Part shown: piece by piece, positions 1 to 64,000 of the stretch | How positions within the stretch are numbered: the first letter of the stretch is position 1 | Layout of the letters: the number at the start of each line of letters is the position of its first letter | NCBI GenBank assembly: GCA_964187785.1 | Contig: OZ076409.1 | Location: 34,164,001 to 34,228,000 of the forward strand | Direction of reading: 5' to 3' | DNA length: 64,000 bases | From: Amphiscolops sp. MND2022 | Lineage: Eukaryota | Position numbers and translations under genes: made by a program | Notes under the pieces: generated by a model | Databases searched by the model: none | Told to the model about the DNA's origin: nothing | Seen by the model: only the letters and a program-made list of their open reading frames with translations

Positions 1-1639
1 GATCATAAGCTGTGACCTCCTCGTTTAAATCATGTCAAAAACACTGTAATTTCATAATAATTCGTGAAATCTCAGCCTAAATATCATATTCCGTTCAAAT
101 TCATCCTTAGTCGACGCAAGAAAATGATGAGGAAGTTATGATTTTCTTGAATTTGGCATAGTTCTTGACGTAACATCAATTTCAAGATTAGCTGATTTTT
201 TCCGACGTAGTGCTGACGTAAGTTCTAAATCGATATAACTAGCATCTCCTACTGACGTAGTGCTAAAGTGCTGATAGGTCAAAAGAGCAAAAGAGTCTGT
301 TGGTGATTGCCAATGCCGTTGGTAGGAAACGTGGGATCTTAGAGATACGGCGTCTCTTGAAACACACTGTTGAAGGATTAGGACATTGAGAACCGCCAAA
401 AATGGCAATCACATTTCCTCGTCCTCCTCATTGGATATCAATGTACAGAGTCATCCTGGAAACCGTTTCATGACAACACTTTGATTTTATGGTAACAACA
501 CAATAAATTAGGAAGTTTTGAAAAGGAAGTATTCAGGTGCAATCAATTTTATGTATACACAGGATTCTTTTTTCGAAATTTTAATAAACTTTACAAATTT
601 TTACATAGTAAGTTGAGAGTCTTCCAGGATCTTCTCCAAGGTATCTTCTGTTTGAATGTTTTCCTTGAATAATTTAACCAACTTGAGAAGATGAGAAGTA
701 AATTCAAAAATAACGATTCCTTTGGATGTGCTCAAATTTGAAAAGCCGAGTCTGTATTGGTTTTAAATGATCTTCGTTTGATTTAACTTTATCAAGATAC
801 CATGAAGGAACATCGGTTCACCAAAACAAATATATACAGCAAGCGGATCATCTCTAATGAACTAGTTTGAGTTTAAAAATAGTAAGGTTATGGTTTAAGT
901 TTAAAATAGTAGTTACGCAAAACAATTTTTAGTTACGTTATGTAAAAAGCACAAACTTCTTATTTAAAGTTACTTAGTTTTTTCACAACGCACAAAAAGA
1001 AGTCTCATTTTGATCATCTTTGGTGAACAAGATTGCAACATACCATAATACTGCATTCAAGATCCAACTTCGGAAAGTGCACATCCGGTATTGTTATGAC
1101 TCGTGAAAGGGATGCCGATGCGAAACACAGAGCAGAAATGCAAAATTGGCCTTCAAGACCGCCCAAACTTTCTAAGTATGAAAACCAATTCTGTTAGAAA
1201 CTTGTGTAAGAATCCTGATAAAGTGTTGTTCATTTAAAGCTCGTACAAACTTTAGAAGTTTGATACTGTCCCTGGTGACAAAATTGTGCTTGGTATGTCT
1301 ACGGTTTTCACAACGGCAGGAAACGCTTGAAGACATTGTCCATTCCGTGTTCACGAATAACATACCTTGTTACTGCCGCGTAGGAATTTCAATGCACTCG
1401 GTATCAAAAAAATGTAGTGTCATTGATGTCTTAAGCAACGTTTCGAGATAGACGTCTAGGTGTGGACCCATTGCTGGTTGGATATTACAGAAGGTCGTCT
1501 CGTTGTCAAAGATTGATTCCTCTTTGAATATGATCAAACATCCTCGAGCCATTCTTTCAGTCATAGATTTCAAATTGACGTAGCTGGCCCATTTATAGTG
1601 CCACATCTGCAGCATGGAGCTTGGTCACGTCTTAGTTGG

Positions 1640-1804
1640 TGTAATCGCAATGTCTAAGCTTGTTGAAAACTAGTATTCGGTGGTAACTATCTTGTGTATT
1701 GTTTCTGACCTTATGGTGATGTTGAATCTTTTGGTTGAAAAAATTGTTCAACGGAGCAGGTATTTTGTCAACACAATGGTTGCTCTTTTATGATCGCTAC
1801 CACA
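1640..1804 (-). repeat. 3' LTR of element A
   Basis: Direct repeat of 5991-6155 with TG...CA ends, adjacent to the PPT. Confidence 0.97.
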
Positions 1805-1814
1805 TTCCCCCGCC
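1805..1814 (-). promoter_or_regulatory. Polypurine tract of element A (GGCGGGGGAA)
   Basis: Purine run on the minus strand immediately before the 3' LTR. Confidence 0.85.
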
Positions 1815-1918
1815 GGCAATTGACGGTTAGGAATTGTTGTTTACACTACAAGTAACAAGAACATAATGTACAAAGTTAATGAAGTAAGCAAGTTAATAAA
1901 ATGTCACTACTAAGAGTT

Positions 1919-4900
1919 TCAACGATAGAGAGTATATTTTGGTTTTGACACTCCACATATGTACACAGGAAGACCGTATCGATCTGGTGCCTTCCTGGCC
2001 CTTCTGGCCCGTTCCTCTACAGTTGAAGTATCGTTGGCAGTGTCTTGGTTGCGGTTTCTTTCGTCTTCTTCTAGGTCTGCGAAGACCTGAGCTGTTTGCT
2101 GTTTCTTCTCTTTATCGATCTCTTCCATCACGTAATTTTTGGCTTTCTTGGGCTTCTGTTGTTTTCTCGTCTTCTTTTCGCCTCTGGCCACTTCTCTTTC
2201 GGAAAGGACGATCTCATTCGTCATTTCGGCTGGCACAAATTTGATGGTGTGGCTAGTTTCGCCAGTGATTTTCCCCTTTCGCTTCTTGAATAGTCCTGTC
2301 AGTTTTCCCTTTCTTTGGCGGTTTGGTACAGATATGATGCTGTCATCATCTCTTGGGAATTGCTCCATTTTTCCAGATCCACAGTTCTGTGGAATTCTAA
2401 ATCATTTAATTCTTTGTACAGTTTTACAATTATCGATGTTACAGTTTTTGGTTTTCCACCTGTATGTCGCTCAAAGGAAGATTTTCCGTCTTTTCCCTTG
2501 CTAGTCGTTAGCGCATTTATTAGTTCGTAAAACAATTTGTTCTGTTTCTCGGTTAGTACTTCGGGGTTCGCTCTTAGCCTCTCATTTTTTGTCCTCACCA
2601 ATCTTTCAACTTTTCCGTTTCCCCGGTGATCATATATGGAGCAGACTACGTGCCGCATTCCTAGTTCTTTTCGGAACTGTCTAAACTCATTTCCCATGAA
2701 TACAGTAGCCTGATCCGTTCTTAATTTTGCGGAATTCCATTGTCACTAATATATTTCCGTAGGAATTCTACTACTTCTTTGATTGCGGTGTTTTTGACAA
2801 CTTTTAAGGTCGGATGTGCGGAAAACTGATCTATGGCTACAAGTAAGTATTTTTTATTTTCGGGTGCGCCAGCGAATGGTCCCATAAAATCGAGTGCTAC
2901 TTCTTCGTTTACTTGTTTTGCTTTCTGAATAGTTCCAAATTCACATTGTCTTTTAATAACTTTAATATTCTTACCTGCATTTTGGCAACTTTTGCAGGTC
3001 TTTGCGGACGCCACAATTTGTCTGTGGATCTGAGGCCACCAAACTTCATCTAGGGATCCTAACATAGCATCACGTTCCGGGCGTTCTCGCTTTCTGTTCT
3101 TTCGCTCACACTTTGCTCGATTCCTATTGGTTGGTTAAACAATTTGTTCAATCTGTGATTGGTGATTGGTTGATAGTTGCCTGTAGTAGTCCTTATTTAT
3201 TTCTTCTACTGAATTCACTACGTACCAATTCTCCCATTGTTCCTTCGCATTTTTAGACCATTCTTTTTCGTTATATTCACTGGGGTGGCGGTACAAATAG
3301 TCCGCTAATCCCAGAGTTCTACCCGCTTGATGTATAACTTCCATGTCGAATGGTAAAAGACGGTCTATCCATCTAGTGAGTCTACTGGAATACGTTTTTT
3401 TTCCATGGTTACTTTTTAGGGCTGTTTCTAAAGCTCTTTGATCCGAAACTACCTCAAATTTGCACCGTATATGTAGTAACGGAAATATTCTAATGCCCAG
3501 ACAATTGCGAGGAGTTCTAATTCATTCGTAAAATATTTCATTTCGTAGTTACTCAAATATCTTGAAGCGCAAGATATGAGTTCCCACTCCTTTTCGCCCT
3601 TTTCCTGCAGCAGTGGTGCGCCCAATCCTTGGTGGCTGGCGTCGCGAATTATTCGCAATTTGTTTTCTCTTTTAAAATGTGACAATTTCATAATGTTTTG
3701 GAGGCTTTTTTGTTCTTGATCAAAAGCGATGTCATGTTTCTCTTTCCACTCCCAAGTTCCGTCAGTTTTTAAAAAATCTCTAAACGGCTCGGTCAGCTGG
3801 GCTAGTCCGGGTACGAATTTTATCAACTGATTCACTGCCCCGAGGTACGATCTTAGATCTTTCAAGTTTTTTGGTTTCATTTTTCCGGATATACCCTGTA
3901 TTTTCTCATTGTGTGGCTTCACCCCTTTTTCTGATATGTCAAATCCGAGCCATTCGATCTCGTTCTTTGCAATTTTGCATTTATCTTCCTTTAGTTGCAA
4001 TTTTCTACTATCTAATTTTTTAAAAACTTCTCTAACTTTTTCTTCATGTTCTTCTTTTGTTCCCTTTGTTACTATTAAAATGTCATCTATGAAAACGTAA
4101 ACATTTGCATTATTAATAAAATATTCTTCCATTATTCTTTGAAATTGGGTGGGCATTACCGTCAGCCCATAAAATCCTGTTAAAAATCGGTAAATACCGC
4201 TGGTCTTACCGCCTACATTTGCGAAATTACAATGTTTTGCTAAACTAGGGTGTGAAAGAACTTGTCCAAACGCGTATTTCAAATCTACTGATGTGAGCCA
4301 AAACTTCTCCAGATCCGTCACTTGTGATCGTTCCAGCTAATGATTACATTAAATCGTCTAACTTTGGCATTTGATATTTATTTTTCTTTATGTTTTCATT
4401 CATAACTCTTGCGTCCATTGCGATTTTTATGCTTTTGTCTTTTTTACCTGTAATAACTGTAGGTTGTCTTAAAACGTCATCTTTTATCTCGTTGACTTTC
4501 TCAATATGTCCCATTTTGATCAATTTTTAATTTCACTTTCAGCCGAATTTTGTAGTTTTAGCGGTATCCTACGTCCCTTTTGTTGTTTCGGTACGCAGTT
4601 CTCTTTAAATTGCGCGTTTATTCCGTGACCTTCTAATCGTCCTTTTCGTGAAAATAGTTTTTCAAATTCTTCAAACAATTTGTTCAGCGGTTCGCTCTTG
4701 CAATTAATTTCACACCAACCACTTTCCGTCTTTAATTTGATTCCGAGGCCTCTTAGCCAATTTCTCCCTATCACCGTCCTCGTCCGATTCTCCGCAACTA
4801 ATGCGCGCACTTAATCCAGTTTCTTTGCCCCGGATTCGACTTGGCCGATAATTGCACCCAAGAATTCAATCTTTTTACTGCTATAGTCGACATACCTCTC

Positions 4901-5991
4901 TTCCTTCTCGAGCGGTTTCATCTTAAAGTGCTTTCCGAACATCTTTTCTGCATGGGCCTTTGTGAAGATCGTGATTGGCGACCCGTTGTCAATAAGCGCT
5001 TGGAACGGTTTTCTGTTGAATTTGCCTTTCAACACGAACGGCTTGTTCTTTGGTGTCTCTCCATCTATGTGTAGAATTTCTACTTCCTCAGCAGATTCTT
5101 CTTCTGAACTGCTCCACGTGCTTTTTGTGCGAATCGCATTTACCTTCCGGTTCACAGAGTTATTCTTCTTTGTCTCTGAGATCTTTAGTCTACACATTCT
5201 GGCGTAGTGGCCGGTTTTTCCGCAATTTCTGCATTCTACGCCTTCTGCTTTGCAGACTTTCTGATGTCCCATTACAAAGCGTTTTCACCGCATTTATATC
5301 ATTCCTTGTTCTTCTCTCTTGCGAACACGGGTTCTTCTTTGATATATACAGCTTTCACACAAATTGTTTTTTTCTGCTGCGCGCCCTGTTCGAAGGCAAT
5401 GGCAAATTTTAATGCCTCCTCGGGGTTATCCTTAGGCTCAGTAAATAGCCTCTCTTGGACCACCACGTTCTTCATGTTGGAGACAAAAAAGTCGTAAACT
5501 AGGCTGGTTGTCTGGGTTCCGAAATCACAATTTGATGCCAGCCCGTTTAGTACATGCCAAAATTGCTCTAGGGTCTCTCCTTCTAATTGTTTGCGGTTGA
5601 GGAATTTGTGTCTGTCCATGAGTCTGTTTCGCTGCTTGTGGAAGGCATCTTGGCATTCTTTTAGCAGTTCGTCTAAGTTCATGGTTTTTATGTCCATCTT
5701 GGGCTTTCTGTCCAAAAGCGTTTTCCTTGCCGCCTCTTCGAGCGCAATGTAAAGGAAACTAACTGCCTTTTTCTGGGCTATCTGTTCTTCTGACCCGCCC
5801 ATCAGCTCTTTTCTTCTGGCATTTGTTGAAGCATCTCTGGTGAATTCGTCTAGGGAGATTGAGGATTTTGCCATAAATGTGGCCTCGAAAAGCTCGATCC
5901 ACCGGCTCCACTCATAAACTCTTTCTGCTGATGCATCTTGCCAAAATACGGGTACGCCCGAAACAGGCTGATTTTCAGCTCGCAGCGCCAT
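1919..5991 (-). pseudogene. gag-pol: gag-pol of element A, broken by frameshifts, stops and a deletion near 3100
   Basis: Gag 5299-5991; zinc knuckle CRNCGKTGHYARMC; protease LIDNGS; RT VDLKYAF...YGL...FIDDIL; RNase H DASHQGLGA...ELELLAIVWAL; integrase WWPQI...CKSC, LDFMGP, IDQFS, NGKVERLVRT. Confidence 0.95.
5978..5990 (-). promoter_or_regulatory. Primer-binding site TGGCGCTGCGAGC (probably tRNA-Ser)
   Basis: Starts with TGG directly after the 5' LTR and is complementary to a ...GCUCGCAGCGCCA tRNA 3' end. The tRNA identity is from memory. Confidence 0.8.
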
Positions 5992-6155
5992 GTAATCGCG
6001 TTGTCTAAGCTTGTTTAAAAAGAGTATTCGGTGGTAACTATCTTGTGTATTGTTTTAGACCTTATGGTGATGTTGAATCTTTTGGTTGAACAAATTGTTC
6101 AACGGAGCAGGTATTTTGTCAACACAATGGTTGCTCTTTTATGATCGCTACCACA
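5991..6155 (-). repeat. 5' LTR of element A
   Basis: Direct repeat of 1640-1804, followed internally by the PBS. Confidence 0.97.
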
Positions 6156-8116
6156 GTTGGTAACGTTGTCCTCTGGTTTCATTTTGAGTTAGATCAGATT
6201 GATGTTTCGTTTATGATGTCGACAGCGTCAAAGTCAAAAATCGTTCTAGAGGTCTTCAGCGATCACACCTGAGCTGAATTGCGTAAGATTTCTTTTTCTT
6301 TTTCAAGTAATTCTGGGTGTTGTTGTAATAACTGAAGTGTTGTTGTTTGTGGAGGAAAAACTCGTGTTCGCTCTTCACCTACCGAAGGGCGCCAATTCGA
6401 TGAATTCTTGTGGAGAAAATTTATCGTGGTCTAAAAAAAGAGGTTCAAGGTTTCCAAAACACAGGATTTTGTTCCCTTGCAGTCTGTCCCCTTGATGTTT
6501 GTTTATTCTTCCTGGAAAGACGCATCGACAGTTGTTTTCGCATGAAAGAGTTTCTCGAGATGTTACCGCGTCTTTGCCATCTTCAAAGTAACGGTCCGCA
6601 AAATTGGCTACGTTTTCATTTTGTCCAAAACGTTAGTGAGCTGTGCACTCTGGAGCTGTGGAGACATCTTTCTCCCGTGCCCAAAACATACAGAACATCT
6701 TGCAGGACATTCATCAATTTATTTGGACCACGCGAAGCAAGATGTCTTTCTGCGTGCCACCAAAAGGTATATAATGACGAATTTTGTATTACCATTTTGC
6801 ATTACCCACGACGTGAGCCTTTGCCTTGAAACGTTGACCATGTTTCCGTTTTTCGAGGTTCCGCTTGGTGCGTGTTCCAGCGTCCGGTACCATGTCTTTC
6901 TTTTTGTCTAGCTAACATGTGCTCTACGAGCTCTTCCTCGGTCTCAGAGACTCGGGCTGCAACTTCGGGATTTCAAAGACAGTAGAAACAATTTTCCGTT
7001 TCGAGTTGTAAATTTCCAAGACTCTAGTAAAAGACTGATTTCTAGTAAAAGCTTTCTTTGTCGCCCCGTCTGTCCGTGTAATAAAGATACTGCATAACAA
7101 TCATACCCTGTCGCTGATGCATCCGGCGTTGCCTTGGAACGCAGTTGACGCCGCGAGGAGGATCAGGGTATTTGAAAAGCAAATTTTTTGTCTGGTGGTT
7201 GGTAGTGTCTTCTTGCAAAAAGCTGAACTAGTTTGAAAATGACTATCACTTAAGAACTAGCTCATTGTTCATCAACCCCTCTTCTGAGCTAGCCAAGGGG
7301 GGGGGGTGAACTATTTTCATTGTGGTATGGAACGAAATTGGACGATAGAGAAATTAATTGTCATTGCTAAAGGTGGCGTCTGTTGTAATCTCAAGTCTGA
7401 TTTTTTCTCCAAAGAAAAACTTCGTTTGCCGTGTTCCTCAGCAAAATGTGTCCCTCTGAGTTTAAGTATAGTTGCCAACACTAGACAGCTGTACGATAAT
7501 GTTTATGCGTCTATTCTTTTAAACTCCTTTCCGTAAAAATTCAGGATCTTTTTTTGATATAACGTTTTTCTGTATAAAACGTTATATTGAAGAGTTACAA
7601 GCGTCTAGCCATTTTGGTATGTCTAAAGTTCATTAATTCATTTAACTTGAGTCAGACACAATTATGAGTTTTTGAGAAAAAAAGATGAAATCAATTTTTA
7701 GGAAATTCTTTAATAACAGGAAATCTATGAAGGTTTCAAGATTAGGAAGCATACTGAAGGTTCATATATTCGCGTTTGGGAAACAACCAAGCGCTAACGT
7801 TCGGAATGTCAAAATTTTCTCATAAAATCATCGTCGCTTACCTGAAAAAAGAACAATTTCTCAAAACGAGATGAGCTTCGATTGATGCAATAGAAAAGAT
7901 ACGAAGTACAAAAGAACCCAGATGATGGCTTCAAATGGAATATTATCAGCTGGGTTATCAGCAACAATGGGTACAGAAGTTATTGCTGGAAATTCAACCG
8001 GCACTTTCCGAGCTTGTGTTTCAAACTCACCAGTTTACCCAAACCTGTCGCTATTTGCAATCCATGGCTTCTCGTTAAATTATATCGTTCAACCAAGTTC
8101 TGACCAACCCACACAG

Positions 8117-8520
8117 ATGGGCAACAGCCAAAGTGAAAGTAATGATGAGGATGAACGACTCTCAGAACCCTTCATGTCAAACCTTCGTTGGGCGAAAGAC
8201 AAACTTATAATGTTTGTTTTTTCGCAACCATTTGGGATCTAAATCAAAAATTAGCTGGATACAAACATCCCGGTTGATGAGCAACGTTTGTTTTTATCAG
8301 GAAAATTGCTTGGAAATGCCAATCTGCGAGTTTGGTATTGCATTCAAAATCAGAGCACTTTGTGCCTGATCCGCACAATTCGAGGTGGGCACGAGTTGCA
8401 AGTTAAGAATGTGATGATTAGGCTATGTGTGAGTAGGCTACCAGTGAAAACGCATGAAGAAGTTTTTTCCAATGAAGATTCAGTTATGAGCTTGAGCGAG
8501 CGGCATTTGAGACGCCCGGC
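8117..8520 (+). pseudogene. Ubiquitin-like domain pseudogene
   Basis: Across frameshifts it reads MGNSQS..., LHVKPSLGERQTYNVCFFATIWDLNQKL, NIPVDEQRLFLSGKLLGNANLRVWYCIQNQSTLCLIRTIRGG (RGG at 8381-8389). This parallels ubiquitin IPPDQQRLIFAGKQL...YNIQKESTLHLVLRLRGG. Confidence 0.8.
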
Positions 8521-8581
8521 GGGGTTGCACCCTATATCTATATATAGCAACAGCGTCAACGGGTGGGTGTTCATGTAGCCT

Positions 8582-8821
8582 TGTAGACCGTTTAATTGGA
8601 TCATGTTAAATAACATTACAGGTGAAACAACTCATATTGGGTTACATGTATAGCATGTGAAGAGAAAATGGTAAATTGACACAAGGGCCATAATACATGG
8701 CACTTCAAAATTTGCACTATTTATGGAAACCAGCTTCTCATTTGGGAAAGCTTCGGAGGAAAATGGAAAAAGGACTGAGAGTTTACCTCAGTTTCAAGGG
8801 TGAAAATCATCAAAATTTATG
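8582..8821 (-). repeat. Remnant of the 3' LTR of element B
   Basis: About 240-bp direct repeat of 20906-21145. A deletion joins it to the middle of ORF3. Confidence 0.85.
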
Positions 8822-8829
8822 GTAATATT

Positions 8830-9259
8830 GCCCTTTGTCTGCATCTGGAGGAGACAGTGGTGTATCTACCTGCGGGATTAGGTTGAGGCACAGATTTATC
8901 GGGCGGTTTCGCTTAACTTGTCGTCCGCCTTCAGGGGCCCATTGCCTCGAGACTAAAATGGTTTGGTGGAATGTTGGAAAGGGAGGCATCTTTGGTCTTT
9001 AGGGCTCGTTGGATTTATATGAGGCAGTAGAAGGAGCGGCAGGAATTGGAATTGGCTCAGACATTTGTGTTTCAACATATAGGTCCCTCATGGTCACTTC
9101 TTCCGACTCGTCCTCCGAGGAGGATAGGTAATCAGTGATAGAAGAAACATTTTTGCATTCCATAGCCTCGTCTTCATCATTGGATATGTAGATTATTCTG
9201 CCACCTGGGGTAGCTCCTTGAAAGTCCTCCGGGTACATTCGTTGGTTGAGGTTCTGCAT
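8830..9259 (-). pseudogene. Accessory sense ORF3 of element B (internal stop at 8999, C-terminal half deleted)
   Basis: IIYISND...PIPIP...AP...INLCLNLIPQVDTPLSPPDADKG aligns with IIYISSD...PIPIA...AP...VELCTTVLPVLESPLSPPDHERG of the 40872 ORF. Confidence 0.8.
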
Positions 9260-10485
9260 CTTGTTGTAGAGATAGGAGTTTATCCATTTCGTGTCTTCTT
9301 TTAAATTTTTTCTTCGCTATTTTGGAGAGCAGGAAAGTTGCGTTTGAGTTTTCGTTTCGAGAAGAGCAGCTGATGTTTGGAATGGAACTGAGAGAATGGC
9401 GGTTTTACTTCCGACGAACCCCGAGTCTCTTCGTTTCGCCTTTCCGGAATTTTACATTTCCCGACAGATATATTTTCAATAACAAAATTTCCTCTCTCTA
9501 ATTCTTTCATCAAGCCGCTGAGTCGCTTTATAATTGCCGACAACGGCTTTGTTGACTGTCATCAGTTATGCTAGCACTTCCAAGTTAGGAGTGTTACTGC
9601 AAGTGTTTATTACCACTCATCAGTTACTTGAGAGTTTCAAGTGGATAAAGATATGGCTGAAGGCCACGCCGTCCGCCTCTAATTTGGTCAGCCAATAGGA
9701 GTGCAGTGTGTTTTCTCCTGATTCAAGATGGCTTCCCAAGGCTGAAAATCCATATGAGGAATAAAATAAAATGACCCTGAAAAGAGATAAAACAATGATA
9801 AAATCATGAAATAATTCGTAAAAATAACAAAGTTTTTGAAATAAATGAAATAATGTAGACATGGCTGGCAGACTCTATCCACATAATGTCGTAAATTATA
9901 AATAACAGCAAATTTGACACCAAACTGTATAGCCACGAACTCCAATCTTGACATCTTGTCAAATCGCCATTTCAACTATCCAATTCTTTTATACTCAATT
10001 CCTTCATTTACTTCTTCATCTGTATTATCTAGTCTTTAGTCAGTCTTTGCCAGTGTTTAATCAATAGTCAGTCTTTTAGTTCCTGTGTTACGTTTATTTG
10101 TAATCTTCTTTTGCATAATCTTCATCTCGGGACTCAGTGTCCTTTTGCCCCTGTCTGTGTCGATTCTCTCGGTTCATTCCGGTCAATCGACTTCTAGTCT
10201 CTTTCTTGGCAGCCCCACCCAGCTCCAGTTTACGTTCCCGTTTAAAGAAGGACGAACCCATTTCTAATCCATCAGCGCTCATGGCGGACTCAACCCACGA
10301 TCTTTCCTAGGGCCAAAATCAAACAGATCAGTAGACTTCAAGCTTTTTTTCAGTTTTATTTTCATGTTGAACTAAATTGAGGTATGATCAGAACTCTTAT
10401 TTCTTTCACGTATTTCCTGTCCAATAACTCGAGTATTCACTTGAGTTCAAAATGATCTACTTCCGGAAGATTTTTAAACGCGGTA

Positions 10486-13400
10486 ATGGATTCATATTCA
10501 GGAAAGTTTCCGCTTGATTTCATTTCTTTTTGTCTAGACATGACGTCTGAACGACAGATTGAAGCAAATGAACCACAAACTACTGACCCTGCCCTTCTTG
10601 CGCAGGATTTGTCGAGTCGCCAGCACAGTGATAATTTCCAGCTGTTCGAAGAGGACGGAACAGCCCGTCCACTGTCCAACTTGTCTTCGAGTAGCGGTAA
10701 TACCGAAGAGAGCCTTTCCGCGTTCGCGGATCAGACTTTGCGTACCTTGGTCCACTTAGGTCCCAGTTTGGACATCACCATTCTGTCAGCACCAAACGAG
10801 AGTTTCCAGTAAGGAGAGCTTGAGTCTTCAACTAACAAATTCTCAGATTCTGAGGCCCGGACTACTATCCAGCCCAAAATCCAGAAAATTGATACCGAGC
10901 AACAAGTGACTTCCAGGCTGTTTGACCCAAGTACGTTTGACTTACCAGAGGAGCAGCAGAAAAATTATTTTAAAACGGACGCAAGTGAGATAGAAGACGT
11001 ATACGACAGTGCTGGAGCAGACGTGTTGACCGACAGGCCTACTTCCAGTGTTTTGGGATTCGATCCTTTTCCTGCCCCAGATGAGCCTCAGGAAACAATG
11101 AATCATGGCACCAGTAAGCCTCAGGGGCCTCACTCCCACAAAGAACCCGCTTTACCCACAGAATTGTCTGCCAACGGAAGAATCATGCTTCGCAAGTATT
11201 TTGCCCAAAACACTCCTATTGAGCTTCCTAGGGGGCACACAACGGTGGCATTCAGTGAGCCACAGAGTCATGCCATCGTGGAAATCATTTCTGACGAAAC
11301 AGTTAGGTCGTCATTGCACTCCATGCGCTCACTGGTTCTACAGGCAGTCCACGGAGGGAAGGGACAAACTGCAGGACAACTAAGGAAGGCTCTAATTCGA
11401 GGGTGTACTCCCGACAGGGGCATGACTGCTAGTTCTGAGGGAGAATCAGACTGTGAGGGCTACACGACTGATGGCAACACTAGTGGAGCCTACGCGATTG
11501 ATGATAACATGGGAGGGGCGTCTATGAGCCAAGAAGTCGACACCGACTCCAGTACACCTGTCGCAAAATTGTGTGCCGCATCGAGAGGAACAGGCGGAGG
11601 CTCATTCTCAGGACAAACTACTGTCCCTAGTCCTGGATATAGTGAGGACGATTACGAACCTCTGTGTACCATATGTCCTCAAGCTAAGCACCAACAAGTC
11701 AATCTCAGCCCTCCTCGGAAAAGACGGCCGGGCAAGGTGATGAAGCCTGCTTACTTCAAGGGGATTCAAGGACTAAGGTGTTCGTTACCGGCCCGCTGGA
11801 CCCTGACCTTGTGCACAACAAGCACAAGTTCTACTGCCATACATGCAAAACCAATGTATCCATTTTCTCTAAAGGAGCGCGGGCGATCGTCCGCCATTAC
11901 CAGTCCGAGAACCATCTCAGGAAGGACCAACGCTGGCGGTATGAACACTTGGGAAGACTCGATAAAATCACAGGCACCACTGTTCATGCTGTCAGAGGGA
12001 AGGACGGGCACATACTTTCCACGTTCGAGCTGGGAAAGGTGAAGCCACTAATCGAATCAGCGCCCCTCGTCGACATTGGCCCACGTTTCCCCTTCTATGA
12101 AGAGTATATGACCAGTGAAGGAGGATTAGCAAAACCTGAAGATGTCCGCTTAGGGACTCAAGTCGCTCTGATTGGCCGATTTGTCCCTTACTTTGGCGAT
12201 CTTACAATCTTGCAAGGACTATGGAGTGGTGGGCAACTTCACCAATCACCAGGATCTGTTTGGAAATCTCGATTGGAGCTCCACCATACTCACGGTATGT
12301 ACCTTGTTTTGTCCTTGCTAGGGTTTTGACTGAGATAGGGGAGGTCACATAGTAACTTATTTACTAGACACTTGCTTTCAAGTGAGATGGGTTCTTTCAG
12401 GCTATCTTTCATCACGTTTTCTTGCGTGGCATGGAAGACGTGGCTCAATCCGTCAACGTTTCCGGGCTGTACTCTATTGAATTCGAGCCTCAAGGAAGCA
12501 AGGAGAAGGCCTCTTTACGAAACTGGAAGTCAGGGTACCTCATTAAGCTTCAACTACAGCAGTACAGCTTGGCTTCTGATCGCAACTGCAACCAGCTACT
12601 CGTTATAGCATGACTCTTGTCCCTACTGTCCACTACACCTCAAATTGTCTGCATGTCTGGCTGTTCCTCCGACGTCCTCCAAACGGTTGAGCAGTCCGCT
12701 TTGTTGAAGAAGGGCATAAGTTAATGCACAAACGAGACTGTATTTGGACGTATTGACTTCTATACGCAACTCAAGTATTTGCTGTTCTATCTGGCACAAA
12801 GTCTTGACGAGCCCTGGATGACCGAGGCCCCTGAGCTCACCAAAGTAAGATTCATTTTTGCATCAGGGTTTGGTTGTGGTTTCTGTGTCCATATCATAGC
12901 ATTTCTTTTAGGCCATTAGCAATTGGGATTTGCGGCTCCGTTCCATCCCCGCAATATGCTCAGAAATCATAACGAAATGGCAGCCATTTCTGGACCACAT
13001 CACGAGAATTGCGCCTAGCTATGAGACGATTGGAGTTAAAAATAGGGTTGAAGTTTAGTTCAGTAACTAGCTTGAATATTGGCTTGGTCGCAGTGGTCTC
13101 ATGGCCCAAACATTATTGACAACTTCTGTTTTCTTTAGCCTCAGAGTCTGGAGTGGCAGATTATCAGCGATGACTTCTTCCAGGTCAAACTGGAATTTTA
13201 TGGGCGGATCGTATACGACTGTAAGTATCCCCCCAGTTTTTTCGTTTAGAATTATAAGGTTTTTTGAGTATCTATCCGGTCCAAAGGTCCGTAGGTCAAG
13301 GACTTATTGTTGATATCACTGTTTAGACAACGTCTGTTTCGAAAGGAGCTTGGTCGGGCACAGAGACTCTGGGTTTTTTACCTTTGGCCAACTAAACAGC

Positions 13401-14488
13401 TTCATCAGGAAACGCTGCTACCAATCCTTACTTCCCAAGCATCTACCAAAAGAGACTGACTGGACACAGTTACCCGTACTCTGCAATGCCGAACTTCGAC
13501 AATTATCCTCTAGGGATTTCCTTACTCGGTTACGGCTGAAGCAAGATCTAGATGCAGCTTCCACAGCTAAGGTGAAGCGCGATAATAGCGACCCAGAGGG
13601 CCCCATTAATAACAAGGTTGAGCTGGTTGATGGAGTGAAAGAGATATTCGTCGCGAAGGCTAGAACCTATCTCGTTATCCTTCTTGAGAACGTCTTGAAC
13701 CACATCAGTCTGAATGCTAACATCGTGAGAGGAATGGCATGCTTTGACCCAAACGTCCTGTGTCTTCCGATGAAACAAGCCAGCTTTTGCTTCACAGCCC
13801 ATTACCAGAGTTTCAGTCTTTGGGGCTGGTTGGAAGGGTCCCCCAAAACGACTGTCAGGACGAGTATCTAGAGTATGTTGGACATTTTCGTCAAACGTAC
13901 CATACTCTGAAGAAATCCCCCAATGGGTTTTCCGACATGGTCGATTTACTGTCAGCAATGCCTGAGCTTCGCAACCGAGTCCACCTCCATCGACTTTTCC
14001 AATTAAGTTGTATGTGCCTTACTAAGAACACACCTCTGCTCCCTCCCATTCGATTCCATGATGTTGACACTCAGAGACCTAAGTGTAGGTTGGGAGATGT
14101 TCTGTTGCCAGCCCAGTCTTATCTGGCTCGGGTTCTTGAATCCATCTCCATCTCGGTCTGTACAAAGGATGATTCGCTGAGTAAGCTCCGAGAAATAGAG
14201 CGGGAATTCCATACCGGCAAGGTGACTGGTGATCCATGGACTCATGTTGATGTTTTTGGTCGGGCTGACTTCTATAAGACTCTTTGCCAAAAGCACAAAT
14301 CTCTCACGCAGAAGCCCAAGTCAGCGTCTTCTAGTCGTTCCGCCTCTGGTTCCACCTCACCTGTTACTTGCAGTCGTCGGAAAGGATCTCCTGGAAAAGG
14401 GAAGCGGAAGGTAGATTTTGAGTCTAAAGAACAGACAAAGGAGGGCTCTAATTCGCAAGCTCTTGAGCAATCCCCATCTAAATCCTAA
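10486..14488 (+). pseudogene. Antisense spliced BED-finger/hAT-transposase-derived gene of element B
   Basis: Inferred GT-AG introns 12295-12400, 12845-12911, 13047-13138 and 13221-13326. Zinc finger FYCHTCKTNVSIFSKGARAIVRHYQSENH. Colinear with the element C gene. Contains several stops and frameshifts. Confidence 0.85.
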
Positions 14489-14711
14489 ATGTACATAGTG
14501 TACATTTGTGCTCTGTTTGTTTCTTTGTATTTATCGTAAACTTAATCTGAACTTGTTCGATATATTGTTGTACTTCCGCGGCCTTATTTGTACGTCACTG
14601 AGTCTATTTTGTTGTGTTTATTTCATGTCAAAAATTCGTAGTCAGAGTAGTCCCAAGTAAAAATCGTCAGTTAGTCCACGTGACTATCGGGACACTAATT
14701 TACATATCTGG

Positions 14712-17700
14712 CTAATATCTGTATTCATCAGAAAAGTTGGGGTTGGGGTTAGGGTTAGGTCGAAGGTTTTATTTCCCTCATCTGGGACTAAAATTTTCTT
14801 CAGTTTTCACATTTTCCGATATTCCGGGCACTTAACCACTAGGTATTAATTTCATTCTCGTTGAGGTCACTTTCATTCGTTAGCTCGCCGCTGCGTTGTT
14901 CATTTTCATCCGCGTTGCAACGTTCATCTTCAGTGACGTAACAGTCCACTGCGCCGCTCGCGGCGTCGTTCGGCAAGCGTGTGGCCGTGTCTGGCCAATC
15001 ATCTTTTCGCGTTTCAAATAACTCGTAGTCGAAGTCAACTTCCCATGAAATAGTATACAAGTCGTCTTGCGGTTTTACTATCTCTTCGTCAAGCTGCAAT
15101 TTTTCATCAGAGAATTGTCCTCTAATGGCGTGTCCGACACGAATTTCTTTAATCTAATTCGATGTAGTATTTGCGTTTTGTTTGTATTTATTCGACACAC
15201 GATGTGATTGTTATTGGACAGTACCTTCTGAACGACATAAGGGCCAATCCATGTTTAATCTCTGAATGGAATTTTTGACGCTTTGGCTGTCCGCTTTAGG
15301 CTGCAGGATGAAGCAATAGTCTTTTTCAGTAGTCTTTGGAGCAGCTTTAGCCTTCCGTACTTCCGTACTAGCTTTAGTCATTGTACTTCAAATACGACTC
15401 ATTATGTTTTTCTTGGTTTGATCTATGAAGATTCGTGTTCTCTTTTGTACCTCTTCCGCAAATTCCGTTGTTGGTAGGGAGTTTTTATTTGGATTTTTTC
15501 CTAATTTGTGATCTAGGACGTTATAGGGGATTCGCCCATGAAAACTTTGCTCGGTTCACAACCAATGCTCGAGTGATAAAGCACAGCTAGTGGCAAATAG
15601 TTATGCCATTGGCGTCTATATTCCCCCGAGGCCATGTTCAAATTAGTTTTGAGGGAGGCATGCGTCCTTTCTAATTTGCCTATCGTTTGCGGGTGTTTTG
15701 TAGTTGCGCATTTGAGTGTTATACCCAAAATTTGAAATATTTTCGCTACGATGGTCGATGTAAATGCTGACCCCTTGTTCGTGATGAGAGTCGTAGGTAA
15801 GTAAGAGTGTTTTGTCCTGATGTCAATTATCACCTTGGCCACATTGCAGGCTGTCGCCTCAGAGGCTGTTGCCTCATTTATTATTTCGGGTGCAATTACG
15901 TTGTTTGGGACACGCTTGTCCTTGGCACATGTTTCACAGACTTCTACCCATTTTTTGACACGTTTTCCAATGCCCGGGTAGTAATACTTCTGGCGAATTT
16001 CCTGTAGCATTTTAGAGATTCCCGTGTCAATATGCCGTGCCATGTATTGCCTGTAGTAACTCTTTCGATAAGTGTTACGTCAATAAGATTTGATGACACT
16101 TAACTTCTCCTGTTTCATCATAATAATGTCGCGTCAGAATTTCGTCCTTGAGGTTTATGCGGTCTAACTTGTTCAGATAATGTTTATACCGAATGTCCTG
16201 CTGAAGGAGTTCTTCAGAATTTTCCTCCTTTTGGATTTTTGATTTCAATTGCAGCAAAATCGGATCTTTAGATTATTCCAACAGTATTTGATTTGTTCTG
16301 CGCAATTTCTGTGTGAATTTAGTAATTGCATCCACGTTATTTTCTGAAACGGCATCGATTTGGATGACGGTCTCGGAGACGTTGGGTCCAGTTTCAGATT
16401 GCCTCTTCCGTTCCCAAATCTGTTCTTCTGTTTCATCGTCCTCCTCGGTGTAGAAAACTTGTTCCTTCTCAGACACGCCGGCTGATTGGACATTTACCTC
16501 AATGGGCTGAGCTGCAACATCTGCGCGTATTTTTCAGACCATTTTTTCAGAGGGATCCATTGCCATACGTGACAGGTAGTCCGCCGCTGTATTGATTTTG
16601 CCTGGAATGTGAGCTACTATAAAATTGAACTGGATGACAAAATCACAAGCATTCCAGAGTGGCGGTGGTATTACCTTGCTCTGAAAGAACCTCGTGACCA
16701 ATTTTTTATCCGTAAGGATGATTACTGGCTTGTGTGTCCCCCAGAATATATGTCCGAATTCTTTGAAGGTGTAATATAAAGCTAGGAATTCCTATACGTA
16801 TATTGACATTTCTAATTGGGAAGGAGTGAAAGTTTTTGAATCATATGTAATTGGCGCATAGGACTTTTTGACAGAAGCATACTTCTGATTTGGGTCATCT
16901 TCAGTGAGTATGGCATATCCTGCTGCTGTGAAGCTGGCATCTGGCATTAGGGCAAGCTGTCGATTTGGCAGAGGTTGCTTCAGGGATAGCTGGCTGCATC
17001 TATCTTTTTGCTGGTGATGCTCTCTTTTTGAGATTTGACACCTTCAGGGGTGATTGTCCTTCCTAGGAAATCGATTTCGGTCGCGCCGAAGTGGCACTTG
17101 TGCATTGCCAATCTTAATCCGGCCTCTCTAATGCACTCGAATGCTGCTCTCCAATTCCTGATTAGTTGATCAGCATCGTTGGCTGCAATGCCAATGTCGT
17201 CCACGTATTGAGCGCATTGATCTGCTTTTATGACGCGGTCTAGGTATTCTCTCATGAAACTAGAGAAGGCCGATAGGGCCGATAGGGCTAGTCTCCTGTA
17301 GGCAAAGGATCTGCTGGCAAAATTGAAGGCAACATCTCTATGGACCTTTGGTCCGCCATTGGGAGACAGTGGTACGCCTGCGAGCAATCAAGTTTGCAAA
17401 ATATATTCATGCCTGCCATGTGCTGAGCAGCATCAGTCAGTGTGCTTACTGTAGGTGGTAATTGCTAATGTAATCATCGAGATTAATTTATTGATTTTTC
17501 TAAGGTCGACCAATAATCGTAACTTCCCGTTGGGCTTCTTTTGTGTGAAAATGGGACTGGCATACTTTGAGAATGGTAATGTCGTGATGATACCATGTTT
17601 ATGCAGTAATGCCGAATCGACCAAAATGTCATCTTTCAAGTTGACTGGCGTTGGTAAGCTCTGGCTGTAGGCGGGCGAGTCGTCCTTCGAGGTTAATTCG

Positions 17701-20695
17701 ACCGTGAACTCCTCATCCATGCCGATATCAAACCTATGTCGGGCAAATATATCATGGAGTTCCACTAAGAGAGCTTCTATTTGTTTTATCTCATTCTGTT
17801 GTAACATTGATTCTTTCCAGTCTAATACTGAGGAATTTCCGACGAGATTCTGCGTCTTCTTGCGAATTGAGTCTTTCGGCTTCTTGTCAATTCCTCAATT
17901 CTCCTAAAATTCTTTGCTGAATTGGCGTATGGGACGCTTCGTCCCCTGGGTTTTCGGGTGGAAACCAATATTGTTCGTACTGGTCATTATTTCTGTTCGC
18001 TTCAAGAAGGCTGCTAATGTAAAATATAGCATATTCTTCATTTTCGTTGAATAGATGCCAGGTGGACACTGGGTCTATTAGCGTGACGTGTTTCATCTGT
18101 TCGGGGTTAATAACTGAGAAGTTTGCAATGTGCAATCCTTTCTTATGTTTGAAGTGTTGCTCAGGGGAATTGTTGACGTGGATCCTCGTAGTCTTTTCGT
18201 TTAGTGTGACTATAGCGGCGCAAAAGGTTCACTTTCATCGTTCAGTAGATCACTGGGTTGTAGTATGCCGGTGACCGCATTTTCTGCGTAAATCTGGGAC
18301 TGAATGGGTATAACTGTGTGGTCATTTGGCAGAATAATTTCGTCCTCGTGGTTGAGGATGGGTTCCATGACATTTGAGTACTTGTGGTCAGCCGTTTTTA
18401 ATTACATCGAGAAAAAAGTGAAATTTAGTTTTCCTTGGCGCATATCTAGGACTTTATGGTTTCTTTGCAAGAATATCAATCCATTTATAGGGCTGGATAG
18501 CTTTTCCATTACTTTGAAGATTTCGTCGAACTCAATGTCTCCTACTTCACATTTTAATTCAACGGTACTCTTCGGCGTTTCTAGATCTCCGTTAACGACC
18601 ATTATTTGAAATGATGGGCAGGTCCCTCTTTTACAATAGATGGAGGCGCTAGTAGCTGTATTTTCCTGAGGTCGGCTTCCGGCATTGCACTGGAGTGTGC
18701 CCTAGTGTCAATTAGGCCGTCCAATGTCAGTTCTCCGAAGTCCATTGGGAAATATAGCATCCGCCTTTTGAATTTGAGTCCAAGGTTGGTGGAAAGGTAA
18801 TATATGATGGTTCTCCTTCCTTTTCCACTAAGATGAGCAAGAAGGTCGATTCGTCTAAGCGGCTATGTTGGCCTTCATAGTCTTCTTGCTGTTGGGGTTC
18901 CCCTGTTTCTTCTGAAATCGCTTCTGTATTTGGTAAAGGAAGGAATTGAGTCTCAAAGTCTTTAGTGTAGTCAAAGTCATAGTATCGGTCAGGGCGATCA
19001 TTGTGTACTTCTTTGTAGGTTTTGATGTAGGCCTTTTCCATTTGTTGCTGCCAGACAACGGACGGGATGCCATTGGTGTCCTTGATGTATTGGCGAAAGG
19101 TAATAATTGGAGGATCTGATATGACATATTGTCGAACCGACATATAGTCATGTATTTGGAGTCGTGGCAAAATTAAATTTTTGAATCGGGGTTTTTGGAG
19201 TTGGTTTGGCTTGAACTAGCAATTTCCGAATCCTTGGTCCTTTTGGGCCTTTCTTCGGAATTTGAGGAATTCGCATCTCTCTCTTGTGCTTGTGTCCTCT
19301 TGGGCCGCAGGTGAGCGCCAGCGCCTTGCCAGCATCTCTCAGTTGGGTAATTCTTTTTCCCACATGTGTCACACGGTGGGTACGTTGGACGCTCTGGTTT
19401 CTTGCCATCTTTTTCCTCCATTTTTTTTCTTCTTGAGTTTAGTAGCGCTTTTGTAGCAATGGCCTGTTGCTTTGCAGAAGAAACATTGGGCTTCCTTATT
19501 GGTGTTAATGCCGTTGGACAGCAAGGTATTGTTTTTAGAGGACGCCCAGGCCATTGTGGCCATTGGCAAGTCGTCTGATTCCTCCAACGCATTATGTTCT
19601 AGTTCTTTTCCGAGATGCGCGACTATTTTTTCAGTTGTTCCATTCTCTAAACGGGCCATGTTGGCTGATCGGTTCAACTTTGGAGGCAGTTTTGCGTACA
19701 ACAAGCTGTCAATCATGCTTTTCACATTTTCACCAAAAGCTTGTTCTGCCCCCTGGTTGAGTTCTTCTAAGAAGTCCGGCTATTTCATTGTAGTAGGATC
19801 GAACGTAAGTCTGTGCCATTTATGTTTGGCCGTGGCTTGAGATTCCGGTTTGACGTACTTTCTCCGGAATATGCCTAGCACGTCCTCTAAAGTTTGGCGG
19901 TTTATTGAGTTTATGTTCCTGAATGTTTGTAATGCCCCCTTGCGTAGCAGCGAGTGAAAATGGTTAATTTTCATCTGTCCTGTCATAGCTGGTTGCATTT
20001 TGATCATCGCGTGGAACAAATCTTCGAAAAGCTCGAACTTGTCGCTCTTGCCGTCAAAGGTCAGTTTGAACTAGTCTGATGGTCATCGATTCGTCCAGTC
20101 AGAAATTCAGGACTTTGCTGTTGGGTGTCGGTAGCTCCTGTCACCATGTAATGACTACGACCCGTGGTGTCCCTTAAATCACACGCAGACCGTGAGTCTC
20201 TTTTTGTAAGTTTCGATTTCGACCCGGATGAACATTCCCTATTCTCCTGACTATTTGGCGACACACCGGCTTCAGAGTCCGTGTTTCCTTAAGAGGACAT
20301 CGAACTCACAATGTTTTGAATCTCAGGGATAACTCTCTCAGCTATAGCAGTGCTAATGACTCTATTTATTTGACTATGCATCATAGACATTATTGAGTCC
20401 ATCTCTTGAGATAATCTGATATCACTGACAGGTCCCAAAGGATTGTCTAACACCGTTTTGCCTTGGGGGGATTGTTTTCATATGCAAAACTTGCTTTCTG
20501 GTCTCTTAGATGCGTGTTAGACTCAGTGTCTCCTTGTACTGATGATTGTTCAATAGCATCGGCTAACTCTCTCTCTCTCTCTATGAGATTACAACCTCCA
20601 TTTCCTAGCATAACGTCCAATCTATCTATATCGGACAATATTTCCATCTCTCTAGATTTTCTAGCTTTCGCTTTCTGACGTCTAGTAGAAGGCAT
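14712..20695 (-). pseudogene. gag-pol: gag-pol of element B, heavily disrupted
   Basis: Start MPSTRRQKAKARKSRE; gag RRKYVKPESQATAKHKW; RT KKPNGKLRLLVDLRKIN and QYVDDIG; integrase HPQTIGKLERTH; end NLRPNPNPNFSDEYRY. All match element C. Confidence 0.95.
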
Positions 20696-20905
20696 AAGAG
20701 ATTATTGCAAGAGGTAAGAGTTTAAATTGAGTTCTCAGGCTAGCAAACAAAGTTTTATTCCAATGGGTATTAACGAACTGATTGTGACTATCTCAAGGAA
20801 AATTGTGTTTTCGGGACTACAAGTCCCGGTTATTTATATTCAACACTGCATGACTTCCAAGATATATAGTGTCATCAATCTAACTTTACAACAAGAGATT
20901 TGTTT

Positions 20906-21704
20906 TGTAGGCCGTTTAATTGGATCATGTTAATAACATTACATGTGAAACAACTCGTATTGGGTTACATGTATAGCATGTGAAGAGAAAATAGTAAATT
21001 GACACAAGGGCCATGATACATGGCACTTCATAATTTGCACTATTTATGGAAACCAGCTTCTCGTTTGGGAAAGCTTCAGAGGAAAAGGGGAAAAGGACTG
21101 AAAGTTTACCTCAGTTTCAAGGGTGAACTACAACCAAAATTTATGCGCATCCGTAATAGCAATTTACTACAGGCCTTATGGGCCGCACAAGTTTACTAAT
21201 TGCATTTCTGCATAGTATATTGCATTTCAAAGTGGACTGGTAGTCCCGCTGCCATAGCACCGACAAGATGAATAATATAATTGCTGTACTAAACGGCGTT
21301 GTTCAACAAACATACTGCACTGTGATTGCTTGATATTCTCATGGACTGCTGGTCCAAGGCGACAAGCAAAGGAACATTTGAACACGTTTCCTTTGCCTGT
21401 ACGCTTTGGTGTCCAATTATTAACACAACTAATAACATATTGCACTTTTACATGTGTAAAGCAACGAAATACCAATCTAACATAAATAAATGGACTGAGT
21501 AGAAATAATTTTACATATGGTCCGGGTATTAAAACTAAACAACATCATAATTTGACATAAAAGTAGCGGATTCTAAGCAATAACTTCAAAGTTTGTTGAG
21601 AAATTAGTTTTAATTCAGGGGGAAAGTGCTGGGAAGGTCCCCATGACAGCTGTAGCTTATTGTGTAGAAATTTCCATCGCAGGCGGCAGCCCGCGACAGT
21701 CACA
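20906..21704 (-). repeat. 5' LTR of element B (inner boundary uncertain, may extend to 20783)
   Basis: Begins TGTGAC-TGTCGCGGGCTGCCGCCTGCGATGG on the minus strand and contains the repeat shared with 8582-8821. TATAAATA lies near 20831-20838 and an AGTCACA ends at 20783. Confidence 0.75.
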
Positions 21705-21742
21705 ATGACTAAAGCACAGATTGCAATAACATTACAATTATC

Positions 21743-22143
21743 AACAAGACGCCCGGTAAGCCTCGGGAAATTTTCCTCCCTTTTGGCTTTCACCAACTGA
21801 GCCATAGCTATTTTGGGAGGGAGAATAGGATCTAAAGAATAAAATCTATAATTAAGTTATTTTAATTCTTATTCCCTTTAGATCTTATTCCCGTCCTGAA
21901 ATTTTAGATCTTATTCCCTTTAGATCTTATTCCCATTTTTACTTTAGATACTATTCCCTCCTCTCAGTAGGGAGGCTGATCAGGGAGGCTGAGTAGGTGG
22001 AGTTAGCATAAGGTGGAGTTTGGGCAAAATTTGGGAAAAAAACGCAACACAGATCATGATTTTCTTCCCCCCATTGAAATTGTGGGTCGGAAAATAACAG
22101 ATCATGATTTACCTCCCCCAATGAAAATGTGGGTCGGAAAATA
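21743..22143. repeat. Non-autonomous repeat, family 2 (AACAAGACGCCCG...GGAAAATAA), with internal AGATCTTATTCCC repeats
   Basis: Same terminal motifs as 47556 and 53497. Confidence 0.5.
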
Positions 22144-23474
22144 AAAATTTAGGGTTTCGTCTGTGTAATCTGAGATTAAGCTCGATTGATTGATAGTACA
22201 ATTGAAGTACTTCTGACGTTTTTTGCACAAACAAAAAATTTTTGTGAGAAATTTTCTCACGATTCATTTTCGTATCACTGATTGACGTAAAGCTGCTAAT
22301 CGTAATGCAAGTGGCAGATAGGGGGTGAGAAATAGCAAAAGGGAGGCGTGAGTGAAGGGAATCTATTCCAGCCTCGATGCGGACGTGGCGGGAGGATATG
22401 CTTAGGAGTTCATGCACGTTGGCAAAAATATAATTTCATGTTCATGAACAGGTTCAACATGAGTAACTCTAACGATGTCGATAGAAGTAGAGGAAAGTAT
22501 CATGTTACGTCCATTAGAAATTCAATACGGCCATACGCCACATTGATTAGAGAATTGAGCACAAAGTAACTAGCACTAAGGTTAGTGCTTTCCCATTGCC
22601 GCCAAATTCTTCGTTCCGTCGCCAAGTAAGACTCAAAATTGAGTTTCTAGAGAGTTCTTCCCAACAAACATGCCAAAGCTTGTTTACCTTACTTGAGTTC
22701 GTTTTGATAAAATGAAAACACTCCAGACATTTTCAATGATATTGAGGTCTGAAAACTACGGCGACCGGTTTTACAAATTTTCTGCGTCAATTTTTGGCAG
22801 CGCATTAGTAGAATATTAGCGCGATTGTTACAGTAGCTAGTTTTTCTAACGTCAGATAAGAGATTCTTTGCGTAGTGGGCACTTTATACAAAAACTAATA
22901 AACTATTGGACCACTGGCCAGCGGAAACATTTTGTTCTCTTTTAACGTAACAAAAAACCGGACGAGATTGAGCGGTCCCCCTTTCGATTTTGTTCGGCAC
23001 TGTGAGATTTTTCCAAAAGTTTTTCAAAACAATCATAAACGAAAATTGGAAACCAAAAAGGAAAATGGGGAAGGTAGTGAAACTGATTAAATGTTTTGAT
23101 GGAAATATTTTCACCTGTATTACCATGATAATGAAATTTTGTGAAAACAGCAAAGAAGAGCTCAAAAGGTAGGTAAATAGGGGTTGATTTATGAAAAGTT
23201 CAGACAATTTCTTCAAATAAACGGAGGTTTCTTTTGTCTCAGATGAGAATTATTATTAAAATAGTAGTGCTGGAACTGTTCACAATAGGTGAGTAAAAAT
23301 GAATTTAGTTCAACTAGTGGGTTTACAAAAAGTGACTCTTTTTTTCAATCCACACGAACTGACCAAAATAAATCTACAAACGTTTTACAAATTTTTATGG
23401 TCCCAAATTAAATTATATGGCCTAGCGAACTGATCCAAAAAGGTTTTTCCTCTTTTTCCGCGTGACATACCACA

Positions 23475-23858
23475 CCGGGATAGACTAAAGAGTCCCCCCC
23501 CTTCAGTTTTTTTCGGCATTGTGAGACTTTTTTTCGAAAAAATTTCTTCACCAAAGGGCCCCCTTCAATTTTTTTGATATTTTGCGACAGAATGGATGTT
23601 TAAAAAATCCCAAAGGGTCCCCCCTTTCAGTTTTTTCGGCATTGAGAGACTTTTTTCGGAAAATTTTTTTCACCCTTCATATTAGTTTTGTGATGTTTTG
23701 CAACAATGGATGTTAAAAAATGCGAAAGAATCGGCGCGCCAGTTCCGTCGTTTGGGTTTTTTGTGAGTTTGATACTTTGAGTTTTTTGACACTTTCATGT
23801 GCTTTTGCTATTTTTGAGCCTTAGATATGGCGCCGACTTACGCCATTCCCGACTTGTT
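23475..23858 (+). repeat. Non-autonomous repeat, family 1 (Helentron/DINE-like), partial
   Basis: TTTTTGAGCCTTAGATATGGCGCCGACTT...CTTGTT end and AAAGGGTCCCCCCTTT modules shared with the 47737 and 52950 copies. Confidence 0.7.
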
Positions 23859-25578
23859 AATTGATGTTTAGGTTTGTTCGTACTTACCATTACATTTACA
23901 GGGGTTGAAGAGAATGTTCACAAGAGAATTAGTTTTATTATCAGGCCTTCTCGGAACAACTAGTTCATACAAAAATCCACGTCTCTGGTTAATTCAGATC
24001 AAAGGTTTAAAGTCAATTATATCAGCTAACACAAAACTAGCTTTTCAATTCGTGTTCTTAGGAATCAAAAATTCTTTCTTTTTGTATTAGGGATTTTTAA
24101 AAATCTGTTCGTTCCCAGTTTATAACAAAAAATACCAAAGTCCAGATGGACAAGATTTTCCACTTCAAGCCCTCACCGTAGTGATAGCGTTTCTCGCGGT
24201 AGACCAAATTTTTAAGGCTCAAAAAAGTAGAGACGAGACCAAAGGCCGCCGTTCAGGGTTTTTCAGCACCATGCGACTTCTTGTCTGTGTTTTCTAACTG
24301 AACCCCCCTTCAATCTTAAGCAGGAAAAAAGTGTTTTGCAAGCATAGAGAGCTTAGGTTGCTTGGTATTGCTACTTTTTTTCAGAATTTTCTTTAACGGA
24401 AGGGCTCCTTTATTATTTTAGGTTGAACAGCAATTCGCGAGCATAGAGAATAAAGCTAGAATAAGTGTCTTTTTAAGTTGTTGATTATTTTCAGGTAGAA
24501 ACACTGTTTTTTTGCTAAATTGTTCACTTTATGGTTTTTCCGCAGTGTGTGGCCTCCATCCCAAATGTTTTCAGTGAGATTTCTGAATTTCTGAACAAAT
24601 TTCTTTGTATACACTTAAGCGAGGCACCGAATTGAGCTGTTCTCAGTTGGACAAACTTACCCTACGTATTACCCTAACATGATTGATGTCTTTCAGGTTT
24701 GACTTCACGTGCCTGAAACTACCGAAATTTCGAGCAAACCCTAGACGAGAAAAAATGCAGACATTGCAAGAATTCTTCGAGGTAGCCATGAAAAAAAAAA
24801 CATTTTGCAAGATTGTGGCAAAAAAATACAAATCTTGCCAGAATCTGACCAAAAGTTGTTTCTTGCAACAATCCTGTAAGTTATTCGCAAGGTTTGCAAC
24901 ACTGGTGAAATGTTTTGCTAGATTTGTATCAATTCACCGCCAAAGTTTCTTTGAACATTTTGAAGTTTTAAGGACTCGACCAAACTGGGTGATAATAGAA
25001 AAACACCTATAATAAGGAATGTTAAAAAACAGCCTGGTAAACTCCAAAACATTTTGATTGAGAATTTTTTTAGGCAAATGTGTCCTGGTCCCTACCGGGA
25101 TACCAAATGAACTTTCCGCCGGTTTGGTAATGGATTTGCTCCAAATAAGAAATTCTGAAAGACAATCAGCCTTCAAAAAATTATTTTGTGCTGAAGCTTC
25201 CTTCGTTTATTTGATAAACGCCAATTTAATTCTTGAAAATTAGAGATAATTTTTTGTTTTGTAAGTTCAATGTGCATCAACATTCCCCAACGAAACAATT
25301 TGACATGTTTTATCCCAATTACTTTCATCAATTTGAGATCTTTCTTTCCAAGTTTCAAAACCGCAACATAGCATAAGGTATTTTCCTCATGAGAGCTCCG
25401 AGCTTGTCCTGGTGTGAAAAGTTTTCCAGTACCCCTTCAGTAGGATGACTTCAGAAAATCGTGCACGAACCATGCAAGAAAACTGCAATGTTAATGCATT
25501 GATGTGATTTTCAATATATGTTGCTATGTTGCGACATTTTCCAGAATGAAAAAGGAATACGATCTAAATTATATGATT

Positions 25579-26900
25579 TGTAACTGTCGCAGGCTGCCGC
25601 CTGTGATGGCACTAAGATCACGACAACAGCGGAAGGGCAAGAGATCGCGACCGGAACCTTACCAATCTACTGAGGAGAAAACATTCAAAATGCAAACTTT
25701 CATATTGTTCCGTTAATTACACTTGTTAATGTTGCTGACTCCATTTATATATATATATATATATGTTTTGCTAGTATTAGTCTGTTAGAGCCAACAACCA
25801 AAAGGCTCAAATGATGTGTAGTTATTTGCAAATTTGGAAACGCAGTACAACAATGCATTTGCAATAATAAATAGAAGCAGCTAACGAGCGTAAAGGAAAC
25901 GAGTTCAAGTAAACGTCACTCCAATTCCGGGGACGTCACTTGAGCTTACTACAATTAGCCAATCACGTGCTGTAATTCTTGCTGTACTATTGTTGTATTT
26001 GTTAATTGGCCGGTTAAGGCCACCTGACGAAATTCCACTCTCATTGCTCACTACTTTGGTCAAACGGCCGGTTCCGGCCGTGAAGCAATAATGAAAAGGA
26101 ACTAACTTATTACATCTGTACTTCATTAGTAATAATACAATTGTTCTTTCATGTTATTTAAATGTTCATTGTTGATAATATGAAGCTTTGTTTGGTATTT
26201 GGCCGAGTAAGGCCCATTGAACTAATATATATTGTTTCAACTGGTACTCTGGTCAAATGGCCGATTGTGGCCATTTCATGCATATTTGTGTTTTGTTGTT
26301 CAGTTAACCAGATATTAACCCGGAACTAGCATAAGTTCATCTCCGAAGCAAATGAAGGTGCTTATGGTATTATATTATCTACGTGATCCAAGCATATGTA
26401 AAATAGACAAATAAGGCCATTTTCCTTCACTTCCCTATTGTGCTGTCTGTACTTACGGATTTAAGCCTATTCCGGTTTCAACATGAAATATATTTTCATG
26501 AATAGTAGATTGATACCACAGCCCTTATGTGCGGTTATACATTCCATTCTCAGTGTAATATATAATAAATCTTGTGTCGGCACGTGCCTCCACCTCACTT
26601 TGCGTGAGGTATGTAAACAAAGGTATTTGTTGACACTTTGATATGCATGCCTTAATCGGCAGTTCGTTTGAAGCTACTATTTTGACTACATGACCCATAA
26701 CTGCCATTCCCTAGATGTCCCCGAAGATATGTGAATATCAGGGTTTTCATCATGGAGCTAATGATCATATGATACTACCAACCTAACTAGTTATGTAAGG
26801 AATGTGATTGTCATTCCCTAAAAGGTATAAATAGTGTTATCCCGTTGGGGAAATCATTAATTCCTTTCATTTTGCTCTAGTTAAGTTTAATCTACAAACG
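25579..26900 (+). repeat. 5' LTR/leader of element C (inner boundary not determinable)
   Basis: Its start is repeated at 41572. TATAAATA at 26826-26833 lies about 130 nt before the gag ATG. Confidence 0.65.
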
Positions 26901-26954
26901 GCACCGCTGTTATTTCCGTATTGATCAATATATTGTTAATTCGGAATCGTTTCT

Positions 26955-28676
26955 ATGCCTACTACTAGAAAACAGAAAAAGGCAAGAAAGTCAAGAGAAG
27001 CAGAAATGCTATCTGACTTTGAGAATTGGGATATTATGCTCGGAGGAAATCACTTTGATAGCAATGAGAGAAATGAAAGTGTGAATAGTAATCAGGCCGG
27101 CAGGCCAGAAAGCTTATTTGGAGGTGAATTTGGAGATGAGAATGAGAATGAGTTCCCAAACCCGGGAAATAATGGACCGAGTCCAAATACCGAATTAGGC
27201 CATAATTCAATCAGAGAGTGTTCAAGTGTTGAAATCAATAGATTGTCGAGTGAGTTAAATTCCCGTATATCTCGAGAGATGGATGAAATGATGAATAGCG
27301 TCAGTGTTCAGATTCAAAGGGCCATAAATGAGGCAATCAGTAGCCAAATTTTGCCTCAAATCCAAAATGCAGTTATGGCCGGGTCGGGACAATTGACCAA
27401 AGAGAGATGGAACGTTCCGGCCGAGAGACCGGAAGGATATTCCGAAATACTGCAAAACTTAGAACCTAGGAACAATTCTAAGAGTAAACAGACCAACGAC
27501 CGTCCCAAAGACGGATTCACAAGCACGAATTCTCGTGCTTACGACATGGTGACAGGAGAAAACGAATCTCCAATCGAAGTTCCTGAGTTTCTCACGGGAC
27601 GAATACCATCCACCAGTCATCTCAACAGATCAAATGATGACCTTCCCCTGCTCGACACGACGATCCCAGCACAAGAGAGAATTGCTACGGCTGCCGACTC
27701 CGATCCCATCACCCGACTGGCAGACGTCTTGACCACAATGCAAAATAGACCGACAGCCCAACAACTCACTATACGCCCAGTCAATTCAAACACAATGACT
27801 TTTGATGGCAAGAGTGAAAAATTCGAGCTGTTTGAGGACCTGTTCCACACGATGATCAAGATGCAACCGGAAATGACGGAACAGATGAAAATAAATCACT
27901 TCCACTCACTGCTGAGGAAGAATGCTCTCCAAACCTTCCGGAACATCAGCTCGAGCAATAGACAGACTTTAGAGGACGTATTGGTAATATTCAGACGAAA
28001 ATACGTCAAACCCGAATCACAGGCGACTGCCAAACATAAATGGCACCGTCTAGTCTTCGATCCCAACACGATGAAACTGCCAGATTTCCTTGAAGAATTA
28101 AATCAAGGGGCAGAAAAAGCATTCGGGGATCACGCGCAGAAAATGATTGACAGTTTGCTCTACGCAAAACTGCCACCAAAACTGAAGCGGTCTGTAAACA
28201 TAGCCAGACTCGAAAACGGCTCTTATGACGAAATAGTTGCTCATTTAGAGAGAGAGTTAGAACTAAATGCCCTCGAGGAATCAGACGATCTACCAATGGC
28301 CACAATGACCTCCTCGACAACAAAACCCAAGACTCCTCTAACTACTGGGCAAATGTCTGATATCACTTGCAACTATTGCAAGGAGAAGGGCCATTTGGTC
28401 AAAGACTGTGAAAAATTGAAGAAGAAAAAGGAAAAAGATGCCCAACAAGGCAAACAAACTCAGAAAAAGACGTATCCGGAGTGTGGCACTTGTGGTAAAA
28501 AGAACCACCCGGAAGAAAGATGTTGGCAAGGTGCTGGTGCGCATTTCAAACCCAAACGCACCAGACCAGATGACGCTAATGACGGTAAACCCAATTCAAA
28601 GGCACAGAAACCACAAAACAAATCAACATCTTCCAACTCACAGGCCTCATCTTCCAATGATGAGTCAAAAAACTAA
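26955..28676 (+). CDS. gag: Gag of element C (573 aa)
   Basis: Open ORF with capsid-like FDGKSEKFELFEDLF region and two CCHC knuckles (CNYCKEKGHLVKDC, CGTCGKKNHPEERC). Confidence 0.95.
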   Translation: MPTTRKQKKARKSREAEMLSDFENWDIMLGGNHFDSNERNESVNSNQAGRPESLFGGEFGDENENEFPNPGNNGPSPNTELGHNSIRECSSVEINRLSSELNSRISREMDEMMNSVSVQIQRAINEAISSQILPQIQNAVMAGSGQLTKERWNVPAERPEGYSEILQNLEPRNNSKSKQTNDRPKDGFTSTNSRAYDMVTGENESPIEVPEFLTGRIPSTSHLNRSNDDLPLLDTTIPAQERIATAADSDPITRLADVLTTMQNRPTAQQLTIRPVNSNTMTFDGKSEKFELFEDLFHTMIKMQPEMTEQMKINHFHSLLRKNALQTFRNISSSNRQTLEDVLVIFRRKYVKPESQATAKHKWHRLVFDPNTMKLPDFLEELNQGAEKAFGDHAQKMIDSLLYAKLPPKLKRSVNIARLENGSYDEIVAHLERELELNALEESDDLPMATMTSSTTKPKTPLTTGQMSDITCNYCKEKGHLVKDCEKLKKKKEKDAQQGKQTQKKTYPECGTCGKKNHPEERCWQGAGAHFKPKRTRPDDANDGKPNSKAQKPQNKSTSSNSQASSSNDESKN

Positions 28677-31148
28677 CTTCGCCACGACTCCAATACAATC
28701 AACTAATATCCGTCCGTCAATACATCAGGTCGGATCCTCCAACAAAAACTTTTCATCAATATACACAACAATTGATGGGCTATCCCTCTGTTGTCTGGCA
28801 GCAACAGATGGAAAAAGCTACCATCATCACCTACAATAACACCCATTTATTCCAGAAACCAATTCCTGTTTGGGACCCTGATTATACTACTACCTTCACT
28901 ACCCGATTCAGGCCTATTCCCCTGGTTGACAATTACAACCCTACCTACATAGATCCAGACTACGGCAGAGACCCCTATTGGGACACAGAAATCTACAACC
29001 AGGAACAACTACAATTCCAATATGTCTTAGACGACATCGAGCACTATAATAGAACGGTCCACGAGAACCCTCCAATCACCCACAATAAAAAGACCAGAGC
29101 ACTAGTTGAAAACTGGCAAATGAATGATGGCACCAACCATCCAGTGTTCCCAAACCCATTAGGGACCGAGACCCATGAAGACGTTGCTCAACCAATACCA
29201 CAATCACTATTAGACGAGAAGCAGTTCCAGAATGTCTTAATCACCAGGGACGGTGAACCAGACTGTATACCACTGTCAACCAACATCAATCTCAAATGCA
29301 AAAAACGCATGTTGTACTTCCCCATGGACTTTGGGGAATTGACCATAGACGGACTTATTGACACTGGAGCGCTGTCCAGTGCAATTCCTGAAATGGACCT
29401 CCGGAAAATTCGACTTCTATCTCCACAATCTGTCATCCGGGAAGGTCCGCCTCCAAATTTCCAAATAATGGTTGCTAATGGGCAATTGGAAACTCCTAAG
29501 AGTACCATAGAGCTCAAATTTGAAGTTGGTGACATTGAGTTTCATGAGAGTTTTATAGTCATGGAACACCTGACAGGTCAAACCCGAATCACAGGCGACT
29601 GCCAAACATAAATGGCACCGTCTAGTCTTCGATCCCAACACGATGAAACTGCCAGATTTCCTTGAAGAATTAAATCAAGGGGCAGAAAAAGCATTCGGGG
29701 ATCACGCGCAGAAAATGATTGACAGTTTGCTCTACGCAAAACTGCCACCAAAACTGAAGCGGTCTGTAAACATGGCCAGACTCGAAAACGGCTCTTATGA
29801 CGAAATAGTTGCTCATTTAGAGAGAGAGTTAGAACTAAATGCCCTTGAGGAATCACACGACCTACCAATGGCCACAATGACCTCCTCGACAACAAAACCC
29901 AAGACTCCTCTAACTACTGGGCAAATGTCTGATATCACTTGCAACTATTGCAAGGAGAAGGGCCATTTGGTCAAAGACTGTGAAAAATTGAAGAAGAAAA
30001 AGGAAAAAGATGCCCAACAAGGCAAACAAACTCAGAAAAAGACGTATCCGGAGTGTGGCACTTGTGGTAAAAAGAACCACCCGGAAGAAAGATGTTGGCA
30101 AGGTGCTGGTGCGCATCTCAAACCCAAACGCACCAGACCAGATGACGCTAATGACGGTAAACCCAATTCAAAGGCGCAGAAACCACAAAACAAATCAACA
30201 TCTTCCAACTCACAGGCCTCATCTTCCAATGATGAGTCAAAAAACTAACTTCGCCACGACTCCAATACAATCAACTAATATCCGTCCGTCAATACATCAG
30301 GTCGGATCCTCCAACAAAAACTTTTCATCAATATACACAACAATTGATGGGCTATCCCTCTGTTGTCTGGCAGCAACAGATGGAAAAAGCTACCATCATC
30401 ACCTACAATAACACCCATTTATTCCAGAAACCAATTCCTGTTTGGGACCCTGATTATACTACTACCTTCACTACCCGATTCAGGCCTATTCCCCTGGTTG
30501 ACAATTACAACCCTACCTACATAGATCCAGACTACGGCAGAGACCCCTATTGGGACACAGAAATCTACAACCAGGAACAACTACAATTCCAATATGTCTT
30601 AGACGACATCGAGCACTATAATAGAACGGTCCACGAGAACCCTCCAATCACCCACAATAAAAAGACCAGAGCACTAGTTGAAAACTGGCAAATGAATGAT
30701 GGCACCAACCATCCAGTGTTCCCAAACCCATTAGGGACCGAGACCCATGAAGACGTTGCTCAACCAATACCACAATCACTATTAGACGAGAAGCAGTTCC
30801 AGAATGTCTTAATCACCAGGGACGGTGAACCAGACTGTATACCACTGTCAACCAACATCAATCTCAAATGCAAAAAACGCATGTTGTACTTCCCCATGGA
30901 CTTTGGGGAATTGACCATAGACGGACTTATTGACACTGGAGCGCTGTCCAGTGCAATTCCTGAAATGGACCTCCGGAAAATTCGACTTCTATCTCCACAA
31001 TCTGTCATCCGGGAAGGTCCGCCTCCAAATTTCCAAATAATGGTTGCTAATGGGCAATTGGAAACTCCTAAGAGTACCATAGAGCTCAAATTTGAAGTTG
31101 GTGACATTGAGTTTCATGAGATTTTTATAGTCATGGAACACCTGACAG
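28005..31148 (+). repeat. 1572-bp tandem duplication (gag 3' half to protease)
   Basis: 28005-29576 is repeated at 29577-31148, with GTC microhomology at the junction and at least 7 substitutions. Confidence 0.95.
28667..28673 (+). promoter_or_regulatory. -1 ribosomal frameshift heptamer A AAA AAC (second copy at 30239-30245)
   Basis: Directly precedes the gag TAA. The -1 frame (KKLTSPRLQYNQLISVRQY...) is open into pol. Confidence 0.88.
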
Positions 31149-34100
31149 GTCCAATTATCGGCCTAATGTTCCTTCAACGAAATCATACAGTCCTGGACAT
31201 GAGACAAGGAATACTGAACTTCCCGTTCTTCTCAATGCAGCTCAAAACAGCTGACCATAAATACTCAAATGTCTTAGAACCAATTCTCAATCCCATTGAG
31301 ATAACCATTCCGCCAAATGATAGAGTCCTAATTAGGACCAATTCCCTACTGTACCCTGAGAATGCTGTCACTGGAATTTTACAACCGAGCGACCTTCTAC
31401 ATGAAGAAGGCGACATCACATTCTGCCCAGCCTTGGTCACTCTGAATGACGGCAATATATCGATACCAGTGAGCAACTTCACAGACCACCCTTATAAACT
31501 CAAAAAGGGACTACATATTGCCAATTTCTCTGTCATGACGCCAGAACAAATGAAGTATGTCAAACCGGTAGACCCGGCATCAACCTGGCACCTTTTGCAG
31601 AATGACCAGGAGCAAGCAGCCCATTATGTCAGCAGTCTCATCAAAACCAATAGAAATCCACAAAACTCCGAAAATTATTGGTTCCCAACTCCAGAAAACC
31701 CTGGAAATCCTGAGGAACACACACCCATACAAAAACAAATCCTAAGCGAGTTACAGGCCTTACAGGACCTGGAGACACTCGACCCCACCACAGACGCAGA
31801 ATCGCGTGCAAAATTCTTAGAAAACTTTGACTGGAAAGATTCCACCCTTACTCCTGAAGAGAAGGAGAAAATTGAGGAATTGTTAGTGGAATTCCATGAC
31901 ATCTTTGCACGACACCGATTTGATATAGGCATGAACGAGGAATTCAAAGTGAAACTGACACCTAAGGACGATTCCCCAGCCTATAGTCAAAGCCTTCCAG
32001 CTCCTATCAATCTGAAGGAGGACATCCTAGTCGAATTAGTCATGTTGCACAAATATGGCATAATAACCACACTGCCGTTCTCAAAGTATGCAAGCCCAAT
32101 ATTCGCCCAAAAGAAACCAAATGGGAAGCTACGACTTTTGGTTGACTTGAGAAAAATCAATAACCTCATCTCGGATGATTATAAAAACAATAATCACCCT
32201 GTTAGCACCCTGGTTGATGCTGCCCAACACTTGGCAGGCAAAAAACTGTTCTGTAAATTAGACTGTTCGCAGGCATATCACTGCCTACCAATGGCCGACC
32301 AACGCTCAATCGAAATGTTGGCTTTCAATTTTGCCAGTCGTACATTAGCGTACAGACGCTTGGCACAAGGCCTTAGTCGGTCACTATCCGCATTCTCGAG
32401 TTTCATGAGGGAATACCTCGACAAAGTCATTAAAGCGGATCAGTGCGCCCAGTATGTGGACGATATCGGCATCGCAGCCAATGATGTTGACCACCTCATA
32501 ATGAACCTGAGAGCAACATTCAAATGCATTCAGGAAGCAGGCCTTAAGTTGACAATGCACAAATGTCACTTTGGTGCAAAAGAATTGATTTTCTCGGACG
32601 GACTATTACCCCACAAGGCGTCAAACCCCAGAAACAGAACGTGCAAAACTTTCTGGAAAAGACCAAATTCCCAAAGTCGAAAAAGGCTTTGCAGCGCTAC
32701 TTGGGATTCTTGAACTACTACAGGAATTATGTCCCAAGACTCTCCGAACGCCTTGCTCCATTCTACAAGATGCTCAAAAGTGACGAAAAGGTCCTAGTAT
32801 CGAAAGAATTAGTCCAACAATTCGAAGAAATCAAAAAAGCACTCGACAAATGTTGCGATTTAGCCCTACAACAGCCTATCCCGAACAAACAAATCGCACT
32901 AATGACTGATGCAAGTTTTGGTGCAGCTGGATATGCGGTCTTAAAAGAAGACGATCCAAACCAGAAATTCACATCTCTCCGAAAACCCTACGCACCGGTG
33001 GCCTATGGATCAAAAACCTTCACCCCAGCCCAGATCAAAATGTCAGTATATGCCAAGGAATTTCTGGCAATTTACTTTGCATTCAAAGAATTTGGACATA
33101 TATTCTGGGGTGCGCCCAAACCGGTCATTATCCTTACCGACAACAAAGCCACTACGAGATTTTTCCAAACGAAAATAATACCCCCAGCCCTGTGGAATGC
33201 ATGCGATTATGTGATTCAATTCAATTTTGTCATAGCACATATCCCGGGAGCACAGAACACAGCAGCTGACTATTTGTCCCGATTGGAGGCAGATCCGAAG
33301 GATAAATTAGTCATGAAAATCCGTGAAGACGTGCAAACTTTACCCATTGAGATAAATGTTCAATCTGCGGGGGTATCACAGGAAGAACAAATATTCTATA
33401 CGAATGATGATGACGAGACAGAGGAACAGTATTGGGCAAGAAAAGAAGCAATCAGGAAAAATCCAATGACTGATGAGCCCACTGTTACCATAGAAACTCT
33501 GTCAACCAATCTGGTCAAACAACAACCAGACATCCAAGTCCGATTAAAGAAAACAAACCAGATAATCATCGAGCAGTCCAAAGATGCAGTATTGCAACAA
33601 TTGAAGGCAAAGCTCCTTCATGAAGACTATTCAGAAAACATACTGCAACAGGATGCCCGATATAGACACTATGCAAATAATCTGGAACGAATTGTACTCA
33701 AGGACGAAATCCTGACGAGGCAATATTTTGATGAAACAGGGAATGTTAAATACCATCAAATTTTGCTCCCGCAACACCTACTTCGGGAATTGCTCCACTC
33801 CCTTCACGGGACAGCGCATAAACATCCCGGGATTTCAAAAATGTTGCAGGAAATCAGACAAAGGTATTACTACCCTAGCATGGCTAAACACGTCAAAAAG
33901 TGGGTAGAAGGGTGTGAACAATGTGCCAGAGACAAGAGAGTCCCTAACGCAACGATCACACCTGAGCTGCTCAACTTGCCCGAATGGGACCTTGGACCTG
34001 AAGACGCCATGCAGATTGACCTATTGCCGAATCTTCCCCCAAGTGGAGGGTATGAAAATGTCCTAACGGCAATTGATGTTTTCTCCAGATATTTATTCGC

Positions 34101-35448
34101 TTATCCCCTTACAGACGCATCAGCGATCAATGTGGCAAAAGCGCTCATTGACATAATGACCAAGCATGCATATCTGCCAACGACTCTTATTACTGATAAG
34201 GGTACTGCATTCACTTCTACGATTATTGCGGAGGTTACGCAAATTTTGGGCATTACACTCAAATGTGCAACGACAAAGCACCCGCAAACAATCGGGAAAT
34301 TAGAGCGGACCCATGCCTCATTAAAGACAAATCTCAAAATGGCATGTGGGGAATACCGCCGACAATGGCATAAATATTTGCCATTAGCAGTACTTAATCA
34401 TAATACGAGTTATCATGCCAGTATTGGTTGTGAGCCAACGAGAGTATTCCATGGCAGAATTCCCTATAACATTCTGGATCACAAGCTTGGAAATAATCCA
34501 AACGAAAAGATCAACCCTACAACCGAATTTGCAGAAGAAATCCAAAACCGGACAAAAATCCTAATTGACAAAACGAAGCAGAACATTATGCAGTCGTACA
34601 TCAAGTACAAAGAATATTACGACGGCAAAGCAAAAGCTGCTCCATTGAAGGAGAATGACTACTGTTTCGTCTTACAGCCGAAAGCGAATCATCAAGGATC
34701 AAAAATTCCATTCCGCGATTACCGTTGGGTTGGACCATTTGTAGTCCAAAAGGTTTTGCCAAATGAAAACTACATAGTACGAAGGATCAATACGAACAAA
34801 ACTCAAATTTTGCATCGCATTCGCCTTAAAAGGTTTATTCCCAATCAACCGCTTGAGGACAATTTCCGAGAACAACGTCTGCAGCCAGACGAAGAAATTG
34901 TCATTCCGCAAGACGACCTATACGTCATAGCGTGGGAAACAGATTTTGGAGAGCAGCTAGTTACACGAGACAGCGAGACTATTCCGACTAGCGTGCCGAA
35001 TGGCGAACAGCCGAACACGGCGGAAACGAATGCAAATGACGGAGACGAGACCGAAGCGGATTACATAATCACGCGAGAAGAATTAAACAACGACAACGCG
35101 GCACACAGCCGGAATAAACGCTTAGATGATGACGTCACTGAAAGAAATAAAGCTACTGCAGTGACAGAAAATACCAAATCTGATTGGCCGAATCCGGCCG
35201 TTTCCCCAAAAAACCAAGAAAATTCTTTGCCGAGTACGGCAGGTGGACCGGAAAATGATGAAATTTTTTCAGAAAGAAATTCAATGAATGAAAACGATGC
35301 ACAAAACTCTCCCAAAAGGGGGGATGATATTATCGTGCCCGAAATATCTGAAAATGATGCTAGAAATGAAAGTCTGAGCCCTAGAGGAGGGAAATATAAC
35401 CTCAGGCCTAACCCTAACCCAAACTACTCAGAAGACTTTAGATACTAA
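30239..35448 (+). CDS. pol: Pol of element C (PR, dUTPase-like spacer, RT, RNase H, integrase), one frameshift near 32583
   Basis: LIDTGA; YVDD; TDASFGAAG; H-H-C-C; IDLL...IDVFSRY...TDKGTAF...GKLERTH; WVGPF. The 1-nt loss in an A run may be a mutation or a sequencing error. Confidence 0.95.
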
Positions 35449-35673
35449 AGAATTGAATTTTCCCGACAGTGGGAGTTCTTTTCTTCTATCTTTTTTATTT
35501 CCTTTGACCACTCAAGTGTTTTTTTTCAATAAATAATTGGGGCATTACAAACGATCCCTCGCAAGGAAAATAAATACGGGATCAAGAAACCAAGAACAAC
35601 AAGATGAAACAAATAATACAAACAGAAATGAACAAAGTTTACAGTCTGAAAGTACATAAATACATATGTACAT

Positions 35674-38600
35674 TTAGTCTTTAGAGGACCCTTGAACGGC
35701 TTTCTTGGATGCAGACGAAATTGTAGAACTGCTACTACCTGCTCGTTTCCTCTGCTTCTTGGAAGGCACCTTTACAGCTGAATCATCAGGGATGGACGAG
35801 GCGGTATCCTTTTCTATCCGGACAGAACGAGTAGAAGGAACAGCAGTAACGGCCTTATAGGAAGTGAGAAGACTCTTGTAGATCTTAGACCTACCAAACT
35901 CATCCACAAGGGTCCAAGGATCATAGTCAGCAGGGAAAGCAGAACGCTCGAAAGAGGAACTGAGAACTGAGAACTTCTCTAAATTGTCATCCGAGCAGCA
36001 ATGAGAAATGGAATTGGGCACACAGGAAAGGTAACTCTGGCAAGGCACCACTAGATCGGCAAAACGGCCCTGACACCCCGTTGTGTCAACACTCCCGAAC
36101 AGTACTGGGGGATATTGGGGGCTAACACTAGTCAGACACAAGCAGCAGAGTTTGAACAGATAGAACAGGTGCTCATGAGTTTGGAAAAACTCAAGCCCCA
36201 TTAAAAAGTCTATAAGATCGACGGAATTCTCCATTAGATCGAAATCTGGAGGATAGTTGACCCGGAGGTAGTCCAACAGAGCCAGATATTCGTCTCGACA
36301 ACTGTTCTCGTTGGCACTAGTGACCCATGATCGAAGCTGGAAAGTAGAATATAGCACATCGAAGTGCCGGAGCCCGACCTCAGAAGGCCTTTTGAAAAGC
36401 ACGAAGGGATCAAAAGCAGCCAACCCCTTTATCACTTCAGAGCTCAGACCAGCTTGACTAAGGACTTGCTTGACTAGATACTGAATGAATTGCAACGCCT
36501 CTTTGACAAAGCTGCTGGTCGTCTCTGCAACCGTCTTCTCGATAGCAGCCTTCTCCGATTTCTTGTTCAGGTGTGTGACTTCTGCACTCTGTTTACTAGC
36601 TGTAGCTATCCGGTTTGTGAGACGGTGCCGGATAAGGAAGTCTTCCTCACTCATGAATTTGCCCTCGCTCACCTTAAACCCGAGAAGGAGGAACCACGAG
36701 TTCTCGAGGGGAATAGTTTCTGGCAAATAACATCGGGCGCACAGTTTTGAAACAAAGCGGCAAACCTCCCCACAGAGGAAGAACGAAGCATCACGGCGAC
36801 CCCGCAGATTGATGGCGAAACTGGTAACGTCTGAAATACAACAGTCGTGATTATGAGAGGAATAGGATATACAAACGAGACAATGTTGATAGTGATTCAA
36901 CAACTCAAGGAATTAAATTATCAGAACGATGTCTTAGTGCACTGACGTGAAATGAAACCGTATACTCACAATCGCCAATTATACGTTGGAAGAATTCCAA
37001 TTTAGCAACGAAGAAGAAGTCACAGATGATGGACCACTCGAAGCTTTGGACCTGATTGTGGACTCCTTGCATTCCTTGGTGAGGGGTGTGCGTAGTCAAG
37101 TACTGTCTGATTGCCTTCCAATTCTTCACAAGTTCTCGGCAAAGACTGGGGAGGCTTGGCAAATCTAATTTGCAGGTGTCGATGGCCTTAAATGAACCAA
37201 ATTGTCTCTCAAATGCACCTACCTTCAAACCTCTAACTACATGAGTGAACTTAATATACTTACTCTTCCCAGATCAGGAGATTCCAGAACCCAGTCCTCA
37301 CCAGTAGCAGCTCCCAATGAAACGATCAGGCACTTTAGGACAGAGAAGAAGTCGATCCGTCCAAATACGCTGTAGGTGGGCTTGTGCATCATCTTCTGAA
37401 GCTGCAGCTGCTCAAAACGAAAGCAACTCTGCACTGCTCGGGGAAAGAACTCATTGTGATCTATGGTTTGGATCAGCTCTACAGGACATCCTGAACAGGC
37501 GACGATATCGGCTTTGGTTGAAACCACAGATAGTAGTCTGGATATCGAACCCAAGTCTCCAGTCAGATCAGCGGAGGGAAGCCCACTTCGGCACACAAAG
37601 ACGCGACAAAGAGAATCGCCTTTCCAGAACTTGATGGACATGAGCCTATTCACGCCCACATTCTCAAATTCGATAGCGAAGCATTGGGTGGTAGCAATTT
37701 GCTCTGCTAATTCACTCATGGCACAATTGAAAATGTGTTGGAAGACGGCCTAAAGAAGAAAAAGACAATTATGAAATGTGTAGGGAATCTATACCCTCCC
37801 TGAGTAAATGTTAGCCTGAAAGGGAACTTACCGAGATCCGTTCTTCCCCCCAATCAAAGTCGCAATATCTAGTTTGATAGTTCGTCAGAGATCCTATCTG
37901 AGCCCACAGTCTGCGGAGTACTCCAAGATCACCGTGGGTTTGCACGAAGTCTCCAACGAGGTGTATTTGTGTCTTGACCCTCGATGCAGGAGTGACGAGT
38001 GTGGTTGACGTCCCTTTCACGAAGTCATCATAGAATGGGAAGCGTTCTCCGATGTCTATTAGTTCGACGTGTATAAATTTGGGGAGTTCTTTCGCCAGCT
38101 CAATCTTAGTGAGGATCTTGCCGTTCCGCCCTCTGACCCGATGCTGCACTTTCCCAGTCACTGGATCAACGCTTTTGAGGTGCTCATAGCGCAACCTTTG
38201 ATCACGCCTGAGGTGTTTTTCGGTCCTGTGGTGACGCAGAATCTCCAGTGTGCCCTTAGTTTTTACAGAAATATTCTTCTTACATATATGGCACCACACC
38301 ATATAAGGATTATGAAGGGGATCAGCTGGCCCGGAGATGAACGATCGGGTCCAGCCAATTTTGGAGAAGAATTCCTCCTTCATTGGAATGCCCCGTGTGT
38401 GGCCGCGCCGTTTCTTCTTGGGCAATTTGCTAGAGCTCGAAGCTAGAGGCTGTGCTGGGGCCGTCTGGGTGCGTAATTCAGAGAGCGTGGCATCGAGACT
38501 GGATTGATCGGTGGATTCAAAACCTGCTTGGGTAGGGTCAGCTCGAGAAGGTGGAACGCGGCTGAAAGGTTCCTTGAAAGCCTGTGAGATGAGTGCCATC

Positions 38601-39836
38601 TCGCCAGAACTGTCTGTATCATTGAAAGACTCTAACCCTCTACTCTCTTGGCCAGCACTGGATCCTTCAGAGGTGTCAGTCCCTGATCCAGAACAGTATT
38701 CAGCCCGCGAACTATCTTCCGAATCACTTTGCAGCCCTGGGCCGGGAGTTTGAGCCCTTGGCCGGATCTTGAAGTGGTCAGTTCGGGCACTGGAAGTGAC
38801 GGGAGCCCCTCTAACCGCTCCGATTACCATCTGCTCCATGGTGGAGTAGGACATTTTCAAGGTCTCGTCTGTAAGGACCCTCAGAAGATGATAGATTTGT
38901 GGCTCCGTGAACGCCACAGTTCTATGACCAAGCGGGAAGGTGATAGTACTGGCATCATCATCGAAATACTGTTTCAAAATGGCCCTACTACGGCCAGAAA
39001 GCTCCCTGATCTTGGGGTCCTGAGCTGCTGAAGTGGAAGGACGCATGGGATCAGGCATCGCAGCGAAAGTATCAGTTGACGACCCTTCTACTGCTGTGTC
39101 TGCTACATTACCTATTGGAAGGTAGGCATACAATTGAGGAGCACTAGCCTGACTGGATGTGTCGCCGGCTTCTTCAGTTCCAGTCTCATCGCCCAACCAC
39201 CTGACTTTTGGTGTTCCTGTTGGCAGCTTGGGGACATCACATAGGGAAGAGCTTTCGTCCGTTTCAATCTGGAGAAATGAAGCTGCGGACATTTCGGCAG
39301 GAGTCACGTTAGTGGGCAACAATTCCGGTAATATAGTCCTCGAGGAAGGAGCAATCGTTAGCCCAGTCTCTAACTGAGTCAAATTGAGCTCGTCGGTTTC
39401 ACCGGCTACGCCTGAAGTTGGGGTACTAGTACGAAAGACCGGTGCAGTAACCCGTGCTTCGACCCCCGGAAGAAGGACCCTCAGGTATACCTCTCTCAGT
39501 CTCTTGTTCTCTTCTCTCAGAGTTCTCCGCAGTATGTCCCTCTGATTGCTGTTGGGCCTGTTCAAGGAGCTGGAGCTTTTCGTCGGCATAAGATGTTACA
39601 TCAACGTTGCTGTCTGTGCTGCTGGGAGACCTTGGTGGCCTGATTGGAGGAAAAGGAGGAGGAGACAATTGTGGTCTTCGGACGGTAGAGGAAGTACCCA
39701 CAGAAACAATCGTTTGAGTATGTTGGTCGGGAATGTCCGCTGCAGAGTTAGTTTGTGTTTGCAGTTCGTCTCCTGGCTGGTTTGCTAAGCAAAAGGAGAT
39801 GAAATTTGGCGGTGAGCTTCCTTGAAAAAAATCCAT
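35674..39836 (-). CDS. Antisense spliced gene of element C: BED-type zinc finger plus inactive hAT-transposase-like protein (about 1205 aa from ATG 39589)
   Basis: Exons 39589-37832, 37749-37264, 37186-36970 and 36830-35674 join in frame through GTAAGT/GTGAGT...AG introns. The conserved start (MDFFQG..FISFCL, 39836) is in another frame. The hAT call rests on motif pattern. Confidence 0.85.
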
Positions 39837-40871
39837 TTTACCGCATTAGAAAACTTCCGGAAGTGTTTGAAAATCTGAACGAAACGTGTTATCACGCGTT
39901 TACTAATGGAAACAGGAAGCATGTTGTGAACGGATTTAACTCTGATCAAGTTAAATTTTAGTTCGGAATAAAAACAAACCAACCTTCAGATGAAGACAAC
40001 CTGGGACTGAATTGGATGTGGGAACGAGTCCTTGTCCGGCTGTAGAAGGTGATGGATGTGGCCGAAACCGGCTGGAGAAGGGGGATCAAGGGTTGCTCTG
40101 GGATGAAGAATCGGCTAAGAAGTGTCGTGTGCGGGGAAATAAGTATCAGTCGAGAAGAGACAAATGGAAGATAATCAGAATTAAAATGGAATTGAAATTG
40201 GGTAGAAGAATTGAAGAAATTGGAAAGTTGGAGTTCGTGGTTGAAGATTATTACCAGACTAATATTATGGATTATCTACATATTTATTCTGTACATGGAG
40301 TCTGCCAGCGAAGTGTACAATGGACTTTGTTATTTACAGCTTATTTAGTTAAAGGGCCGGTTATGGCCGTTTGCCCTGTTTTGTTTCGCCGTTTTGTCAA
40401 GTTACCCTTAGTTAGAATTTTCGCCATCTTGGATTATTTAGATTTATTATTTTCGCCATTTTTATTATTTAATTTTACAGTTTATCGAAGCTTAACGCTG
40501 ATTGGTTGAAGCCATTTTGAAAGAATTCCGCGTCGCATGTCGTTAATTGCTATCAGGCAAACTGTTAATTACCCACTTGAAACGGGTGAAGATAATATTT
40601 ACGACTCAAGCGTCATTAACACCTCTCAGGGTGATGGTGCTGATGGGGGGTAAACACTGAGCTATCAAAGGATGCCGACTACTTATAAAATTCCATTCAG
40701 AGATATTTACGTCGGATCAGGGTAATTCACCGGTAACTCAACCACCGAATATGAATTGCCGGGAAAAGGCCCGACTTGGCCAAATTCTTGAGTTGGTGAA
40801 TTCATTCCACTTTGAAACTTCAAGCAAACTAGTCGACTCCCCTGCTCAGCAAGATTGCGAAAAAACTAATA

Positions 40872-41616
40872 ATGCAAAGATATAACTTAACCAAGAAGCT
40901 CTTCGACTTTGAAGAAGAGGATTCAGAAAAATCAGCAAATTCGATAATCTACATATCCAGCGACAGTGAGAATGAGGCTTCAAGCGATTGGGACTCAGAC
41001 TGGTCTACTGATACGGAGGCTATAATAGACAGGATCGAACGGGAAGTTAAAGCGGCACCAATTCCTATTGCCGGACGGGGGATGACAATAGAAAGCTCAG
41101 ATGACGAAATGGCGGCAGGACCCAGCTACATTCAGTCTGTTCCGCCTTCTACCCCGAAATTGGGATTTGAGTACTTCAACAGAGAAATGTGTCTAGCGCC
41201 GTCCAAAAGGCAGAAGAAGACGAGGGTTGAGCTCTGCACTACTGTTTTGCCTGTTTTGGAATCTCCATTATCTCCTCCCGACCACGAGAGGGGACCAAGT
41301 ATTGATACCCCTCCTGTACAGTCGACCTCAGGGACCTTCTACGCCTCGTACCATGTGCAGAATATCAAGCCTTACCAGGACGTCAGCGAAAGTCTACACA
41401 CGGGCTGTATGGTATGTGGTAAATCGAGAGAGCAGATAAAAGAGGAAAAGATCAACTGGTATATGGAGAGATCGACGCCCAAGAGTGAACCAGCCTATAT
41501 CACCGCATTGCGACGAGAAGCATACTCTAATGGCTTAAATGCAGGTAGTCTACTTTTCCTATCACCCGCAGTGTCGCAGGCTGCCGCCTGTGATGGCACT
41601 AAGATCACGACAACAG
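40872..41616 (+). CDS. Accessory sense ORF3 of element C, unknown function; predicted 262 aa ending inside the LTR
   Basis: Open into the gap. The 5' LTR copy supplies ...TTAEGQEIATGTLPIY* (stop at 25671-25673). Has an acidic N-terminus and CMVC, and a homolog in element B. Confidence 0.85.
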
Positions 41617-41816
41617 NNNNNNNNNNNNNNNNNNNNNNNNNNNNNNNNNNNNNNNNNNNNNNNNNNNNNNNNNNNNNNNNNNNNNNNNNNNNNNNNNNNN
41701 NNNNNNNNNNNNNNNNNNNNNNNNNNNNNNNNNNNNNNNNNNNNNNNNNNNNNNNNNNNNNNNNNNNNNNNNNNNNNNNNNNNNNNNNNNNNNNNNNNNN
41801 NNNNNNNNNNNNNNNN
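41617..41816. other. Assembly gap (200 N)
   Basis: Run of N starting 45 nt into the 3' LTR. Confidence 1.
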
Positions 41817-43480
41817 TCGTGATCATTTGAACTTAGATGATTTGACTTGTCTGATAGAGGCATAATTATATTACAATTTTTTCAATAATATTGATTTAAT
41901 TTTTCTAAATGTTTTTGCTGAATTTAGATGATCGAACCTAAAGGATTTTTTAAACTCAGAATTACAAACTATACAATACTGCATCTTTTTATTATAACTT
42001 TATTGATTTGATAGCGATATAATTTTCAAATTTATTTTACTTTTTTGATTTCAAAACTGATGTTACAAATGAGTAAAATAATTATTTTAAAAAATCTGTT
42101 TGATGTTGTTGTATCAAGTTTCTTTGATTCTGATTGTGAAGCTGTATGCGAAGCTATGTGTGAAGCTGCTCGCGAAGCTGTGCGATAATTTTCATACATT
42201 TTCACAAATCGGTGATATTCTTTTTCATCTATTTGATTATCTTTTAGACTAGTATTGAATAGTTGTCTAAAGGCATCAAGAGTCTTCTGAATAATAGCGC
42301 ACTTAAGTTTATAATTTTGCTCCTTTTTCTTCAGATAACTGGAACAAATTTTAAGAAGAATACCAGTTGCACAACCAACTCCAGCAGGTGATTGGAACAA
42401 CTATAATGCCCACACCAGTATTACTTAGTGTAACGGATGCTGAAGTTGTTCCTATTATTATAAGACCATCTGTCGAGTTAATTAGATTATTTATTAGCTT
42501 GTATTTGATGTATTTTTCCTTATTTTCATTTTCATCCAATTCATAATCTTTCATCATCATCATGATCTTTTGAATTGAAATATTGAAACTAGATACTTTT
42601 GCTAATTGCTTATTTATCATTGATTCTACAACATCAATGTCATCGGCTGCAGAGGGGGTCAGGGAAGGATAGAGTTTTTGTTCCGTTTATTAATTATATA
42701 AAACAAAATTTAATTCCGTTGGTGTTAATTTCATTCTGTGTTTCATTTCAACTATATTTATAAAGGATTTTTTTTTCAATGACTTCAAAATACTTTCTCT
42801 GGTAGAATATTCCAGAACAGACAGATAATACTCACCATCGGAAGTAGGTATTGTTTTTCCATACTATTTAAATAAGTATGTTTCTCTGAAAGTTAGATAA
42901 TTTTCAAAAGCTTGATCTTTATTGGGAAAAGAATCGAATAAACTTTTGTCATAAAGTAGTTGAATTATGTTGTTAGTTATAGTAATTTTATTTTCATCTA
43001 GGCTGTTAGGAATATTTCACCTTCTTTTGAAATCATTCCTGCTTGACCCACTGATTTTAGAAAATTCACGTTGCGGACTATTAACATTTTAAAACAAGTC
43101 TTGTGTAAGATTGGTAGTACTTCATTTATTAAAGCAGATCTTTGTTCGGTGAAAGATTTTTTCATATTTTATTCTAACTTATTTATGGTTTTTGAAAGTT
43201 CTGAAAACTGGCAATAAATATCAATGATTAACTTTGAGTTCAATAAAACTTTTCGAAATTCCTGTGGGTCTAGTATTTGGTCTAGTAGTTTTTTATCTAT
43301 TAATTTCTCTGGATTTTCTGATTAGTTTTCTGATAGGTTTCCTAATTCATTTTCTAGTTCATTTTCAAAATCTTCTTTTAATTTGGAATGGGTTATTTGG
43401 GCTAATATTTCTTGCCCTTCAGAATAACCAAACTTATGAAGAGACATTTATCATGAAGAAAAAGTTGAAAGGGTGTCGAT
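41817..43480 (-). pseudogene. AT-rich remnant of compact ORFs resembling Polinton/adintovirus accessory genes
   Basis: Frameshifted ORF ~42690-42032 with LYPSLTPSA, a Gly/Thr-rich hydrophobic segment and DNQIDEKEY, followed by zinc-finger-like MQYCIVCNSEFKKSFRFDHLNS. No hallmark Polinton gene is present. Confidence 0.45.
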
Positions 43481-44705
43481 AAAGTCGAGGAAAAAATAAT
43501 TAAGGGTGATTTCTCACCTGGTGTGTATTAATGTTGTTAACAACTTTGTTCTCCTACAGGGATGAGAAAGTATTGAGTGAAATTTCTCCTGAATTGACAC
43601 CTGTTTATTGCTGTGTTTACTGCTTTTCTTAGGAACACGCAAAGCTGCTCCTGTCAAATGTGTGAATACTCTACAACTTTTGTTCCTGTCGTCTTTCTCT
43701 ACAATGGTTTCCCATGTAATAAAAATGCAAAACCCATAGGCATGCTCATTATGATATGCGAATTAGTATATGCATTGGCATACCTATGGTAAACTCAAAG
43801 CCCATCGGGAGTCCGTTCCACTAAGAGTTTCCACAGCAGGGATCATCCTTTTTAAGAACTGTGCCATTGGTGATTATTCTCCCATAGCATCTAAAATATT
43901 ACAAAGACTGGGGGACGTTGGTTAGAAGTGAACCCCAAACACTCCGGCCGAAGTCTTAACTTTAGTCAATGCTATAACCACTAAGCTATGGGAGACGAAT
44001 CAATGTTTGTTTTAGTTATATAAAAATAACACCAAAGGCACGTCAGAAAAAATGAAAAAAAGTCGTCACACCAAAAGACACGCTTTGTGACGCATTGTGG
44101 ACAATGAGAGCGTTCAGCGTCTTTCATAGAAGTTGGACCCTAAAAGTAAAGACCAAATAATAATTTTTGTGAGGTACCTTGTTCTATAGTACTTCTATAA
44201 TCTAGTTGGTTTAAAAATCTTAGGATTCCTTGAGAAGTACCATTTAGAGGCCAATCATTTAGTGTCGTACAAGAGTTTAACGATCTCCACAAAAATTTGT
44301 AGATAGTGAAGGGAGCTGAGAGAATGCACCAGAACTCCAAAACATGCCTTCATTGCACAAGAAGATTAATTTTCAAGCCCTTCTTCTATAAATTCTTCTA
44401 TCGAAGACTGTTCGAAAGTATCAAGTTTCAGAATTTCCACAACACAATAAAGCTGGGGAATTTGTTGTTGAATTTGATTGGACTTTCACGATTCATGTTC
44501 AAATATCAAAAGCGGTCCGACTATGAAATTTGATTCGTTTATCGTATGTAATGTTTGAGAATCGGCTTTGTACAGTGTATGACGAAGGATTGAATTGGGT
44601 TTGTTTCCACTGCATATATAACTTGAAAACCAGAAACTAACACGGTTACCATAAACCAACAAGTTTATACGTAAATCTGAATTGAGTCTGAACTAGAATA
44701 TTTTC

Positions 44706-47700
44706 ATGATGCTCGAACGCGTCCGTCTTCTATTGTATGCCGCGAGCTTCAGTTGCTGTTTCATATTCTGCCTGGGAGCCGAGAAGAATTCCCGAAACCC
44801 TACAAACGAGCAAGAACAGGGTTTCCTAGCCTTAGAGCACAGCTTTATCGTTTTTAGAAGTCCTGTTTTTTTCTTTTAAAAAATCCAAAAATAAACTACT
44901 TCTTGTTGTCCAAGTCTGACCTGTCATTCAATTCTGCCTATGACGCAAAGACTATTTATAAACAACGTTCCCAAGACTGGCTTACCTTAGTGTTTATACC
45001 ATATAGTTAAGGATGCATTCAGCTCGTGTTATGCATCGTGGCCTAAATCAACATCCTTGAAACTTGAATTTGTTTTTGGAATAGAATCTTTAAAAATGCG
45101 GTAAATGTAATTTATAAGCATGAAAAACTGATCTATATTACCGTCAAACTAGATCTTCAATCGAATCGGACACACTTTCCTATCAATGAAACAAATGAAA
45201 TATGAAACAAATTATATGAACGAAACGAACATTTTTCACCAGTTTGGAAGTGAAACTTGTGAAAACGGAAAGGTAAAAAGAAGTTGAATTGTGTATCTAT
45301 CAGATAAACAAGAAAATTCCGAGCTTCTAAGTTCTTATATTTTTCGGACCATATGCGAGATCTCTAGGAAACTGAATATATCGATGTACCACTGCGTGTT
45401 CTGTTGAAGTGCAGTTGAAAATACTGTACATGAAAAGTATTTCATTTCGAAACCCTGTTGTAGCTACTTCTAAACCTATTCACGTGGCTCTCCTAACTGG
45501 ATGTGACTCCCATTTTGCAGTAACGGCCCTTGTGGGTTCTGCTCTGGTCAATTACCCCTCGGTTAAAGGCAAGTATAGGGTAACATGTGTAACGAGTGCC
45601 AACTGCAGGGATAGATGTGAGAAGTGGGGTGGACGTCTGCATGATACTGGACTGTGGTATTACCCCAACACCGATCCTGATATCAGCACTTTCGAAGCAT
45701 ATAGAAACATTTCCAAGGGTTATTATTACTTGACCGATGATACTTTCTGTGATATTGAATTTTTCTGACTTTGAAATGACAACTTCAATATTGAAGAGCA
45801 ATTTGAGGCCACAAAAATAGTCAAGAAATTGTCGACTTTCATCAGTATGCTCAAACAGTTTGACGCTATTGGAAAATCTTTGTCATTTTTAATAGTTACA
45901 ACATTCAAGCAAAAATTCTGACTGAGTTACAGCTTGTTCAACAAATGAAGTTCAAATTGGTTCATGTTCTCAACTTCTAGGATTCATTCTCAAAGCTTCT
46001 GAAACCATATATCTGAAAATCGTAATCTCTACAGACTTGGCACCTGAAAGGATACTTTTGGTCTTCTTTTACCAGGATCACTTTTCCACAAACCAAGAAG
46101 CTTACAGAGCCTAATTGAACAAGACCGACCAGATATCGTGGTATCAGATACTTTCGGGGTAGTTGCTGGAACAGTGGCTGAGGAATATGACATACCCTTC
46201 GTGTTTGGCATAACTATTTCATACACCCCTCCTCGAGAGTGCAGAGACGGAGCGAAGGTATGCCGGTAAATTATTCCACAAAACACGAAAAAAACTTCAC
46301 CGTGAAGTAATTACCCTAATCGAAACTGGCTTGATTTTTTACATGCTGCAAGCATGCAGGCCAGGTAATTTTTTAAGCGACACATAGAAACTTCAAACTG
46401 TGTGCAGTGAAAAAACGATATCCACTATCGAAGACAAACAAAAAGCCCGGTAAGCACAGGGATATATTCCGCCACAAAACGTTCAAAATCCAGCCCGTGA
46501 TCGAACCCACGACCTCCTGTGTGCCAGGCGGAAGCACTACCAACTGGGCCATGGTAACTAAAATATCCACATACTAAATGGAGTAATAGTAAAGTGGATA
46601 TTTGGCAGAATTTGAAAAAACGCTACACAGATGGTGATTGTCCTCCCCCTACACAATAAAACATGGGGGCGGAAAATAAAAAAGGAAAATTGAATAAATA
46701 CCATGCTCGCCGTCTAAAAGTTTTTTTCAAAAGATTTCAACTTTTTCGTGATTGGAAATTCTCGAGAAAAAAAACAATAATTTTTCTTTAAAAAATTCTT
46801 TAGGAGAAATTAACATTTGAAAACATTCATTAAAGCTCGTATTTAAAAAAAATTGAAAGGGTCACTTGAAGTCTCTGGCATTGAAGAAAATCGTCCAATC
46901 AAAATAAGTCTTTCTGTAATACCGCTCTCAAAGTAGTCCCAAAAAGCCTTCCTATTATATTGTTCAAAGATAAAGCTGAGACTTCAATTGTCTAGTTTTT
47001 GAATTTTTTTTACTCGCGAAAAATAACATTTTGCAATGTTTCACTGGGTCTTGCGTATTTTTTTTTTGCCTAAATGGCACACGCAGAAAAAATGTTTATA
47101 GGGAATATTAGCGTCTGGGTATCCACAAAATGCGGTTTTACATGCAAAGACTAGCAAAAATTTGCGGGAATTCCGTATTGAACTCCTGTGATGCCACTGG
47201 CAAACCACACCAAAATGTATGGAAATCCTAACCAAAACCTAGATAGTTAGCTTTGTATCCCGGAAGTTATTAGTTTAAATGATTCTCTATGGAACTCCTA
47301 AACTCAAGCTAATCGTGCTTTTCAAACTTGATGAATATATAGATCTTTCCTGCAGATTCAACTAGGTTAAAAACTGATATTTAGGACTGGAGCTTCGTAT
47401 GAGCAGCCGAACTGGCCAATTGCGCCTTTAAACGTCGACTATTGTAATTTCTCAATAAAAGTAATTGGTGCTTCTTGGATAAAATTTCCTGCCTTTCCGG
47501 CTTCAATATTCGAAAAACACTTTCACCAAGCTGACATGGGTAAATAACATATAATAACAAGACGCCCGCGGACCAGCGGGATATTTTCCGCCCCAAATCA
47601 TTTGAGCAACAAAATCGTTTTGAGTCCAAAAATCTTTACAAATACATATCGCATGGAACTAAATTTATGTCAGTTGAATTCTGTGAATGTACTTCTTCAT

Positions 47701-50700
47701 ATTACGTGAACAATAATTCTTGGCAAATTTTGTAAAAACAAGCCGGGAACGGCCCAAGTCGGCGCCATATCTAAGGCTCAAAAATAGCAAAAGGACTTCA
47801 AAGTGTCAAGTATTCTCTTCTACAGAACCCGCGTGAGGAAAAATTTGAAAAAATCCGAATTTTTTTGAATTTTTTTTCGAAATTTTTTGGTCTCCGGTAA
47901 GTCGCATAGTGCCGAAAAATTGTAAAAGGGGCCCTTTGGTTTTGAACATTCATTCTTATGCAAAATAGAAAAAAAATGAAGGGTGGACCCTTTCGAGACA
48001 TTAAAAAAATTTGCGAAAAAAGTCTCACAAAGCCGAAAAAAAACCTGCACAAAAAAATTTGTTCAAGGACGGGACCTCAAAAAGCTTAATTATCCTCTAT
48101 GCCAAGTGCCAGCAGTGATAGCTAGCGTTGCAGTTACTGTTAGTGCAGTGAAGTCAGCTCAGCTATGTATAACTCTTTATAAAATCTGTCAGTTCGTTGG
48201 TCTTAAAAAAAAAGAAGTCACTACTATAGTCTGCGTTTTTCTTCGAAAAGCGCCGACTAAAAACCCGTTTGATTTAAATATTTTCCTTTCCCATATGAAA
48301 TATGGGCGGAAAATAATAATTTCCCATTGATATCGTAACAACTTGTTGAAAGCATTCATGGGATATTTGAAAATGGGTAAAATTTTGAACAGGTACCGAC
48401 ACGACTAACACCTTCTATCATTTTGGACGAGAGCAATCCAGCGTGGCTGTTGCGAGCTACATGCACTCTTTTCTTTCACATCAACACAGTCATATCCGAA
48501 TTAATTGCATACGAGGCACATTGGAAGTTGAACAACATTCGAAGAAGTCGCAATCAACAGATTTTTGACAATTGGAATCATATGCTCTCCTTTTATCCCA
48601 CTTTGTCTTTGCTGGGTTAGTTATTGCTTAAATTTCAATCCATGCCATTCATCAGTGAGTTCTTATCAAAAAAAGCTAATTCCTTTTCCTGAAGATATTC
48701 AGTTTGAGCACCCATGTTGAGCTTTCCTTGAGAATCTGTAAAGATCTGTGAGCCAATTTTCCTTGAGGATCTGTAAAGATCGTGCCACTGCTACGTAAGG
48801 ACAACTGCAGATCGGCAAGGATCTTTACAGATGTTCAAAGATTTTCTGTACAGATTTCTCAGGAAAATTTTTTTCCGGACCTTCTAGTGAAACTATGCAT
48901 TTCATTTTTTAGCTTCTTCAGTAGATATTTTTGCTGACCAAGGCTCAGTCAGTTGAAACTCTCCATCACTCAAAATTCTTGAGCAGGAAATCTTGTCCCC
49001 ATCACGGTATTTTTGGTGTCTGGGGAATGTTCGGTGTTGGTTACCCTGGTTGAAGCTTCTTGAACTTTTTGCATGTACTTTAATGTTGCCAGCAACTTTT
49101 ATTATGATTTTCTAAAACTCTTACGGAAACTTTAATGCGAAAATATTTACCTGTTGTATTCGACTTTTATCAAGCTGCTTGAAAATTTCATCAAAGTTTT
49201 GGCGGCAATTTTAGTCCTTGAAGTTTTGCAGGTTTCTTAAAGAAGCTGTTCTAATTTTAAAAGCAAATAAATCGCTCTCAGTTCAACAGCCATTTTAATG
49301 CAAAATAACTTCAGTCACGTAATAAACTGCAAAGTAGCGTCATGTTTAGCGTCCTATTTGAAAAGCGGTGATCACATCAGATGAGTTGTTGAGAAAACAA
49401 AGTGTAAATACAAAGTGGTCGTGTCGGTGATGATGTTGTATTTATTTTCAAATTTAATTGCAGTAGTGGAAAATGCAGTGTAATTCTACAAAATTTACAG
49501 CCTGAAATGTCACTGAATTTTCTAGGTTTTATAAAAAATTACCCTGCATGCAGGCCTGCAGCATGTAAAAAAGTACTGCAGTCTCAACTAGGGTATACAC
49601 TGTATTTTATCCATTTCACTTGAACTTTCCAGAAGTGGTTTTTCAACTTTGAGAGGCTCGTTTGCCATATTGACTTCGTTTTGACGGATGAAATTTGACA
49701 TGTGACAACCTTCTGGGTTGGTAGAGGTGTTGATAGAGTGCTGTGGTTGTAATATTTCGGGAACCTGGTTTGCTGGAGTAGTTTTAGTAATTGCTGGAAA
49801 CTCGGAATACGTTATAATAATTTATTGGTATGGTTAATTTTTAATAAATCCTGGAATATCTGCAAGGATCTGTACAGATCTGTACAGATTCGCACAGAAA
49901 CTTTCTTTAAAACTTCAAATAAGAGGCGTGTTTCTTTAAAACTTCATCAAATAAGAGGAAAGGTCTTTTTTTGGCGACTCTACTAACAAATTTGAAATGA
50001 ATTGTATGATCTAAAGTTAAATATTTTGTTATTGCAGGGAGTCCTTCTAGTAAGTAAACTGAAGAAAAATTTCGCAGAAAGTGGTGATTAAACCATTCAT
50101 TGAAACTTCACGTTTTGAGCTCAAGAGTTTCAGCATTATCTAGCACCGAATGAAATATACCTTTTTTTTCTTTGAAACATTGAAACATTGAAACATTGAA
50201 ACATTGAATTTCATTGGATTAATATACATGACATACATTAAAGTATTCATAAATGTATAGAAAATCCAATGTGGACACAAAATGAGCATCAGTGCTCTTC
50301 AAGTTTGTGCCCATTTGATCAATCTCAGCACAATTAAATATTAAGTATTGCTAAAACTTTTTTAGAAAAATATTTCCATCAAACCTCTATTGTTCATGAT
50401 GTGGACTGACAAAATGTCCTTGATATACATTTTGATTTGGTTTTTGGTTAAATCTCCTAAGTTCTCTGGAATTAAATCAAAATCCAGCAACCAATTATAA
50501 GCTCTTATCATAGTATTTGACAACGATGTTCGCTTCACTATTGTTCAGCTACAAAGTACATCCAAAAATCCTTTAACCGCCCTCCTAGTGCTTATTGGTT
50601 TGCCTGTAGTAAAAGTTAGAGACAGTTCCAAATATGATTTCTTTCGAATTTGCTTGAACAACTCTTGAATTACTTCCACCATGAAAAGTTCAAAAAGGTT

Positions 50701-52310
50701 GAGAATTTTGTTGTCTGCTAATAAATTGACCATTGAATCAAACTTCTTTTTGAAAAAAATTGCTCTTAATATTCGCCTCTGTGCACATTCAATTTTTTGT
50801 AAATTGGTTTTCGCTGCACTACCATAAACCAGCAGACCATAGCAGATAACTGATTTAGCAAAAGAGTTATAAAACATTAAAAGACATTTCCGTGGATAAA
50901 AATGACGGACTCTATATATAAGACCACAGAACTTATTTAGTTTTTTACTACATAATCTATGTGCTCTCGCTAAAGGAGTTTTTTATCCAAGTGAACTCCC
51001 AGATACCTACAGGATGCTTTATAATTCAATTCGGAGACCCCGGTTTTAATTGTGTTTTGTTTTCTTTAAGACCGATTTTGTTCCAGGAAAACCTCTGACC
51101 TACATAGATGACTATGAAGACAAAGTTTATCACGTCGGAGTTCTACCAGATATTCCAGCAGCCAAAGAATCAATAAAAATGGACGCAGAGTTGAAGCGAT
51201 TCATAGATAACAGTGACAAGCCCCTAATCTACATATCCCTCGGTACATGGTTCGCTTTTTCCGAGGAACGCACCGAGCTCATCATGAAGAAAATAGCCGA
51301 ACAGTCTCTTTATAAGGTTATTTGGTCAAACAAGCGATGGACTCCGCAAATGAATGAAAAACTGGATGAACGACAAGTTTTCATGCGGGCGAAACTTCCA
51401 CAAAAGGATATCTTGGAGTCTGGAAAAATGTGAGTTGAATGATTTGTTCCAATGTACTCTGCAATTGCGCCAAGTCTTCCAATTGGAGCTAATGTCGCCA
51501 GAAAGTCTCGCTATCTCATAAAACGCCGGAAGGCGTATTGTTATTTATAACTCAAAAATCTTACTTCAGCCGCGGTGATGGCAAGCTTTTTAAAAATTTT
51601 TCTAGTTTCCTGAATGTTTTCAATTTTTCGGTTCGAATTTTTTTTAGAAGCATTGTATGAATCGTGACTAAGATTTCGAGATGTTTAAAATTGAAACGCA
51701 GGTTACAGTCTGAAATTTCAACAAATTGTCAGTTTGAGGTAACAATTTTTGTCCTTCTCCGCCAATGCCAAGACTTTTTTCATCCATAAACATCTATTTA
51801 ATTTTTATCTTTGTTTAATGTTCAAAGCATATCTGTTTCAGAACTGTCTTTGTGTCCCACTGTGGGGCTAGCTCTTTAATCGAAAGTCTGCGGGCTGGTG
51901 TTCCTATAATTGGAGTGCCCCAAGGACGAGATCAATACTACTTGGCAAGAAACGTCAATACCGCAAAAATTGGAATCGAATTAAGTGGCGAGCCAGATCC
52001 GGATGATCTTATCGAAGCTATAGAAAAAATTCGAACTAACTGGAACGTTTATCACGAGAACACTAAAAAGGCACTGTATGAATTGACTAACAACTCAAAA
52101 GAAAATTTGGAGAGAGTCATTGACACGTTTGTGGAGAAAGGCCATGTCGTGACCTTCAACGATGGCCCTATCTTTCCGACATCTCACGCGTTTGCTTTAG
52201 TTTTGTTGCTGCTAAGCATGGCTGCTCTTCTCATATGGTCGATAATTTATGCTTTATTCCGTTGCTGTTGCAGTAAAAGTTCACCTCAGAGGAAAGTGAA
52301 GTCTAATTGA
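44706..52310 (+). CDS. UDP-glycosyltransferase (UGT family), multi-exon host gene
   Basis: Inferred exons 44706-44820 (signal peptide), 45464-45718 (CDSHF), 46076-46257 (RPDIVVSD), 48393-48615, 51071-51429 (IYISLGT, VIW, LPQKDIL) and 51842-52310 (FVSHCGASSLIESLRAGVPIIGVPQGRDQ signature, TM helix, KVKSN end). The phase between 48615 and 51071 is not reconciled. Confidence 0.9.
46485..46558 (-). repeat. tRNA-derived SINE head or tRNA pseudogene
   Basis: A box TGGCCCAGTTGG and B box GGTTCGATC at tRNA spacing, but no acceptor stem. Confidence 0.65.
47556..48316. repeat. Family 2 element interrupted by a family 1 element
   Basis: Terminal hairpin CCCGC-GGACCA-GCGGG and inverted ATTTTCCGCCC/GGGCGGAAAAT motifs. 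The sequence flanking the insert is contiguous at 57678-57753. Confidence 0.7.
47737..48260 (-). repeat. Family 1 Helentron/DINE-like element
   Basis: Subterminal inverted AGTCGGCGC/GCGCCGACT, terminal hairpin, inserted in an A run. Confidence 0.75.
50171..51010 (-). mobile_element. 5'-truncated non-LTR retrotransposon (CR1/L2-group-like) in a UGT intron
   Basis: RT C-terminal LNKFCGLIYRVR...FYNSFAKSVICYGLLVYGSA...QRRILRAI and a (TTGAAACA)n tail at 50172-50208. Confidence 0.85.
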
Positions 52311-52949
52311 TCCCATGAACTTAACGATGAATTACAAAAAACGTTGATCGAGCAAAGTGTTGATTTTTCTTCAACAGACAAAATTTTTGCAAACTAAACT
52401 AATTGCAACAACCAGATCTAGTTAAAAATTATCCGCCGCTCCATTTTAACTACCACTGGGTCAACGAATCGTAACAGCAATGCACACAAACTGTCTTCAT
52501 AACTTTTCTCTCCATTGCTTGCTGTAAAAATCTGTAAATGTCCATCCTTCTTCGACAAGAGAATATCGGAAAAAAAGAATATTAGAATACCATCACTACT
52601 CAGAGATATTAAATACTGAAGTTGAATATAGTTTTTAGCAGCAGTTATTGATTAAAACTTCTTTGTGCTTAAAACCTGAATGCTTTTGTGATTATATTGT
52701 ATGCTCGGACCATGTCATCTATCCCCCCAAACTGCGGCGGGGGTAAATAAGACAGAAGATTCAAATACCATTATGTCCACATAGTTTGCGTTGACATTTT
52801 GGTCCAATAAAATAATTGATGTCGACATAACCCTATCCATTACATTGACTGTCAGTTACAAGTTGCTCATTAGATTTTATAGCCCAACAAGATGTACCTG
52901 GGGGAAAAACAGAAGACATGGTCCGTATGCCTTAGTGATTGTATTGTCA

Positions 52950-53448
52950 TTTTTAGTCGGCGCTTTTCTTAAGAAAAGAGCCCGACTATTACAGTCACTC
53001 GTTTTTTTTTCTTTTTTTTTATTTAAGACAGACTCGAAGCGACGAACGTTAAAATTAACGTTCAACTACTAAATAAGTACTAAACTACTTGACCGCTAAA
53101 GGCAAACGGGGAGCGCATTCATTTACTTTTTAAACGTTACAACATACAAGCCCGGACGGGACTAAAGTTTCCCCCCCCCCCTTTCGATTTTTTTTTCGGC
53201 GCTGTGAGACTTTTTTTCGAAATTTTTTTAATGTCCCCAAAGGGTCCCCCCTTTGAGTTTTTTGTTATTTTGCTACAGAATGCGTGTTTATAAATCAAAA
53301 AGGGCCCCCCTTTTACATTTTTCGGCACTGTGCGACATTTTCCGAAAGAAATTTTTTTTTTCGAAAATTTCAATTTTTTTTCAAAAAAAATGTTTTGCGC
53401 TTTTTGAGCCTTAGATATAGCGCCGACTTGAGACGTTCCCGTCTTGTT
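52950..53448 (+). repeat. Family 1 Helentron/DINE-like element
   Basis: TTTTTAGTCGGCGC start and GCGCCGACT plus AGACG-TTCC-CGTCT hairpin end. Confidence 0.75.
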
Positions 53449-53496
53449 CATTATTATTTTGACTAGAGTGGCAAAATCAATAATTGTAAAATCAAT

Positions 53497-56400
53497 AACA
53501 AGACGCCCGCTGAGCAGCGAGATATTGTCCGCCCGAAAATGTTCTACAACTACATAAATTTGAGGCTGAAGACTAGCCATTCAACTATAAAAACGCAGAG
53601 GAGTTCGAAGAAAAGAAAACTTTGATTCATTTTAGCCAATTTTACAGGAAACCCCTAAATTATTATTTCTGCGATAGCTGGCCACTTTTCGTTTTTTTTT
53701 CGGCACTATGCGAAAAGTGAAAATTTTCAGTGAATTTTTTGAAATAATTTTTGAACCATTTTCCGCAATTTTTAGTTTTTGAGGTTTTCTGTAAAGAGAT
53801 AAGTTTCCTGAGTCTTGAGGGTAACTTCTTCGTCACTTTTGATCATATGGAACTGACGAGGTCTCTTATTGATTGTAGGAATTACCTCCGTCTTTCCGAA
53901 ACTTTCATCCGATCAAAGAGTACGATTGCTTTCATAGCTGCTTTCAGCTTGAGAAAAGTAATTTGCGAGCTGGAACTTGTTTCGCCATCACAGAACTTTT
54001 CCGGAAAAATTAAAAAAATGGATTTTTTAAATTCCTGTAGGCAAAAAGTGTTTTTCTAGTTTCAGGCAAGTTTCTTGAGGTAATTTTTGGCACCGATAAA
54101 ATGGTAAAAGCTTGGAACTAGGTCCTTTGCAAATTTAGGAAACTGAGCGATCCCGGATTGTTTTATTATTGCACATAGTTTCACCAGAAGTGTCGAAAAT
54201 TGGAAATAGTTTTGAAAACTGTGAGGTCAATTTGAGGAACTTTTCTATAAAAATCTACAGATATCTCTTCAAAATCAATTCAATCTTTCCTACTGGACAC
54301 CGAGTTTAGCTGTTGTTGAATGTGTACACCATTCTAACTCACGAAGTAGCTTGAAACAGCTTCCTTTGGAAGGTGTACTCCATATCTAGTGGTTTTGCTT
54401 GGTGATTTTTGAATATTAAGTCTCGGATAAATGAGGTCGAAATTTACGTTTCCAAGTAGTTTTTGAAAGTTGGGCAAATACACTTGTCTGATATCTTTTC
54501 GAAACACTACCGGCATCTACACATTTCAATCGTGAACCTATGGTCTTTCTGGTTGATCTTAGTTTTCAGAAAGGAACCAACATTTGGGACATGTTGCCGA
54601 AAACAAAGAAAGTTCGGAAATTTTGACACCTCTGGTGTTAACTCGATGAATTTCATCCCTCTTTTTCACCCAATTGCGTTTTGAATACCTCATTGTTTCA
54701 ACGCTCAGGTCATTGGAAGTTCTATTCTTCAAAAACTTGCATGGTTTGAACAAAAATTGGAAATAGTTTGTCAAACAACGTGCTTTTTTGTTGTTTTATA
54801 AGTTTTTGGGTGTTTGCTAAGGGCAACAATATTTGCAGTTATCTCTTCATAATTGCCTACTAGAGATACCCGGATAAGTCAGTGTTGAGTTTTTTAATTC
54901 CATTTATACATGAAGTAGCTCAAAAACAGTACAAAAAACTGCCTAAAAATGTTTAAAAAACCTGAAAATTCTCAGTTTTTTTCAGATATTTGGGTCACTT
55001 TGAGGAATATTGCGACCATAAATTAGCCAATACGTGATTCGGAACTAGTTTTATCATCTGGGGCTTTTCGAAACTTTTATTTTACAGAAATTTTCCAACC
55101 TCAAATAAACTAAAATCTCAATTTGGAGCCATTTTTTTCCGACCGAAGTCTGCAAATACTTTCCTTAAAAGCCAACTGTATTATGAGTTCAGTCCATGTT
55201 GAACGTTTGCCATTATTCTGATTCCAAAGCGATTGAAAAAGTACAAAAATTGCACAAAAACGAAGATTTTGAGTTTTTTAGAAGTGTTATCGAAGCAAAA
55301 CGCTGCAACGTTCTCTCCCACAAACGTAATTCAAAGCTCGTCCTTTCGTTGTCGAGTTGGTCGTAATGGAAGTTGGAACGAAACCTTTCGGAAAAATGTA
55401 CAGAAATCGCATCAGAAACGACAAAAATTTCAAATTTTTGACAGTTCATGGTCAATTTGAGGCCTTTTTCTTGGTCAATTTGAACTCATCACGTGACGAA
55501 AGCTCACCGATACACCAAGTTTGCTCATGTTTTAAGCGTTTTAGCAATCTAAACCACGAACTCTATAGACATTTGAAAAAGTGAACAAAAAAGAGAAAAT
55601 TACAAAATTTTGGAAATTCTGTCTTTTCGATTTCAATTCCGGACAGTTTTCGCTTGAAAAATTGCCTTTATCTCTTTACTAAGCATACTGAACAGCACAT
55701 TTGTCCCAAACTTTCCTTGTTGACCCTTTTCAACGCTCCAGGTGACGAACCTATCGAAAAGTTGGAAAAATTACATAAAATCTTTGAAAATTGGAAAAGT
55801 TTGGGGTTTTGTCATTTTTCGGTTAATTTTAGATATTTTCGTTCAGAACATTGCAATTATCTCTTCATGAAAGACTACTGAACAACCAATTGTTTATTGT
55901 TTGACCCTTTAAAACAATCCAATCCACGAAGACTGTCGGAACTTCAACAAAAAAATGAATAAATGTTTAAAAATTGGAAAGTTTCGAGAATTTTGTCATT
56001 TTCGGTGTCAATTTGAGACATTTTCATTCACAAAATTAAAATTATCTGTTCATAAAAGACTCCTGGACAAACAATTTGTTCCTTGTTGACCTTTTAAAAC
56101 ATTCCAATCCACGAAGTCTGTCGAAAGTTTAACAAATGCAAATTTGAAAATTGAAAAATTTGTGTTTTTCGTCTTTTTCTGTGTTAATTCGAGACATTTT
56201 AATTTAAAAACTGGGATAGGTTCTTTAGAAAAGCCTGCTGGACAACAAAATCTTTCATTGTTGACAAATTTTATTGTTCCAATCCACAAAGTCCGTCGAA
56301 AATTTGGAAAAATATTCATAAAAACTGTGAAAATTAAAAGTTTCAAGGTTTTTTGTCATTTTCGGTGGCAATTTGAGACATTTTCACTGAGATAACTGGA

Positions 56401-57753
56401 TGATATGTTCGGAAAAGCCTATTGGACAACACATTCCTTTCTTGTTGAACCTCTCCAGTGTTCCAATCCAAAAAGTCAGTCAAAAATTCGGAAAAAAAGG
56501 ACAAAGCTTTGAGAATTGGAAAAATTTTAGAGAATTTTGTCATTTTCGGTGTCAATTTGAGACATTTTCACTGAGATAACCTTATGAATTTTTCGGAGAA
56601 GCCCATTGGACAACACACTCATTCTTTGTTGAACCTTTCCAGCATTGCAATCTAAAAAGTCAGTCAAATATTTGGAAAAAAAGCATAAAACTTTGAAAAT
56701 TGAAAAAATTTTAGAGAATTTTGTCGTTTTCATATAGAAAACAGCAATTATCATCTCGAAAAAGCCTAGTCGACAATGAATTAGTGCCATGTTGAATCTT
56801 TTCAACATTTTAATCCACGACATTTATCGAGAAATTGACAAAAATTGCATTAAAACGTAAAAAACTGGAAATTATTGTAGTTTTTACTATTTTTGGGGTC
56901 ATTCTGGGGTCCTTGGGGTCAACTAAAAAAGTCCAGAAGACTCCACAAATACAAATCGCAAGCTTTGAAAATTGTAAAAATTATAGAGAATTTTGTCATT
57001 TTCGGTGTCAGTTTGAGACATTTTCACTGAGATAACTGGATGATATGTTCGGAACAGCCTATTGGACAACACACTCTTTCCTTGTTGAACCTCTCCAGTG
57101 TTCCAATCCAAAAAGTCAGTCAAAAATTCGGAAAAAAAGGACAAAGCTTTGAGAATTGGAAAAATTTTAGAGAATTTTGTCATTTTCGGTGTCAATTTGA
57201 GACATTTTCACTGAGATAACCTTATGAATTTTTCGGAGAAGCCCATTGGACAACACACTCATTCTTTGTTGAACCTTTCCAGCATTGCAATCTAAAAAGT
57301 CAGTCAAATATTTGGAAAAAAAGCATAAAACTTTGAAAATTGAAAAAATTTTAGAGATTTTTGTCGTTTTCATATAGAAAACAGCAATTATCATCTCGAA
57401 AAAGCCTAGTCGACAATGAATTAGTGCCATGTTGAATCTTTTCAACATTTTAATCCACGACATTTATCGAGAAATTGACAAAAATTGCATTAAAACGTTA
57501 AAAAACTGGAAATTATTGTAGTTTTTACTGTTTTTGGGGTCATTCTGGGTCATTCTGGGGTCCTTGGGGTCAGCTAAAAAAGTCCAGAAATCTCCAAAAA
57601 TACAAATCGCACGAAGCTAAAATTATGTGAGTTGAATTCTGTGTGTAACACCCTTAAAGTTAAATATAAATTTAGTGCTTGGCAAATTTTGTAAAAAAAA
57701 CCCGTTTGATTTAAATATTTTCCTTTCCCATATGAAATATGGGCGGAAAATAA
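53497..57753. repeat. Long family 2 element enclosing a tandem array
   Basis: Same two ends as 47556-48316. Confidence 0.55.
55600..57600. repeat. Degenerate tandem repeat (about 180-nt unit) with a recent 640-bp duplication
   Basis: TTTTGTCATTTTCGGTGTCAATTTGAGACATTTTCA recurs near 55990, 56350, 56535, 56990 and 57175. 56343-56960 recurs 640 nt later. Confidence 0.85.
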
Positions 57754-58824
57754 CAATGGTGTTCAGGCGTGAGGCTCACACACATTAGTCCCGAAGGAAA
57801 TTTCATTCAAATAATAATGAGCACGGGACATAACGTCCAAACGTGTTGATAGTAAATAGCGTCCAGAGAACGCAATCTTGATCTGTATCGTAACATGTAT
57901 TTGAAACTATTGGGTGCAATGTCCGTGAACGTAAATTCCTTGGGTGTATTGAGAATGCACTGACAATATTTGAAAACAATACCTAATCCTAAGAATCACT
58001 CAACTACAACAAAACTTTTTTTGGTTGCTAAAGACTTGTTCACACGTCCAATGATCAAATTTCCGTTCATTGGTGTTTTTTTATAACCGTGAGAAAATTC
58101 TGCCTGATTTCTCGAAGTTTTTCAAAACACATGATCAAGTGAGACGAGGAGGGAGGCGTTTGAATTTTAGTATCGGATGCCATCTTCTATGTCTTCATCA
58201 ATGAAGGGTTTTCCCTTTGCGTTATTTTTGACATTTTGAGTTTTTTTCAAAAATCCGAATTCAGCATTTTATTTTCGGCTTTGTGAGTTTTTCAAGATTT
58301 TCATAAAATCAGTGCTTTAGCATGATTAAAAAATTTTGCAAGTTTTAGGTCTTCTGACTTAAGACTTTCCCATCTTTTTATTGTACAAAGTATACTTTGA
58401 ATGAGGATAAAAGTAAATAATGGCACAGAAAGCAGCAAACCGGACATCATTGGATCACTGTACGGAAATGAAAATCAGTCAGGATTGTCTTGAGTCCCCG
58501 CCCCGGTGAAAGCTCAAAAAGTGCTCATGCTCATAGAAATCCTCACGATGGCCAAAAAATTTTCACACCTTTCAGTGGTAAAATATTTAAAAAAACAGTG
58601 AAGTTAAAGCACAGGTGAAATAAAAATAACATAGTTTCTAAAAGTTTCAATTGTGATTACCAGTGTCATATATAAACCACCCAGTGAGAGAGAGTCAATA
58701 TGAGTGCAATTGCCGAAACTAATCAGCAGCGCAACGAAATACTGCTGTTGAATGTATATTCAAAAAACAGAAATCGCTATTTTGATGGGAAAAAATAGTT
58801 TTACCATCTCTGATTTCAAAAATT

Positions 58825-60570
58825 TGTAACGGCAAGCAGTTATCGGTCGCTTAACACGTTAACAGAGGTGGAGGAACCTGCAGGAATGGGTGAATCGCTC
58901 GGGACAGGCGCCCATCGCCACAGATCCATTTTGCCTCCAGGGGTGAAATACGTCCCGGGGCCGCGGGTGCTTCGACGAATACTGTCCAACCTGTCCTAGT
59001 CTTTGATTGCTAATAGTAACGGGCATCTTTCTGACTCTCTAAAGACCACCGCTTAACTAGCATATAAAAACAATGCCAAGAATAAGGTAAATTTCCAGTT
59101 CCAGGGTGACATGTGAATAAGATCTAAAATTGGGGAATAAGATCTAAACTAGCGCTAGCGCTACTGAATGCAGCCAAAATCACTGAAAACACATGAAAAC
59201 AGGCACGAATATGGCAAACCACACAGCTAAAAAGCTGGGGCGCAGGGGCTCCAAGCACCAAACAAGGATCTTTAGGCGAAAAGACTCATTTTTACGGTTT
59301 CCGCTACATAGGGTAGCATAATGCTGAAAATCGATAAAACCGGTGTTAGCACCTCAAAAAGAGTCTATTTTCGGATGTTCTTGCCGTCTCTGGCTTCTGT
59401 CATGGCGGCGCGCCCGTATTTTTGCTCGTTCTTGCTCTTTGTTGTCGAAGTACCTGCCAATTTCGTGGAAACAGCGAAAAGAGCAATCACATGCTCAGTG
59501 CCACGTCACACATCGGATTAGAATTTTTGACAAAATTTCTGAACATGTCAAAGTTGCAAAATCGGTTGATATTGCTGTACCAGAGCTTGCCGTTACATCA
59601 CTCCCCGGGCTTTATGCATGACGTCCCTGTCATGCGGAGAGGCTGGCATTGAATACATCGCCACATCATGAGTGCAATCCATGGGGGTCTCAAACTGGTG
59701 ATGTTGCAACGGTCCAGTGGCACTGTCATCTTTTGCTGATTGGGCAACCATGAGGTCTTGCTTCTAGCCATCCAGAGAACCTGCATCGTCCACAAACTGT
59801 TGAAACAGAGCTAGCTCGAGAGCTAGAAAACCAGTACTCAAAAATGCACCTTGAAATTGATCAAATCCAAAATTCCATATATCAATCAAAAAAGCACCAC
59901 TTTTTTAGCACGAGTTTTCTGCAAAAGTCTGAATAGGATACTGCTAGCACTTTGGTTTTTGGACGTCTAAAATTTCTTTTACGGAGCGCTAACGCTCCAA
60001 AGCGCACGTGGTTCTCAGCAAAACATCTTTTCCACGGCAATAAAATTTCTGTTTGCAACACGGTTAAAAGTTATTTTCGCTAAAACTTCTTTTCAGCAGT
60101 AAAACCACTGTTTAAAAGGAAGACAAGCTGTTTCTTTGATACTTTTTTTTGTACAGTTCGGCTTGGTTTGGGCAACACGCACTGATGTGCAGCTCCATAC
60201 CTGTATAGAGTTCAGTAGCATCTGTCAAGGAGCGCATCAGAAGCAAACTACGAACTGCTCGTAAGAGTAAGCACTGGAGTAAAGCAGACAAAGGTAGATC
60301 AAATCTTGCCATTTGCAGATCAGGAGCGCGCGCGCTCCTTATTTTTCCGGATATCACGTTGGAATCTGGAGGAAACTTTTGGAAATCTTGGAAAAGAAAA
60401 ACAAAAATAGCACCTTTCGGGCGTAGCAATACATGTAGAGTTTTTGGGTTATTTATTGCACTGGGACTCCCCGGGCTTTAATCGTTGAGCACCTTCATTA
60501 ATATTAAGATAGCAATGACTAACAAAAAATGCGAAGAAAATGCGAGAGGATGGATTGGGCGTTGAAGACA
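58825..60570 (-). repeat. 3' LTR of element D (left end tentative)
   Basis: Starts TGTCTTCAAC right after the PPT. Candidate end ...GTTACA at 58825, where base composition changes. The partner LTR is outside the window. Confidence 0.6.
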
Positions 60571-60584
60571 CCCCTTCCCCCCTT
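60571..60584 (-). promoter_or_regulatory. Polypurine tract of element D (AAGGGGGGAAGGGG)
   Basis: Pure purine run followed by TGT, about 130 nt after the pol stop. Confidence 0.9.
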
Positions 60585-60716
60585 GAAAAGAAGTGGAGTG
60601 TGGTTCTGGCAATGGATTTCAACGCATGCTACCAGAAGGTAACAAGCAACGCGTATCAAGCACGAGATATCAGGATAGCAAATAGAAAATTAACCAAACA
60701 AAAGTTTACGTTGAAG

Positions 60717-63700
60717 CTAAGTGATGCCAGGAAATTGTTCAATACTGTCAATGGAGACATAGACGCGATCATGCAGAAATACAGTGATATCAGTTCCTGC
60801 AAAAACGTCCATGACACTATGATAAAAGTTGTCCAAACTGCGAAGTGGGCGTTCAGGGTCAACTATGGGGAAATGAATATCAGGGGTTTCGTTGGACAAT
60901 AATGAAGCTTTCAAGTGCTCCAAGCATAAGACAAAGTCATCGGTGATTTGTGGTGAACGCTGGGAGGGGCGTGTTATCATTAGGTGAATAACTTGATTAT
61001 CCATAAAAGATAATGAGGATGGGATAGTGAGGACTTCACCAACTGTTGGGCGAAGTTGGAATATTTTGTCGCTGCCACACTCGCGAAGAATGTAGCGCAA
61101 GGCAGCAGAATTGGTATTAAGGTCTGCAGGGCAGCAAATTGCCACGTGGCCCTGCACCTGCAAGAAATCAGTTTGGTCGTAAATAATGTAGTCGACCAAA
61201 TTTGGTCGTAGGGCACCAGGAAAAACAATCTGACGTCCGGGGCCTTTTTCATCAGCTAGGTCTACATGGTTCTGTCCACGAATAGCAGATAGATCCTGCC
61301 ATACGGACGGCGACAGGGACTGATTATCCACATTTGCTGTTGACCATGAATCCAGGGTACCAAGTGCAGTGTGGATCGTTACAGGCTCGGTGAAGGAATG
61401 GGTCCAATCATCCAAAAGGCGGATACGAGGGAAGCTGGCGAACAAAGTGATAATCAGCTCTAGCCACCATCGGAACCGTAGTTTTCCACGATAAAGATCA
61501 ACGATGTGGAAACACAAAATGAGTTCCTCTGTGACAACAGTCCGCAAACTTTCTAGACAGCTCCGCAAGCTGTCAGGCTGTACCAAAGAGTGAGCATGTG
61601 GGGCAGTTACAAGCAACCACCAATATTGGGCTGGGCGATACACTTCACCAGGCTGACAGGTGATGCCGTATTTGTCAGATAGGAGGTCAGCGGTGATACA
61701 GCGGACCATTTGGATGGGTTCCCTCTCATAATTGAAAGGTCCAAATACAATGTTAGGAGTGACAGGAGGCACTGTGACGGCAAGCGTGAATTCCAATCCG
61801 CGGAGATCGCTTGTCCACTCTTTGAAGCGAGGACAAGGTTCCTCAGCAATCTTGGATTTAGATAATTCTTCCAGCACGACGTCTACAGGGAAGATACGTT
61901 CTCGTTCTAGACCGGTGTATGTCTTCTCTGCGCGGATGACCACGCGACTGACAAGAAGCTTACCATTGTGGATAAAAGGTTGAGGCTTTGGATCCACCGG
62001 AGCTTTCACAGGTCCAAGTGGGATAGTGGGCGATTTGTTCAGAGCCATGACACAAGTGCAATCGCGGAACCCACAGGTTCCACATCGATATCGAGGTACT
62101 CGATTCCGGCGTAAGCCATAGTGTGGGTTAACCTGCGTTGCGCCTTGGTCAACATCGGATGTAAGGTGCGCGGTGGGCGCATCAGAGTCAGAATCGGATG
62201 TAATTGATGGCTGTGTGTCATTTTCACGAGCTGTTTGCCGTGAAGAAATAGTGTGTCCTCGTGGCCTCCGAGGAGGTCGTCCTCGAGGACGTCCTCTGCG
62301 ACTGGGAGTCCTTTGAGCGCGCACGCTCACGTTCTGCGACCGGGAATTTGTTGCTCGTGTCGAACAACGAGATAGAGCAGCTCGCGATCTGCCCCTGCCA
62401 CGCGTGCTAGGGACATTGTTCCGAGCAGTTGGCTCCTTGGTGTTGGATAACTCGGTGTCACGGGTTTCAGTGTTTTGGAGGTTGGAGGTACCATTCGGCA
62501 ATTGGGGAGTACTAATAGGCACATCCGTCAATGTAGGATTTGTCAACAGAGGAGCAGATGTACCCGCTAGTGATACTTCGGCTTCTCCAGTTGCAACGGG
62601 AATATCTTGCGATTGAGGTACTTCCGGAAAAACTTCAGATTCGGATAAAAATGGAAGCTCATCGGCAGGTTCAAATGACCGAGGTTGTTCATCGGGAGGC
62701 ATTGAGGCTTCGAATAGCGCCGGAGGTTCTGCCTGGGAATGATCTCGGGCATCTGACAGCAAGTCGTCAGAGCGCGAACGCTCTGGGTCGGAACTGGAAT
62801 AATCAAATTGCTGATAGTGGAGACGACTGCCTCCAGCTCGCATTCTAGTACGCAACCTGGTGTCCATCCAGTGGCGTCTCCTTGATGGTAGCGATACATC
62901 TGATGCTTCAGAGAGCGGTTCTTCCTCGCGACATGAGGGTTGTGAGCAGTCATCTCGGATCTCCTCAGCAGAGTGCTCAGGCTCAGGATCCATGACAACG
63001 ACCACTTCGCCACTCCCCGAGGGAAGCGCAACAAACTCCGTAGGGCCACCATGATGAGGTTTCAGCCGCTCAAAGTGCACTTTTTGTCCTGAGTCCAGGA
63101 TATAGACGCGGCCATCTTGTAGTACATGGACAACCTTGTGCGGACCACGCCAAGCTCTCATCAACTTCGGTGATCCTTTTTGAGGCACATAGCGGCAGAA
63201 TACCCAAACGGGGTCTCCCACATTGTATGCGTTTGCACGAATAGCTCGATCATATTTTAGTTTTTGACGTTGTTGCGCCTGATGCGTGTTTCTACGCACC
63301 AAGTCATGAATTTCTTGCTGACGAGCAAGAATATGCTCCACATAAGCTCCGTGCGATTCAAATGATCTGGCTGCGAACTCCGGATACAGATAGGTGAGAG
63401 GAATAGCCTTTTCGGTCCCTCGGGTCAGCATGTAGGGTGAAAACCCAGTCGTGGCGTGGCGCGTTGAGTTATACGCTCCCATGACTTCATCCAAATGCTG
63501 GTCCCAATCTCTCATGCGACGCGAGCAGAATACCCGCAACAAAGTCAGCAAAGTCCGATTTTGTCGTTCAACCAGGCCTTGGGTGCGCGGGTGACCCGCC
63601 GTAGAGGTAACTTTTGTGACCTGAGATGCCCTCATGAACTCATTGGATACCTCTGCAGTCAAGTTGGGGGCATTGTCTGATTGCATCCGCGTAGGCGTGC

Positions 63701-64000
63701 CGTGTCTGGCAAACCATTTCTGCAAAAGCAACCTAGACGTGGTCACTGCATCGTAATCCTCATGGCTGCAGGGTACAGCCTCCGCAAACTTGGAGAAATG
63801 GTCAATTATTACCAATATGCCGGTGTTATTGTTATCGGAGGGGCATATTTTCAGATGGTCATACTGGACCAACTCATTGAAATACCCACTTTGGATATTT
63901 TTCAAGTGAAACCGAACGTCACCCGGCCTGTCACGTACTTGCTGGCACGTGAGGCACTGACTCACGTACTGACCAACACTGCGGCGAATACCTGGCCAGG
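60717..64000 (-). CDS. pol: 3' part of Ty3/Gypsy pol (element D): integrase with about 780-aa extension including tandem macrodomain-like folds
   Basis: WPGIRR...CLTC, YDHL, IDHFSKF, QSDNAPN, QGLVERQNRTL, WRGPH. The frame is open to the window edge. Confidence 0.93.
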   Translation of the reverse strand, partial: WPGIRRSVGQYVSQCLTCQQVRDRPGDVRFHLKNIQSGYFNELVQYDHLKICPSDNNNTGILVIIDHFSKFAEAVPCSHEDYDAVTTSRLLLQKWFARHGTPTRMQSDNAPNLTAEVSNEFMRASQVTKVTSTAGHPRTQGLVERQNRTLLTLLRVFCSRRMRDWDQHLDEVMGAYNSTRHATTGFSPYMLTRGTEKAIPLTYLYPEFAARSFESHGAYVEHILARQQEIHDLVRRNTHQAQQRQKLKYDRAIRANAYNVGDPVWVFCRYVPQKGSPKLMRAWRGPHKVVHVLQDGRVYILDSGQKVHFERLKPHHGGPTEFVALPSGSGEVVVVMDPEPEHSAEEIRDDCSQPSCREEEPLSEASDVSLPSRRRHWMDTRLRTRMRAGGSRLHYQQFDYSSSDPERSRSDDLLSDARDHSQAEPPALFEASMPPDEQPRSFEPADELPFLSESEVFPEVPQSQDIPVATGEAEVSLAGTSAPLLTNPTLTDVPISTPQLPNGTSNLQNTETRDTELSNTKEPTARNNVPSTRGRGRSRAALSRCSTRATNSRSQNVSVRAQRTPSRRGRPRGRPPRRPRGHTISSRQTARENDTQPSITSDSDSDAPTAHLTSDVDQGATQVNPHYGLRRNRVPRYRCGTCGFRDCTCVMALNKSPTIPLGPVKAPVDPKPQPFIHNGKLLVSRVVIRAEKTYTGLERERIFPVDVVLEELSKSKIAEEPCPRFKEWTSDLRGLEFTLAVTVPPVTPNIVFGPFNYEREPIQMVRCITADLLSDKYGITCQPGEVYRPAQYWWLLVTAPHAHSLVQPDSLRSCLESLRTVVTEELILCFHIVDLYRGKLRFRWWLELIITLFASFPRIRLLDDWTHSFTEPVTIHTALGTLDSWSTANVDNQSLSPSVWQDLSAIRGQNHVDLADEKGPGRQIVFPGALRPNLVDYIIYDQTDFLQVQGHVAICCPADLNTNSAALRYILRECGSDKIFQLRPTVGEVLTIPSSLSFMDNQVIHLMITRPSQRSPQITDDFVLCLEHLKASLLSNETPDIHFPIVDPERPLRSLDNFYHSVMDVFAGTDITVFLHDRVYVSIDSIEQFPGIT

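Follow-up and report, generated by a model that had tools for sequence, protein, structure and literature searches.

A covarying hairpin follows a purine-poor candidate plus-strand primer site in one subfamily of a Gypsy-type LTR retrotransposon clade of Amphiscolops sp.

It is still a matter of debate how reverse transcriptase chooses a single plus-strand primer, for which purine richness is both the textbook rule and a filter in LTR annotation. Ty3/Gypsy retrotransposons, as described for Ty3, have LTRs bounded by TG and CA, a 5-bp target duplication, a tRNA primer binding site (PBS), the pol order protease, reverse transcriptase, RNase H and integrase (PR-RT-RH-IN), and a plus-strand primer site directly upstream of U3 (PMC5371799, PMC3185511). 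A review of known primers reports no consensus for the polypurine tract (PPT), and only single pyrimidines in some of them (PMC3185511). In the plant copia-type Sireviruses (Pseudoviridae) the octamer AGGGGGAG has been named as PPT (PMC2829016), and the PPT/LTR junction carries a conserved inverted repeat with its left arm upstream and the PPT in the loop (PMC2829016, PMC3601003); a systematic search for PPT-region hairpins has been called for (PMC3601003). Retroviruses, Ty1 and Tf1-like elements possess a U-box or T-box, which is rich in U and C and immediately precedes the primer site (PMC10085805, PMC5766924), while the fungal GalEa elements have a Conserved Hairpin Site where the standard priming signal is missing, which lies outside the LTR at the 5' junction and replaces the PBS (PMC5445492). 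In HIV-1 and SIV, conserved pairing near the primer site overlaps a coding frame and includes the G-rich part of the PPT itself, although the authors of that work doubt a role in priming (PMC3616985).

In the 64,000-nt stretch of Amphiscolops sp. MND2022 DNA analysed here (the window), element C is a Gypsy-type LTR retrotransposon, and its subfamily is a Ty3/Gypsy variant with all tested features of that group except the purine tract. Its 5' LTR (25585-27546, plus strand, 1962 bp, TGTCG...CGACA) is readable in full, with its end set by the primer site at 27547, and in relatives with paired LTRs, which are direct and likewise bounded by TG and CA, the alignment of 5' and 3' LTR stops at this same LTR/primer-site junction. 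The PBS (27547-27558, plus strand) is flush with the LTR and complementary over 12 nt to the 3' end of tRNA-Leu(CAG), counted as the gene end plus the added CCA; such a tRNA-complementary site sets the clade apart from GalEa and from Tf1 self-priming. The LTR also contains a TATA-like box (26826-26833, plus strand) about 720 nt upstream of its end, matched in most close relatives by a comparable box about 695-840 nt short of the LTR end, and the first approximately 200 codons of gag (26940-28676, plus strand), which continues through the primer site. Across the clade gag has its start within the LTR, by about 600 nt, and crosses the tRNA primer site in frame as MVTG (26940-27560 in the window). 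Of 48 elements, 27 share a conserved U3 motif, GGAAACG-N-R-TTCAA (25895-25908, plus strand), allowing no more than one mismatch; it is non-coding, and is a candidate factor site or antisense promoter element.

The pol region (30236-35448, plus strand) has the order PR-RT-RH-IN and occupies two frames in this copy. Upstream of pol is a 1572-bp tandem duplication (28005-31148) of the gag end and pol start, 99% identical where compared, which is either real or an assembly error. Some close Pol homologues (P0051, P0070 and P0085) carry the extra Pfam domain PF00692, which we take to be dUTPase. ORF4 (40833-41616, plus strand) overlaps the plus-strand primer site and extends 28-32 codons into the 3' LTR, where it stops; it encodes approximately 260 aa with an acidic N-terminus and a CxxC motif, is conserved across subfamilies, and had no match in Pfam or the atlas, with all homologues found being unnamed. 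The LTR starts at 25585 and 41572 are identical over 45 nt, after which a gap of 200 N (41617-41816) interrupts the 3' LTR and makes the target duplication of element C itself unreadable, so that all duplication figures given below are those of relatives. Between pol and ORF4 are three antisense ORFs conserved in relatives (35674-39595, minus strand), one with a BED/C2H2-like zinc-finger motif which serves as a lead only. An antisense, apparently multi-exon conserved gene is seen here, in element B (10813-14488, plus strand) and in five relatives (L034, L040, L046, L050 and L056); it had no Pfam match above cut-off, but matched zf-BED, zf-C2H2_12 and FAM200-type clusters in the atlas at 0.84-0.87 (again a lead only), and may be derived from a DNA transposase.

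The clade is very large. A 15-mer spanning the LTR end and primer site, which samples elements independently of the hairpin, occurs 7,449 times in the genome, and from the first 100 places listed we retrieved 60. A 24-mer pattern for the hairpin gave 1,389 genome matches and none in the control; these were often paired about 14 kb apart, and in 20 fetched pairs the LTRs (1.5-2.0 kb) ran from the TG of the motif to a flush primer site. Ten of the 60 primer-site loci without an LTR start were dropped, as were three with spurious starts (two of them later placed via the 3' LTR) and 12 of 40 downstream fetches without a usable 3' LTR start. A Gag tree made with a fast method and left unrooted groups 45 of the 48 fully placed elements, which have 29-99% identity to C, and an exact 5-bp target duplication was present in 33 of the 38 elements with both ends read. 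Searches with the reverse transcriptase gave at least 120 homologues, those listed being all unnamed, and weak matches to solved structures (best E 4e-12). Two elements with short LTRs (L095, 413 bp, and L083, 364 bp) share the primer site of the clade, have exact duplications and begin their LTRs with a strong hairpin, but show no Gag match after the primer site, and are possibly non-autonomous. Most of the 956 pattern matches to the tRNA-Leu 3' end lie in a tandem array on G000:C8 from 35.59 Mb, with a spacing of about 235-300 bp, and this array may supply the primer for the clade.

The original prediction described a hairpin at the LTR start of element C, located at LTR nt 1-24 with a 10-bp stem and a 4-nt loop (25585-25608, plus strand) and repeated at the 3' LTR start (41572-41595, plus strand), and its counterpart in element B, the 5' LTR of which lies on the minus strand (20147-21698, 1552 bp, hairpin at 21698-21675, primer site beginning at 20146). 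The two LTR starts do match at 23 of 25 nt (25585 plus versus 21698 minus), and the 25-mer has three matches in the window versus none in 100 shuffles. The remainder of the LTRs could mostly not be aligned, as had been stated, with the exception of a 94-nt piece of 69% identity at the gag start. Both stems have nine base pairs, or the predicted ten when the terminal U-G of the sense RNA is counted, and the sense RNA folds at -14.7 kcal/mol (z -4.1) in C and -15.9 kcal/mol (z -3.6) in B, compared with -10.5 and -11.2 for the antisense. Both substitutions between B and C keep pairing through G-U, but since both are CpG-type transitions they are weak evidence alone for selection on such pairs. 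The 3' LTR start of element B is deleted (junction near 8820), and hence this element is uninformative on the PPT. The position of the TATA-like box places the hairpin in U3, so that it would be transcribed from the 3' copy only, where it directly follows the primer site.

Variation among relatives indicates that the LTR-start hairpin is real and selected beyond coding. In 41 distinct variants, which were found without the stem sequence by anchoring on the primer site or upstream bases, the stem shows the covariation asked for, with 27 double-sided changes versus 10.7 in shuffles and 88.5% of stem cells paired versus 81.8 in shuffles; neither value was reached in any of 500 shuffles, although relatedness alone can beat shuffles of this kind. 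Stem registers slid along the sequence pair in 28-59%. Left out of this alignment were 10 upstream-anchored matches with more than 11 mismatches and three out-of-register families, one of which (L271) is a true relative. Pairs 5-20 and 8-17, which join third codon positions, switch among G-C, A-U and U-A: the ORF4 tree has two separate lineages in which G5-C20 became A5-U20, and G8-C17 has changed to A8-U17 with unchanged amino acids in a further lineage and to U8-A17 with a changed peptide in yet another. The A5 of a further element (L100) was rejected as a compensatory change, as its 3' LTR has G5 and the change is therefore post-insertion, and it remains as one row of the alignment. The boundary peptide varies between SQAAACDG, SHPSRCDG and SRPQRCDG while the stem persists, and distant families have different stems of different lengths at the same place.

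The suggestion that coding constraint on SQAAACDG contributes to the conservation agrees with this peptide being the end of a real ORF, ORF4, which crosses the LTR boundary. At four-fold sites in C's subfamily (16 elements, 11 of them chosen via the 24-mer) the major base has a frequency of 0.81-1.00 from -5 to +17, versus 0.33-0.73 at 15 flanking sites, and 10 primer-site-anchored LTRs have the same frozen pattern up to +23, where the constraint ends sharply; the flanking wobble sites are saturated. The loop bases are frozen within C's subfamily and variable between subfamilies, and therefore pairing alone is insufficient as explanation. Conservation of the stem is also imperfect: 11 of 33 distinct clade junctions fail to beat shuffles, and pairs 3-22, 9-16 and 10-15 are open in 8-11 of the 41 variants (9-16 and 10-15 in 11). 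A C5-U20 break is fixed in one lineage (9 of 83 loci, and about a quarter of the 100 listed matches when counted by eye), and further fixed breaks are C4-A21 and U3-U22. A broken stem with a conserved peptide, which would have spoken against an RNA structure in the original prediction, was found in a single lineage, in which pair 5-20 is broken and Ser kept. Searches with Rfam covariance models gave no matches at E up to 5 for 41300-41616. With regard to the strand, the 18 recurrent types contain nine G-U versus two A-C at pairs 4-8, reflecting few independent events, and folding energy is better for the sense strand in 18 of 30 distinct starts when these are folded as RNA, and in 9 of 30 when they are folded as DNA. 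Together these weakly suggest that the hairpin acts on the sense strand, be it as RNA or as plus-strand DNA.

The 3' LTR start had been correctly placed at 41572, and the 22 nt before it are pyrimidine-rich with no purine tract, as claimed. This region consists of a U/C-rich box (41550-41563, plus strand), which is the pyrimidine tract noted before, followed by the purine-poor PPT counterpart ACCCGCAG (41564-41571, plus strand), which would comprise the primer and a 2-nt spacer, and in place of which sisters have AGGGGGAG. In contrast to canonical Ty3/Gypsy elements, the site has four to five purines in 10 and runs of at most two in C's subfamily, lies under an ORF which enters the LTR, and is followed by the covarying hairpin. 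C's subfamily is one clade by the ORF4 tree (100/100), the longest purine run in -14 to -1 is 1-2 nt in 16/16 placed members, and the pattern for the subfamily junction gave 854 matches (control 15), of which 99 of the 100 listed, judged by eye, run on into the hairpin. In sister subfamilies that share this hairpin the site has AGGGGGAG or shorter G runs, and in other branches it reads GCGGGAC, GCTGGCC or GCGGCCC, or is a full 14-purine tract. A normal PPT is thus absent from C's subfamily, but is present flush with the LTR in sisters that share the 24-mer. In the purine-poor group the 5-bp target duplication is exact in 10 of 15 readable cases and has one mismatch in four; exact duplications are rarer than in the other elements (23/23), and at least two of the imperfect copies are old, with 87% and 90% LTR identity. 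One purine-poor element (L079) has an exact duplication and 100% identical LTRs, which shows that this type has inserted recently.

The arrangement of the site is that of an ordinary PPT in its position, its upstream U/C box and its cut register, and so gives no support to the expected non-canonical end definition. All 27 distinct junctions have G at -4 and G/C at -6, with G/C at -7 to -3 and mostly A at -2, the purine fraction at -22 to -14 is 0.04-0.30, and predicted hybrid stability is highest at -10 to -3. HIV-1 RNase H is described as preferring A/U at +1, G/C at -2 and not A at -4 relative to its cut (PMC5766924), and at 23 of the 27 junctions this consensus fits a cut 2 nt before the LTR, compared with 14 and 13 for the next-best registers and four for a flush cut, bearing in mind that it comes from another enzyme and that ORF4 codon periodicity may favour one register. 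Degeneracy of the primer site has precedents, but to a lesser degree in the literature covered.

The comparison with other systems gave partial likenesses. The sisters share with the Sireviruses an identical AGGGGGAG, and the clade shares with them conserved structure at the PPT/LTR junction, but here both arms belong to the LTR, with the primer site on the 5' side of the stem. As in GalEa a conserved hairpin accompanies an LTR junction that lacks a standard priming signal, but the clade has an intact PBS and carries its hairpin within U3, and as in HIV-1 and SIV the pairing near the primer site overlaps a coding frame. The U/C box, for which the U-box is the precedent (PMC10085805, PMC5766924), has a candidate function only, and unlike in U-box systems also encodes hydrophobic ORF4 residues in most families. 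Differing from the bipartite PBS described for Ty3 (PMC5371799), there was no duplex between U3 and tRNA beyond shuffles: pairing of the U3 segment with the rest of the primer tRNA (one tRNA gene) had a median quantile of 0.47, and its strength versus neighbouring windows was gone versus composition-matched shuffles (1/33 at 0.05 or below). Pairing of U5/PBS with the U3 start was rejected for the same reason (4/33), as were primer translocation from the transcript start, with the best upstream 12-mer repeat in the LTR reaching 7-10 of 12 at scattered positions, and a conserved upstream stem holding the primer site, as the 40 nt upstream beat shuffles in 3/33.

We also compared the clade with other LTR families, using 26 distinct PPT-plus-TG junctions among the first 30 of 2,538 matches, some of which are probably chance matches. 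A fold better than that of 95% of shuffles was seen for eight of these 26 unrelated LTR starts, in several of them beginning at base 1, and for 13 of the 22 starts from this clade (Fisher p 0.08, rank test p 0.005); the hairpin is stronger in element C's clade, but may not be unique to it. Purine count and fold energy have a rho of 0.30, with samples that are not independent. The hairpin is equally strong in sisters with a normal G tract, from which it follows that it did not arise to replace the PPT. Hairpins at unrelated purine-tract LTR starts (L295-L324, and element A at 1804, minus strand, in the window) hint at a wider feature.

Our tentative preference, which could well prove wrong, is that the G/C-rich, purine-poor stretch still acts as plus-strand primer and that the hairpin probably helps. 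The purine-poor 6-mer would be kept as primer by its G/C strength and be shielded by the U/C box, and RNase H would keep to the usual register and cut 2 nt before the LTR, with integrase removing the two extra bases; such trimming has been described (PMC2829016), and its use in element C is our inference. Overlap with ORF4 may have eroded the purine run through G-to-C changes (Gly to Pro/Ala codons), with hybrid strength and cut register kept. The RNA of the U3 start is itself G/C-rich and could misprime; it would fold on itself and off the minus-strand DNA, helped by G-U pairs where the complementary DNA has A-C mismatches, and so leave only the upstream fragment to prime. That the hairpin is likely to aid priming is suggested by HIV-1, where duplex stability and removal of the downstream fragment matter for primer choice and govern its fidelity (PMC2665208). 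Against such a role, RNA structure has been considered unlikely to modulate the PPT, which acts while hybridised to DNA (PMC3616985), and any causal link between hairpin and purine-poor site is hypothetical. A stronger version, in which RNA structure sets the plus-strand start because the hairpin, beginning at LTR base 1, defines where the primer ends and has let the PPT decay into purine-poor coding sequence, we consider doubtful; if true, the weaker hairpins at unrelated LTR starts would be a general, overlooked Gypsy signal.

Alternatively, the degenerate PPT may be self-sufficient and the hairpin serve another step at the LTR end, for instance as a plus-strand DNA hairpin or palindrome for integrase or Gag or in strand transfer, which is a serious possibility if on the whole an unlikely one. 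It agrees with the presence of the hairpin with or without a purine-rich tract and in 8/26 unrelated LTR starts, with the double use of nt 1-4 as integrase end sequence, with the frozen loop bases, and with sense and antisense DNA folds that are about equal (sense better in 9/30), whereas stem sequence and length vary between families, contrary to a fixed protein site, and the preference for G-U over A-C (9 to 2 in recurrent types at pairs 4-8) would be meaningless in duplex DNA. This sense-strand bias is just what would be expected of an RNA signal that acts in packaging, in RNA stability or in the translation of ORF4, and the hairpin does lie within ORF4 and on the 3' side of the inferred genomic RNA; a location at the boundary by coincidence is nevertheless unlikely, as the stem starts within the first three LTR bases in most, very different families, keeps this position even in families without a long ORF across the boundary, and loses its constraint abruptly at +23.

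Less probable still is that plus-strand synthesis starts at an upstream purine run, and that integrase then cuts the LTR end guided by the hairpin. Of 16 purine-poor elements, 12 have runs of at least 9 nt in the 200 nt upstream, nine of them near -133, but the other four have no such run, the positions are variable, the runs are Lys/Glu/Arg codons, and wobble bases -5 and -2 are frozen as expected of a primer at the boundary; to our knowledge trimming of 60-130 nt has no precedent, which also counts against this. It is very improbable that coding constraint together with the integrase end sequence explains the match and that the hairpin is due to chance: ORF4 does span the boundary, and its S-Q/H..C-D codons fix C4, C6, A7, U18, G19 and G21, but freezing of wobble sites from -5 to +23 only, and compensatory changes at wobble-wobble pairs and with altered peptides, have largely refuted it. 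We give hardly any credence to the pyrimidine tract and CAG being a splice acceptor at the LTR edge, even if the sequence of element C reads like one, because the AG is not kept: two elements, L079 (identical LTRs, exact duplication) and L110, have TG, and other families have AC, CC or AA at this position.

The importance of the locus lies in a recently active subfamily with hundreds of copies, which integrates precisely without a purine tract beside sisters that keep one, and which thereby offers a natural series in which the purine content can be told apart from the G/C strength, the cut register, the U-box and the structure downstream. Should the hairpin have a role in priming, it would be a cis-signal absent from the literature covered: our search of the open literature gave no description of element C's clade, nor of a hairpin wholly inside the U3 start.

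Finally, the junction of ORF4 and LTR start is also found in tandem arrays, with five copies at a period of 1545 bp at 47.79 Mb of G000:C1 (L058) and three copies at a period of about 2.55 kb at 32.61 Mb of the same contig, and the window itself contains, at 55757-57757, a degenerate tandem repeat whose units measure about 184 bp.

Follow-up and report, generated by a model that had tools for sequence, protein, structure and literature searches.

A matching TTGTRAC flank before two gypsy-like elements of a family without an adjoining polypurine tract

The two elements and their surroundings

The window, meaning the whole stretch of 64,000 nucleotides that was analysed, carries two related long elements, C on the plus strand and B on the minus strand, whose features are collected in Table 1. 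C is a retrovirus-like (Ty3/gypsy-like) element of about 16 kb. Its Pfam matches are RVT_1, RT_RNaseH, Integrase_H2C2 and rve, together with zf-CCHC and gag-asp_proteas, both below the cut-off. A 1.57-kb tandem duplication (28005..31154, plus strand, 99.5% identity) spans the end of gag and the start of pol, and is either real or an artefact of assembly. Searches for the function of ORF3 returned no Pfam family and atlas scores that were all below 0.9.

The 45 bases that recur before the assembly gap in C are taken as the start of a long repeat, because the C-termini of sibling ORF3 proteins match the translated C 5' copy. In the nearest ORF3 cluster, all 11 motif-bearing members among the 15 listed match this translation at 12 or more of 14 residues, and the sibling P0130 matches repeat nucleotides 171-227 at 18 of 19 residues. 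The 5' repeat probably continues past the TATA-like box at 26826, and no repeat sequence resumes downstream of the gap. Between the TATA-like box and gag there is one TGG each in C and B, and neither looks like a primer-binding site (PBS) on inspection by eye. The sole TGG of C precedes the inferred start site, and no PBS-like TGG follows that site.

The repeats of B and C are identical at 23 of their first 25 nucleotides and only loosely alike beyond (226 of 324 aligned bases, with a score of 3 where the best of 30 shuffles reached -21). The TATA-like box of B lies 143 nt upstream of gag. The remnant of the B 3' repeat is joined through a deletion to the middle of ORF3 and stops before the position equivalent to the TATA box; the first 553 nt of this repeat are deleted, its start included, and the end of the remnant is read as a truncation. 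It had been proposed from the sequence that neither far end could be read, owing to a gap in C and decay in B. The far ends are indeed not readable in the window (gap in C, truncation in B), whereas decay alone does not describe the B 3' repeat, since a 242-bp piece survives.

Table 1. Positions of the features of elements C and B in the window
Feature	Position	Strand	Remarks
C left flank TTGTAAC, candidate target site	25578..25584	+	absent from C 3' copy
Candidate 5-bp target-site duplication (TSD) GTAAC in C flank	25580-25584	+	
Hairpin at C repeat start	25584..25609	+	11 pairs, 4-nt loop; 10 pairs lie within the repeat and one involves the flank C
C 5' direct repeat, start	25585..25811	+	45 nt matched by its own 3' copy; at least 227 nt by sibling 3' copies
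TATA-like box of C	26826..26832	+	129 nt upstream of gag ATG; putative promoter
gag with CCHC zinc knuckle	26955..28676	+	
pol: protease, RT, one RNase H, integrase with GPF motif	30236..35448	+	two frames, break near 32600-32700
Antisense multi-exon gene	35674..39595	-	BED-like zinc-finger pattern; common to C and B
ORF3, no Pfam family	40872..41616	+	crosses into 3' repeat start; about 262 aa in siblings
Pyrimidine-rich stretch before C 3' repeat	41555..41571	+	no polypurine tract
C 3' repeat, start	41572..41616	+	45/45 identical to 5' copy
Assembly gap of 200 N	41617..41816	.	directly after C 3' copy
B left flank TTGTGAC, candidate TSD GTGAC	21699..21705	-	
B 5' repeat	20905..21698	-	at least 794 nt
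GTCACA, reverse complement of B hexamer	20783-20788	-	88 nt upstream of B gag ATG; no counterpart in C
B 3' repeat remnant	8581..8821	-	242 bp, 93% to 21145-20905; cut on both sides

Element A (1635-6160), an LTR element of ordinary type, has 165-bp repeats of the form TGT...ACA and a clean 5-bp duplication, GTTGG. Past the gap, broken ORF pieces at 42032-42686 look similar to Polinton-associated genes, and the exons at 51050-52310 (minus strand) look like those of what we take to be a UDP-glycosyltransferase host gene. An array of units of about 184 bp occupies 55750-57630.

The flank shared by the two left ends

The initial annotation described a hexamer outside the repeat at the left end of both elements, and its observations are confirmed here. 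TGTAAC (25579-25584, plus strand) directly abuts the C repeat start TGTCGCAGG at 25585, TGTGAC (21704-21699, minus strand) directly abuts the B repeat start TGTCGCGGG at 21698, and CCGCAG, not the hexamer, precedes the C 3' copy (41572-41616). The match extends one base further than the hexamer, to TTGTRAC, so that six of seven positions are alike (TTGTAAC in C, TTGTGAC in B). For two random flanks, the chance of a 6/7 match is 0.0020 by composition and 0.0025 by sampling (500,000 random pairs from non-element window sequence), and that of a 5/6 match is 0.006-0.008; these figures concern a single comparison of the C and B left flanks (n = 2), in which the pattern was spotted after the fact. 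Since B and C represent separate families (68% identity in an RT piece, about 70% in pol DNA) and their flanks are unrelated further out, they are independent insertions. Judged from these two flanks, the shared sequence is real and unlikely to be a coincidence. The two explanations first offered for it, a target preference or a terminus that the two repeats do not share, are both still live.

TTGTRAC is moderately likely to be host DNA, reflecting an integrase target preference with a 5-bp GTNAC duplication. In this scheme, a gypsy-type integrase, of which C encodes an example, would prefer palindromic targets of the type TT-GTNAC-AA, or a less strict version of that sequence. A 5-base staggered cut would leave GTNAC on both sides, and the element proper would begin with TGTCGC. 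This reading is favoured because the sole differing base among positions -7 to -1 lies at -3, where a 5-bp site has its centre, with GT..AC present in both flanks. Target motifs of Drosophila elements are described as palindromic, extending up to 3 bp past the TSD and carrying the least information in the middle when the TSD has an odd length (PMC3276498, available text). Precedents for the motif itself also favour a target preference: the available texts give GTWAC for HIV-1 (PMC2857682) and CTNAC for roo (PMC3276498), and GT(A/T)AC is said to resemble targets of the Drosophila Copia group (PMC5408687).

The composition of the element points in the same direction. The candidate LTR span, C 25585-26955, contains neither TGTAAC nor GTTACA, and TGTAAC is absent from the whole sense strand of C 25585-41616. 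The repeat, as far as it is sequenced, thus offers no template for the hexamer, and a target preference needs none. It is further favoured because the repeat start itself reads TGT and the sibling 3' copies match the C 5' copy. The 8-bp duplications of hAT-type elements have the motif nTnnnnAn, which both flanks also fit, but this motif explains two positions as against four for GTNAC and was rejected.

Several observations weigh against a target preference. A duplication is seen at no copy, both right ends being unreadable, and two near-perfect flank matches mean that the preference must be strong. In the available text of PMC5408687, strong target specificity is called exclusive to errantiviruses and their derivatives, and the weakness of the HIV motif likewise counts against this reading. 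TGTRAC fits published attachment motifs better than TGTCGC does, and standard end formation cannot be assumed, because the polypurine tract is missing and no PBS was recognised. A Bayesian sketch in which all inputs were guessed gave the target preference 0.97, 0.74 or 0.42 for a rival prior of 0.0005, 0.005 or 0.02, respectively. If the preference is genuine, a TG-ended gypsy-like family integrates with strong sequence specificity at GTNAC, and a property that the available text of PMC5408687 confines to errantiviruses extends beyond them. Such a case would help to show how integrases choose their targets and would aid the correct annotation of element ends.

Further left flanks were sought in sequence collections and among predicted proteins. 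The 25-nt core of the repeat start had no match in viral_contigs or genome_contigs and one in metagenome_contigs, the contig L001, which holds an internal junction only; a looser repeat-start pattern matched nothing. A 19-nt pattern matched one 158-kb viral contig, judged a chance hit with no homology to ORF3, and protein-based locus scans found no relatives. Predicted proteins crossing the left junction were found neither in the antisense frame nor in the open sense frame, and the one hit among representatives was unrelated and repetitive. None of 432 ORF3 proteins matches the minus strand of the 5' regions. Regarding empty sites, the B and C flanks have no informative copy in the window, and a short repeat family near the B flank stops before the junction.

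Formation of the left end

The initial annotation overlooked that there is no polypurine tract at the repeat boundary and that a conserved hairpin lies at the repeat start. The sequence before the C 3' repeat reads TATCACCCGCAG, so the polypurine tract of Ty3/gypsy elements is absent here. Relatives of ORF3 form 166 clusters, some with more than 100 members (120 listed, all from ENA assemblies), from which 432 proteins were sampled: 26 clusters contributed no more than 15 listed members apiece, and the 120 listed representatives were added. The repeat-start motif is present in 362 of the 432, preceded by Val in 359 of these 362, which sets the base before TG as G. Pro-Ala-Val stands directly before the motif in 347 of 363 occurrences, and because its codons fix C at -7, -6 and -3, a polypurine tract against the repeat is impossible in these copies. 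That the course of ORF3 across the repeat start leaves no room for a polypurine tract is a new and, as judged from these proteins, well-supported conclusion, better supported than the reading of the flank. In the family as sampled, the left end accordingly could not stem from a purine-tract primer adjoining the repeat, and neither reading explains how it is set.

The contig L001 (1-850, minus strand) contains a distant ORF3 relative with the 25-nt core exact, but with GAGGGGAC before it; as the contig was found through an exact pattern, its core match is a selected one. It carries a short GAGGGGA before its 3' copy, so loss of the purine tract may be confined to the lineage represented in the window. 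The little-mutated sibling P0342 is the only one of the 432 ORF3 proteins with the repeat start in an unusual place; it starts with M-SQAAACDG and then continues in the middle of ORF3. If this is a left junction, and if the gene caller is restricted to ATG, GTG and TTG starts (assumed), P0342 weakly suggests a base other than C at -1. The protein is explained equally well by a tandem duplication of local origin that begins at the internal GTG. Among 13 shortened proteins mapped on C codons there was no CTG start.

The first 25 nt of the repeat fold into a hairpin in three copies, C, B and L001, and its G-U pairs favour the sense strand. With the preceding base included, sense-strand energies are -16.2 (C), -17.4 (B) and -18.1 (L001) kcal/mol, while the antisense energies are -10.5, -11.2 and -15.9 kcal/mol, respectively. 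Shuffled sequences folded as well in 4 of 200 cases for the C left junction, in none of 200 for the B left junction, and in 34 of 200 for a 57-nt stretch at the C internal junction. Between the B and C hairpins, changes fall on one side of a pair only, with no two-sided change that would indicate covariation, and Rfam matched neither element, with no ribozyme or known RNA. Under the target preference, the sense-strand hairpin would set the left end in place of the polypurine tract: it may guide the RNase H cut that yields the plus-strand primer, or it may mark the point to which a longer end is trimmed. Because the polypurine tract is absent and a hairpin lies at the repeat start, standard end formation is doubtful under both readings. 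The same two features keep an unusual end-forming mechanism possible. Whichever reading holds, the elements belong to a large family without a polypurine tract and with a hairpin at the repeat tip, a natural test case for plus-strand priming that is free of a purine tract.

An alternative, which is unlikely, holds TGTRAC to be the true left end of the element, rebuilt in each cycle outside the direct repeat. By one possible route, a short minus-strand-start DNA, the complement of a right end reading ...GTYACA, would be reused as plus-strand primer at the hairpin; it would replace the polypurine tract and give rise to a 6-bp terminal inverted repeat. TGTRAC does resemble integrase attachment motifs, given as TGTNANR for rGmr1, TGTYANR for Sushi and TGTNATRT for Mag C in Table 3 of PMC3601003, as far as that source is available. 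The impossibility of a polypurine tract in the 347 occurrences invites another priming route, the last C of the hexamer adds a C-G pair to the hairpin in both B and C, and GAC stands before the 3' copy in L001. The leader of B, between TATA box and gag, also contains GTCACA, the exact complement of the B hexamer, although such a match is expected by chance in roughly 5% of cases in 200 nt (an estimate). Neither GTGAC nor GTCAC occurs within 2.4 kb after the B 3' remnant, and the absence of GTCAC speaks against a true terminus. In C, the candidate LTR without GTTACA or TGTAAC means that extra unique sequence would have to be hidden in the gap. Furthermore, a true terminus does not predict the GT-N-AC symmetry, P0342 weakly hints at a base other than C at -1, and no precedent was found in the literature searched. 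It is improbable that this is an abundant animal gypsy-like family in which a hairpin stands in for the polypurine tract and a TGTRAC left end is built outside the repeat, for example by translocation of primer-linked right-end DNA. If it were so, the two LTRs would be built to be unlike each other, an outcome beyond the reach of standard retroviral reverse transcription, and this would amount to a new way of making integrase ends.

Several other schemes were rejected. That the ends are permuted because an LTR-LTR circle was cut off-centre is not supported, as the C LTR span has no TGTAAC and the internal TGTAAC of B lies 65 nt inside the 3' remnant. Splicing from a purine tract and hexamer located upstream conflicts with the lack of TGTAAC on the C sense strand. 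A mirror PBS replacing the purine tract does not agree with the minus strand beside the 3' repeat, which does not begin with TGG, and for self-priming the leaders have no conserved complement of the repeat start.

Coincidence, with two flanks alike by chance and no target preference, is distinctly improbable: only two flanks are compared and the pattern was noticed post hoc, but the 6/7 match, at about 0.002, falls at the sole position where a match is meaningful and takes the form of a palindromic site. Least probable is that AC is an unremoved 5' overhang of element DNA, or that the insertions went into other elements, 6 bp inward of TGTNAC termini. For an overhang, the L001 3' copy reads GAGGGG-AC-TG, like a purine tract with a 2-base extension, which is the retroviral arrangement; the G before TG set by the Val codon in nearly all motif-bearing siblings leaves AC without a template. 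For a nested insertion, TGTNA is listed as a common LTR start (PMC3601003, available text), but nothing upstream of either hexamer is recognised as the end of an element.

Relation to known elements

Likeness to Ty3/gypsy elements (Metaviridae) is seen in a gag with a CCHC knuckle, the order PR-RT-RH-IN, the GPF motif, TG-starting direct repeats and a single RNase H with its acidic residues in place. The two direct repeats expected of this group are present, shown in C by the 45 identical nucleotides, in B by the 242 nt at 93% and in siblings by tails that reach nucleotide 227. Of the TG...CA termini that mark the group, the left one, which alone is readable, is TG under either reading. The group's target-site duplication of 4-6 bp would be sought at right ends that are lost to the gap in C and to truncation in B. 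In contrast to that group, no polypurine tract and no PBS were found here, a hairpin lies at the repeat tip, a third ORF crosses into the repeat, a spliced antisense gene is present, and the length is about 16 kb. As the polypurine-tract feature is lacking and the RT was compared only pairwise, the elements are called a gypsy-like variant rather than a canonical member. The RT (window 31949-32680) had foamy virus as its best match among solved structures, at E 1e-12 against 7e-07 for Ty3 in pairwise scores. An ORF overlapping the 3' repeat recalls bel of foamy viruses or nef of HIV.

HIV-1 (GTWAC) and Drosophila roo (CTNAC), each with a 5-bp site, combine, in the sources as available, the core motif and stagger proposed here for C and B. 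Their motifs are weak or low in information, whereas two near-perfect matches out of two would imply a much stronger preference. Strong palindromic target specificity within the gypsy group is described for the errantiviruses gypsy, ZAM and Idefix (PMC3276498, PMC5408687, available text). These differ in their 4-bp TSD, in their TATA, CGCG or ATAT motifs and in their non-TG termini, and no env-like gene was recognised in the present elements.

Troyka, an LTR lineage of aquatic animals that also has unusual ends, is characterised by CG..CG termini, a 3-bp TSD, LTRs of 100-400 bp and no GPF/Y motif (PMC12440569, available text). Membership is rejected, as the repeat here starts with TG and the integrase has WVGPF. 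In Odin retrotransposons and lokiretroviruses, a tether is accompanied by a second RNase H (PMC9040795, PMC7947760, available text); here there is one RNase H (TDAS, KEFL, TDNK, AADY), and Pfam shows no other ahead of the integrase. DIRS, PAT and Ngaro elements, which have split repeats and a tyrosine recombinase in place of a DDE integrase, are likewise set aside, given the rve integrase and no tyrosine recombinase family among the 9 proteins scanned. The literature searched, which lay outside Repbase, most subscription journals and supplements such as the Troyka element lists, described neither the present family nor any gypsy element whose terminal hexamer is not repeated.

The antisense gene, which in B lies at about 10540-14490 on the plus strand, has GT-AG introns at about 37822-37750 and from about 37265 in C. 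An atlas search gave a weak lead to hAT-dimerisation/FAM200 (scores 0.89-0.90, low shared-feature counts). Its antisense orientation would let the gene keep its introns through reverse transcription. Upstream of ORF3, both elements have conserved non-coding blocks of 13, 12, 12 and 11 nt, at 40228-40583 in C and 9945-9634 in B, and these blocks suggest that a promoter lies inside the element, in the interval that separates the antisense gene from ORF3.

Follow-up and report, generated by a model that had tools for sequence, protein, structure and literature searches.

A predicted multi-intron gene lies antisense between pol and the 3' LTR of Ty3/gypsy-type retrotransposons in Amphiscolops

Retroelements copy themselves through RNA, so introns within them are expected to be lost. 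How, then, could an LTR retrotransposon carry a gene interrupted by several introns? The question is raised by an element, here called element C, in a 64,000-nt stretch of the genome of Amphiscolops sp. MND2022 (assembly GCA_964187785.1, contig OZ076409.1, positions 34,164,001 to 34,228,000 of the forward strand; hereafter the window, whose numbering is used throughout). A sequence-only reading had proposed that the minus strand of this element encodes, from 39836 down to 35674, a spliced protein maintained by selection. Our overall reading, to which we give a probability of about 0.8, is that the locus holds a genuine accessory gene, which belongs to a young Ty3/gypsy-type lineage, both large and diverse, and is placed on the opposite strand between pol and the 3' LTR.

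Four minus-strand open reading frames in element C (35674-36912, 36905-37273, 37237-37749 and 37811-39595) had been proposed to join through three introns into a protein of about 1205 aa, and they do. Removing introns 37831-37750, 37263-37187 and 36969-36831, all of which start with GT, end with AG and have a pyrimidine-rich 3' end, leaves a single open frame of 1205 codons from an ATG at 39589 to a stop at 35674-35676. Exon 1 (37832-39836; minus strand, like every exon and intron that follows) encodes a conserved N-terminal motif, a conserved block at about residues 200-270, a Ser/acidic linker, a basic run (KKKRR) and a Cx2Cx16Hx5H zinc finger that begins at residue 432. After it come intron 1 (37750-37831; phase 0, 82 nt, GTAAGT...CTTTAG), exon 2 (37264-37749; 162 codons), intron 2 (37187-37263; phase 0, 77 nt, GTAAGT...TTTAAG), exon 3 (36970-37186; 72 codons and 1 nt), intron 3 (36831-36969; phase 1, 139 nt, GTGAGT...TTTCAG, at a D|Y position common to both clades described below) and exon 4 (35674-36830; 385 codons and the stop), which ends in a conserved ...QGSSK.

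The proposed upper limit of the gene holds in part: 39836 is the start codon of the family, as judged from a sibling copy, L050, but it lies in a different frame from the ATG at 39589 in the window copy. Because L050 is open from the equivalent of 39836 (MDFFQGSS...) for 1288 aa, the window copy must have one frameshift in its N-terminal part, separating the two start codons. The spliced frame is also open full-length elsewhere, at 1341 aa in L049, 1196 aa in L047, 1230 aa in L045 and 1232 aa in L043. We thus model a gene of four exons (five in one clade) and about 1200-1290 codons, in which the positions and phases of the canonical introns are conserved and splicing is predicted from sequence. 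No intron-less (processed) copy occurs among 150 scored exon-3 matches; three long frames in that set (503-507 aa) have the usual spacing of exons 3 and 4, with intron 3 open in frame. A poly(A) signal (AATAAA or ATTAAA), sought up to 420 nt past the antisense stop, is present in only one of six copies, as AATAAA in the window copy.

The surrounding element has the parts expected of an LTR retrotransposon. Its 5' LTR (25585-27525, plus strand) has an exact start (TG...) and an approximate end, taken from homology with the 1.9-kb LTR of a sibling, which aligns to 25583-26079 and, close to its end, to 27230-27458. The gag-pol region (26940-35448, plus strand) encodes a zinc knuckle, aspartic protease, RT, RNase H and integrase, here in five overlapping frames. 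Pfam matches run along 28664-35448 in the order protease, RT, RNase H, integrase, as one sense-strand unit (RVT_1 5.8e-20, RT_RNaseH 1e-15, Integrase_H2C2 2e-16, rve 3.7e-11), and the gag piece has a sub-threshold match to DUF1759 (25.0 against a cut-off of 25.4). A 1572-bp tandem duplication (28005-29582 and 29577-31154, 99.5% identical) lies within gag-pol; in L050 both pol pieces fall in one continuous frame of 1737 aa. Between the pol stop and the antisense stop is a 225-nt spacer (35449-35673), presumably the antisense 3' UTR. On the other side of the gene, 1.7 kb of non-coding sequence (39837-41571; 1734 nt in the sibling copy) reaches from the antisense start codon to the 3' LTR. This region would hold the antisense promoter and 5' UTR, and its opposite strand also carries the plus-strand priming region of element C. 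The first 45 nt of the 3' LTR (41572-41616, plus strand) exactly repeat 25585-25629, and the remainder is lost in an assembly gap (41617-41816). In the sibling copy the antisense gene lies inside LTRs of 1945 nt and 99.64% identity, which end in TGTCGC...ATGACA and are accompanied by a 5-bp target duplication (CTCAC). Domain order and LTR features assign the host to the Ty3/gypsy type, a choice of gypsy over BEL/Pao that comes from these features and not from a phylogeny.

The gene was expected to be linked to this kind of pol, and it lies tail-to-tail with such a pol in 37 of 37 distinct copies. These comprise 30 C-family loci, the window copy included, and seven diverse loci (L043-L049), with L050 being the same copy as L002; they are the best-scoring matches and not a random sample. 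In every copy examined the gene occupies the same place, between pol and the 3' LTR and antisense to the element. A first look at the genome gave 7870 candidates for exon 4, 7126 for the finger region and 5250 for exon 3, and among the scored matches 95 of 107, 137 of 150 and 142 of 150, respectively, are free of stops. Terminal inverted repeats belonging to the gene itself would have spoken for an independent transposon. None of the inverted-repeat pairs has its arms in 35449-35673 and 39837-41571, and the 19 short pairs detected do not bracket the gene; the sibling insertion shows LTR ends and a 5-bp duplication.

An older, decayed relative, element B (8581-21145, minus strand), is present in the same window, bounded by direct repeats at 8581-8821 and 20905-21145 (93% identical). 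Its pol is on the minus strand, with a stop near 14712, and its homologue of the antisense gene is on the plus strand at 10486-14488, inside the direct repeats. The gene was said to end about 225 nt from the pol stop in both elements, and the distances are 225 nt in C and about 223 nt in B; five other copies have stop-to-stop gaps of 218-260 nt. With in-frame stops in exon 2 and one frameshift, the element B gene copy is decayed, and L043, L045 and L047 are its intact relatives elsewhere in the genome. The introns of B had been placed at the same codons and phases as those of C. Positions and phases do match, but the B copy is decayed and has an extra intron.

Reading 10 loci clarifies this comparison. 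All 10 share the three intron positions and phases, the decayed L046 being without one acceptor AG, and intron lengths range from 66 to 157 nt. The fourth intron, in phase 0 (GVKNK|PQSLEW), is found in six of seven B-clade loci, its donor being unresolved in the decayed L046, and in none of the three C-clade loci. Its presence or absence leaves the length of the protein unchanged, as would be the case for a true spliceosomal intron. The intron sequences are unrelated between the clades, as had been claimed, with 51-61% identity against 50-59% for shuffled sequences.

The protein was analysed with Pfam, profile searches and structure models, all run per exon on unspliced sequence. No exon matches a Pfam family at E<=0.01. 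The Cx2Cx16Hx5H pattern of the finger is conserved, with a spacing that we take to fit BED fingers; Pfam zf-BED is not matched, there are weak C2H2 hints (E 0.005), and Atlas leads stand at 0.85. Exon 2, modelled from 56 sequences at middling confidence (pLDDT 68), has a predicted beta-beta-beta-alpha-beta-alpha core that agrees with the RNase H-like core as a fold; its best-covering structural match is residues 149-266 of the hAT transposase Hermes, a weak resemblance. The AlphaFold model of exon 4 (pLDDT 78) is a large, all-helical domain. Taken together, the basic run, the C2H2 finger and the RNase H-like domain, with the large helical domain behind it, make it probable that the product binds DNA in the nucleus.

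The resemblance to hAT transposases does not extend to sequence. The language-model neighbours of the protein carry hAT-related Pfam families, and it shares with Hermes, ZBED, GTF2IRD2, FAM200 and CGGBP1 the succession of an N-terminal C2H2 finger, an RNase H-like core and a large helical region. Unlike them, it has no detectable sequence similarity, no Dimer_Tnp_hAT domain and no conserved acid where a second carboxylate would be expected; inverted repeats and 8-bp duplications are lacking, and the gene moves within an LTR element. None of 40 exon-4 sequences matches a hAT Pfam family at E<=1, including Dimer_Tnp_hAT (PF05699), which control hAT ORFs from the same genome (L065 and L066) match at 4.2e-17 and 5.3e-17. 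By hhalign, probabilities are 0.1-0.3% against the hAT ORFs of this genome and 0.2% for the hAT dimerisation domain. An exon profile search of PDB sequences returned nothing, a homologous-protein search with exon 4 at longer lengths returned nothing informative, and three large protein searches returned only exon-size, unnamed ENA ORFs (765, 214 and 236 matches) and no full-length model; a cluster look-up of 10 such ORFs gave no names. By the sequence methods we used, then, hAT membership finds no support. We give a little short of even odds to an origin of the gene by antisense capture of a hAT-like DDE transposase gene.

Could the protein still be a working enzyme? A DDE-type transposase or integrase-like nuclease, offering the element another route of movement or integration, would account for the RNase H-like fold and for two glutamates in strand 1 of exon 2: across the 56 sequences E29 never varies and E27 is kept in at least 90%. 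However, S86 is invariant in those sequences directly after strand 4 and is followed by a conserved G87-C88; S-G-C is invariant there in the 10-locus alignment and no acid is conserved; terminal inverted repeats are lacking, and the insertion examined has the LTR ends and 5-bp duplication typical of integrase. A nuclease is in our view very unlikely. Because an invariant S and a conserved G-C, rather than an acid, stand at the expected second carboxylate, a role as regulator of or tether for the element may be the likelier one, a tentative proposal that we consider possible rather than probable.

Purifying selection on the gene had been predicted, and between families pN is far below pS: pN/pS is 0.123/0.720 for the window copy and L049, 0.024/0.113 for L047 and L048, and 0.178/0.820 for L043 and L045. 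These values indicate that the frame is held open between families by purifying selection. Within families the pN:pS ratio climbs to 0.64, as expected for decay after insertion. Among 30 close copies, diversity is greater in introns (0.041-0.055) than in exons (0.028-0.043).

An intron-containing DNA-transposon or host gene that once inserted and has since been copied along, contributing nothing, would fit both the transposase-like look of the protein, with its finger and RNase H-like fold, and its evolving much faster than pol (50% amino-acid identity for the gene against 94% for pol between L043 and L047). Such a passenger would be expected to decay, whereas frame, intron positions and conserved motifs have been retained between families with saturated synonymous sites (pN 0.12-0.40 against pS 0.72-0.82). 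The high share of stop-free exon-4 copies, the lack of inverted repeats around the gene and its fixed position relative to pol also tell against a passenger, which we judge highly improbable. If the blocks were open by accident, or wrongly called as a gene, in non-coding sequence on the reverse strand of the retroelement, the lack of Pfam matches would be explained; this reading can be dismissed as next to impossible, given open spliced frames of about 1200-1340 codons in six independent copies, whose families share only 33-45% of residues, canonical introns at identical codons, pN much below pS, and domain models from natural alignments with pLDDT 78 and 68. A long-maintained element gene under selection, as first proposed in place of a chance nested insertion, is supported by its linkage, its position inside the LTRs, the absence of terminal inverted repeats and the low pN relative to pS.

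In one respect the proposal that the gene belongs to the element needs amending: the gene is always found with the same kind of pol, but it is not strictly co-inherited with one pol lineage. Versions of the gene that are very old and have diverged deeply are found on backbones whose pol and upstream parts hardly differ, and the change from one to the other is abrupt on either side of the gene. Among B-clade families, the upstream region from the gene to the 3' LTR has 71-77% nucleotide identity and the gene only 51-60%. (An extra coding frame in this upstream region was considered and rejected; similarity is seen in all frames, which points to conservation at the nucleotide level.) The spacer at 35449-35673 is the most variable segment, with a pairwise diversity of 0.172 against 0.03-0.09 in its flanks; it comes in discrete types at about 98%, 82% and 77% identity, and sequence blocks switch between copies there. 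The histories of gene and pol are thus discordant, and the two reassort as modules within the superfamily, which is new here. Hypermutation, in which editing of sense/antisense dsRNA would speed divergence of the gene, was rejected: across the 30 C-family copies, diversity is lower in the gene than in pol (0.03 against 0.09; these copies were chosen for similarity in exon 4, which lowers the apparent diversity of that exon), and A/G and C/T differences are only mildly unequal.

One speculation is that the antisense gene is a specificity module, comparable in role to the immunity region of a phage or the env gene of a retrovirus. On this view a DNA-binding protein of transposase origin would recognise either the conserved 3'-LTR-adjacent region of its own element or a host factor, and would control transcription, integration targeting or competition between sister families. 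The odds seem to us to be against it; if it were true, diverged gene versions on near-identical pol and upstream backbones would reflect selection for many types, and recombination would swap them.

The reading of the locus as an accessory gene suggests how the introns could survive. The gene would have its own promoter, within the conserved 1.2-1.7 kb beside the 3' LTR, and its transcript would end in the spacer that adjoins the pol stop. Introns would be spliced from this antisense mRNA only. In the sense genomic RNA, which would be the RNA that is reverse-transcribed, the splice signals are read as their reverse complement and would go unrecognised. Since the sense RNA would be both unspliced and reverse-transcribed, the introns would be copied at each round. 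Antisense-intron indicator cassettes, used to score retrotransposition, rely on the same principle, that an intron antisense to the element cannot be spliced from its genomic RNA. In these reporters the intron has the orientation of the element and runs against that of the marker, and so is lost on transposition; the arrangement here is the opposite and preserves the introns.

Antisense retroelement genes are known from other lineages. HBZ of HTLV-1 is made from a spliced antisense mRNA. Like HBZ and other deltaretroviral antisense genes, the gene described here is an antisense retroelement gene that would be expressed from the 3' end and yield a nuclear regulatory product. HBZ, however, is a small bZIP protein with its first exon in the LTR; size and architecture differ, and there is no relation in sequence or fold. 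The 3' LTR of HTLV is reported to carry an antisense promoter (PMC7264820). Closer in position are the antisense ORFs (aORFs) between pol and the 3' LTR in maize Grande (gene23), rice RIRE2, Silene Retand (TRP28 domain), PvRetro13 and fungal Boty (PMC7264820, PMC11963269). According to these two papers, the aORFs occur in most members of a family, Grande is reported to have its own promoter, and the products are nuclear or DNA-binding; they are described as single ORFs, many with a Transposase_28 domain, and the word 'intron' occurs 0 times (PMC7264820, PMC11963269). Location between pol and the 3' LTR, antisense orientation and presence in most copies are shared with the gene in element C, which differs in its three to four introns, its approximately 1200-1290 codons, its RNase H-like fold and its lack of a Pfam family. 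Transposase_28 (PF04195) is not matched at E<=0.01 on any exon, nor at E<=1 in 40 exon-4 and six finger/exon-2 sequences. By sequence, the antisense gene thus appears to be the same kind of feature as aORF-3R and not the same gene family. In the literature searched, we found no multi-intron, transposase-like antisense gene in LTR elements.

A multi-exon gene that survives by its reverse orientation would exemplify in nature a principle familiar chiefly from engineered reporters. This gene is large and is conserved over many sub-lineages that count thousands of copies, and its product looks like a DNA-binding protein with a nuclease fold, which suggests that an LTR retrotransposon adopted a transposase-like gene as an accessory factor. 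With their discordant histories, gene and pol offer a concrete system for studying how retroelements exchange accessory modules and keep up their diversity. For annotation of this genome the consequence is practical: unless the exons are recognised as parts of an element, they would be called as thousands of host genes.

The antisense gene of element C, an LTR retrotransposon in the window, is encoded by the minus strand immediately beyond the stop of pol, where open blocks at 35674-36912, 36905-37273, 37237-37749 and 37811-39595 are separated by three proposed introns that begin with GTAAGT, GTAAGT and GTGAGT and end in a pyrimidine run followed by AG. The sequence-only reading had joined these four blocks into one gene, and this is confirmed because, once the introns are removed, the blocks make up one frame of 1205 codons that stays open between an ATG at 39589 and a stop at 35674-35676. 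The extent it assigned, 35674..39836, holds at its lower end, which is the stop; its upper end, 39836, is an ATG that lies in another frame in the window copy. In L050, a sibling copy from a different contig, the gene runs uninterrupted from the equivalent of that ATG and encodes 1288 aa, with an N-terminal motif, MDxxxGxxPxxFISFCL, that is common to the distant clade. The window copy is therefore slightly damaged, by one N-terminal frameshift. Spliced frames of 1196-1341 codons are open in six copies, whose families have residue identities as low as 33-45%.

The plus strand of element C encodes gag-pol at 26940-35448, with Pfam domains running from zinc knuckle through aspartic protease, RT and RNase H to integrase. 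The LTRs of the element start at 25585 and 41572, the 3' one ending in an assembly gap at 41617-41816. The pol of the window copy is broken into two frames and is a single frame in the sibling, which is also missing a 1572-bp tandem duplication of the gag-protease region (28005-29582 vs 29577-31154, 99.5% identical). The sibling has direct repeats of 1945 nt, 99.64% identical and with TG...CA ends, a 5-bp target duplication (CTCAC), a TGG-initiated stretch after the 5' LTR at the position expected of a primer-binding site, and the antisense start codon 1734 nt inward of the 3' LTR. The direct repeats of element B, an older decayed relative (8581-21145), are 93% identical and enclose both pol and a copy of the gene. 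The genome is 1.07 Gb, and the window is rich in retroelements. A small LTR-like unit at 1640-6155 is bounded by direct repeats of 165 nt (at 1640-1804 and at 5991-6155, 95% identical); it has minus-strand RT/RNase H and zinc-knuckle ORFs and is too small for an antisense gene. At 60717-63998, a minus-strand retroelement frame of at least 1093 aa runs off the window, with an integrase core at residues 41-137 followed by about 900 open residues that have no Pfam match, an unusually long extension. The window also holds a tandem repeat block of period ~184 nt (55556-57611, copies 69-96% alike) and a 163-aa frame like the C-terminal half of a UDP-glycosyltransferase (51819-52310; Glyco_tran_28_C 8.9e-09, UDPGT 1.5e-06), possibly a host gene exon or fragment.

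The gene is abundant, with first-look candidates genome-wide numbering 7870 for exon 4, 7126 for the finger region and 5250 for exon 3; among the scored matches, 95/107, 137/150 and 142/150, respectively, are stop-free. Gene and pol lie tail-to-tail in all eight 10-kb stretches taken from among the best-scoring matches to cover the identity range, a non-random sample, and the 3' end of pol adjoins the gene at all 30 exon-4 loci, which include the window copy and the L050 copy. The link to this pol thus extends beyond the window, to 37/37 distinct copies among these non-randomly chosen best-scoring matches. The spacing is also kept: the gene stop is 225 nt from the pol stop in element C and ~223 nt in element B, as first noted, and 218-260 nt in five others. 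No inverted-repeat pair was found bracketing the gene, as terminal inverted repeats of its own would.

The correspondence of introns between elements B and C extends to all ten loci read (the window copies of both elements, L050, L049 and L043-L048), which have the same three positions: after ...DW-x6 and before A-x-F-x-H-x-F (phase 0), between PEL-x-K/R and AI (phase 0), and within the codon after ...R-I-x-x-D (phase 1). Intron ends are GT..AG except for one AA acceptor in the decayed L046, and lengths are 66-157 nt. The intron sequences are indeed unrelated between clades, at 51-61% identity vs 50-59% for shuffled sequence. A fourth intron, of phase 0, is present in six of the seven B-clade loci (unclear only in L046) and absent from the C clade; protein length is equal in both clades across this point, as would be seen after a clean loss or gain of an intron. 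In one sub-family (C13:38319684-38321204, C3:33873708, C6:22567084), exon 3 continues through intron 3 into exon 4 in one open frame of 503-507 aa, the intron still being there, stop-free and a multiple of three in length.

Nei-Gojobori counts on the spliced frames uphold the proposal of long-term selection, with pN far below pS for winC (the window's element C copy) and L049 (0.123 and 0.720), for L047 and L048 (0.024 and 0.113) and for L043 and L045 (0.178 and 0.820); between clades, pN is 0.39-0.49 and pS is saturated, near 0.8. The within-family dN/dS of 0.64 for winC and L050 is as expected of decay following insertion. Among the 30 close copies, diversity is higher in introns (0.041-0.055) than in exons (0.028-0.043).

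A feature additional to the first account is that gene and pol have different histories. In the RNase H-integrase part of pol, L043 shares 96% amino acid identity with L044, 94% with L047 and 74% with element B, whereas the corresponding gene identities are 68%, 50% and 77%. Synonymous sites agree, with pS in pol and gene of 0.147 and 0.801 for L043-L044, 0.220 and 0.793 for L043-L047, and 0.410 and 0.721 for L050-L049. L043 and L044 have a nucleotide identity of 93-98% over the initial 600 nt of the upstream region, 50-71% over the gene and 90-99% in pol, the switch being located at the spacer between the two stops. The reverse case is also seen: 30 copies have an exon 4 that is 94-99% identical to that of the window copy, yet by the final 424 nt of pol they sort into groups at ~95-99%, 85-88% and 80-82%, combined in several ways with spacer groups at ~98%, 82% and 77%. 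Local hypermutation could make a gene diverge from its pol, but in this C-family sample diversity is lower in the gene than in pol and the spectrum of substitutions has no strong skew, so we read the discordance as probable recombination. Template switching between co-packaged RNAs is a known source of recombination in retroelements. The gene thus acts as a module that can be exchanged, and some gene versions are much older than the pol now adjoining them.

The identity of the protein is less clear. Pfam gave no family match for any exon, a profile search of PDB sequences gave no match, and the hundreds of relatives from three large sequence searches are all unnamed exon-size ORFs from ENA assemblies. 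The N-terminal half is Ser/acidic, and a basic run (KKKRR or RKRRK) precedes by ~40 residues a finger whose spacing, Cx2Cx16Hx5H, is kept in 8/8 spliced genes and 113/120 database exon-1 ORFs. Strand 1 of the predicted exon-2 model holds two conserved glutamates, the invariant E29 and the almost invariant E27. Directly past strand 4, S86 is invariant, with S-G-C invariant in the 10-locus alignment; no acid lies at that place in the alignments. Foldseek with this model returned nothing at E<=1e-3, and above that threshold Hermes entries ranked 5, 8, 11, 23 and 24. Language-model neighbours of exon 4 and the finger region carried the hAT-related families Dimer_Tnp_hAT, FAM200-GTF2IRD2-like, zf-C2H2_12, CGGBP1-like and zf-BED (scores 0.85-0.92, rated as leads). 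The genome's own hAT ORFs are readily detected by Pfam (about 5e-17), and profile comparison of the antisense protein with them found no similarity. Ordinary hAT transposons are abundant here, with 2215 first-look PF05699 candidates and some intact frames of 650-697 aa (L065, L066). Our model-based reading is of a protein that combines a finger and an RNase H-like core; that it is a very diverged hAT-type transposase has slightly less than an even chance, and it probably has no transposase activity.

Beyond the anatomy, linkage, intron conservation, purifying selection and modular exchange that we observe, a working scheme can be proposed. An internal promoter may lie in the 1.2-1.7 kb of non-coding sequence that separate the antisense start codon from the 3' LTR (39837-41571 in the window); this region is 71-77% identical in nucleotides among families whose genes are only 51-60% identical. 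In L043, L044, L045 and L047 the region is the 1.2 kb upstream of the gene, and L043 and L044 reach 93-98% there, against 50-71% in the gene. Conservation stronger than that of the gene suggests that the region holds cis-acting sequence. The antisense mRNA would be spliced and would terminate in the spacer, while sense genomic RNA would carry the introns in reverse complement, so that they would never be removed and would be copied in every cycle. The protein may then re-enter the nucleus and bind DNA to the element's benefit, through regulation or targeting.

The plant Ty3/gypsy elements Grande, RIRE2, Retand and PvRetro13 and the fungal Boty are established carriers of additional antisense ORFs located between pol and the 3' LTR, and that of Grande is described with a promoter of its own and a nuclear product (PMC7264820, PMC11963269). 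The word 'intron' is absent from both papers, and the introduction of an annelid LTR survey mentions such ORFs only generally (PMC8220671). In the full-text literature, mostly outside subscription journals and Repbase reports, we found no LTR element with a multi-intron or transposase-like antisense gene. The nearest retroviral analogue is HBZ, the antisense gene of HTLV-1, which is reportedly spliced. Our results confirm the finding and support its interpretation as a long-maintained element gene. Antisense accessory genes of LTR elements were known already; the apparent novelty lies in a multi-exon structure that orientation preserves, in the product's size and nuclease-fold architecture, and in the module-like reassortment of the gene against pol.

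Follow-up and report, generated by a model that had tools for sequence, protein, structure and literature searches.

A conserved accessory reading frame that enters the 3' LTR of an env-less Ty3/Gypsy element

Background

What kind of gene, if any, is a long sense-strand reading frame that leaves the internal region of a retrotransposon and continues into its 3' long terminal repeat (LTR)? The question is raised by a window of 64,000 nt from Amphiscolops sp. MND2022 (the whole stretch of DNA analysed here), which contains several decayed LTR retroelements. A preliminary description, prepared from the letters of the sequence, had regarded the frame as the third accessory gene of one of them, with a C-terminus encoded inside the LTR and a layout recalling nef, bel and sag of complex retroviruses.

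Accessory ORFs (aORFs) of LTR retrotransposons are known, with functions mostly lacking (PMC7264820), and, as a class, extra ORFs located after pol and before the 3' LTR have been described already (PMC7264820, PMC5408684). The plant elements Grande, RIRE2 and Retand and the fungal Boty carry conserved extra genes at this position, as does the element described here (PMC7264820). Coding inside U3 is also already known from nef and sag: HIV-1 nef and MMTV sag and rem are coded in or into the U3 of the 3' LTR, as is the present frame (PMC12789967). The hosts of nef, sag, tas and bet are retroviruses, whereas the host here is a Ty3/Gypsy retrotransposon without env.

Results and discussion

The host element

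The frame belongs to element C, which spans positions 25585 to at least 41616 on the plus strand and includes the following features.

25585..25673, plus strand: start of the 5' LTR of C, with a headless tail of the reading frame up to a stop
26955..28676, plus strand: gag of C, with a zinc knuckle
28664..35448, plus strand: pol of C, with protease, a weak dUTPase-like stretch, reverse transcriptase (RT), RNase H and integrase
35674-39845, minus strand: antisense ORFs of C
40872..41615, plus strand: accessory ORF, visible part (248 codons from the ATG at 40872 to the gap; about 262 expected)
41572..41616, plus strand: start of the 3' LTR of C, coding residues 234-248 including Cys240, cut by the gap
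41617..41816, no strand: assembly gap of 200 N, followed by sequence that is not LTR

The succession of gag and a pol ordered protease, RT, RNase H and integrase places element C in Ty3/Gypsy (Metaviridae-type), an assignment made by pol order, a polypurine tract (PPT) being usual in this group yet not a classifying trait. The pol gene is no longer intact, having undergone a tandem duplication of 1.57 kb and a change of frame within RT, and no env-like ORF was found between pol and the LTR. The gag sequences may resemble repeats of acoel flatworms. The dUTPase-like stretch lies at about 31290-31540, between protease and RT (Pfam E 0.11), and is a feature shared, if weakly, with the Gypsy-type LTR elements of bdelloid rotifers, which have a dUTPase domain and diverse ORF3s as separate transcription units (PMC5408684).

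Two other parts of the window were also inspected. Beyond the gap, 41817-43500 holds AT-rich small-ORF fragments unrelated to the LTR, for which Pfam was uninformative and which may belong to a Polinton-type or other DNA element. The minus strand of 60717-63998 carries the integrase of a different element with a very long C-terminal extension (a 1093-aa open frame, cut by the window end), in which Pfam matched nothing beyond the integrase.

The frame crosses the LTR boundary

An ORF of this length arises in one of 2000 Markov resamples of 39850-41616. Its 3' end overlaps a direct terminal repeat that begins with TG: 41572-41616 and 25585-25629 are identical at 45/45 bp, these 45 bp being the checkable part of the 3' LTR of C, with the rest inside the gap. 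The first LTR base is base 2 of ORF codon 234. In the 5' LTR copy the same frame ends at the stop 25671-25673, predicting 262 residues, which is the length of a natural homolog, P0001, with 96% identity. The terminal GTLPIY-stop that had been reported for C was accordingly seen in the 5' copy only, because the 3' copy falls in the gap, and the length of P0001 agrees with it.

The left boundary of the LTR is fixed by three unrelated flanks that precede a common TGTCGC, namely those of the 5' LTR of C, the 5' LTR of a second element, B, and the metagenome contig L001. Across the same LTR start, an unbroken homologous frame runs in two further and independent metagenome contigs, L002 and L003; these loci were retrieved with the LTR-start pattern, by which the LTR bases were selected and the upstream ORFs were not. 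Simple patterns revealed no tRNA primer-binding site, no terminal CA or terminal inverted repeat and no target-site duplication, the 3' end of C being inside the gap.

Two side observations concern the LTR ends. TATAAATA occurs only about 130-145 nt before gag in both C and B (within 25585-26955 and 20694-21698), so near to gag that the LTR may therefore reach almost to it. The 5' flanks of C (25580-25584) and B (21699-21703) both end in GTRAC, a possible target-site preference, while the flank of L001 differs.

Element B represents a related family on the minus strand, 67-74% identical to C across gag-pol, and retains part of the same arrangement.

20905..21698, minus strand: 5' LTR of B (length 794 bp or more), which opens with the TGTCGC seen in C and likewise contains the tail of the reading frame
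8810..9259, minus strand: decayed ORF homolog in B, N-terminal part only, with one in-frame stop and the junction deleted
8581..8821, minus strand: 3' LTR remnant of B, 93% identical to 20905-21145

In the 5' LTR of B the frame reads SRAAACDG and terminates in a stop, as first described. Element B has lost the 3' half of the ORF together with the first ~550 bp of the 3' LTR, and what is left of the ORF directly abuts the middle of that repeat. The statement that the frame crosses the boundary at the same codon in both families consequently stands for C (codon 234), with L002 and L003 also crossing, while for B, with its junction deleted, it is a deduction. The remnant matches the protein P0254 with 45% identity over 127 aa (E 5e-20) and the family HMM with 62 bits; the direct pairwise comparison of C with the first 85 residues of B is weak (E 0.016), and for this reason the homology of the ORF in B rests on the family.

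A widespread family under coding constraint

The clustered protein search recovered 166 family clusters among 679 candidates, with 1,764 member sequences in the 120 clusters listed out of these 166, while a profile search yielded 241 clusters among 5,217 and an unindexed search 217 representatives. All protein matches are ENA records, and full-length members extend to about 25% identity. The presumed accessory gene is hence clearly conserved in further copies, as 166 and 241 clusters attest. Among 354 retrieved proteins, 152 are 245-300 aa long, and 139 of these (near-copies included) have the LTR-start peptide within their last 50 residues, preceded by Val (130/139) or Leu (9/139), always one of the two because the LTR start demands an xTG codon. 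The other 13 either differ from the peptide at one residue (8) or carry other ends (5). Longer, fused forms numbered 0 in 7,998 scored, which is weak evidence, and in viral contigs neither the ORF nor the LTR pattern nor the RT had a match. A set of 44 genome-contig matches to a 19-nt pattern encoded no homolog and was discarded as chance.

Two alignments describe the conservation within the family. In A2, whose 11 distant rows were chosen by coverage and not by motif, Cys122, Cys179, Cys182, Glu206, Gly221 and S-Q-x-A-A-C-x-G are invariant in 22/22 rows, down to 26% identity. In A3, of 70 rows, Cys122 is present in 69, His161 in 67, and Cys179 and Cys182 in 69 each; 63/70 rows had been pre-selected for the LTR-start motif, and counts at residues 234-241 are therefore partly circular. 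Identity by codon position follows the order second > first > third (for first, second and third positions of C vs L002, 0.46/0.59/0.36 over 209 codons), which is mild coding evidence, since the alignments are protein-guided. The first ~20 bases of the LTR are fixed at all codon positions, including the third positions of the first 7 codons; these bases therefore serve DNA and protein together, and the conservation of SQAAAC is in part a DNA constraint. Beyond these codons the changes are synonymous or in-frame.

The fixed bases would also suit the view that there is no functional protein gene here, the frame being open by chance or through conserved LTR-end DNA. The decay of the copy in B agrees with such a view, as does the fact that full length with the usual C-terminus is found in only 32/60 members listed from four clusters. 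It is contradicted by the start, the stop and the scattered residues upstream of the LTR, which are kept across families at 25-30% identity, and by the LTR-coded tail, whose length changes stay in-frame (27-34 residues in 68/70 rows). The absence of a gene is thus already largely refuted and, in our estimation, scarcely credible.

The locus contains, in sum, a conserved sense-strand ORF of about 260 aa with its last ~29 codons inside the LTR start, which is neither env nor a member of a known family. As expected for an aORF, it is kept in most copies and across families and lies between pol and the 3' LTR, a position shown for C and B. The Ty3/Gypsy context is likewise that of C and B, L002 and L003 being too short and the ENA proteins carrying no context.

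Protein anatomy and predicted structure

Four parts of the encoded protein are of particular relevance.

40944..40964, plus strand: SIM-like motif IIYISSD in the acidic, Ser-rich, predicted disordered N-terminus
41235..41279, plus strand: conserved Cys122 (69/70 rows) and (D/E)(S/T)PxSPP motif ((D/E)(S/T)PxSP in 62/70 rows)
41406..41417, plus strand: CxxC (Cys179 and Cys182, each in 69/70 rows)
41427..41555, plus strand: hairpin of helices at residues 186-224; residues 193-228 are the predicted homodimer interface and show an AxxxGxxxG pattern

The acidic, Ser-rich N-terminus and the motifs PLSPP and CxxC of the preliminary description are all present in the window protein, and its SIM-like IIYIS-D is found as a pattern match. 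A SIM is defined by a hydrophobic core and a Ser/acid tail (PMC3174244); IIYISSDSE consists of a (V/I/L)(V/I/L)x(V/I/L) core followed by Ser and acidic residues, and the SIM pattern occurs in 44/70 rows. In its strict form the motif is found in 32/35 close and 12/35 distant rows, and a basic NLS-like cluster in 31/35 and 4/35, respectively. The SIMs of HSV-1 ICP0, HCMV IE2 and Daxx likewise have a hydrophobic core followed by Ser/acidic residues (PMC3174244); compared with ICP0 and IE2, the family protein has no RING finger and no homology, and the likeness to the SIMs described there consists of one short motif.

AlphaFold models the acidic N-terminus as disordered, places a helix at 44-61 and predicts the hairpin at 186-224 with confidence (pLDDT about 90); outside 180-225 the confidence is low (mean pLDDT 57, pTM 0.35 overall). 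The four conserved Cys and one His, with one Cys coded inside the LTR, could bind zinc. For residues 116-262 of P0001, prediction of a homodimer gave a score of 0.54, the best of three controls reaching 0.00; the runs agree in at least 60% of contacts, with a partner pLDDT of at least 49. This prediction did not use the alignment and included zinc, unlike the calibration, in which the 0.54 mark was reached by 21/30 microbial and 17/29 eukaryotic solved dimers and by 0/23 and 0/30 monomers, with 7/16 among animal dimers and 1/7 among eukaryotic dimers without an older solved relative. At the interface lie some of the best-conserved positions of the protein (R/K214 in 70/70 rows, A217 in 68, Y/F218 in 70, G221 in 66, G225 in 67). 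The family protein is accordingly predicted to form a homodimer via the helix hairpin.

The position of the ORF is that of env, and one could conceive of a non-env membrane or cell-to-cell spread factor, resembling FAST and sORF2 or a small env-like ORF3. Mild hydrophobicity is seen at residues ~215-233, where glycines are spaced much as in a glycine zipper, and 30/70 rows reach a Kyte-Doolittle mean of 1.3. A mean of 1.6 is reached in only 1/70 rows, the highest 19-residue mean of the window protein being 1.17, and the glycine spacing is explained by the predicted soluble dimer interface that these residues form. Neither a hydrophobic N-terminus nor a Met-Gly start is found in any of the 70 rows. 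The sORF2/FAST-like fusogens are 63-107 aa long (FAST to 200), with one transmembrane (TM) helix and often N-myristoylation (PMC11952523); at ~260 aa, the present protein far exceeds the 63-107 aa of sORF2, and it has TM-level hydropathy in a single row of 70. Since the family protein has no signal peptide, no C-terminal TM anchor (both judged from hydropathy) and no Met-Gly, it is not env, in agreement with the initial reading, and not sORF2/FAST-like, which renders a role in membranes or spread very unlikely.

Profile and structure searches, which had been proposed as a check, recovered the conserved family and matched no known family or fold. Pfam found 0 families for the window protein and 0 for L002, L003 and five further homologs; over 22 rows it gave weak single-member matches only, such as a Rad50 zinc hook at E 0.023 in 1/22, which was rejected. 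The PDB sequence profile returned a single match (E 9.5), and the best Atlas score, 0.86 for piggyBac-type acidic N-termini, was at lead level and was rejected. Foldseek found no match at E<=0.001 in BFVD or PDB, and the best VIA Z scores, 4.5 and 5.1, concern the generic helix hairpin alone; such results from predicted models do not show a new fold. With respect to Nef, Sag, Tas and Bet, no Pfam, PDB-sequence, Foldseek or VIA match was obtained with models of low confidence, and because of that low confidence the missing match does not exclude homology. The likeness to nef, bel and sag is one of layout; neither the sequence nor the fold searches turned up a similar viral protein.

A junction with few purines

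The PPT is a standard part of LTR elements (PMC7264820, PMC12789967), and its expected site in C is occupied by the ORF.

41547..41571, plus strand: expected PPT site; pyrimidine-rich coding sequence with a longest purine run of 2 nt

In the sequence before the 3' LTR (25 nt in C) the longest purine run is 2 in C, 7 in L002 and 5 in L003. A total of 105/139 proteins have x-Pro-Ala before the Val, and these codons allow at most 2 purines adjoining the TG. The 35 x-Pro-Ala-Val rows of A3 form one side of a branch with SH-aLRT 100 in a quick tree, and many x-Pro-Ala-Val clusters are large, with tens to over 100 members. As far as can be read from its codons, this clade is without a PPT at the LTR junction, by coding constraint, though highly amplified. 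Retroviruses, by comparison, retain the PPT before U3.

From this derives the proposal that the protein is a particle or reverse-transcription cofactor acting at the LTR end, for example in plus-strand priming or end processing where the PPT is weak or absent. The ORF has indeed overwritten the PPT position, and the x-Pro-Ala-Val proteins make up one branch (SH-aLRT 100%) with many large clusters. The protein also occurs, however, in lineages with a short purine run still in place, and is therefore older than the loss of the PPT; moreover, no nucleic-acid-binding or enzymatic signature is seen and the N-terminus is net acidic. We regard such a cofactor as quite unlikely.

An antisense gene and a candidate promoter upstream

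Upstream of the ORF, the antisense ORFs of C and a pair of conserved motifs were examined.

35674..39836, minus strand: accessory gene in antisense, probably a single spliced gene encoding a BED/Spin-doc-like zinc finger; it stands head-to-head to the ORF
10486-14488, plus strand: counterpart of the antisense gene in B
40499..40580, plus strand: conserved motif pair upstream of the ORF, made up of a reverse CCAAT box followed by CCACTTGA; may be an internal promoter

The ORF and the antisense gene point apart across about 1,035 bp. In C and B, the antisense tblastx blocks correspond and splice donors occur at matching places (37831/12294, 37263/12845 and 36969/13221), from which it follows that the antisense ORFs are probably exons of one gene. 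In C, in-phase acceptors exist for 2/3 introns, and none was found for the second at the thresholds used. With one spliced antisense gene, the ORF would be the second accessory gene rather than the third; the earlier count probably took exons of one gene for two genes. The BED/Spin-doc-like finger has Atlas scores of 0.87-0.90, a lead only, and the antisense zinc-finger gene is possibly derived from a hAT-type transposase. A palindromic CTTCCGGAAG(T), which we take to be an ETS-like site, is conserved just upstream of the antisense start in both C (39854-39864) and B (10459-10469).

CCACTTGA is the sole 8-mer common to all four upstream regions (C, B, L002 and L003), and it always follows the reverse CCAAT box by 52-94 nt; within the window it occurs only at these two places, in C and B. 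Among null sets, 12/1000 shared any 8-mer, a generous null, as the motif had been seen before testing. The simplest reading that the motif pair suggests is an internal promoter. Neither this probable promoter nor the missing PPT and the predicted dimer had been noted in the preliminary description. Internal promoters of this kind have precedents: foamy viruses use one for tas and bet (PMC12789967), and gene23 of Grande is driven by a promoter of its own, its product being nuclear (PMC7264820). At 19-62 nt before the ATG, C (40840-40871), B and L002 also contain a conserved word of the ATTGC(G/A)AA type and a pyrimidine tract with AG, a possible splice or trans-splice acceptor. A candidate splice donor is located at 26607, in the 5' leader of C.

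Comparison with other accessory genes

The antisense gene matches the aORF-3R layout (PMC7264820). The sense aORFs treated in the available text of that paper are env-like with TM segments, while the ORF described here has none and enters the LTR; nor does that text describe, for its aORFs, the head-to-head antisense-plus-sense pair or the LTR overlap seen here. No sequence link was found between the present ORF and the aORFs of Grande, RIRE2, Retand and Boty. Bdelloid ORF3s are GDSL esterases, DEDDy nucleases and coiled-coil or TM proteins, none of which was matched here, and the LTR overlap is a feature of the present ORF, the word 'overlap' being absent from the available text (PMC5408684). 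Drosophila MDG1-group sORF1 and sORF2 are likewise small accessory proteins of env-less Gypsy-type animal elements, of ~70-110 aa and mostly upstream of gag, sORF2 being a TM fusogen-like protein (PMC11952523); the present family protein differs in its ~260 aa, in being soluble-looking and in its location at the 3' LTR. In a largely open-access literature, repeat databases and supplements aside, no description of the protein family, the head-to-head pair or the PPT loss was found, and the repeat library in the supplement of some genome paper could already contain these elements.

A possible function

The reading that we prefer, tentatively and at somewhat less than an even chance, is that the protein is a dimeric nuclear transactivator or anti-silencing adaptor of the element. 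The ORF would serve an old and much amplified Ty3/Gypsy lineage as its dedicated accessory gene, with transcription starting in an internal, probably divergent promoter region common to the antisense gene and ending at the poly(A) site of the 3' LTR. Its product would dimerise with itself around a small core of Cys and His residues, which probably binds zinc, and extend two long arms, acidic and disordered, that carry a phospho-SIM-type motif. Acting in the nucleus, the dimer would regulate the transcription of the element itself, either as a transactivator or as an anti-silencing adaptor engaging SUMO-dependent repressors, in a mode that may be likened to that of foamy-virus Tas or herpesviral SIM-bearing regulators. 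The overlap puts the LTR end to double use, with its first ~20 bases fixed as DNA and also coding the conserved Cys-containing peptide. SUMO participates in small-RNA-guided silencing (10.1101/533091, PMC8131101). Against a nuclear regulator stand the distant rows, with the strict SIM in 12/35 and the basic NLS-like cluster in 4/35, and no DNA-binding fold was recognised in the family protein.

The 31/35 distant rows that miss the NLS-like cluster speak for a cytoplasmic adaptor of the Nef or Bet type, which would neutralise a post-transcriptional defence of the host (a restriction factor, for instance, or slicing by small RNAs) through short linear motifs on the disordered arm. Such an adaptor might well look like this protein, which is mostly disordered, keeps a number of short motifs and has a small core predicted to dimerise; the position of the ORF also matches that of nef (PMC12789967). 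A Met-Gly start is nevertheless found in 0/70 rows, and SIM-plus-acid motifs point to nuclear partners, so a cytoplasmic adaptor appears unlikely.

Returning to the preferred nuclear regulator, its arrangement may be compared with that of foamy viruses, where an internal promoter serves the 3' regulatory genes tas and bet, as we infer for the ORF here (PMC12789967). In its most far-reaching form, which we consider doubtful, the comparison would mean that an env-less animal Gypsy lineage independently reached the design of a complex retrovirus, with a divergent internal promoter, an antisense gene (spliced, and coding for a zinc finger) and a dimeric regulator that binds SUMO, has the position of Tas or Nef and contains an LTR-coded Cys, and that its most amplified clade gave up the PPT to the reading frame and adopted non-standard plus-strand priming.

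Conclusions

A heavily amplified clade without a PPT would run counter to a rule of LTR reverse transcription that holds almost universally, and its elements, we infer, would escape LTR-finding programs that require a PPT. The family lends itself to testing: its protein is short and soluble-looking, its motifs are defined, intact natural variants exist by the hundred, and there is a candidate promoter. If the proposed function is true, a SUMO-binding regulator coded by a retrotransposon would be a direct counter-move to SUMO-dependent silencing, and it might explain the high copy number of such elements.

What the first reader, a model, noticed from the sequence alone, without database searches (positions are those of the whole stretch)
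60768..61755. Integrase fused to tandem TARG1/DarG-like macrodomains
Seen: TDFLQVQGHVAICCPADL..VGEV..IHLMITR..LEHLK..DIHFP..DVFAGTDITVFL (~61190-60768) follows the TARG1/OARD1 pattern GDLF..LAHCISED..GEV..YYLITK..LEAMK..LSMP..EVF. A more degenerate copy (MVRCITADL..PGEV..WWLLVT..CLESLR) precedes it. The catalytic Lys is replaced (ITR, VTA). They sit where chromoviruses carry a chromodomain. Inference: ADP-ribose or chromatin readers for targeting, or a counter-defence module.
Basis: inference. Interest (0 to 1): 0.7.

Follow-up and report, generated by a model that had tools for sequence, protein, structure and literature searches.

The report
Retrotransposon integrase with twin disarmed macrodomains
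A jumping-gene family carries, behind its integrase, two tandem domains predicted to fold like the ADP-ribose-removing enzyme TARG1; both lack TARG1's catalytic lysine and phosphate-binding loop yet keep conserved replacements, so they likely serve as a repurposed binding or tethering module, not an enzyme.

Summary
Observation confirmed. An open 1093-residue frame (63998-60717, minus strand) is the end of a Ty3/Gypsy Pol: integrase, a long linker, then two domains. Each folds as a TARG1-class macrodomain: human TARG1 is the top structural hit for both (Foldseek E 6e-10 and 2e-4; VIA Z 15.3 and 9.3), and the two profiles match each other (E 6.5e-7). The tandem is kept in relatives down to about 30% identity, and in one unbroken 2974-residue Gag-Pol.

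In domain 2 the catalytic Lys84 is Arg (22 of 23 non-redundant relatives). The GxG phosphate loop reads D-P-E-R, with Glu at Gly123, the substitution that abolishes ADP-ribose binding in TARG1. Domain 1 has also lost the adenine Asp and shows no GxG. The replaced pocket residues are more conserved than average (p about 0.003), so the site looks remodelled, not decayed. AT-hook-like motifs and a Cys4 motif precede the domains.

Best reading: a captured TARG1 turned non-catalytic tether or binding module; ligand untested. The scan noted single TARG1 domains in other retroelements before; the disarmed tandem had no matching note.

The parts
63519..63998 (-). Integrase: end of H2C2 zinc finger and rve core with D,D(35)E; runs off the window edge
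   Evidence: Pfam PF17921 residues 1-23, PF00665 residues 41-137; triad by inspection
63060..63152 (-). GPY/F-like integrase C-terminal module (label recalled, not from a call)
   Evidence: 65-81% identical over residues 201-325 in most full-length relatives; coordinates
62121..62980 (-). About 290-residue Ser/Pro/Glu-rich then Arg-rich linker, poorly conserved
   Evidence: 34-46% identity on gapped alignments against 71-94% for the integrase core
62271..62300 (-). AT-hook-like R-G-R-P motifs inside the linker (AT-hook likeness recalled; no Pfam hit)
   Evidence: Motif in 46 of 49 proteins (window protein included) with at least 260 residues upstream of the tail; 0.8 of 49 expected from shuffles
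62052..62120 (-). Y-x-L-R-x-x-R motif followed by a four-cysteine motif C-x2-C-x4-C-x-C, likely zinc-binding
   Evidence: 46 of 49 and 44 of 49 proteins; zinc binding inferred
61782..61950 (-). Conserved unassigned segment of about 55 residues; not a third macrodomain
   Evidence: Aligned across 27 non-redundant relatives; hhalign vs domains 1 and 2 E 0.16 and 0.32
61401..61751 (-). Macrodomain 1: shortened TARG1-class fold, no catalytic Lys, no adenine Asp, no GxG, keeps D-x-x-R
61200..61400 (-). Two-helix spacer with conserved Trp residues
   Evidence: Model helices 152-164 and 176-184; W162, W177, D179 invariant in 8 sequences
60759..61199 (-). Macrodomain 2: full TARG1-class fold; Lys84 to Arg (60971-60969), GxG loop to D-P-E-R-P (60860-60846), Asp20 kept
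60571..60584 (-). Polypurine tract, followed by TGT at 60570, the likely start of the 3' LTR; no room for an env-like ORF3 between the Pol stop (60717) and the tract
   Evidence: LTR end not determined, no second copy in the window

Best explanation
The Pol frame of this Ty3/Gypsy retrotransposon ends in two tandem domains predicted to have the TARG1 macrodomain fold, which lack TARG1's catalytic lysine and GxG phosphate loop and likely act as a non-catalytic tether that would dock the integrase on chromatin or a host protein. Steps: (1) shown: integrase and both domains are one open frame, also in a complete Gag-Pol relative; (2) shown by model and profile: both domains are TARG1-class; (3) shown by alignment: the catalytic and phosphate-binding residues are replaced family-wide; (4) inferred: no ADP-ribose hydrolysis and probably no ADP-ribose binding; (5) inferred: one captured TARG1 first acquired the D-x-x-R loop and then duplicated, since both copies share it; (6) inferred: the remodelled pocket of domain 2 (Arg at 84, Asp/Glu/Arg in loop 3) binds a new partner, and with the AT-hook-like and Cys4 motifs on a flexible linker it works like an integrase targeting domain.
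For: Fold. Fusion: P0216, a single 2974-aa Gag-PR-RT-RH-IN-tail frame. Loss of TARG1 determinants in 23 non-redundant domain-2 sequences: Lys84 Arg 22 of 23, Gly121 Asp 22 of 22, Gly123 Glu 17 of 22, Gly43 Ala 21 of 23, Asp125 in none of the four commonest residues; the published TARG1 pattern TKx(30,35)Px[IL]GxGxD (PMC6397177) matches 0 of 205 proteins held; GxG in loop 3 in 0 of 33 domain-1 and 1 of 23 domain-2 rows, and that one is shifted. K84A inactivates TARG1 (PMC8501950); G123E and G43E abolish ADP-ribose binding (PMC5928194). Selection: 18 pocket-equivalent positions average 0.67 conservation vs 0.51 for the rest (p 0.006), the 9 changed sites 0.75 (p 0.003); tandem kept at about 30% identity (P0204, P0086, P0091). 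Shared D-x-x-R aligns between domains. AT-hook-like motif 46 of 49 vs 0.8 shuffled.
Against: No ligand, partner or insertion-site data at all. Adenine Asp20 (18 of 22) and Thr83 (18 of 23) are kept in domain 2 and Lys to Arg is conservative, so a nucleotide ligand is not excluded. Residue mapping rests on an HMM alignment at 19% identity; model coordinates could not be inspected. The nine 'changed sites' were picked after seeing the alignment, pocket positions include buried ones, and relatedness is not corrected, so the p values are optimistic. The tail lies about 465 residues from the GPY/F-like module and could be cut off by the element's protease. pTM 0.50 gives no fixed arrangement of the two domains. 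The domains are only moderately more conserved than the linker (40-49% vs 34-39% between subfamilies).
Confidence: 0.45

Rival explanations
1. Domain 2 still binds ADP-ribose or a related nucleotide through a rebuilt pocket, as a reader of ADP-ribosylated chromatin or as a non-canonical hydrolase that counters host ADP-ribosylation.
For: Asp20 and Thr83 kept, Arg at the Lys84 site nearly invariant, pocket more conserved than the rest. Earlier scan notes report TARG1 domains in several retroelement lineages (unchecked).
Against: Two acidic residues and a Pro replace the GxG loop; Gly123Glu alone abolishes binding in TARG1; loop-1 glycines absent in 23 of 23; Asp125 lost; TARG1 pattern 0 of 205.
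Confidence: 0.2
2. The tandem works like the SARS-unique domain: two macrodomains that no longer bind ADP-ribose but bind the element's RNA or a translation factor, aiding translation or packaging, perhaps after cleavage from integrase.
For: SUD is a precedent for tandem non-ADP-ribose macrodomains that bind nucleic acid (PMC2674928 abstract). TARG1 G123E still binds RNA. Conserved Arg residues in domain 2 and an Arg-rich linker.
Against: TARG1 binds RNA by positive surface patches, whereas these domains are near neutral (median pI 6.1 and 6.5, net charge -1 and -2).
Confidence: 0.2
3. The domains are catalytically dead decoys that bind and titrate a host restriction factor which normally recognises TARG1 or macrodomains.
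For: Fold and surface residues conserved without catalysis; duplication would raise avidity (inference).
Against: A decoy should keep resemblance to host TARG1, but identity is 18-19%.
Confidence: 0.1
4. The tail is a decaying relic of a once-active TARG1 domain with no present function.
For: Many of the homologues are truncated fragments; catalytic residues are lost.
Against: Frame, fold and invariant residues persist across subfamilies at 30-60% identity; fragments are expected from dead copies.
Confidence: 0.05

Closest known systems
Human TARG1/OARD1/C6orf130 (PDB 4J5S, 4J5R, 2LGR), ALC1/TARG1-class macrodomain
   Same: Top structural hit for both domains; Asp20, Thr83, Pro118 equivalents kept in domain 2
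   Different: Lys84 to Arg, GxG loop to D-P-E-R, Asp125 lost, loop-1 glycines lost; duplicated; fused to a retrotransposon Pol
DarG antitoxin macrodomain (PDB 5M3I, 5M3E, 7OMU)
   Same: Next-best fold match (Z 14.2 and 9.1)
   Different: DarG needs Lys80 (PMC8501950); no sequence-level hit; no toxin partner here
Macro-domain genes in teleost epsilon-like endogenous retroviruses (Basta et al. 2009, seen only as cited in PMC4977317)
   Same: A retroelement carrying a captured macrodomain
   Different: Described as additional ORFs in retroviruses; class and activity not seen by me; here an in-frame tandem at the end of Gypsy Pol
SARS-unique domain SUD-N/SUD-M (PMC2674928, abstract)
   Same: Tandem macrodomains in a polyprotein that have given up ADP-ribose binding (shown for SUD, inferred here)
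   Different: Different macrodomain class and origin; weaker fold match (Z 5.8-7.4); SUD binds G-quadruplexes via lysines
Chromovirus chromodomain and CR-motif putative targeting domains (PMC3059260, passages)
   Same: Accessory domain at the integrase C-terminus, beyond GPY/F
   Different: Unrelated fold; far longer linker; targeting not tested here

Membership tests
Ty3/Gypsy LTR retrotransposon | Pol order PR-RT-RH-IN | tested here: met
   In relative P0216; the window itself holds only the integrase end
Ty3/Gypsy LTR retrotransposon | Polypurine tract and paired LTRs with target-site duplication | tested here: inconclusive
   Tract and TGT at 60584-60568; 5' end lies outside the window and no genome is held
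Macrodomain fold, TARG1 class | Alpha/beta/alpha macro fold closest to TARG1/DarG/Poa1p | tested here: met
   domain 2; domain 1, shorter and weaker
TARG1-like hydrolases | Catalytic Lys84 | tested here: not met
   Arg in 22 of 23, Lys in 1; Ala or Ser in 30 of 32 for domain 1
TARG1-like hydrolases | Pattern TKx(30,35)Px[IL]GxGxD (PMC6397177) | tested here: not met
   0 of 205 proteins
TARG1-like hydrolases | Adenine-binding Asp20 | tested here: inconclusive
   Met in domain 2 (18 of 22); not in domain 1 (Pro 14 of 27 at the position matched by eye)
TARG1-like hydrolases | ADP-ribose binding and hydrolysis | not testable with these tools
   Needs biochemistry
Chromoviruses | Chromodomain at integrase C-terminus | tested here: not met
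   No Pfam chromodomain in the 1093-aa frame or P0216; both tail domains fold as macrodomains
AT-hook proteins | R-G-R-P core flanked by basic residues, binding AT-rich DNA | tested here: inconclusive
   Motif enriched but no Pfam hit; binding untested

The most novel reading that the evidence does not exclude
A retrotransposon lineage converted a captured ADP-ribose eraser into a new class of integrase targeting module: tandem pseudo-TARG1 domains whose rebuilt Arg/Asp/Glu pocket reads a non-ADP-ribose chromatin mark or host factor and directs insertion.
Probability: 0.25. Interest if true: 0.8.

Novelty: new variant of a known kind. Interest (0 to 1): 0.52.

Why it matters
Accessory domains at the integrase end can set where retroelements insert. 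A macrodomain-derived one would be a new targeting chemistry. It also gives a natural series from enzyme to pseudoenzyme in the TARG1 class: the family carries the Gly123Glu state that biochemists engineer to block ADP-ribose binding, and P0190 looks intermediate. It tempers the idea that every retroelement macrodomain is an ADP-ribose eraser.

Tried and rejected
Pfam and NCBIfam do not detect the tail (best Macro hit E 0.3 in P0190). PDB profile search with domain 1 found nothing. The first domain-1 vs domain-2 profile comparison was discarded because the alignments overlapped; redone on trimmed domains. A third macrodomain upstream was considered and rejected. ESM Atlas gave leads only: 0.89 to a Macro cluster for domain 2, 0.79 or less for the domain-1 region. 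No whole genome is held, so copy number, LTR pairing, insertion sites and dN/dS could not be computed. No RNA holder or other run was listed. Viral contigs gave 0 relatives of 41 pattern matches; metagenomes gave 1 of 13, a short fragment. Searches for longer relatives with deep profiles reached no intact-pocket retroelement TARG1, so the donor was not identified. Cluster look-up gave no names, so host range is unknown. The original TARG1 structure paper was not held. No complex was predicted. Literature searches for a description of this architecture: 0 papers; 1, fish ERV review; 42; none of the 30 listed titles on topic; uninformative; 3, off topic; 2; subscription papers, Basta et al. 2009 and repeat databases were not seen.

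Full report
Observation. The minus strand carries one open frame from the window edge (63998) to a stop at 60717, 1093 residues. It starts inside the integrase zinc finger and holds the rve core (E 4.9e-8) with D,D(35)E intact by inspection. After a GPY/F-like module (label recalled) come a linker of about 290 residues, a Y-x-L-R-x-x-R and four-cysteine motif, an unassigned conserved segment and a two-domain tail. A polypurine tract followed by TGT lies about 130 bases after the stop, so there is no env-like third ORF at this position.

Relatives. The 370-residue tail (P0002) found 44 longer proteins among 3333 candidates, most at 40-67% identity, all unnamed ENA records, and 277 cluster representatives at E up to 0.001, of which the best 150 were returned. 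Several carry RT, RNase H and integrase in frame. P0216 is one 2974-residue frame with protease, RT, RNase H, integrase and the tail. P0204, P0086 and P0091 keep both domains at about 30% identity. The cluster of a 90%-identical relative has 46 members, so the family is multi-copy. Host range is unknown, since no record carries a name.

Fold. Domain 2 profiles hit only TARG1/C6orf130 significantly in the PDB (E 1.8e-4; 1.7e-5). The alignment is ungapped over about 60 residues spanning Lys84 to the last strand. The AlphaFold2 model (71 sequences, pLDDT 79.6, pTM 0.50) matches TARG1 at E 6e-10 and Z 15.3, followed by DarG and Poa1p. Domain 1 folded alone (30 sequences) also ranks TARG1 first (E 2.2e-4; Z 9.3, 114 aligned residues spanning a 150-residue chain, so it is shorter). 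Z 9.3 is modest by the tool's own note, but the top rows are all macrodomain-fold chains and the two domains match each other as profiles (92%, E 6.5e-7; reversed control 0.15). The tandem is real.

Active site. TARG1 binds adenine with Asp20, pyrophosphate with a GxG loop, and catalyses with Lys84 and Asp125 (PMC6397177, passages). K84A is inactive (PMC8501950, passages). G43E, I44E and G123E lose ADP-ribose binding and catalysis, while G123E and G43E still bind RNA (PMC5928194, passages). I mapped these sites through. After keeping rows with at least 85% coverage and below 85% identity (23 domain-2 and 33 domain-1 rows from 231 proteins), domain 2 has Asp20 in 18 of 22, Arg at 84 in 22 of 23, Asp at 121 in 22 of 22, Glu at 123 in 17 of 22, Arg at 124 in 19 of 22, Ala at 43 in 21 of 23, and Pro, Ser or Gly at 125 in 20 of 21. 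The redundant set agrees (Arg 91 of 96, Asp 71 of 76, Glu 63 of 76). The published TARG1 pattern matches 0 of 205 proteins. Domain 1 has Ala or Ser at 84, no GxG in 33 rows, mostly Pro at the Asp20 position, and by eye lacks the loop-1 segment. Both domains share D-x-x-R in loop 3, which suggests remodelling came before duplication (inference, no tree). P0190 keeps one glycine there and looks intermediate.

Decay or remodelling. Pocket-equivalent positions in domain 2 are more conserved than the rest (0.67 vs 0.51, permutation p 0.006; nine changed sites 0.75, p 0.003). These values ignore relatedness and burial, and the nine sites were chosen after seeing the data. Between subfamilies the integrase core is 71-74% identical, domain 1 45-49%, domain 2 40-44%, the linker 34-39% on gapped alignments: the tail is constrained far less than the integrase. 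An R-G-R-P motif persists in the linker in 46 of 49 proteins against 0.8 expected, and the Cys4 motif in 44 of 49. The domains are near neutral in charge, which argues against simple electrostatic RNA binding.

Mechanism. Most likely a TARG1 gene was captured at the Pol end, lost catalysis and ADP-ribose binding, gained a new conserved loop, duplicated, and now serves as a binding module on a flexible arm of integrase, helped by AT-hook-like and zinc motifs. Capture, fold and residue loss are supported by calls. Loss of binding is inferred from TARG1 mutants. The tethering role is inferred from position and neighbouring motifs only (0.45). Rivals are a rebuilt nucleotide pocket (0.2), an SUD-like RNA or translation role (0.2), a decoy (0.1) and a relic (0.05).

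Comparison with what is known. It has the TARG1 fold but fails the TARG1 hydrolase membership tests. It is not a chromovirus, though the position resembles the putative targeting domains beyond GPY/F (PMC3059260, passages). Macro-domain ORFs in fish endogenous retroviruses are on record (Basta et al. 2009 as cited in PMC4977317, passages; original not seen). SUD is the functional analogy for tandem non-ADP-ribose macrodomains (PMC2674928, abstract). Six searches of the open library found no description of Gypsy integrase with tandem macrodomains; closed journals and repeat databases were not searched, and supplements were not examined. This scan has noted single TARG1-type domains in retroelement Pol at least five times, twice in this genome (unchecked notes).

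Verdict. A real and well-supported architecture; a new variant of retroelement-borne macrodomains whose novelty lies in duplication and conserved disarming. Interest 0.52.

Noticed in passing
window 26940-35448 (+) with 35674-39595 (-): A Gypsy element with a 1572-base tandem duplication of gag-protease (D2) is followed by opposite-strand ORFs of 594, 170 and 412 aa. One has a C-x2-C...H-x4-H zinc-finger-like motif. None has a Pfam hit.
   Followed up: partly
window 8581-21145: An older mirror copy of the same arrangement: Pol remnants at 15513-20160 (-), similar opposite-strand ORFs at 10813-14488 (+), bounded by 242-base direct repeats at 93% identity that may be LTRs.
   Followed up: partly
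window 25585-25629 and 41572-41616: Identical 45-base repeat; the second copy ends at an assembly gap (N run 41617-41816) and lies in a 329-aa open frame. Possibly the LTRs of the 16-kb element between them.
   Followed up: partly
window 60479 and 59613 (-): The same 14-base purine-rich motif occurs twice in the presumed LTR region; the second is followed by TGTAAC, so a second LTR start or nested element is possible.
   Followed up: partly
window 51050-52310 (+): Exons of a UDP-glycosyltransferase gene (Pfam UDPGT E 1.5e-6) with a C-terminal hydrophobic stretch.
   Followed up: partly
window 55822-57624: Array of about 184-base repeats, 60-96% alike (D1, D3, D7, D9).
   Followed up: no
window 1640-6155 (-): Another decayed Gypsy element (gag, protease, RT fragments) between 165-base direct repeats at 95% identity.
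   Followed up: no
P0190 (unnamed 1.2-kb contig): Most TARG1-like member of the family: keeps a glycine at the Gly123 position and has a weak Pfam Macro hit (E 0.3); a candidate intermediate.
   Followed up: partly
L001:778-954: A fragment of domain 2 on a 1056-base metagenome contig whose upstream part is unrelated AT-rich sequence, possibly a chimeric contig.
   Followed up: partly
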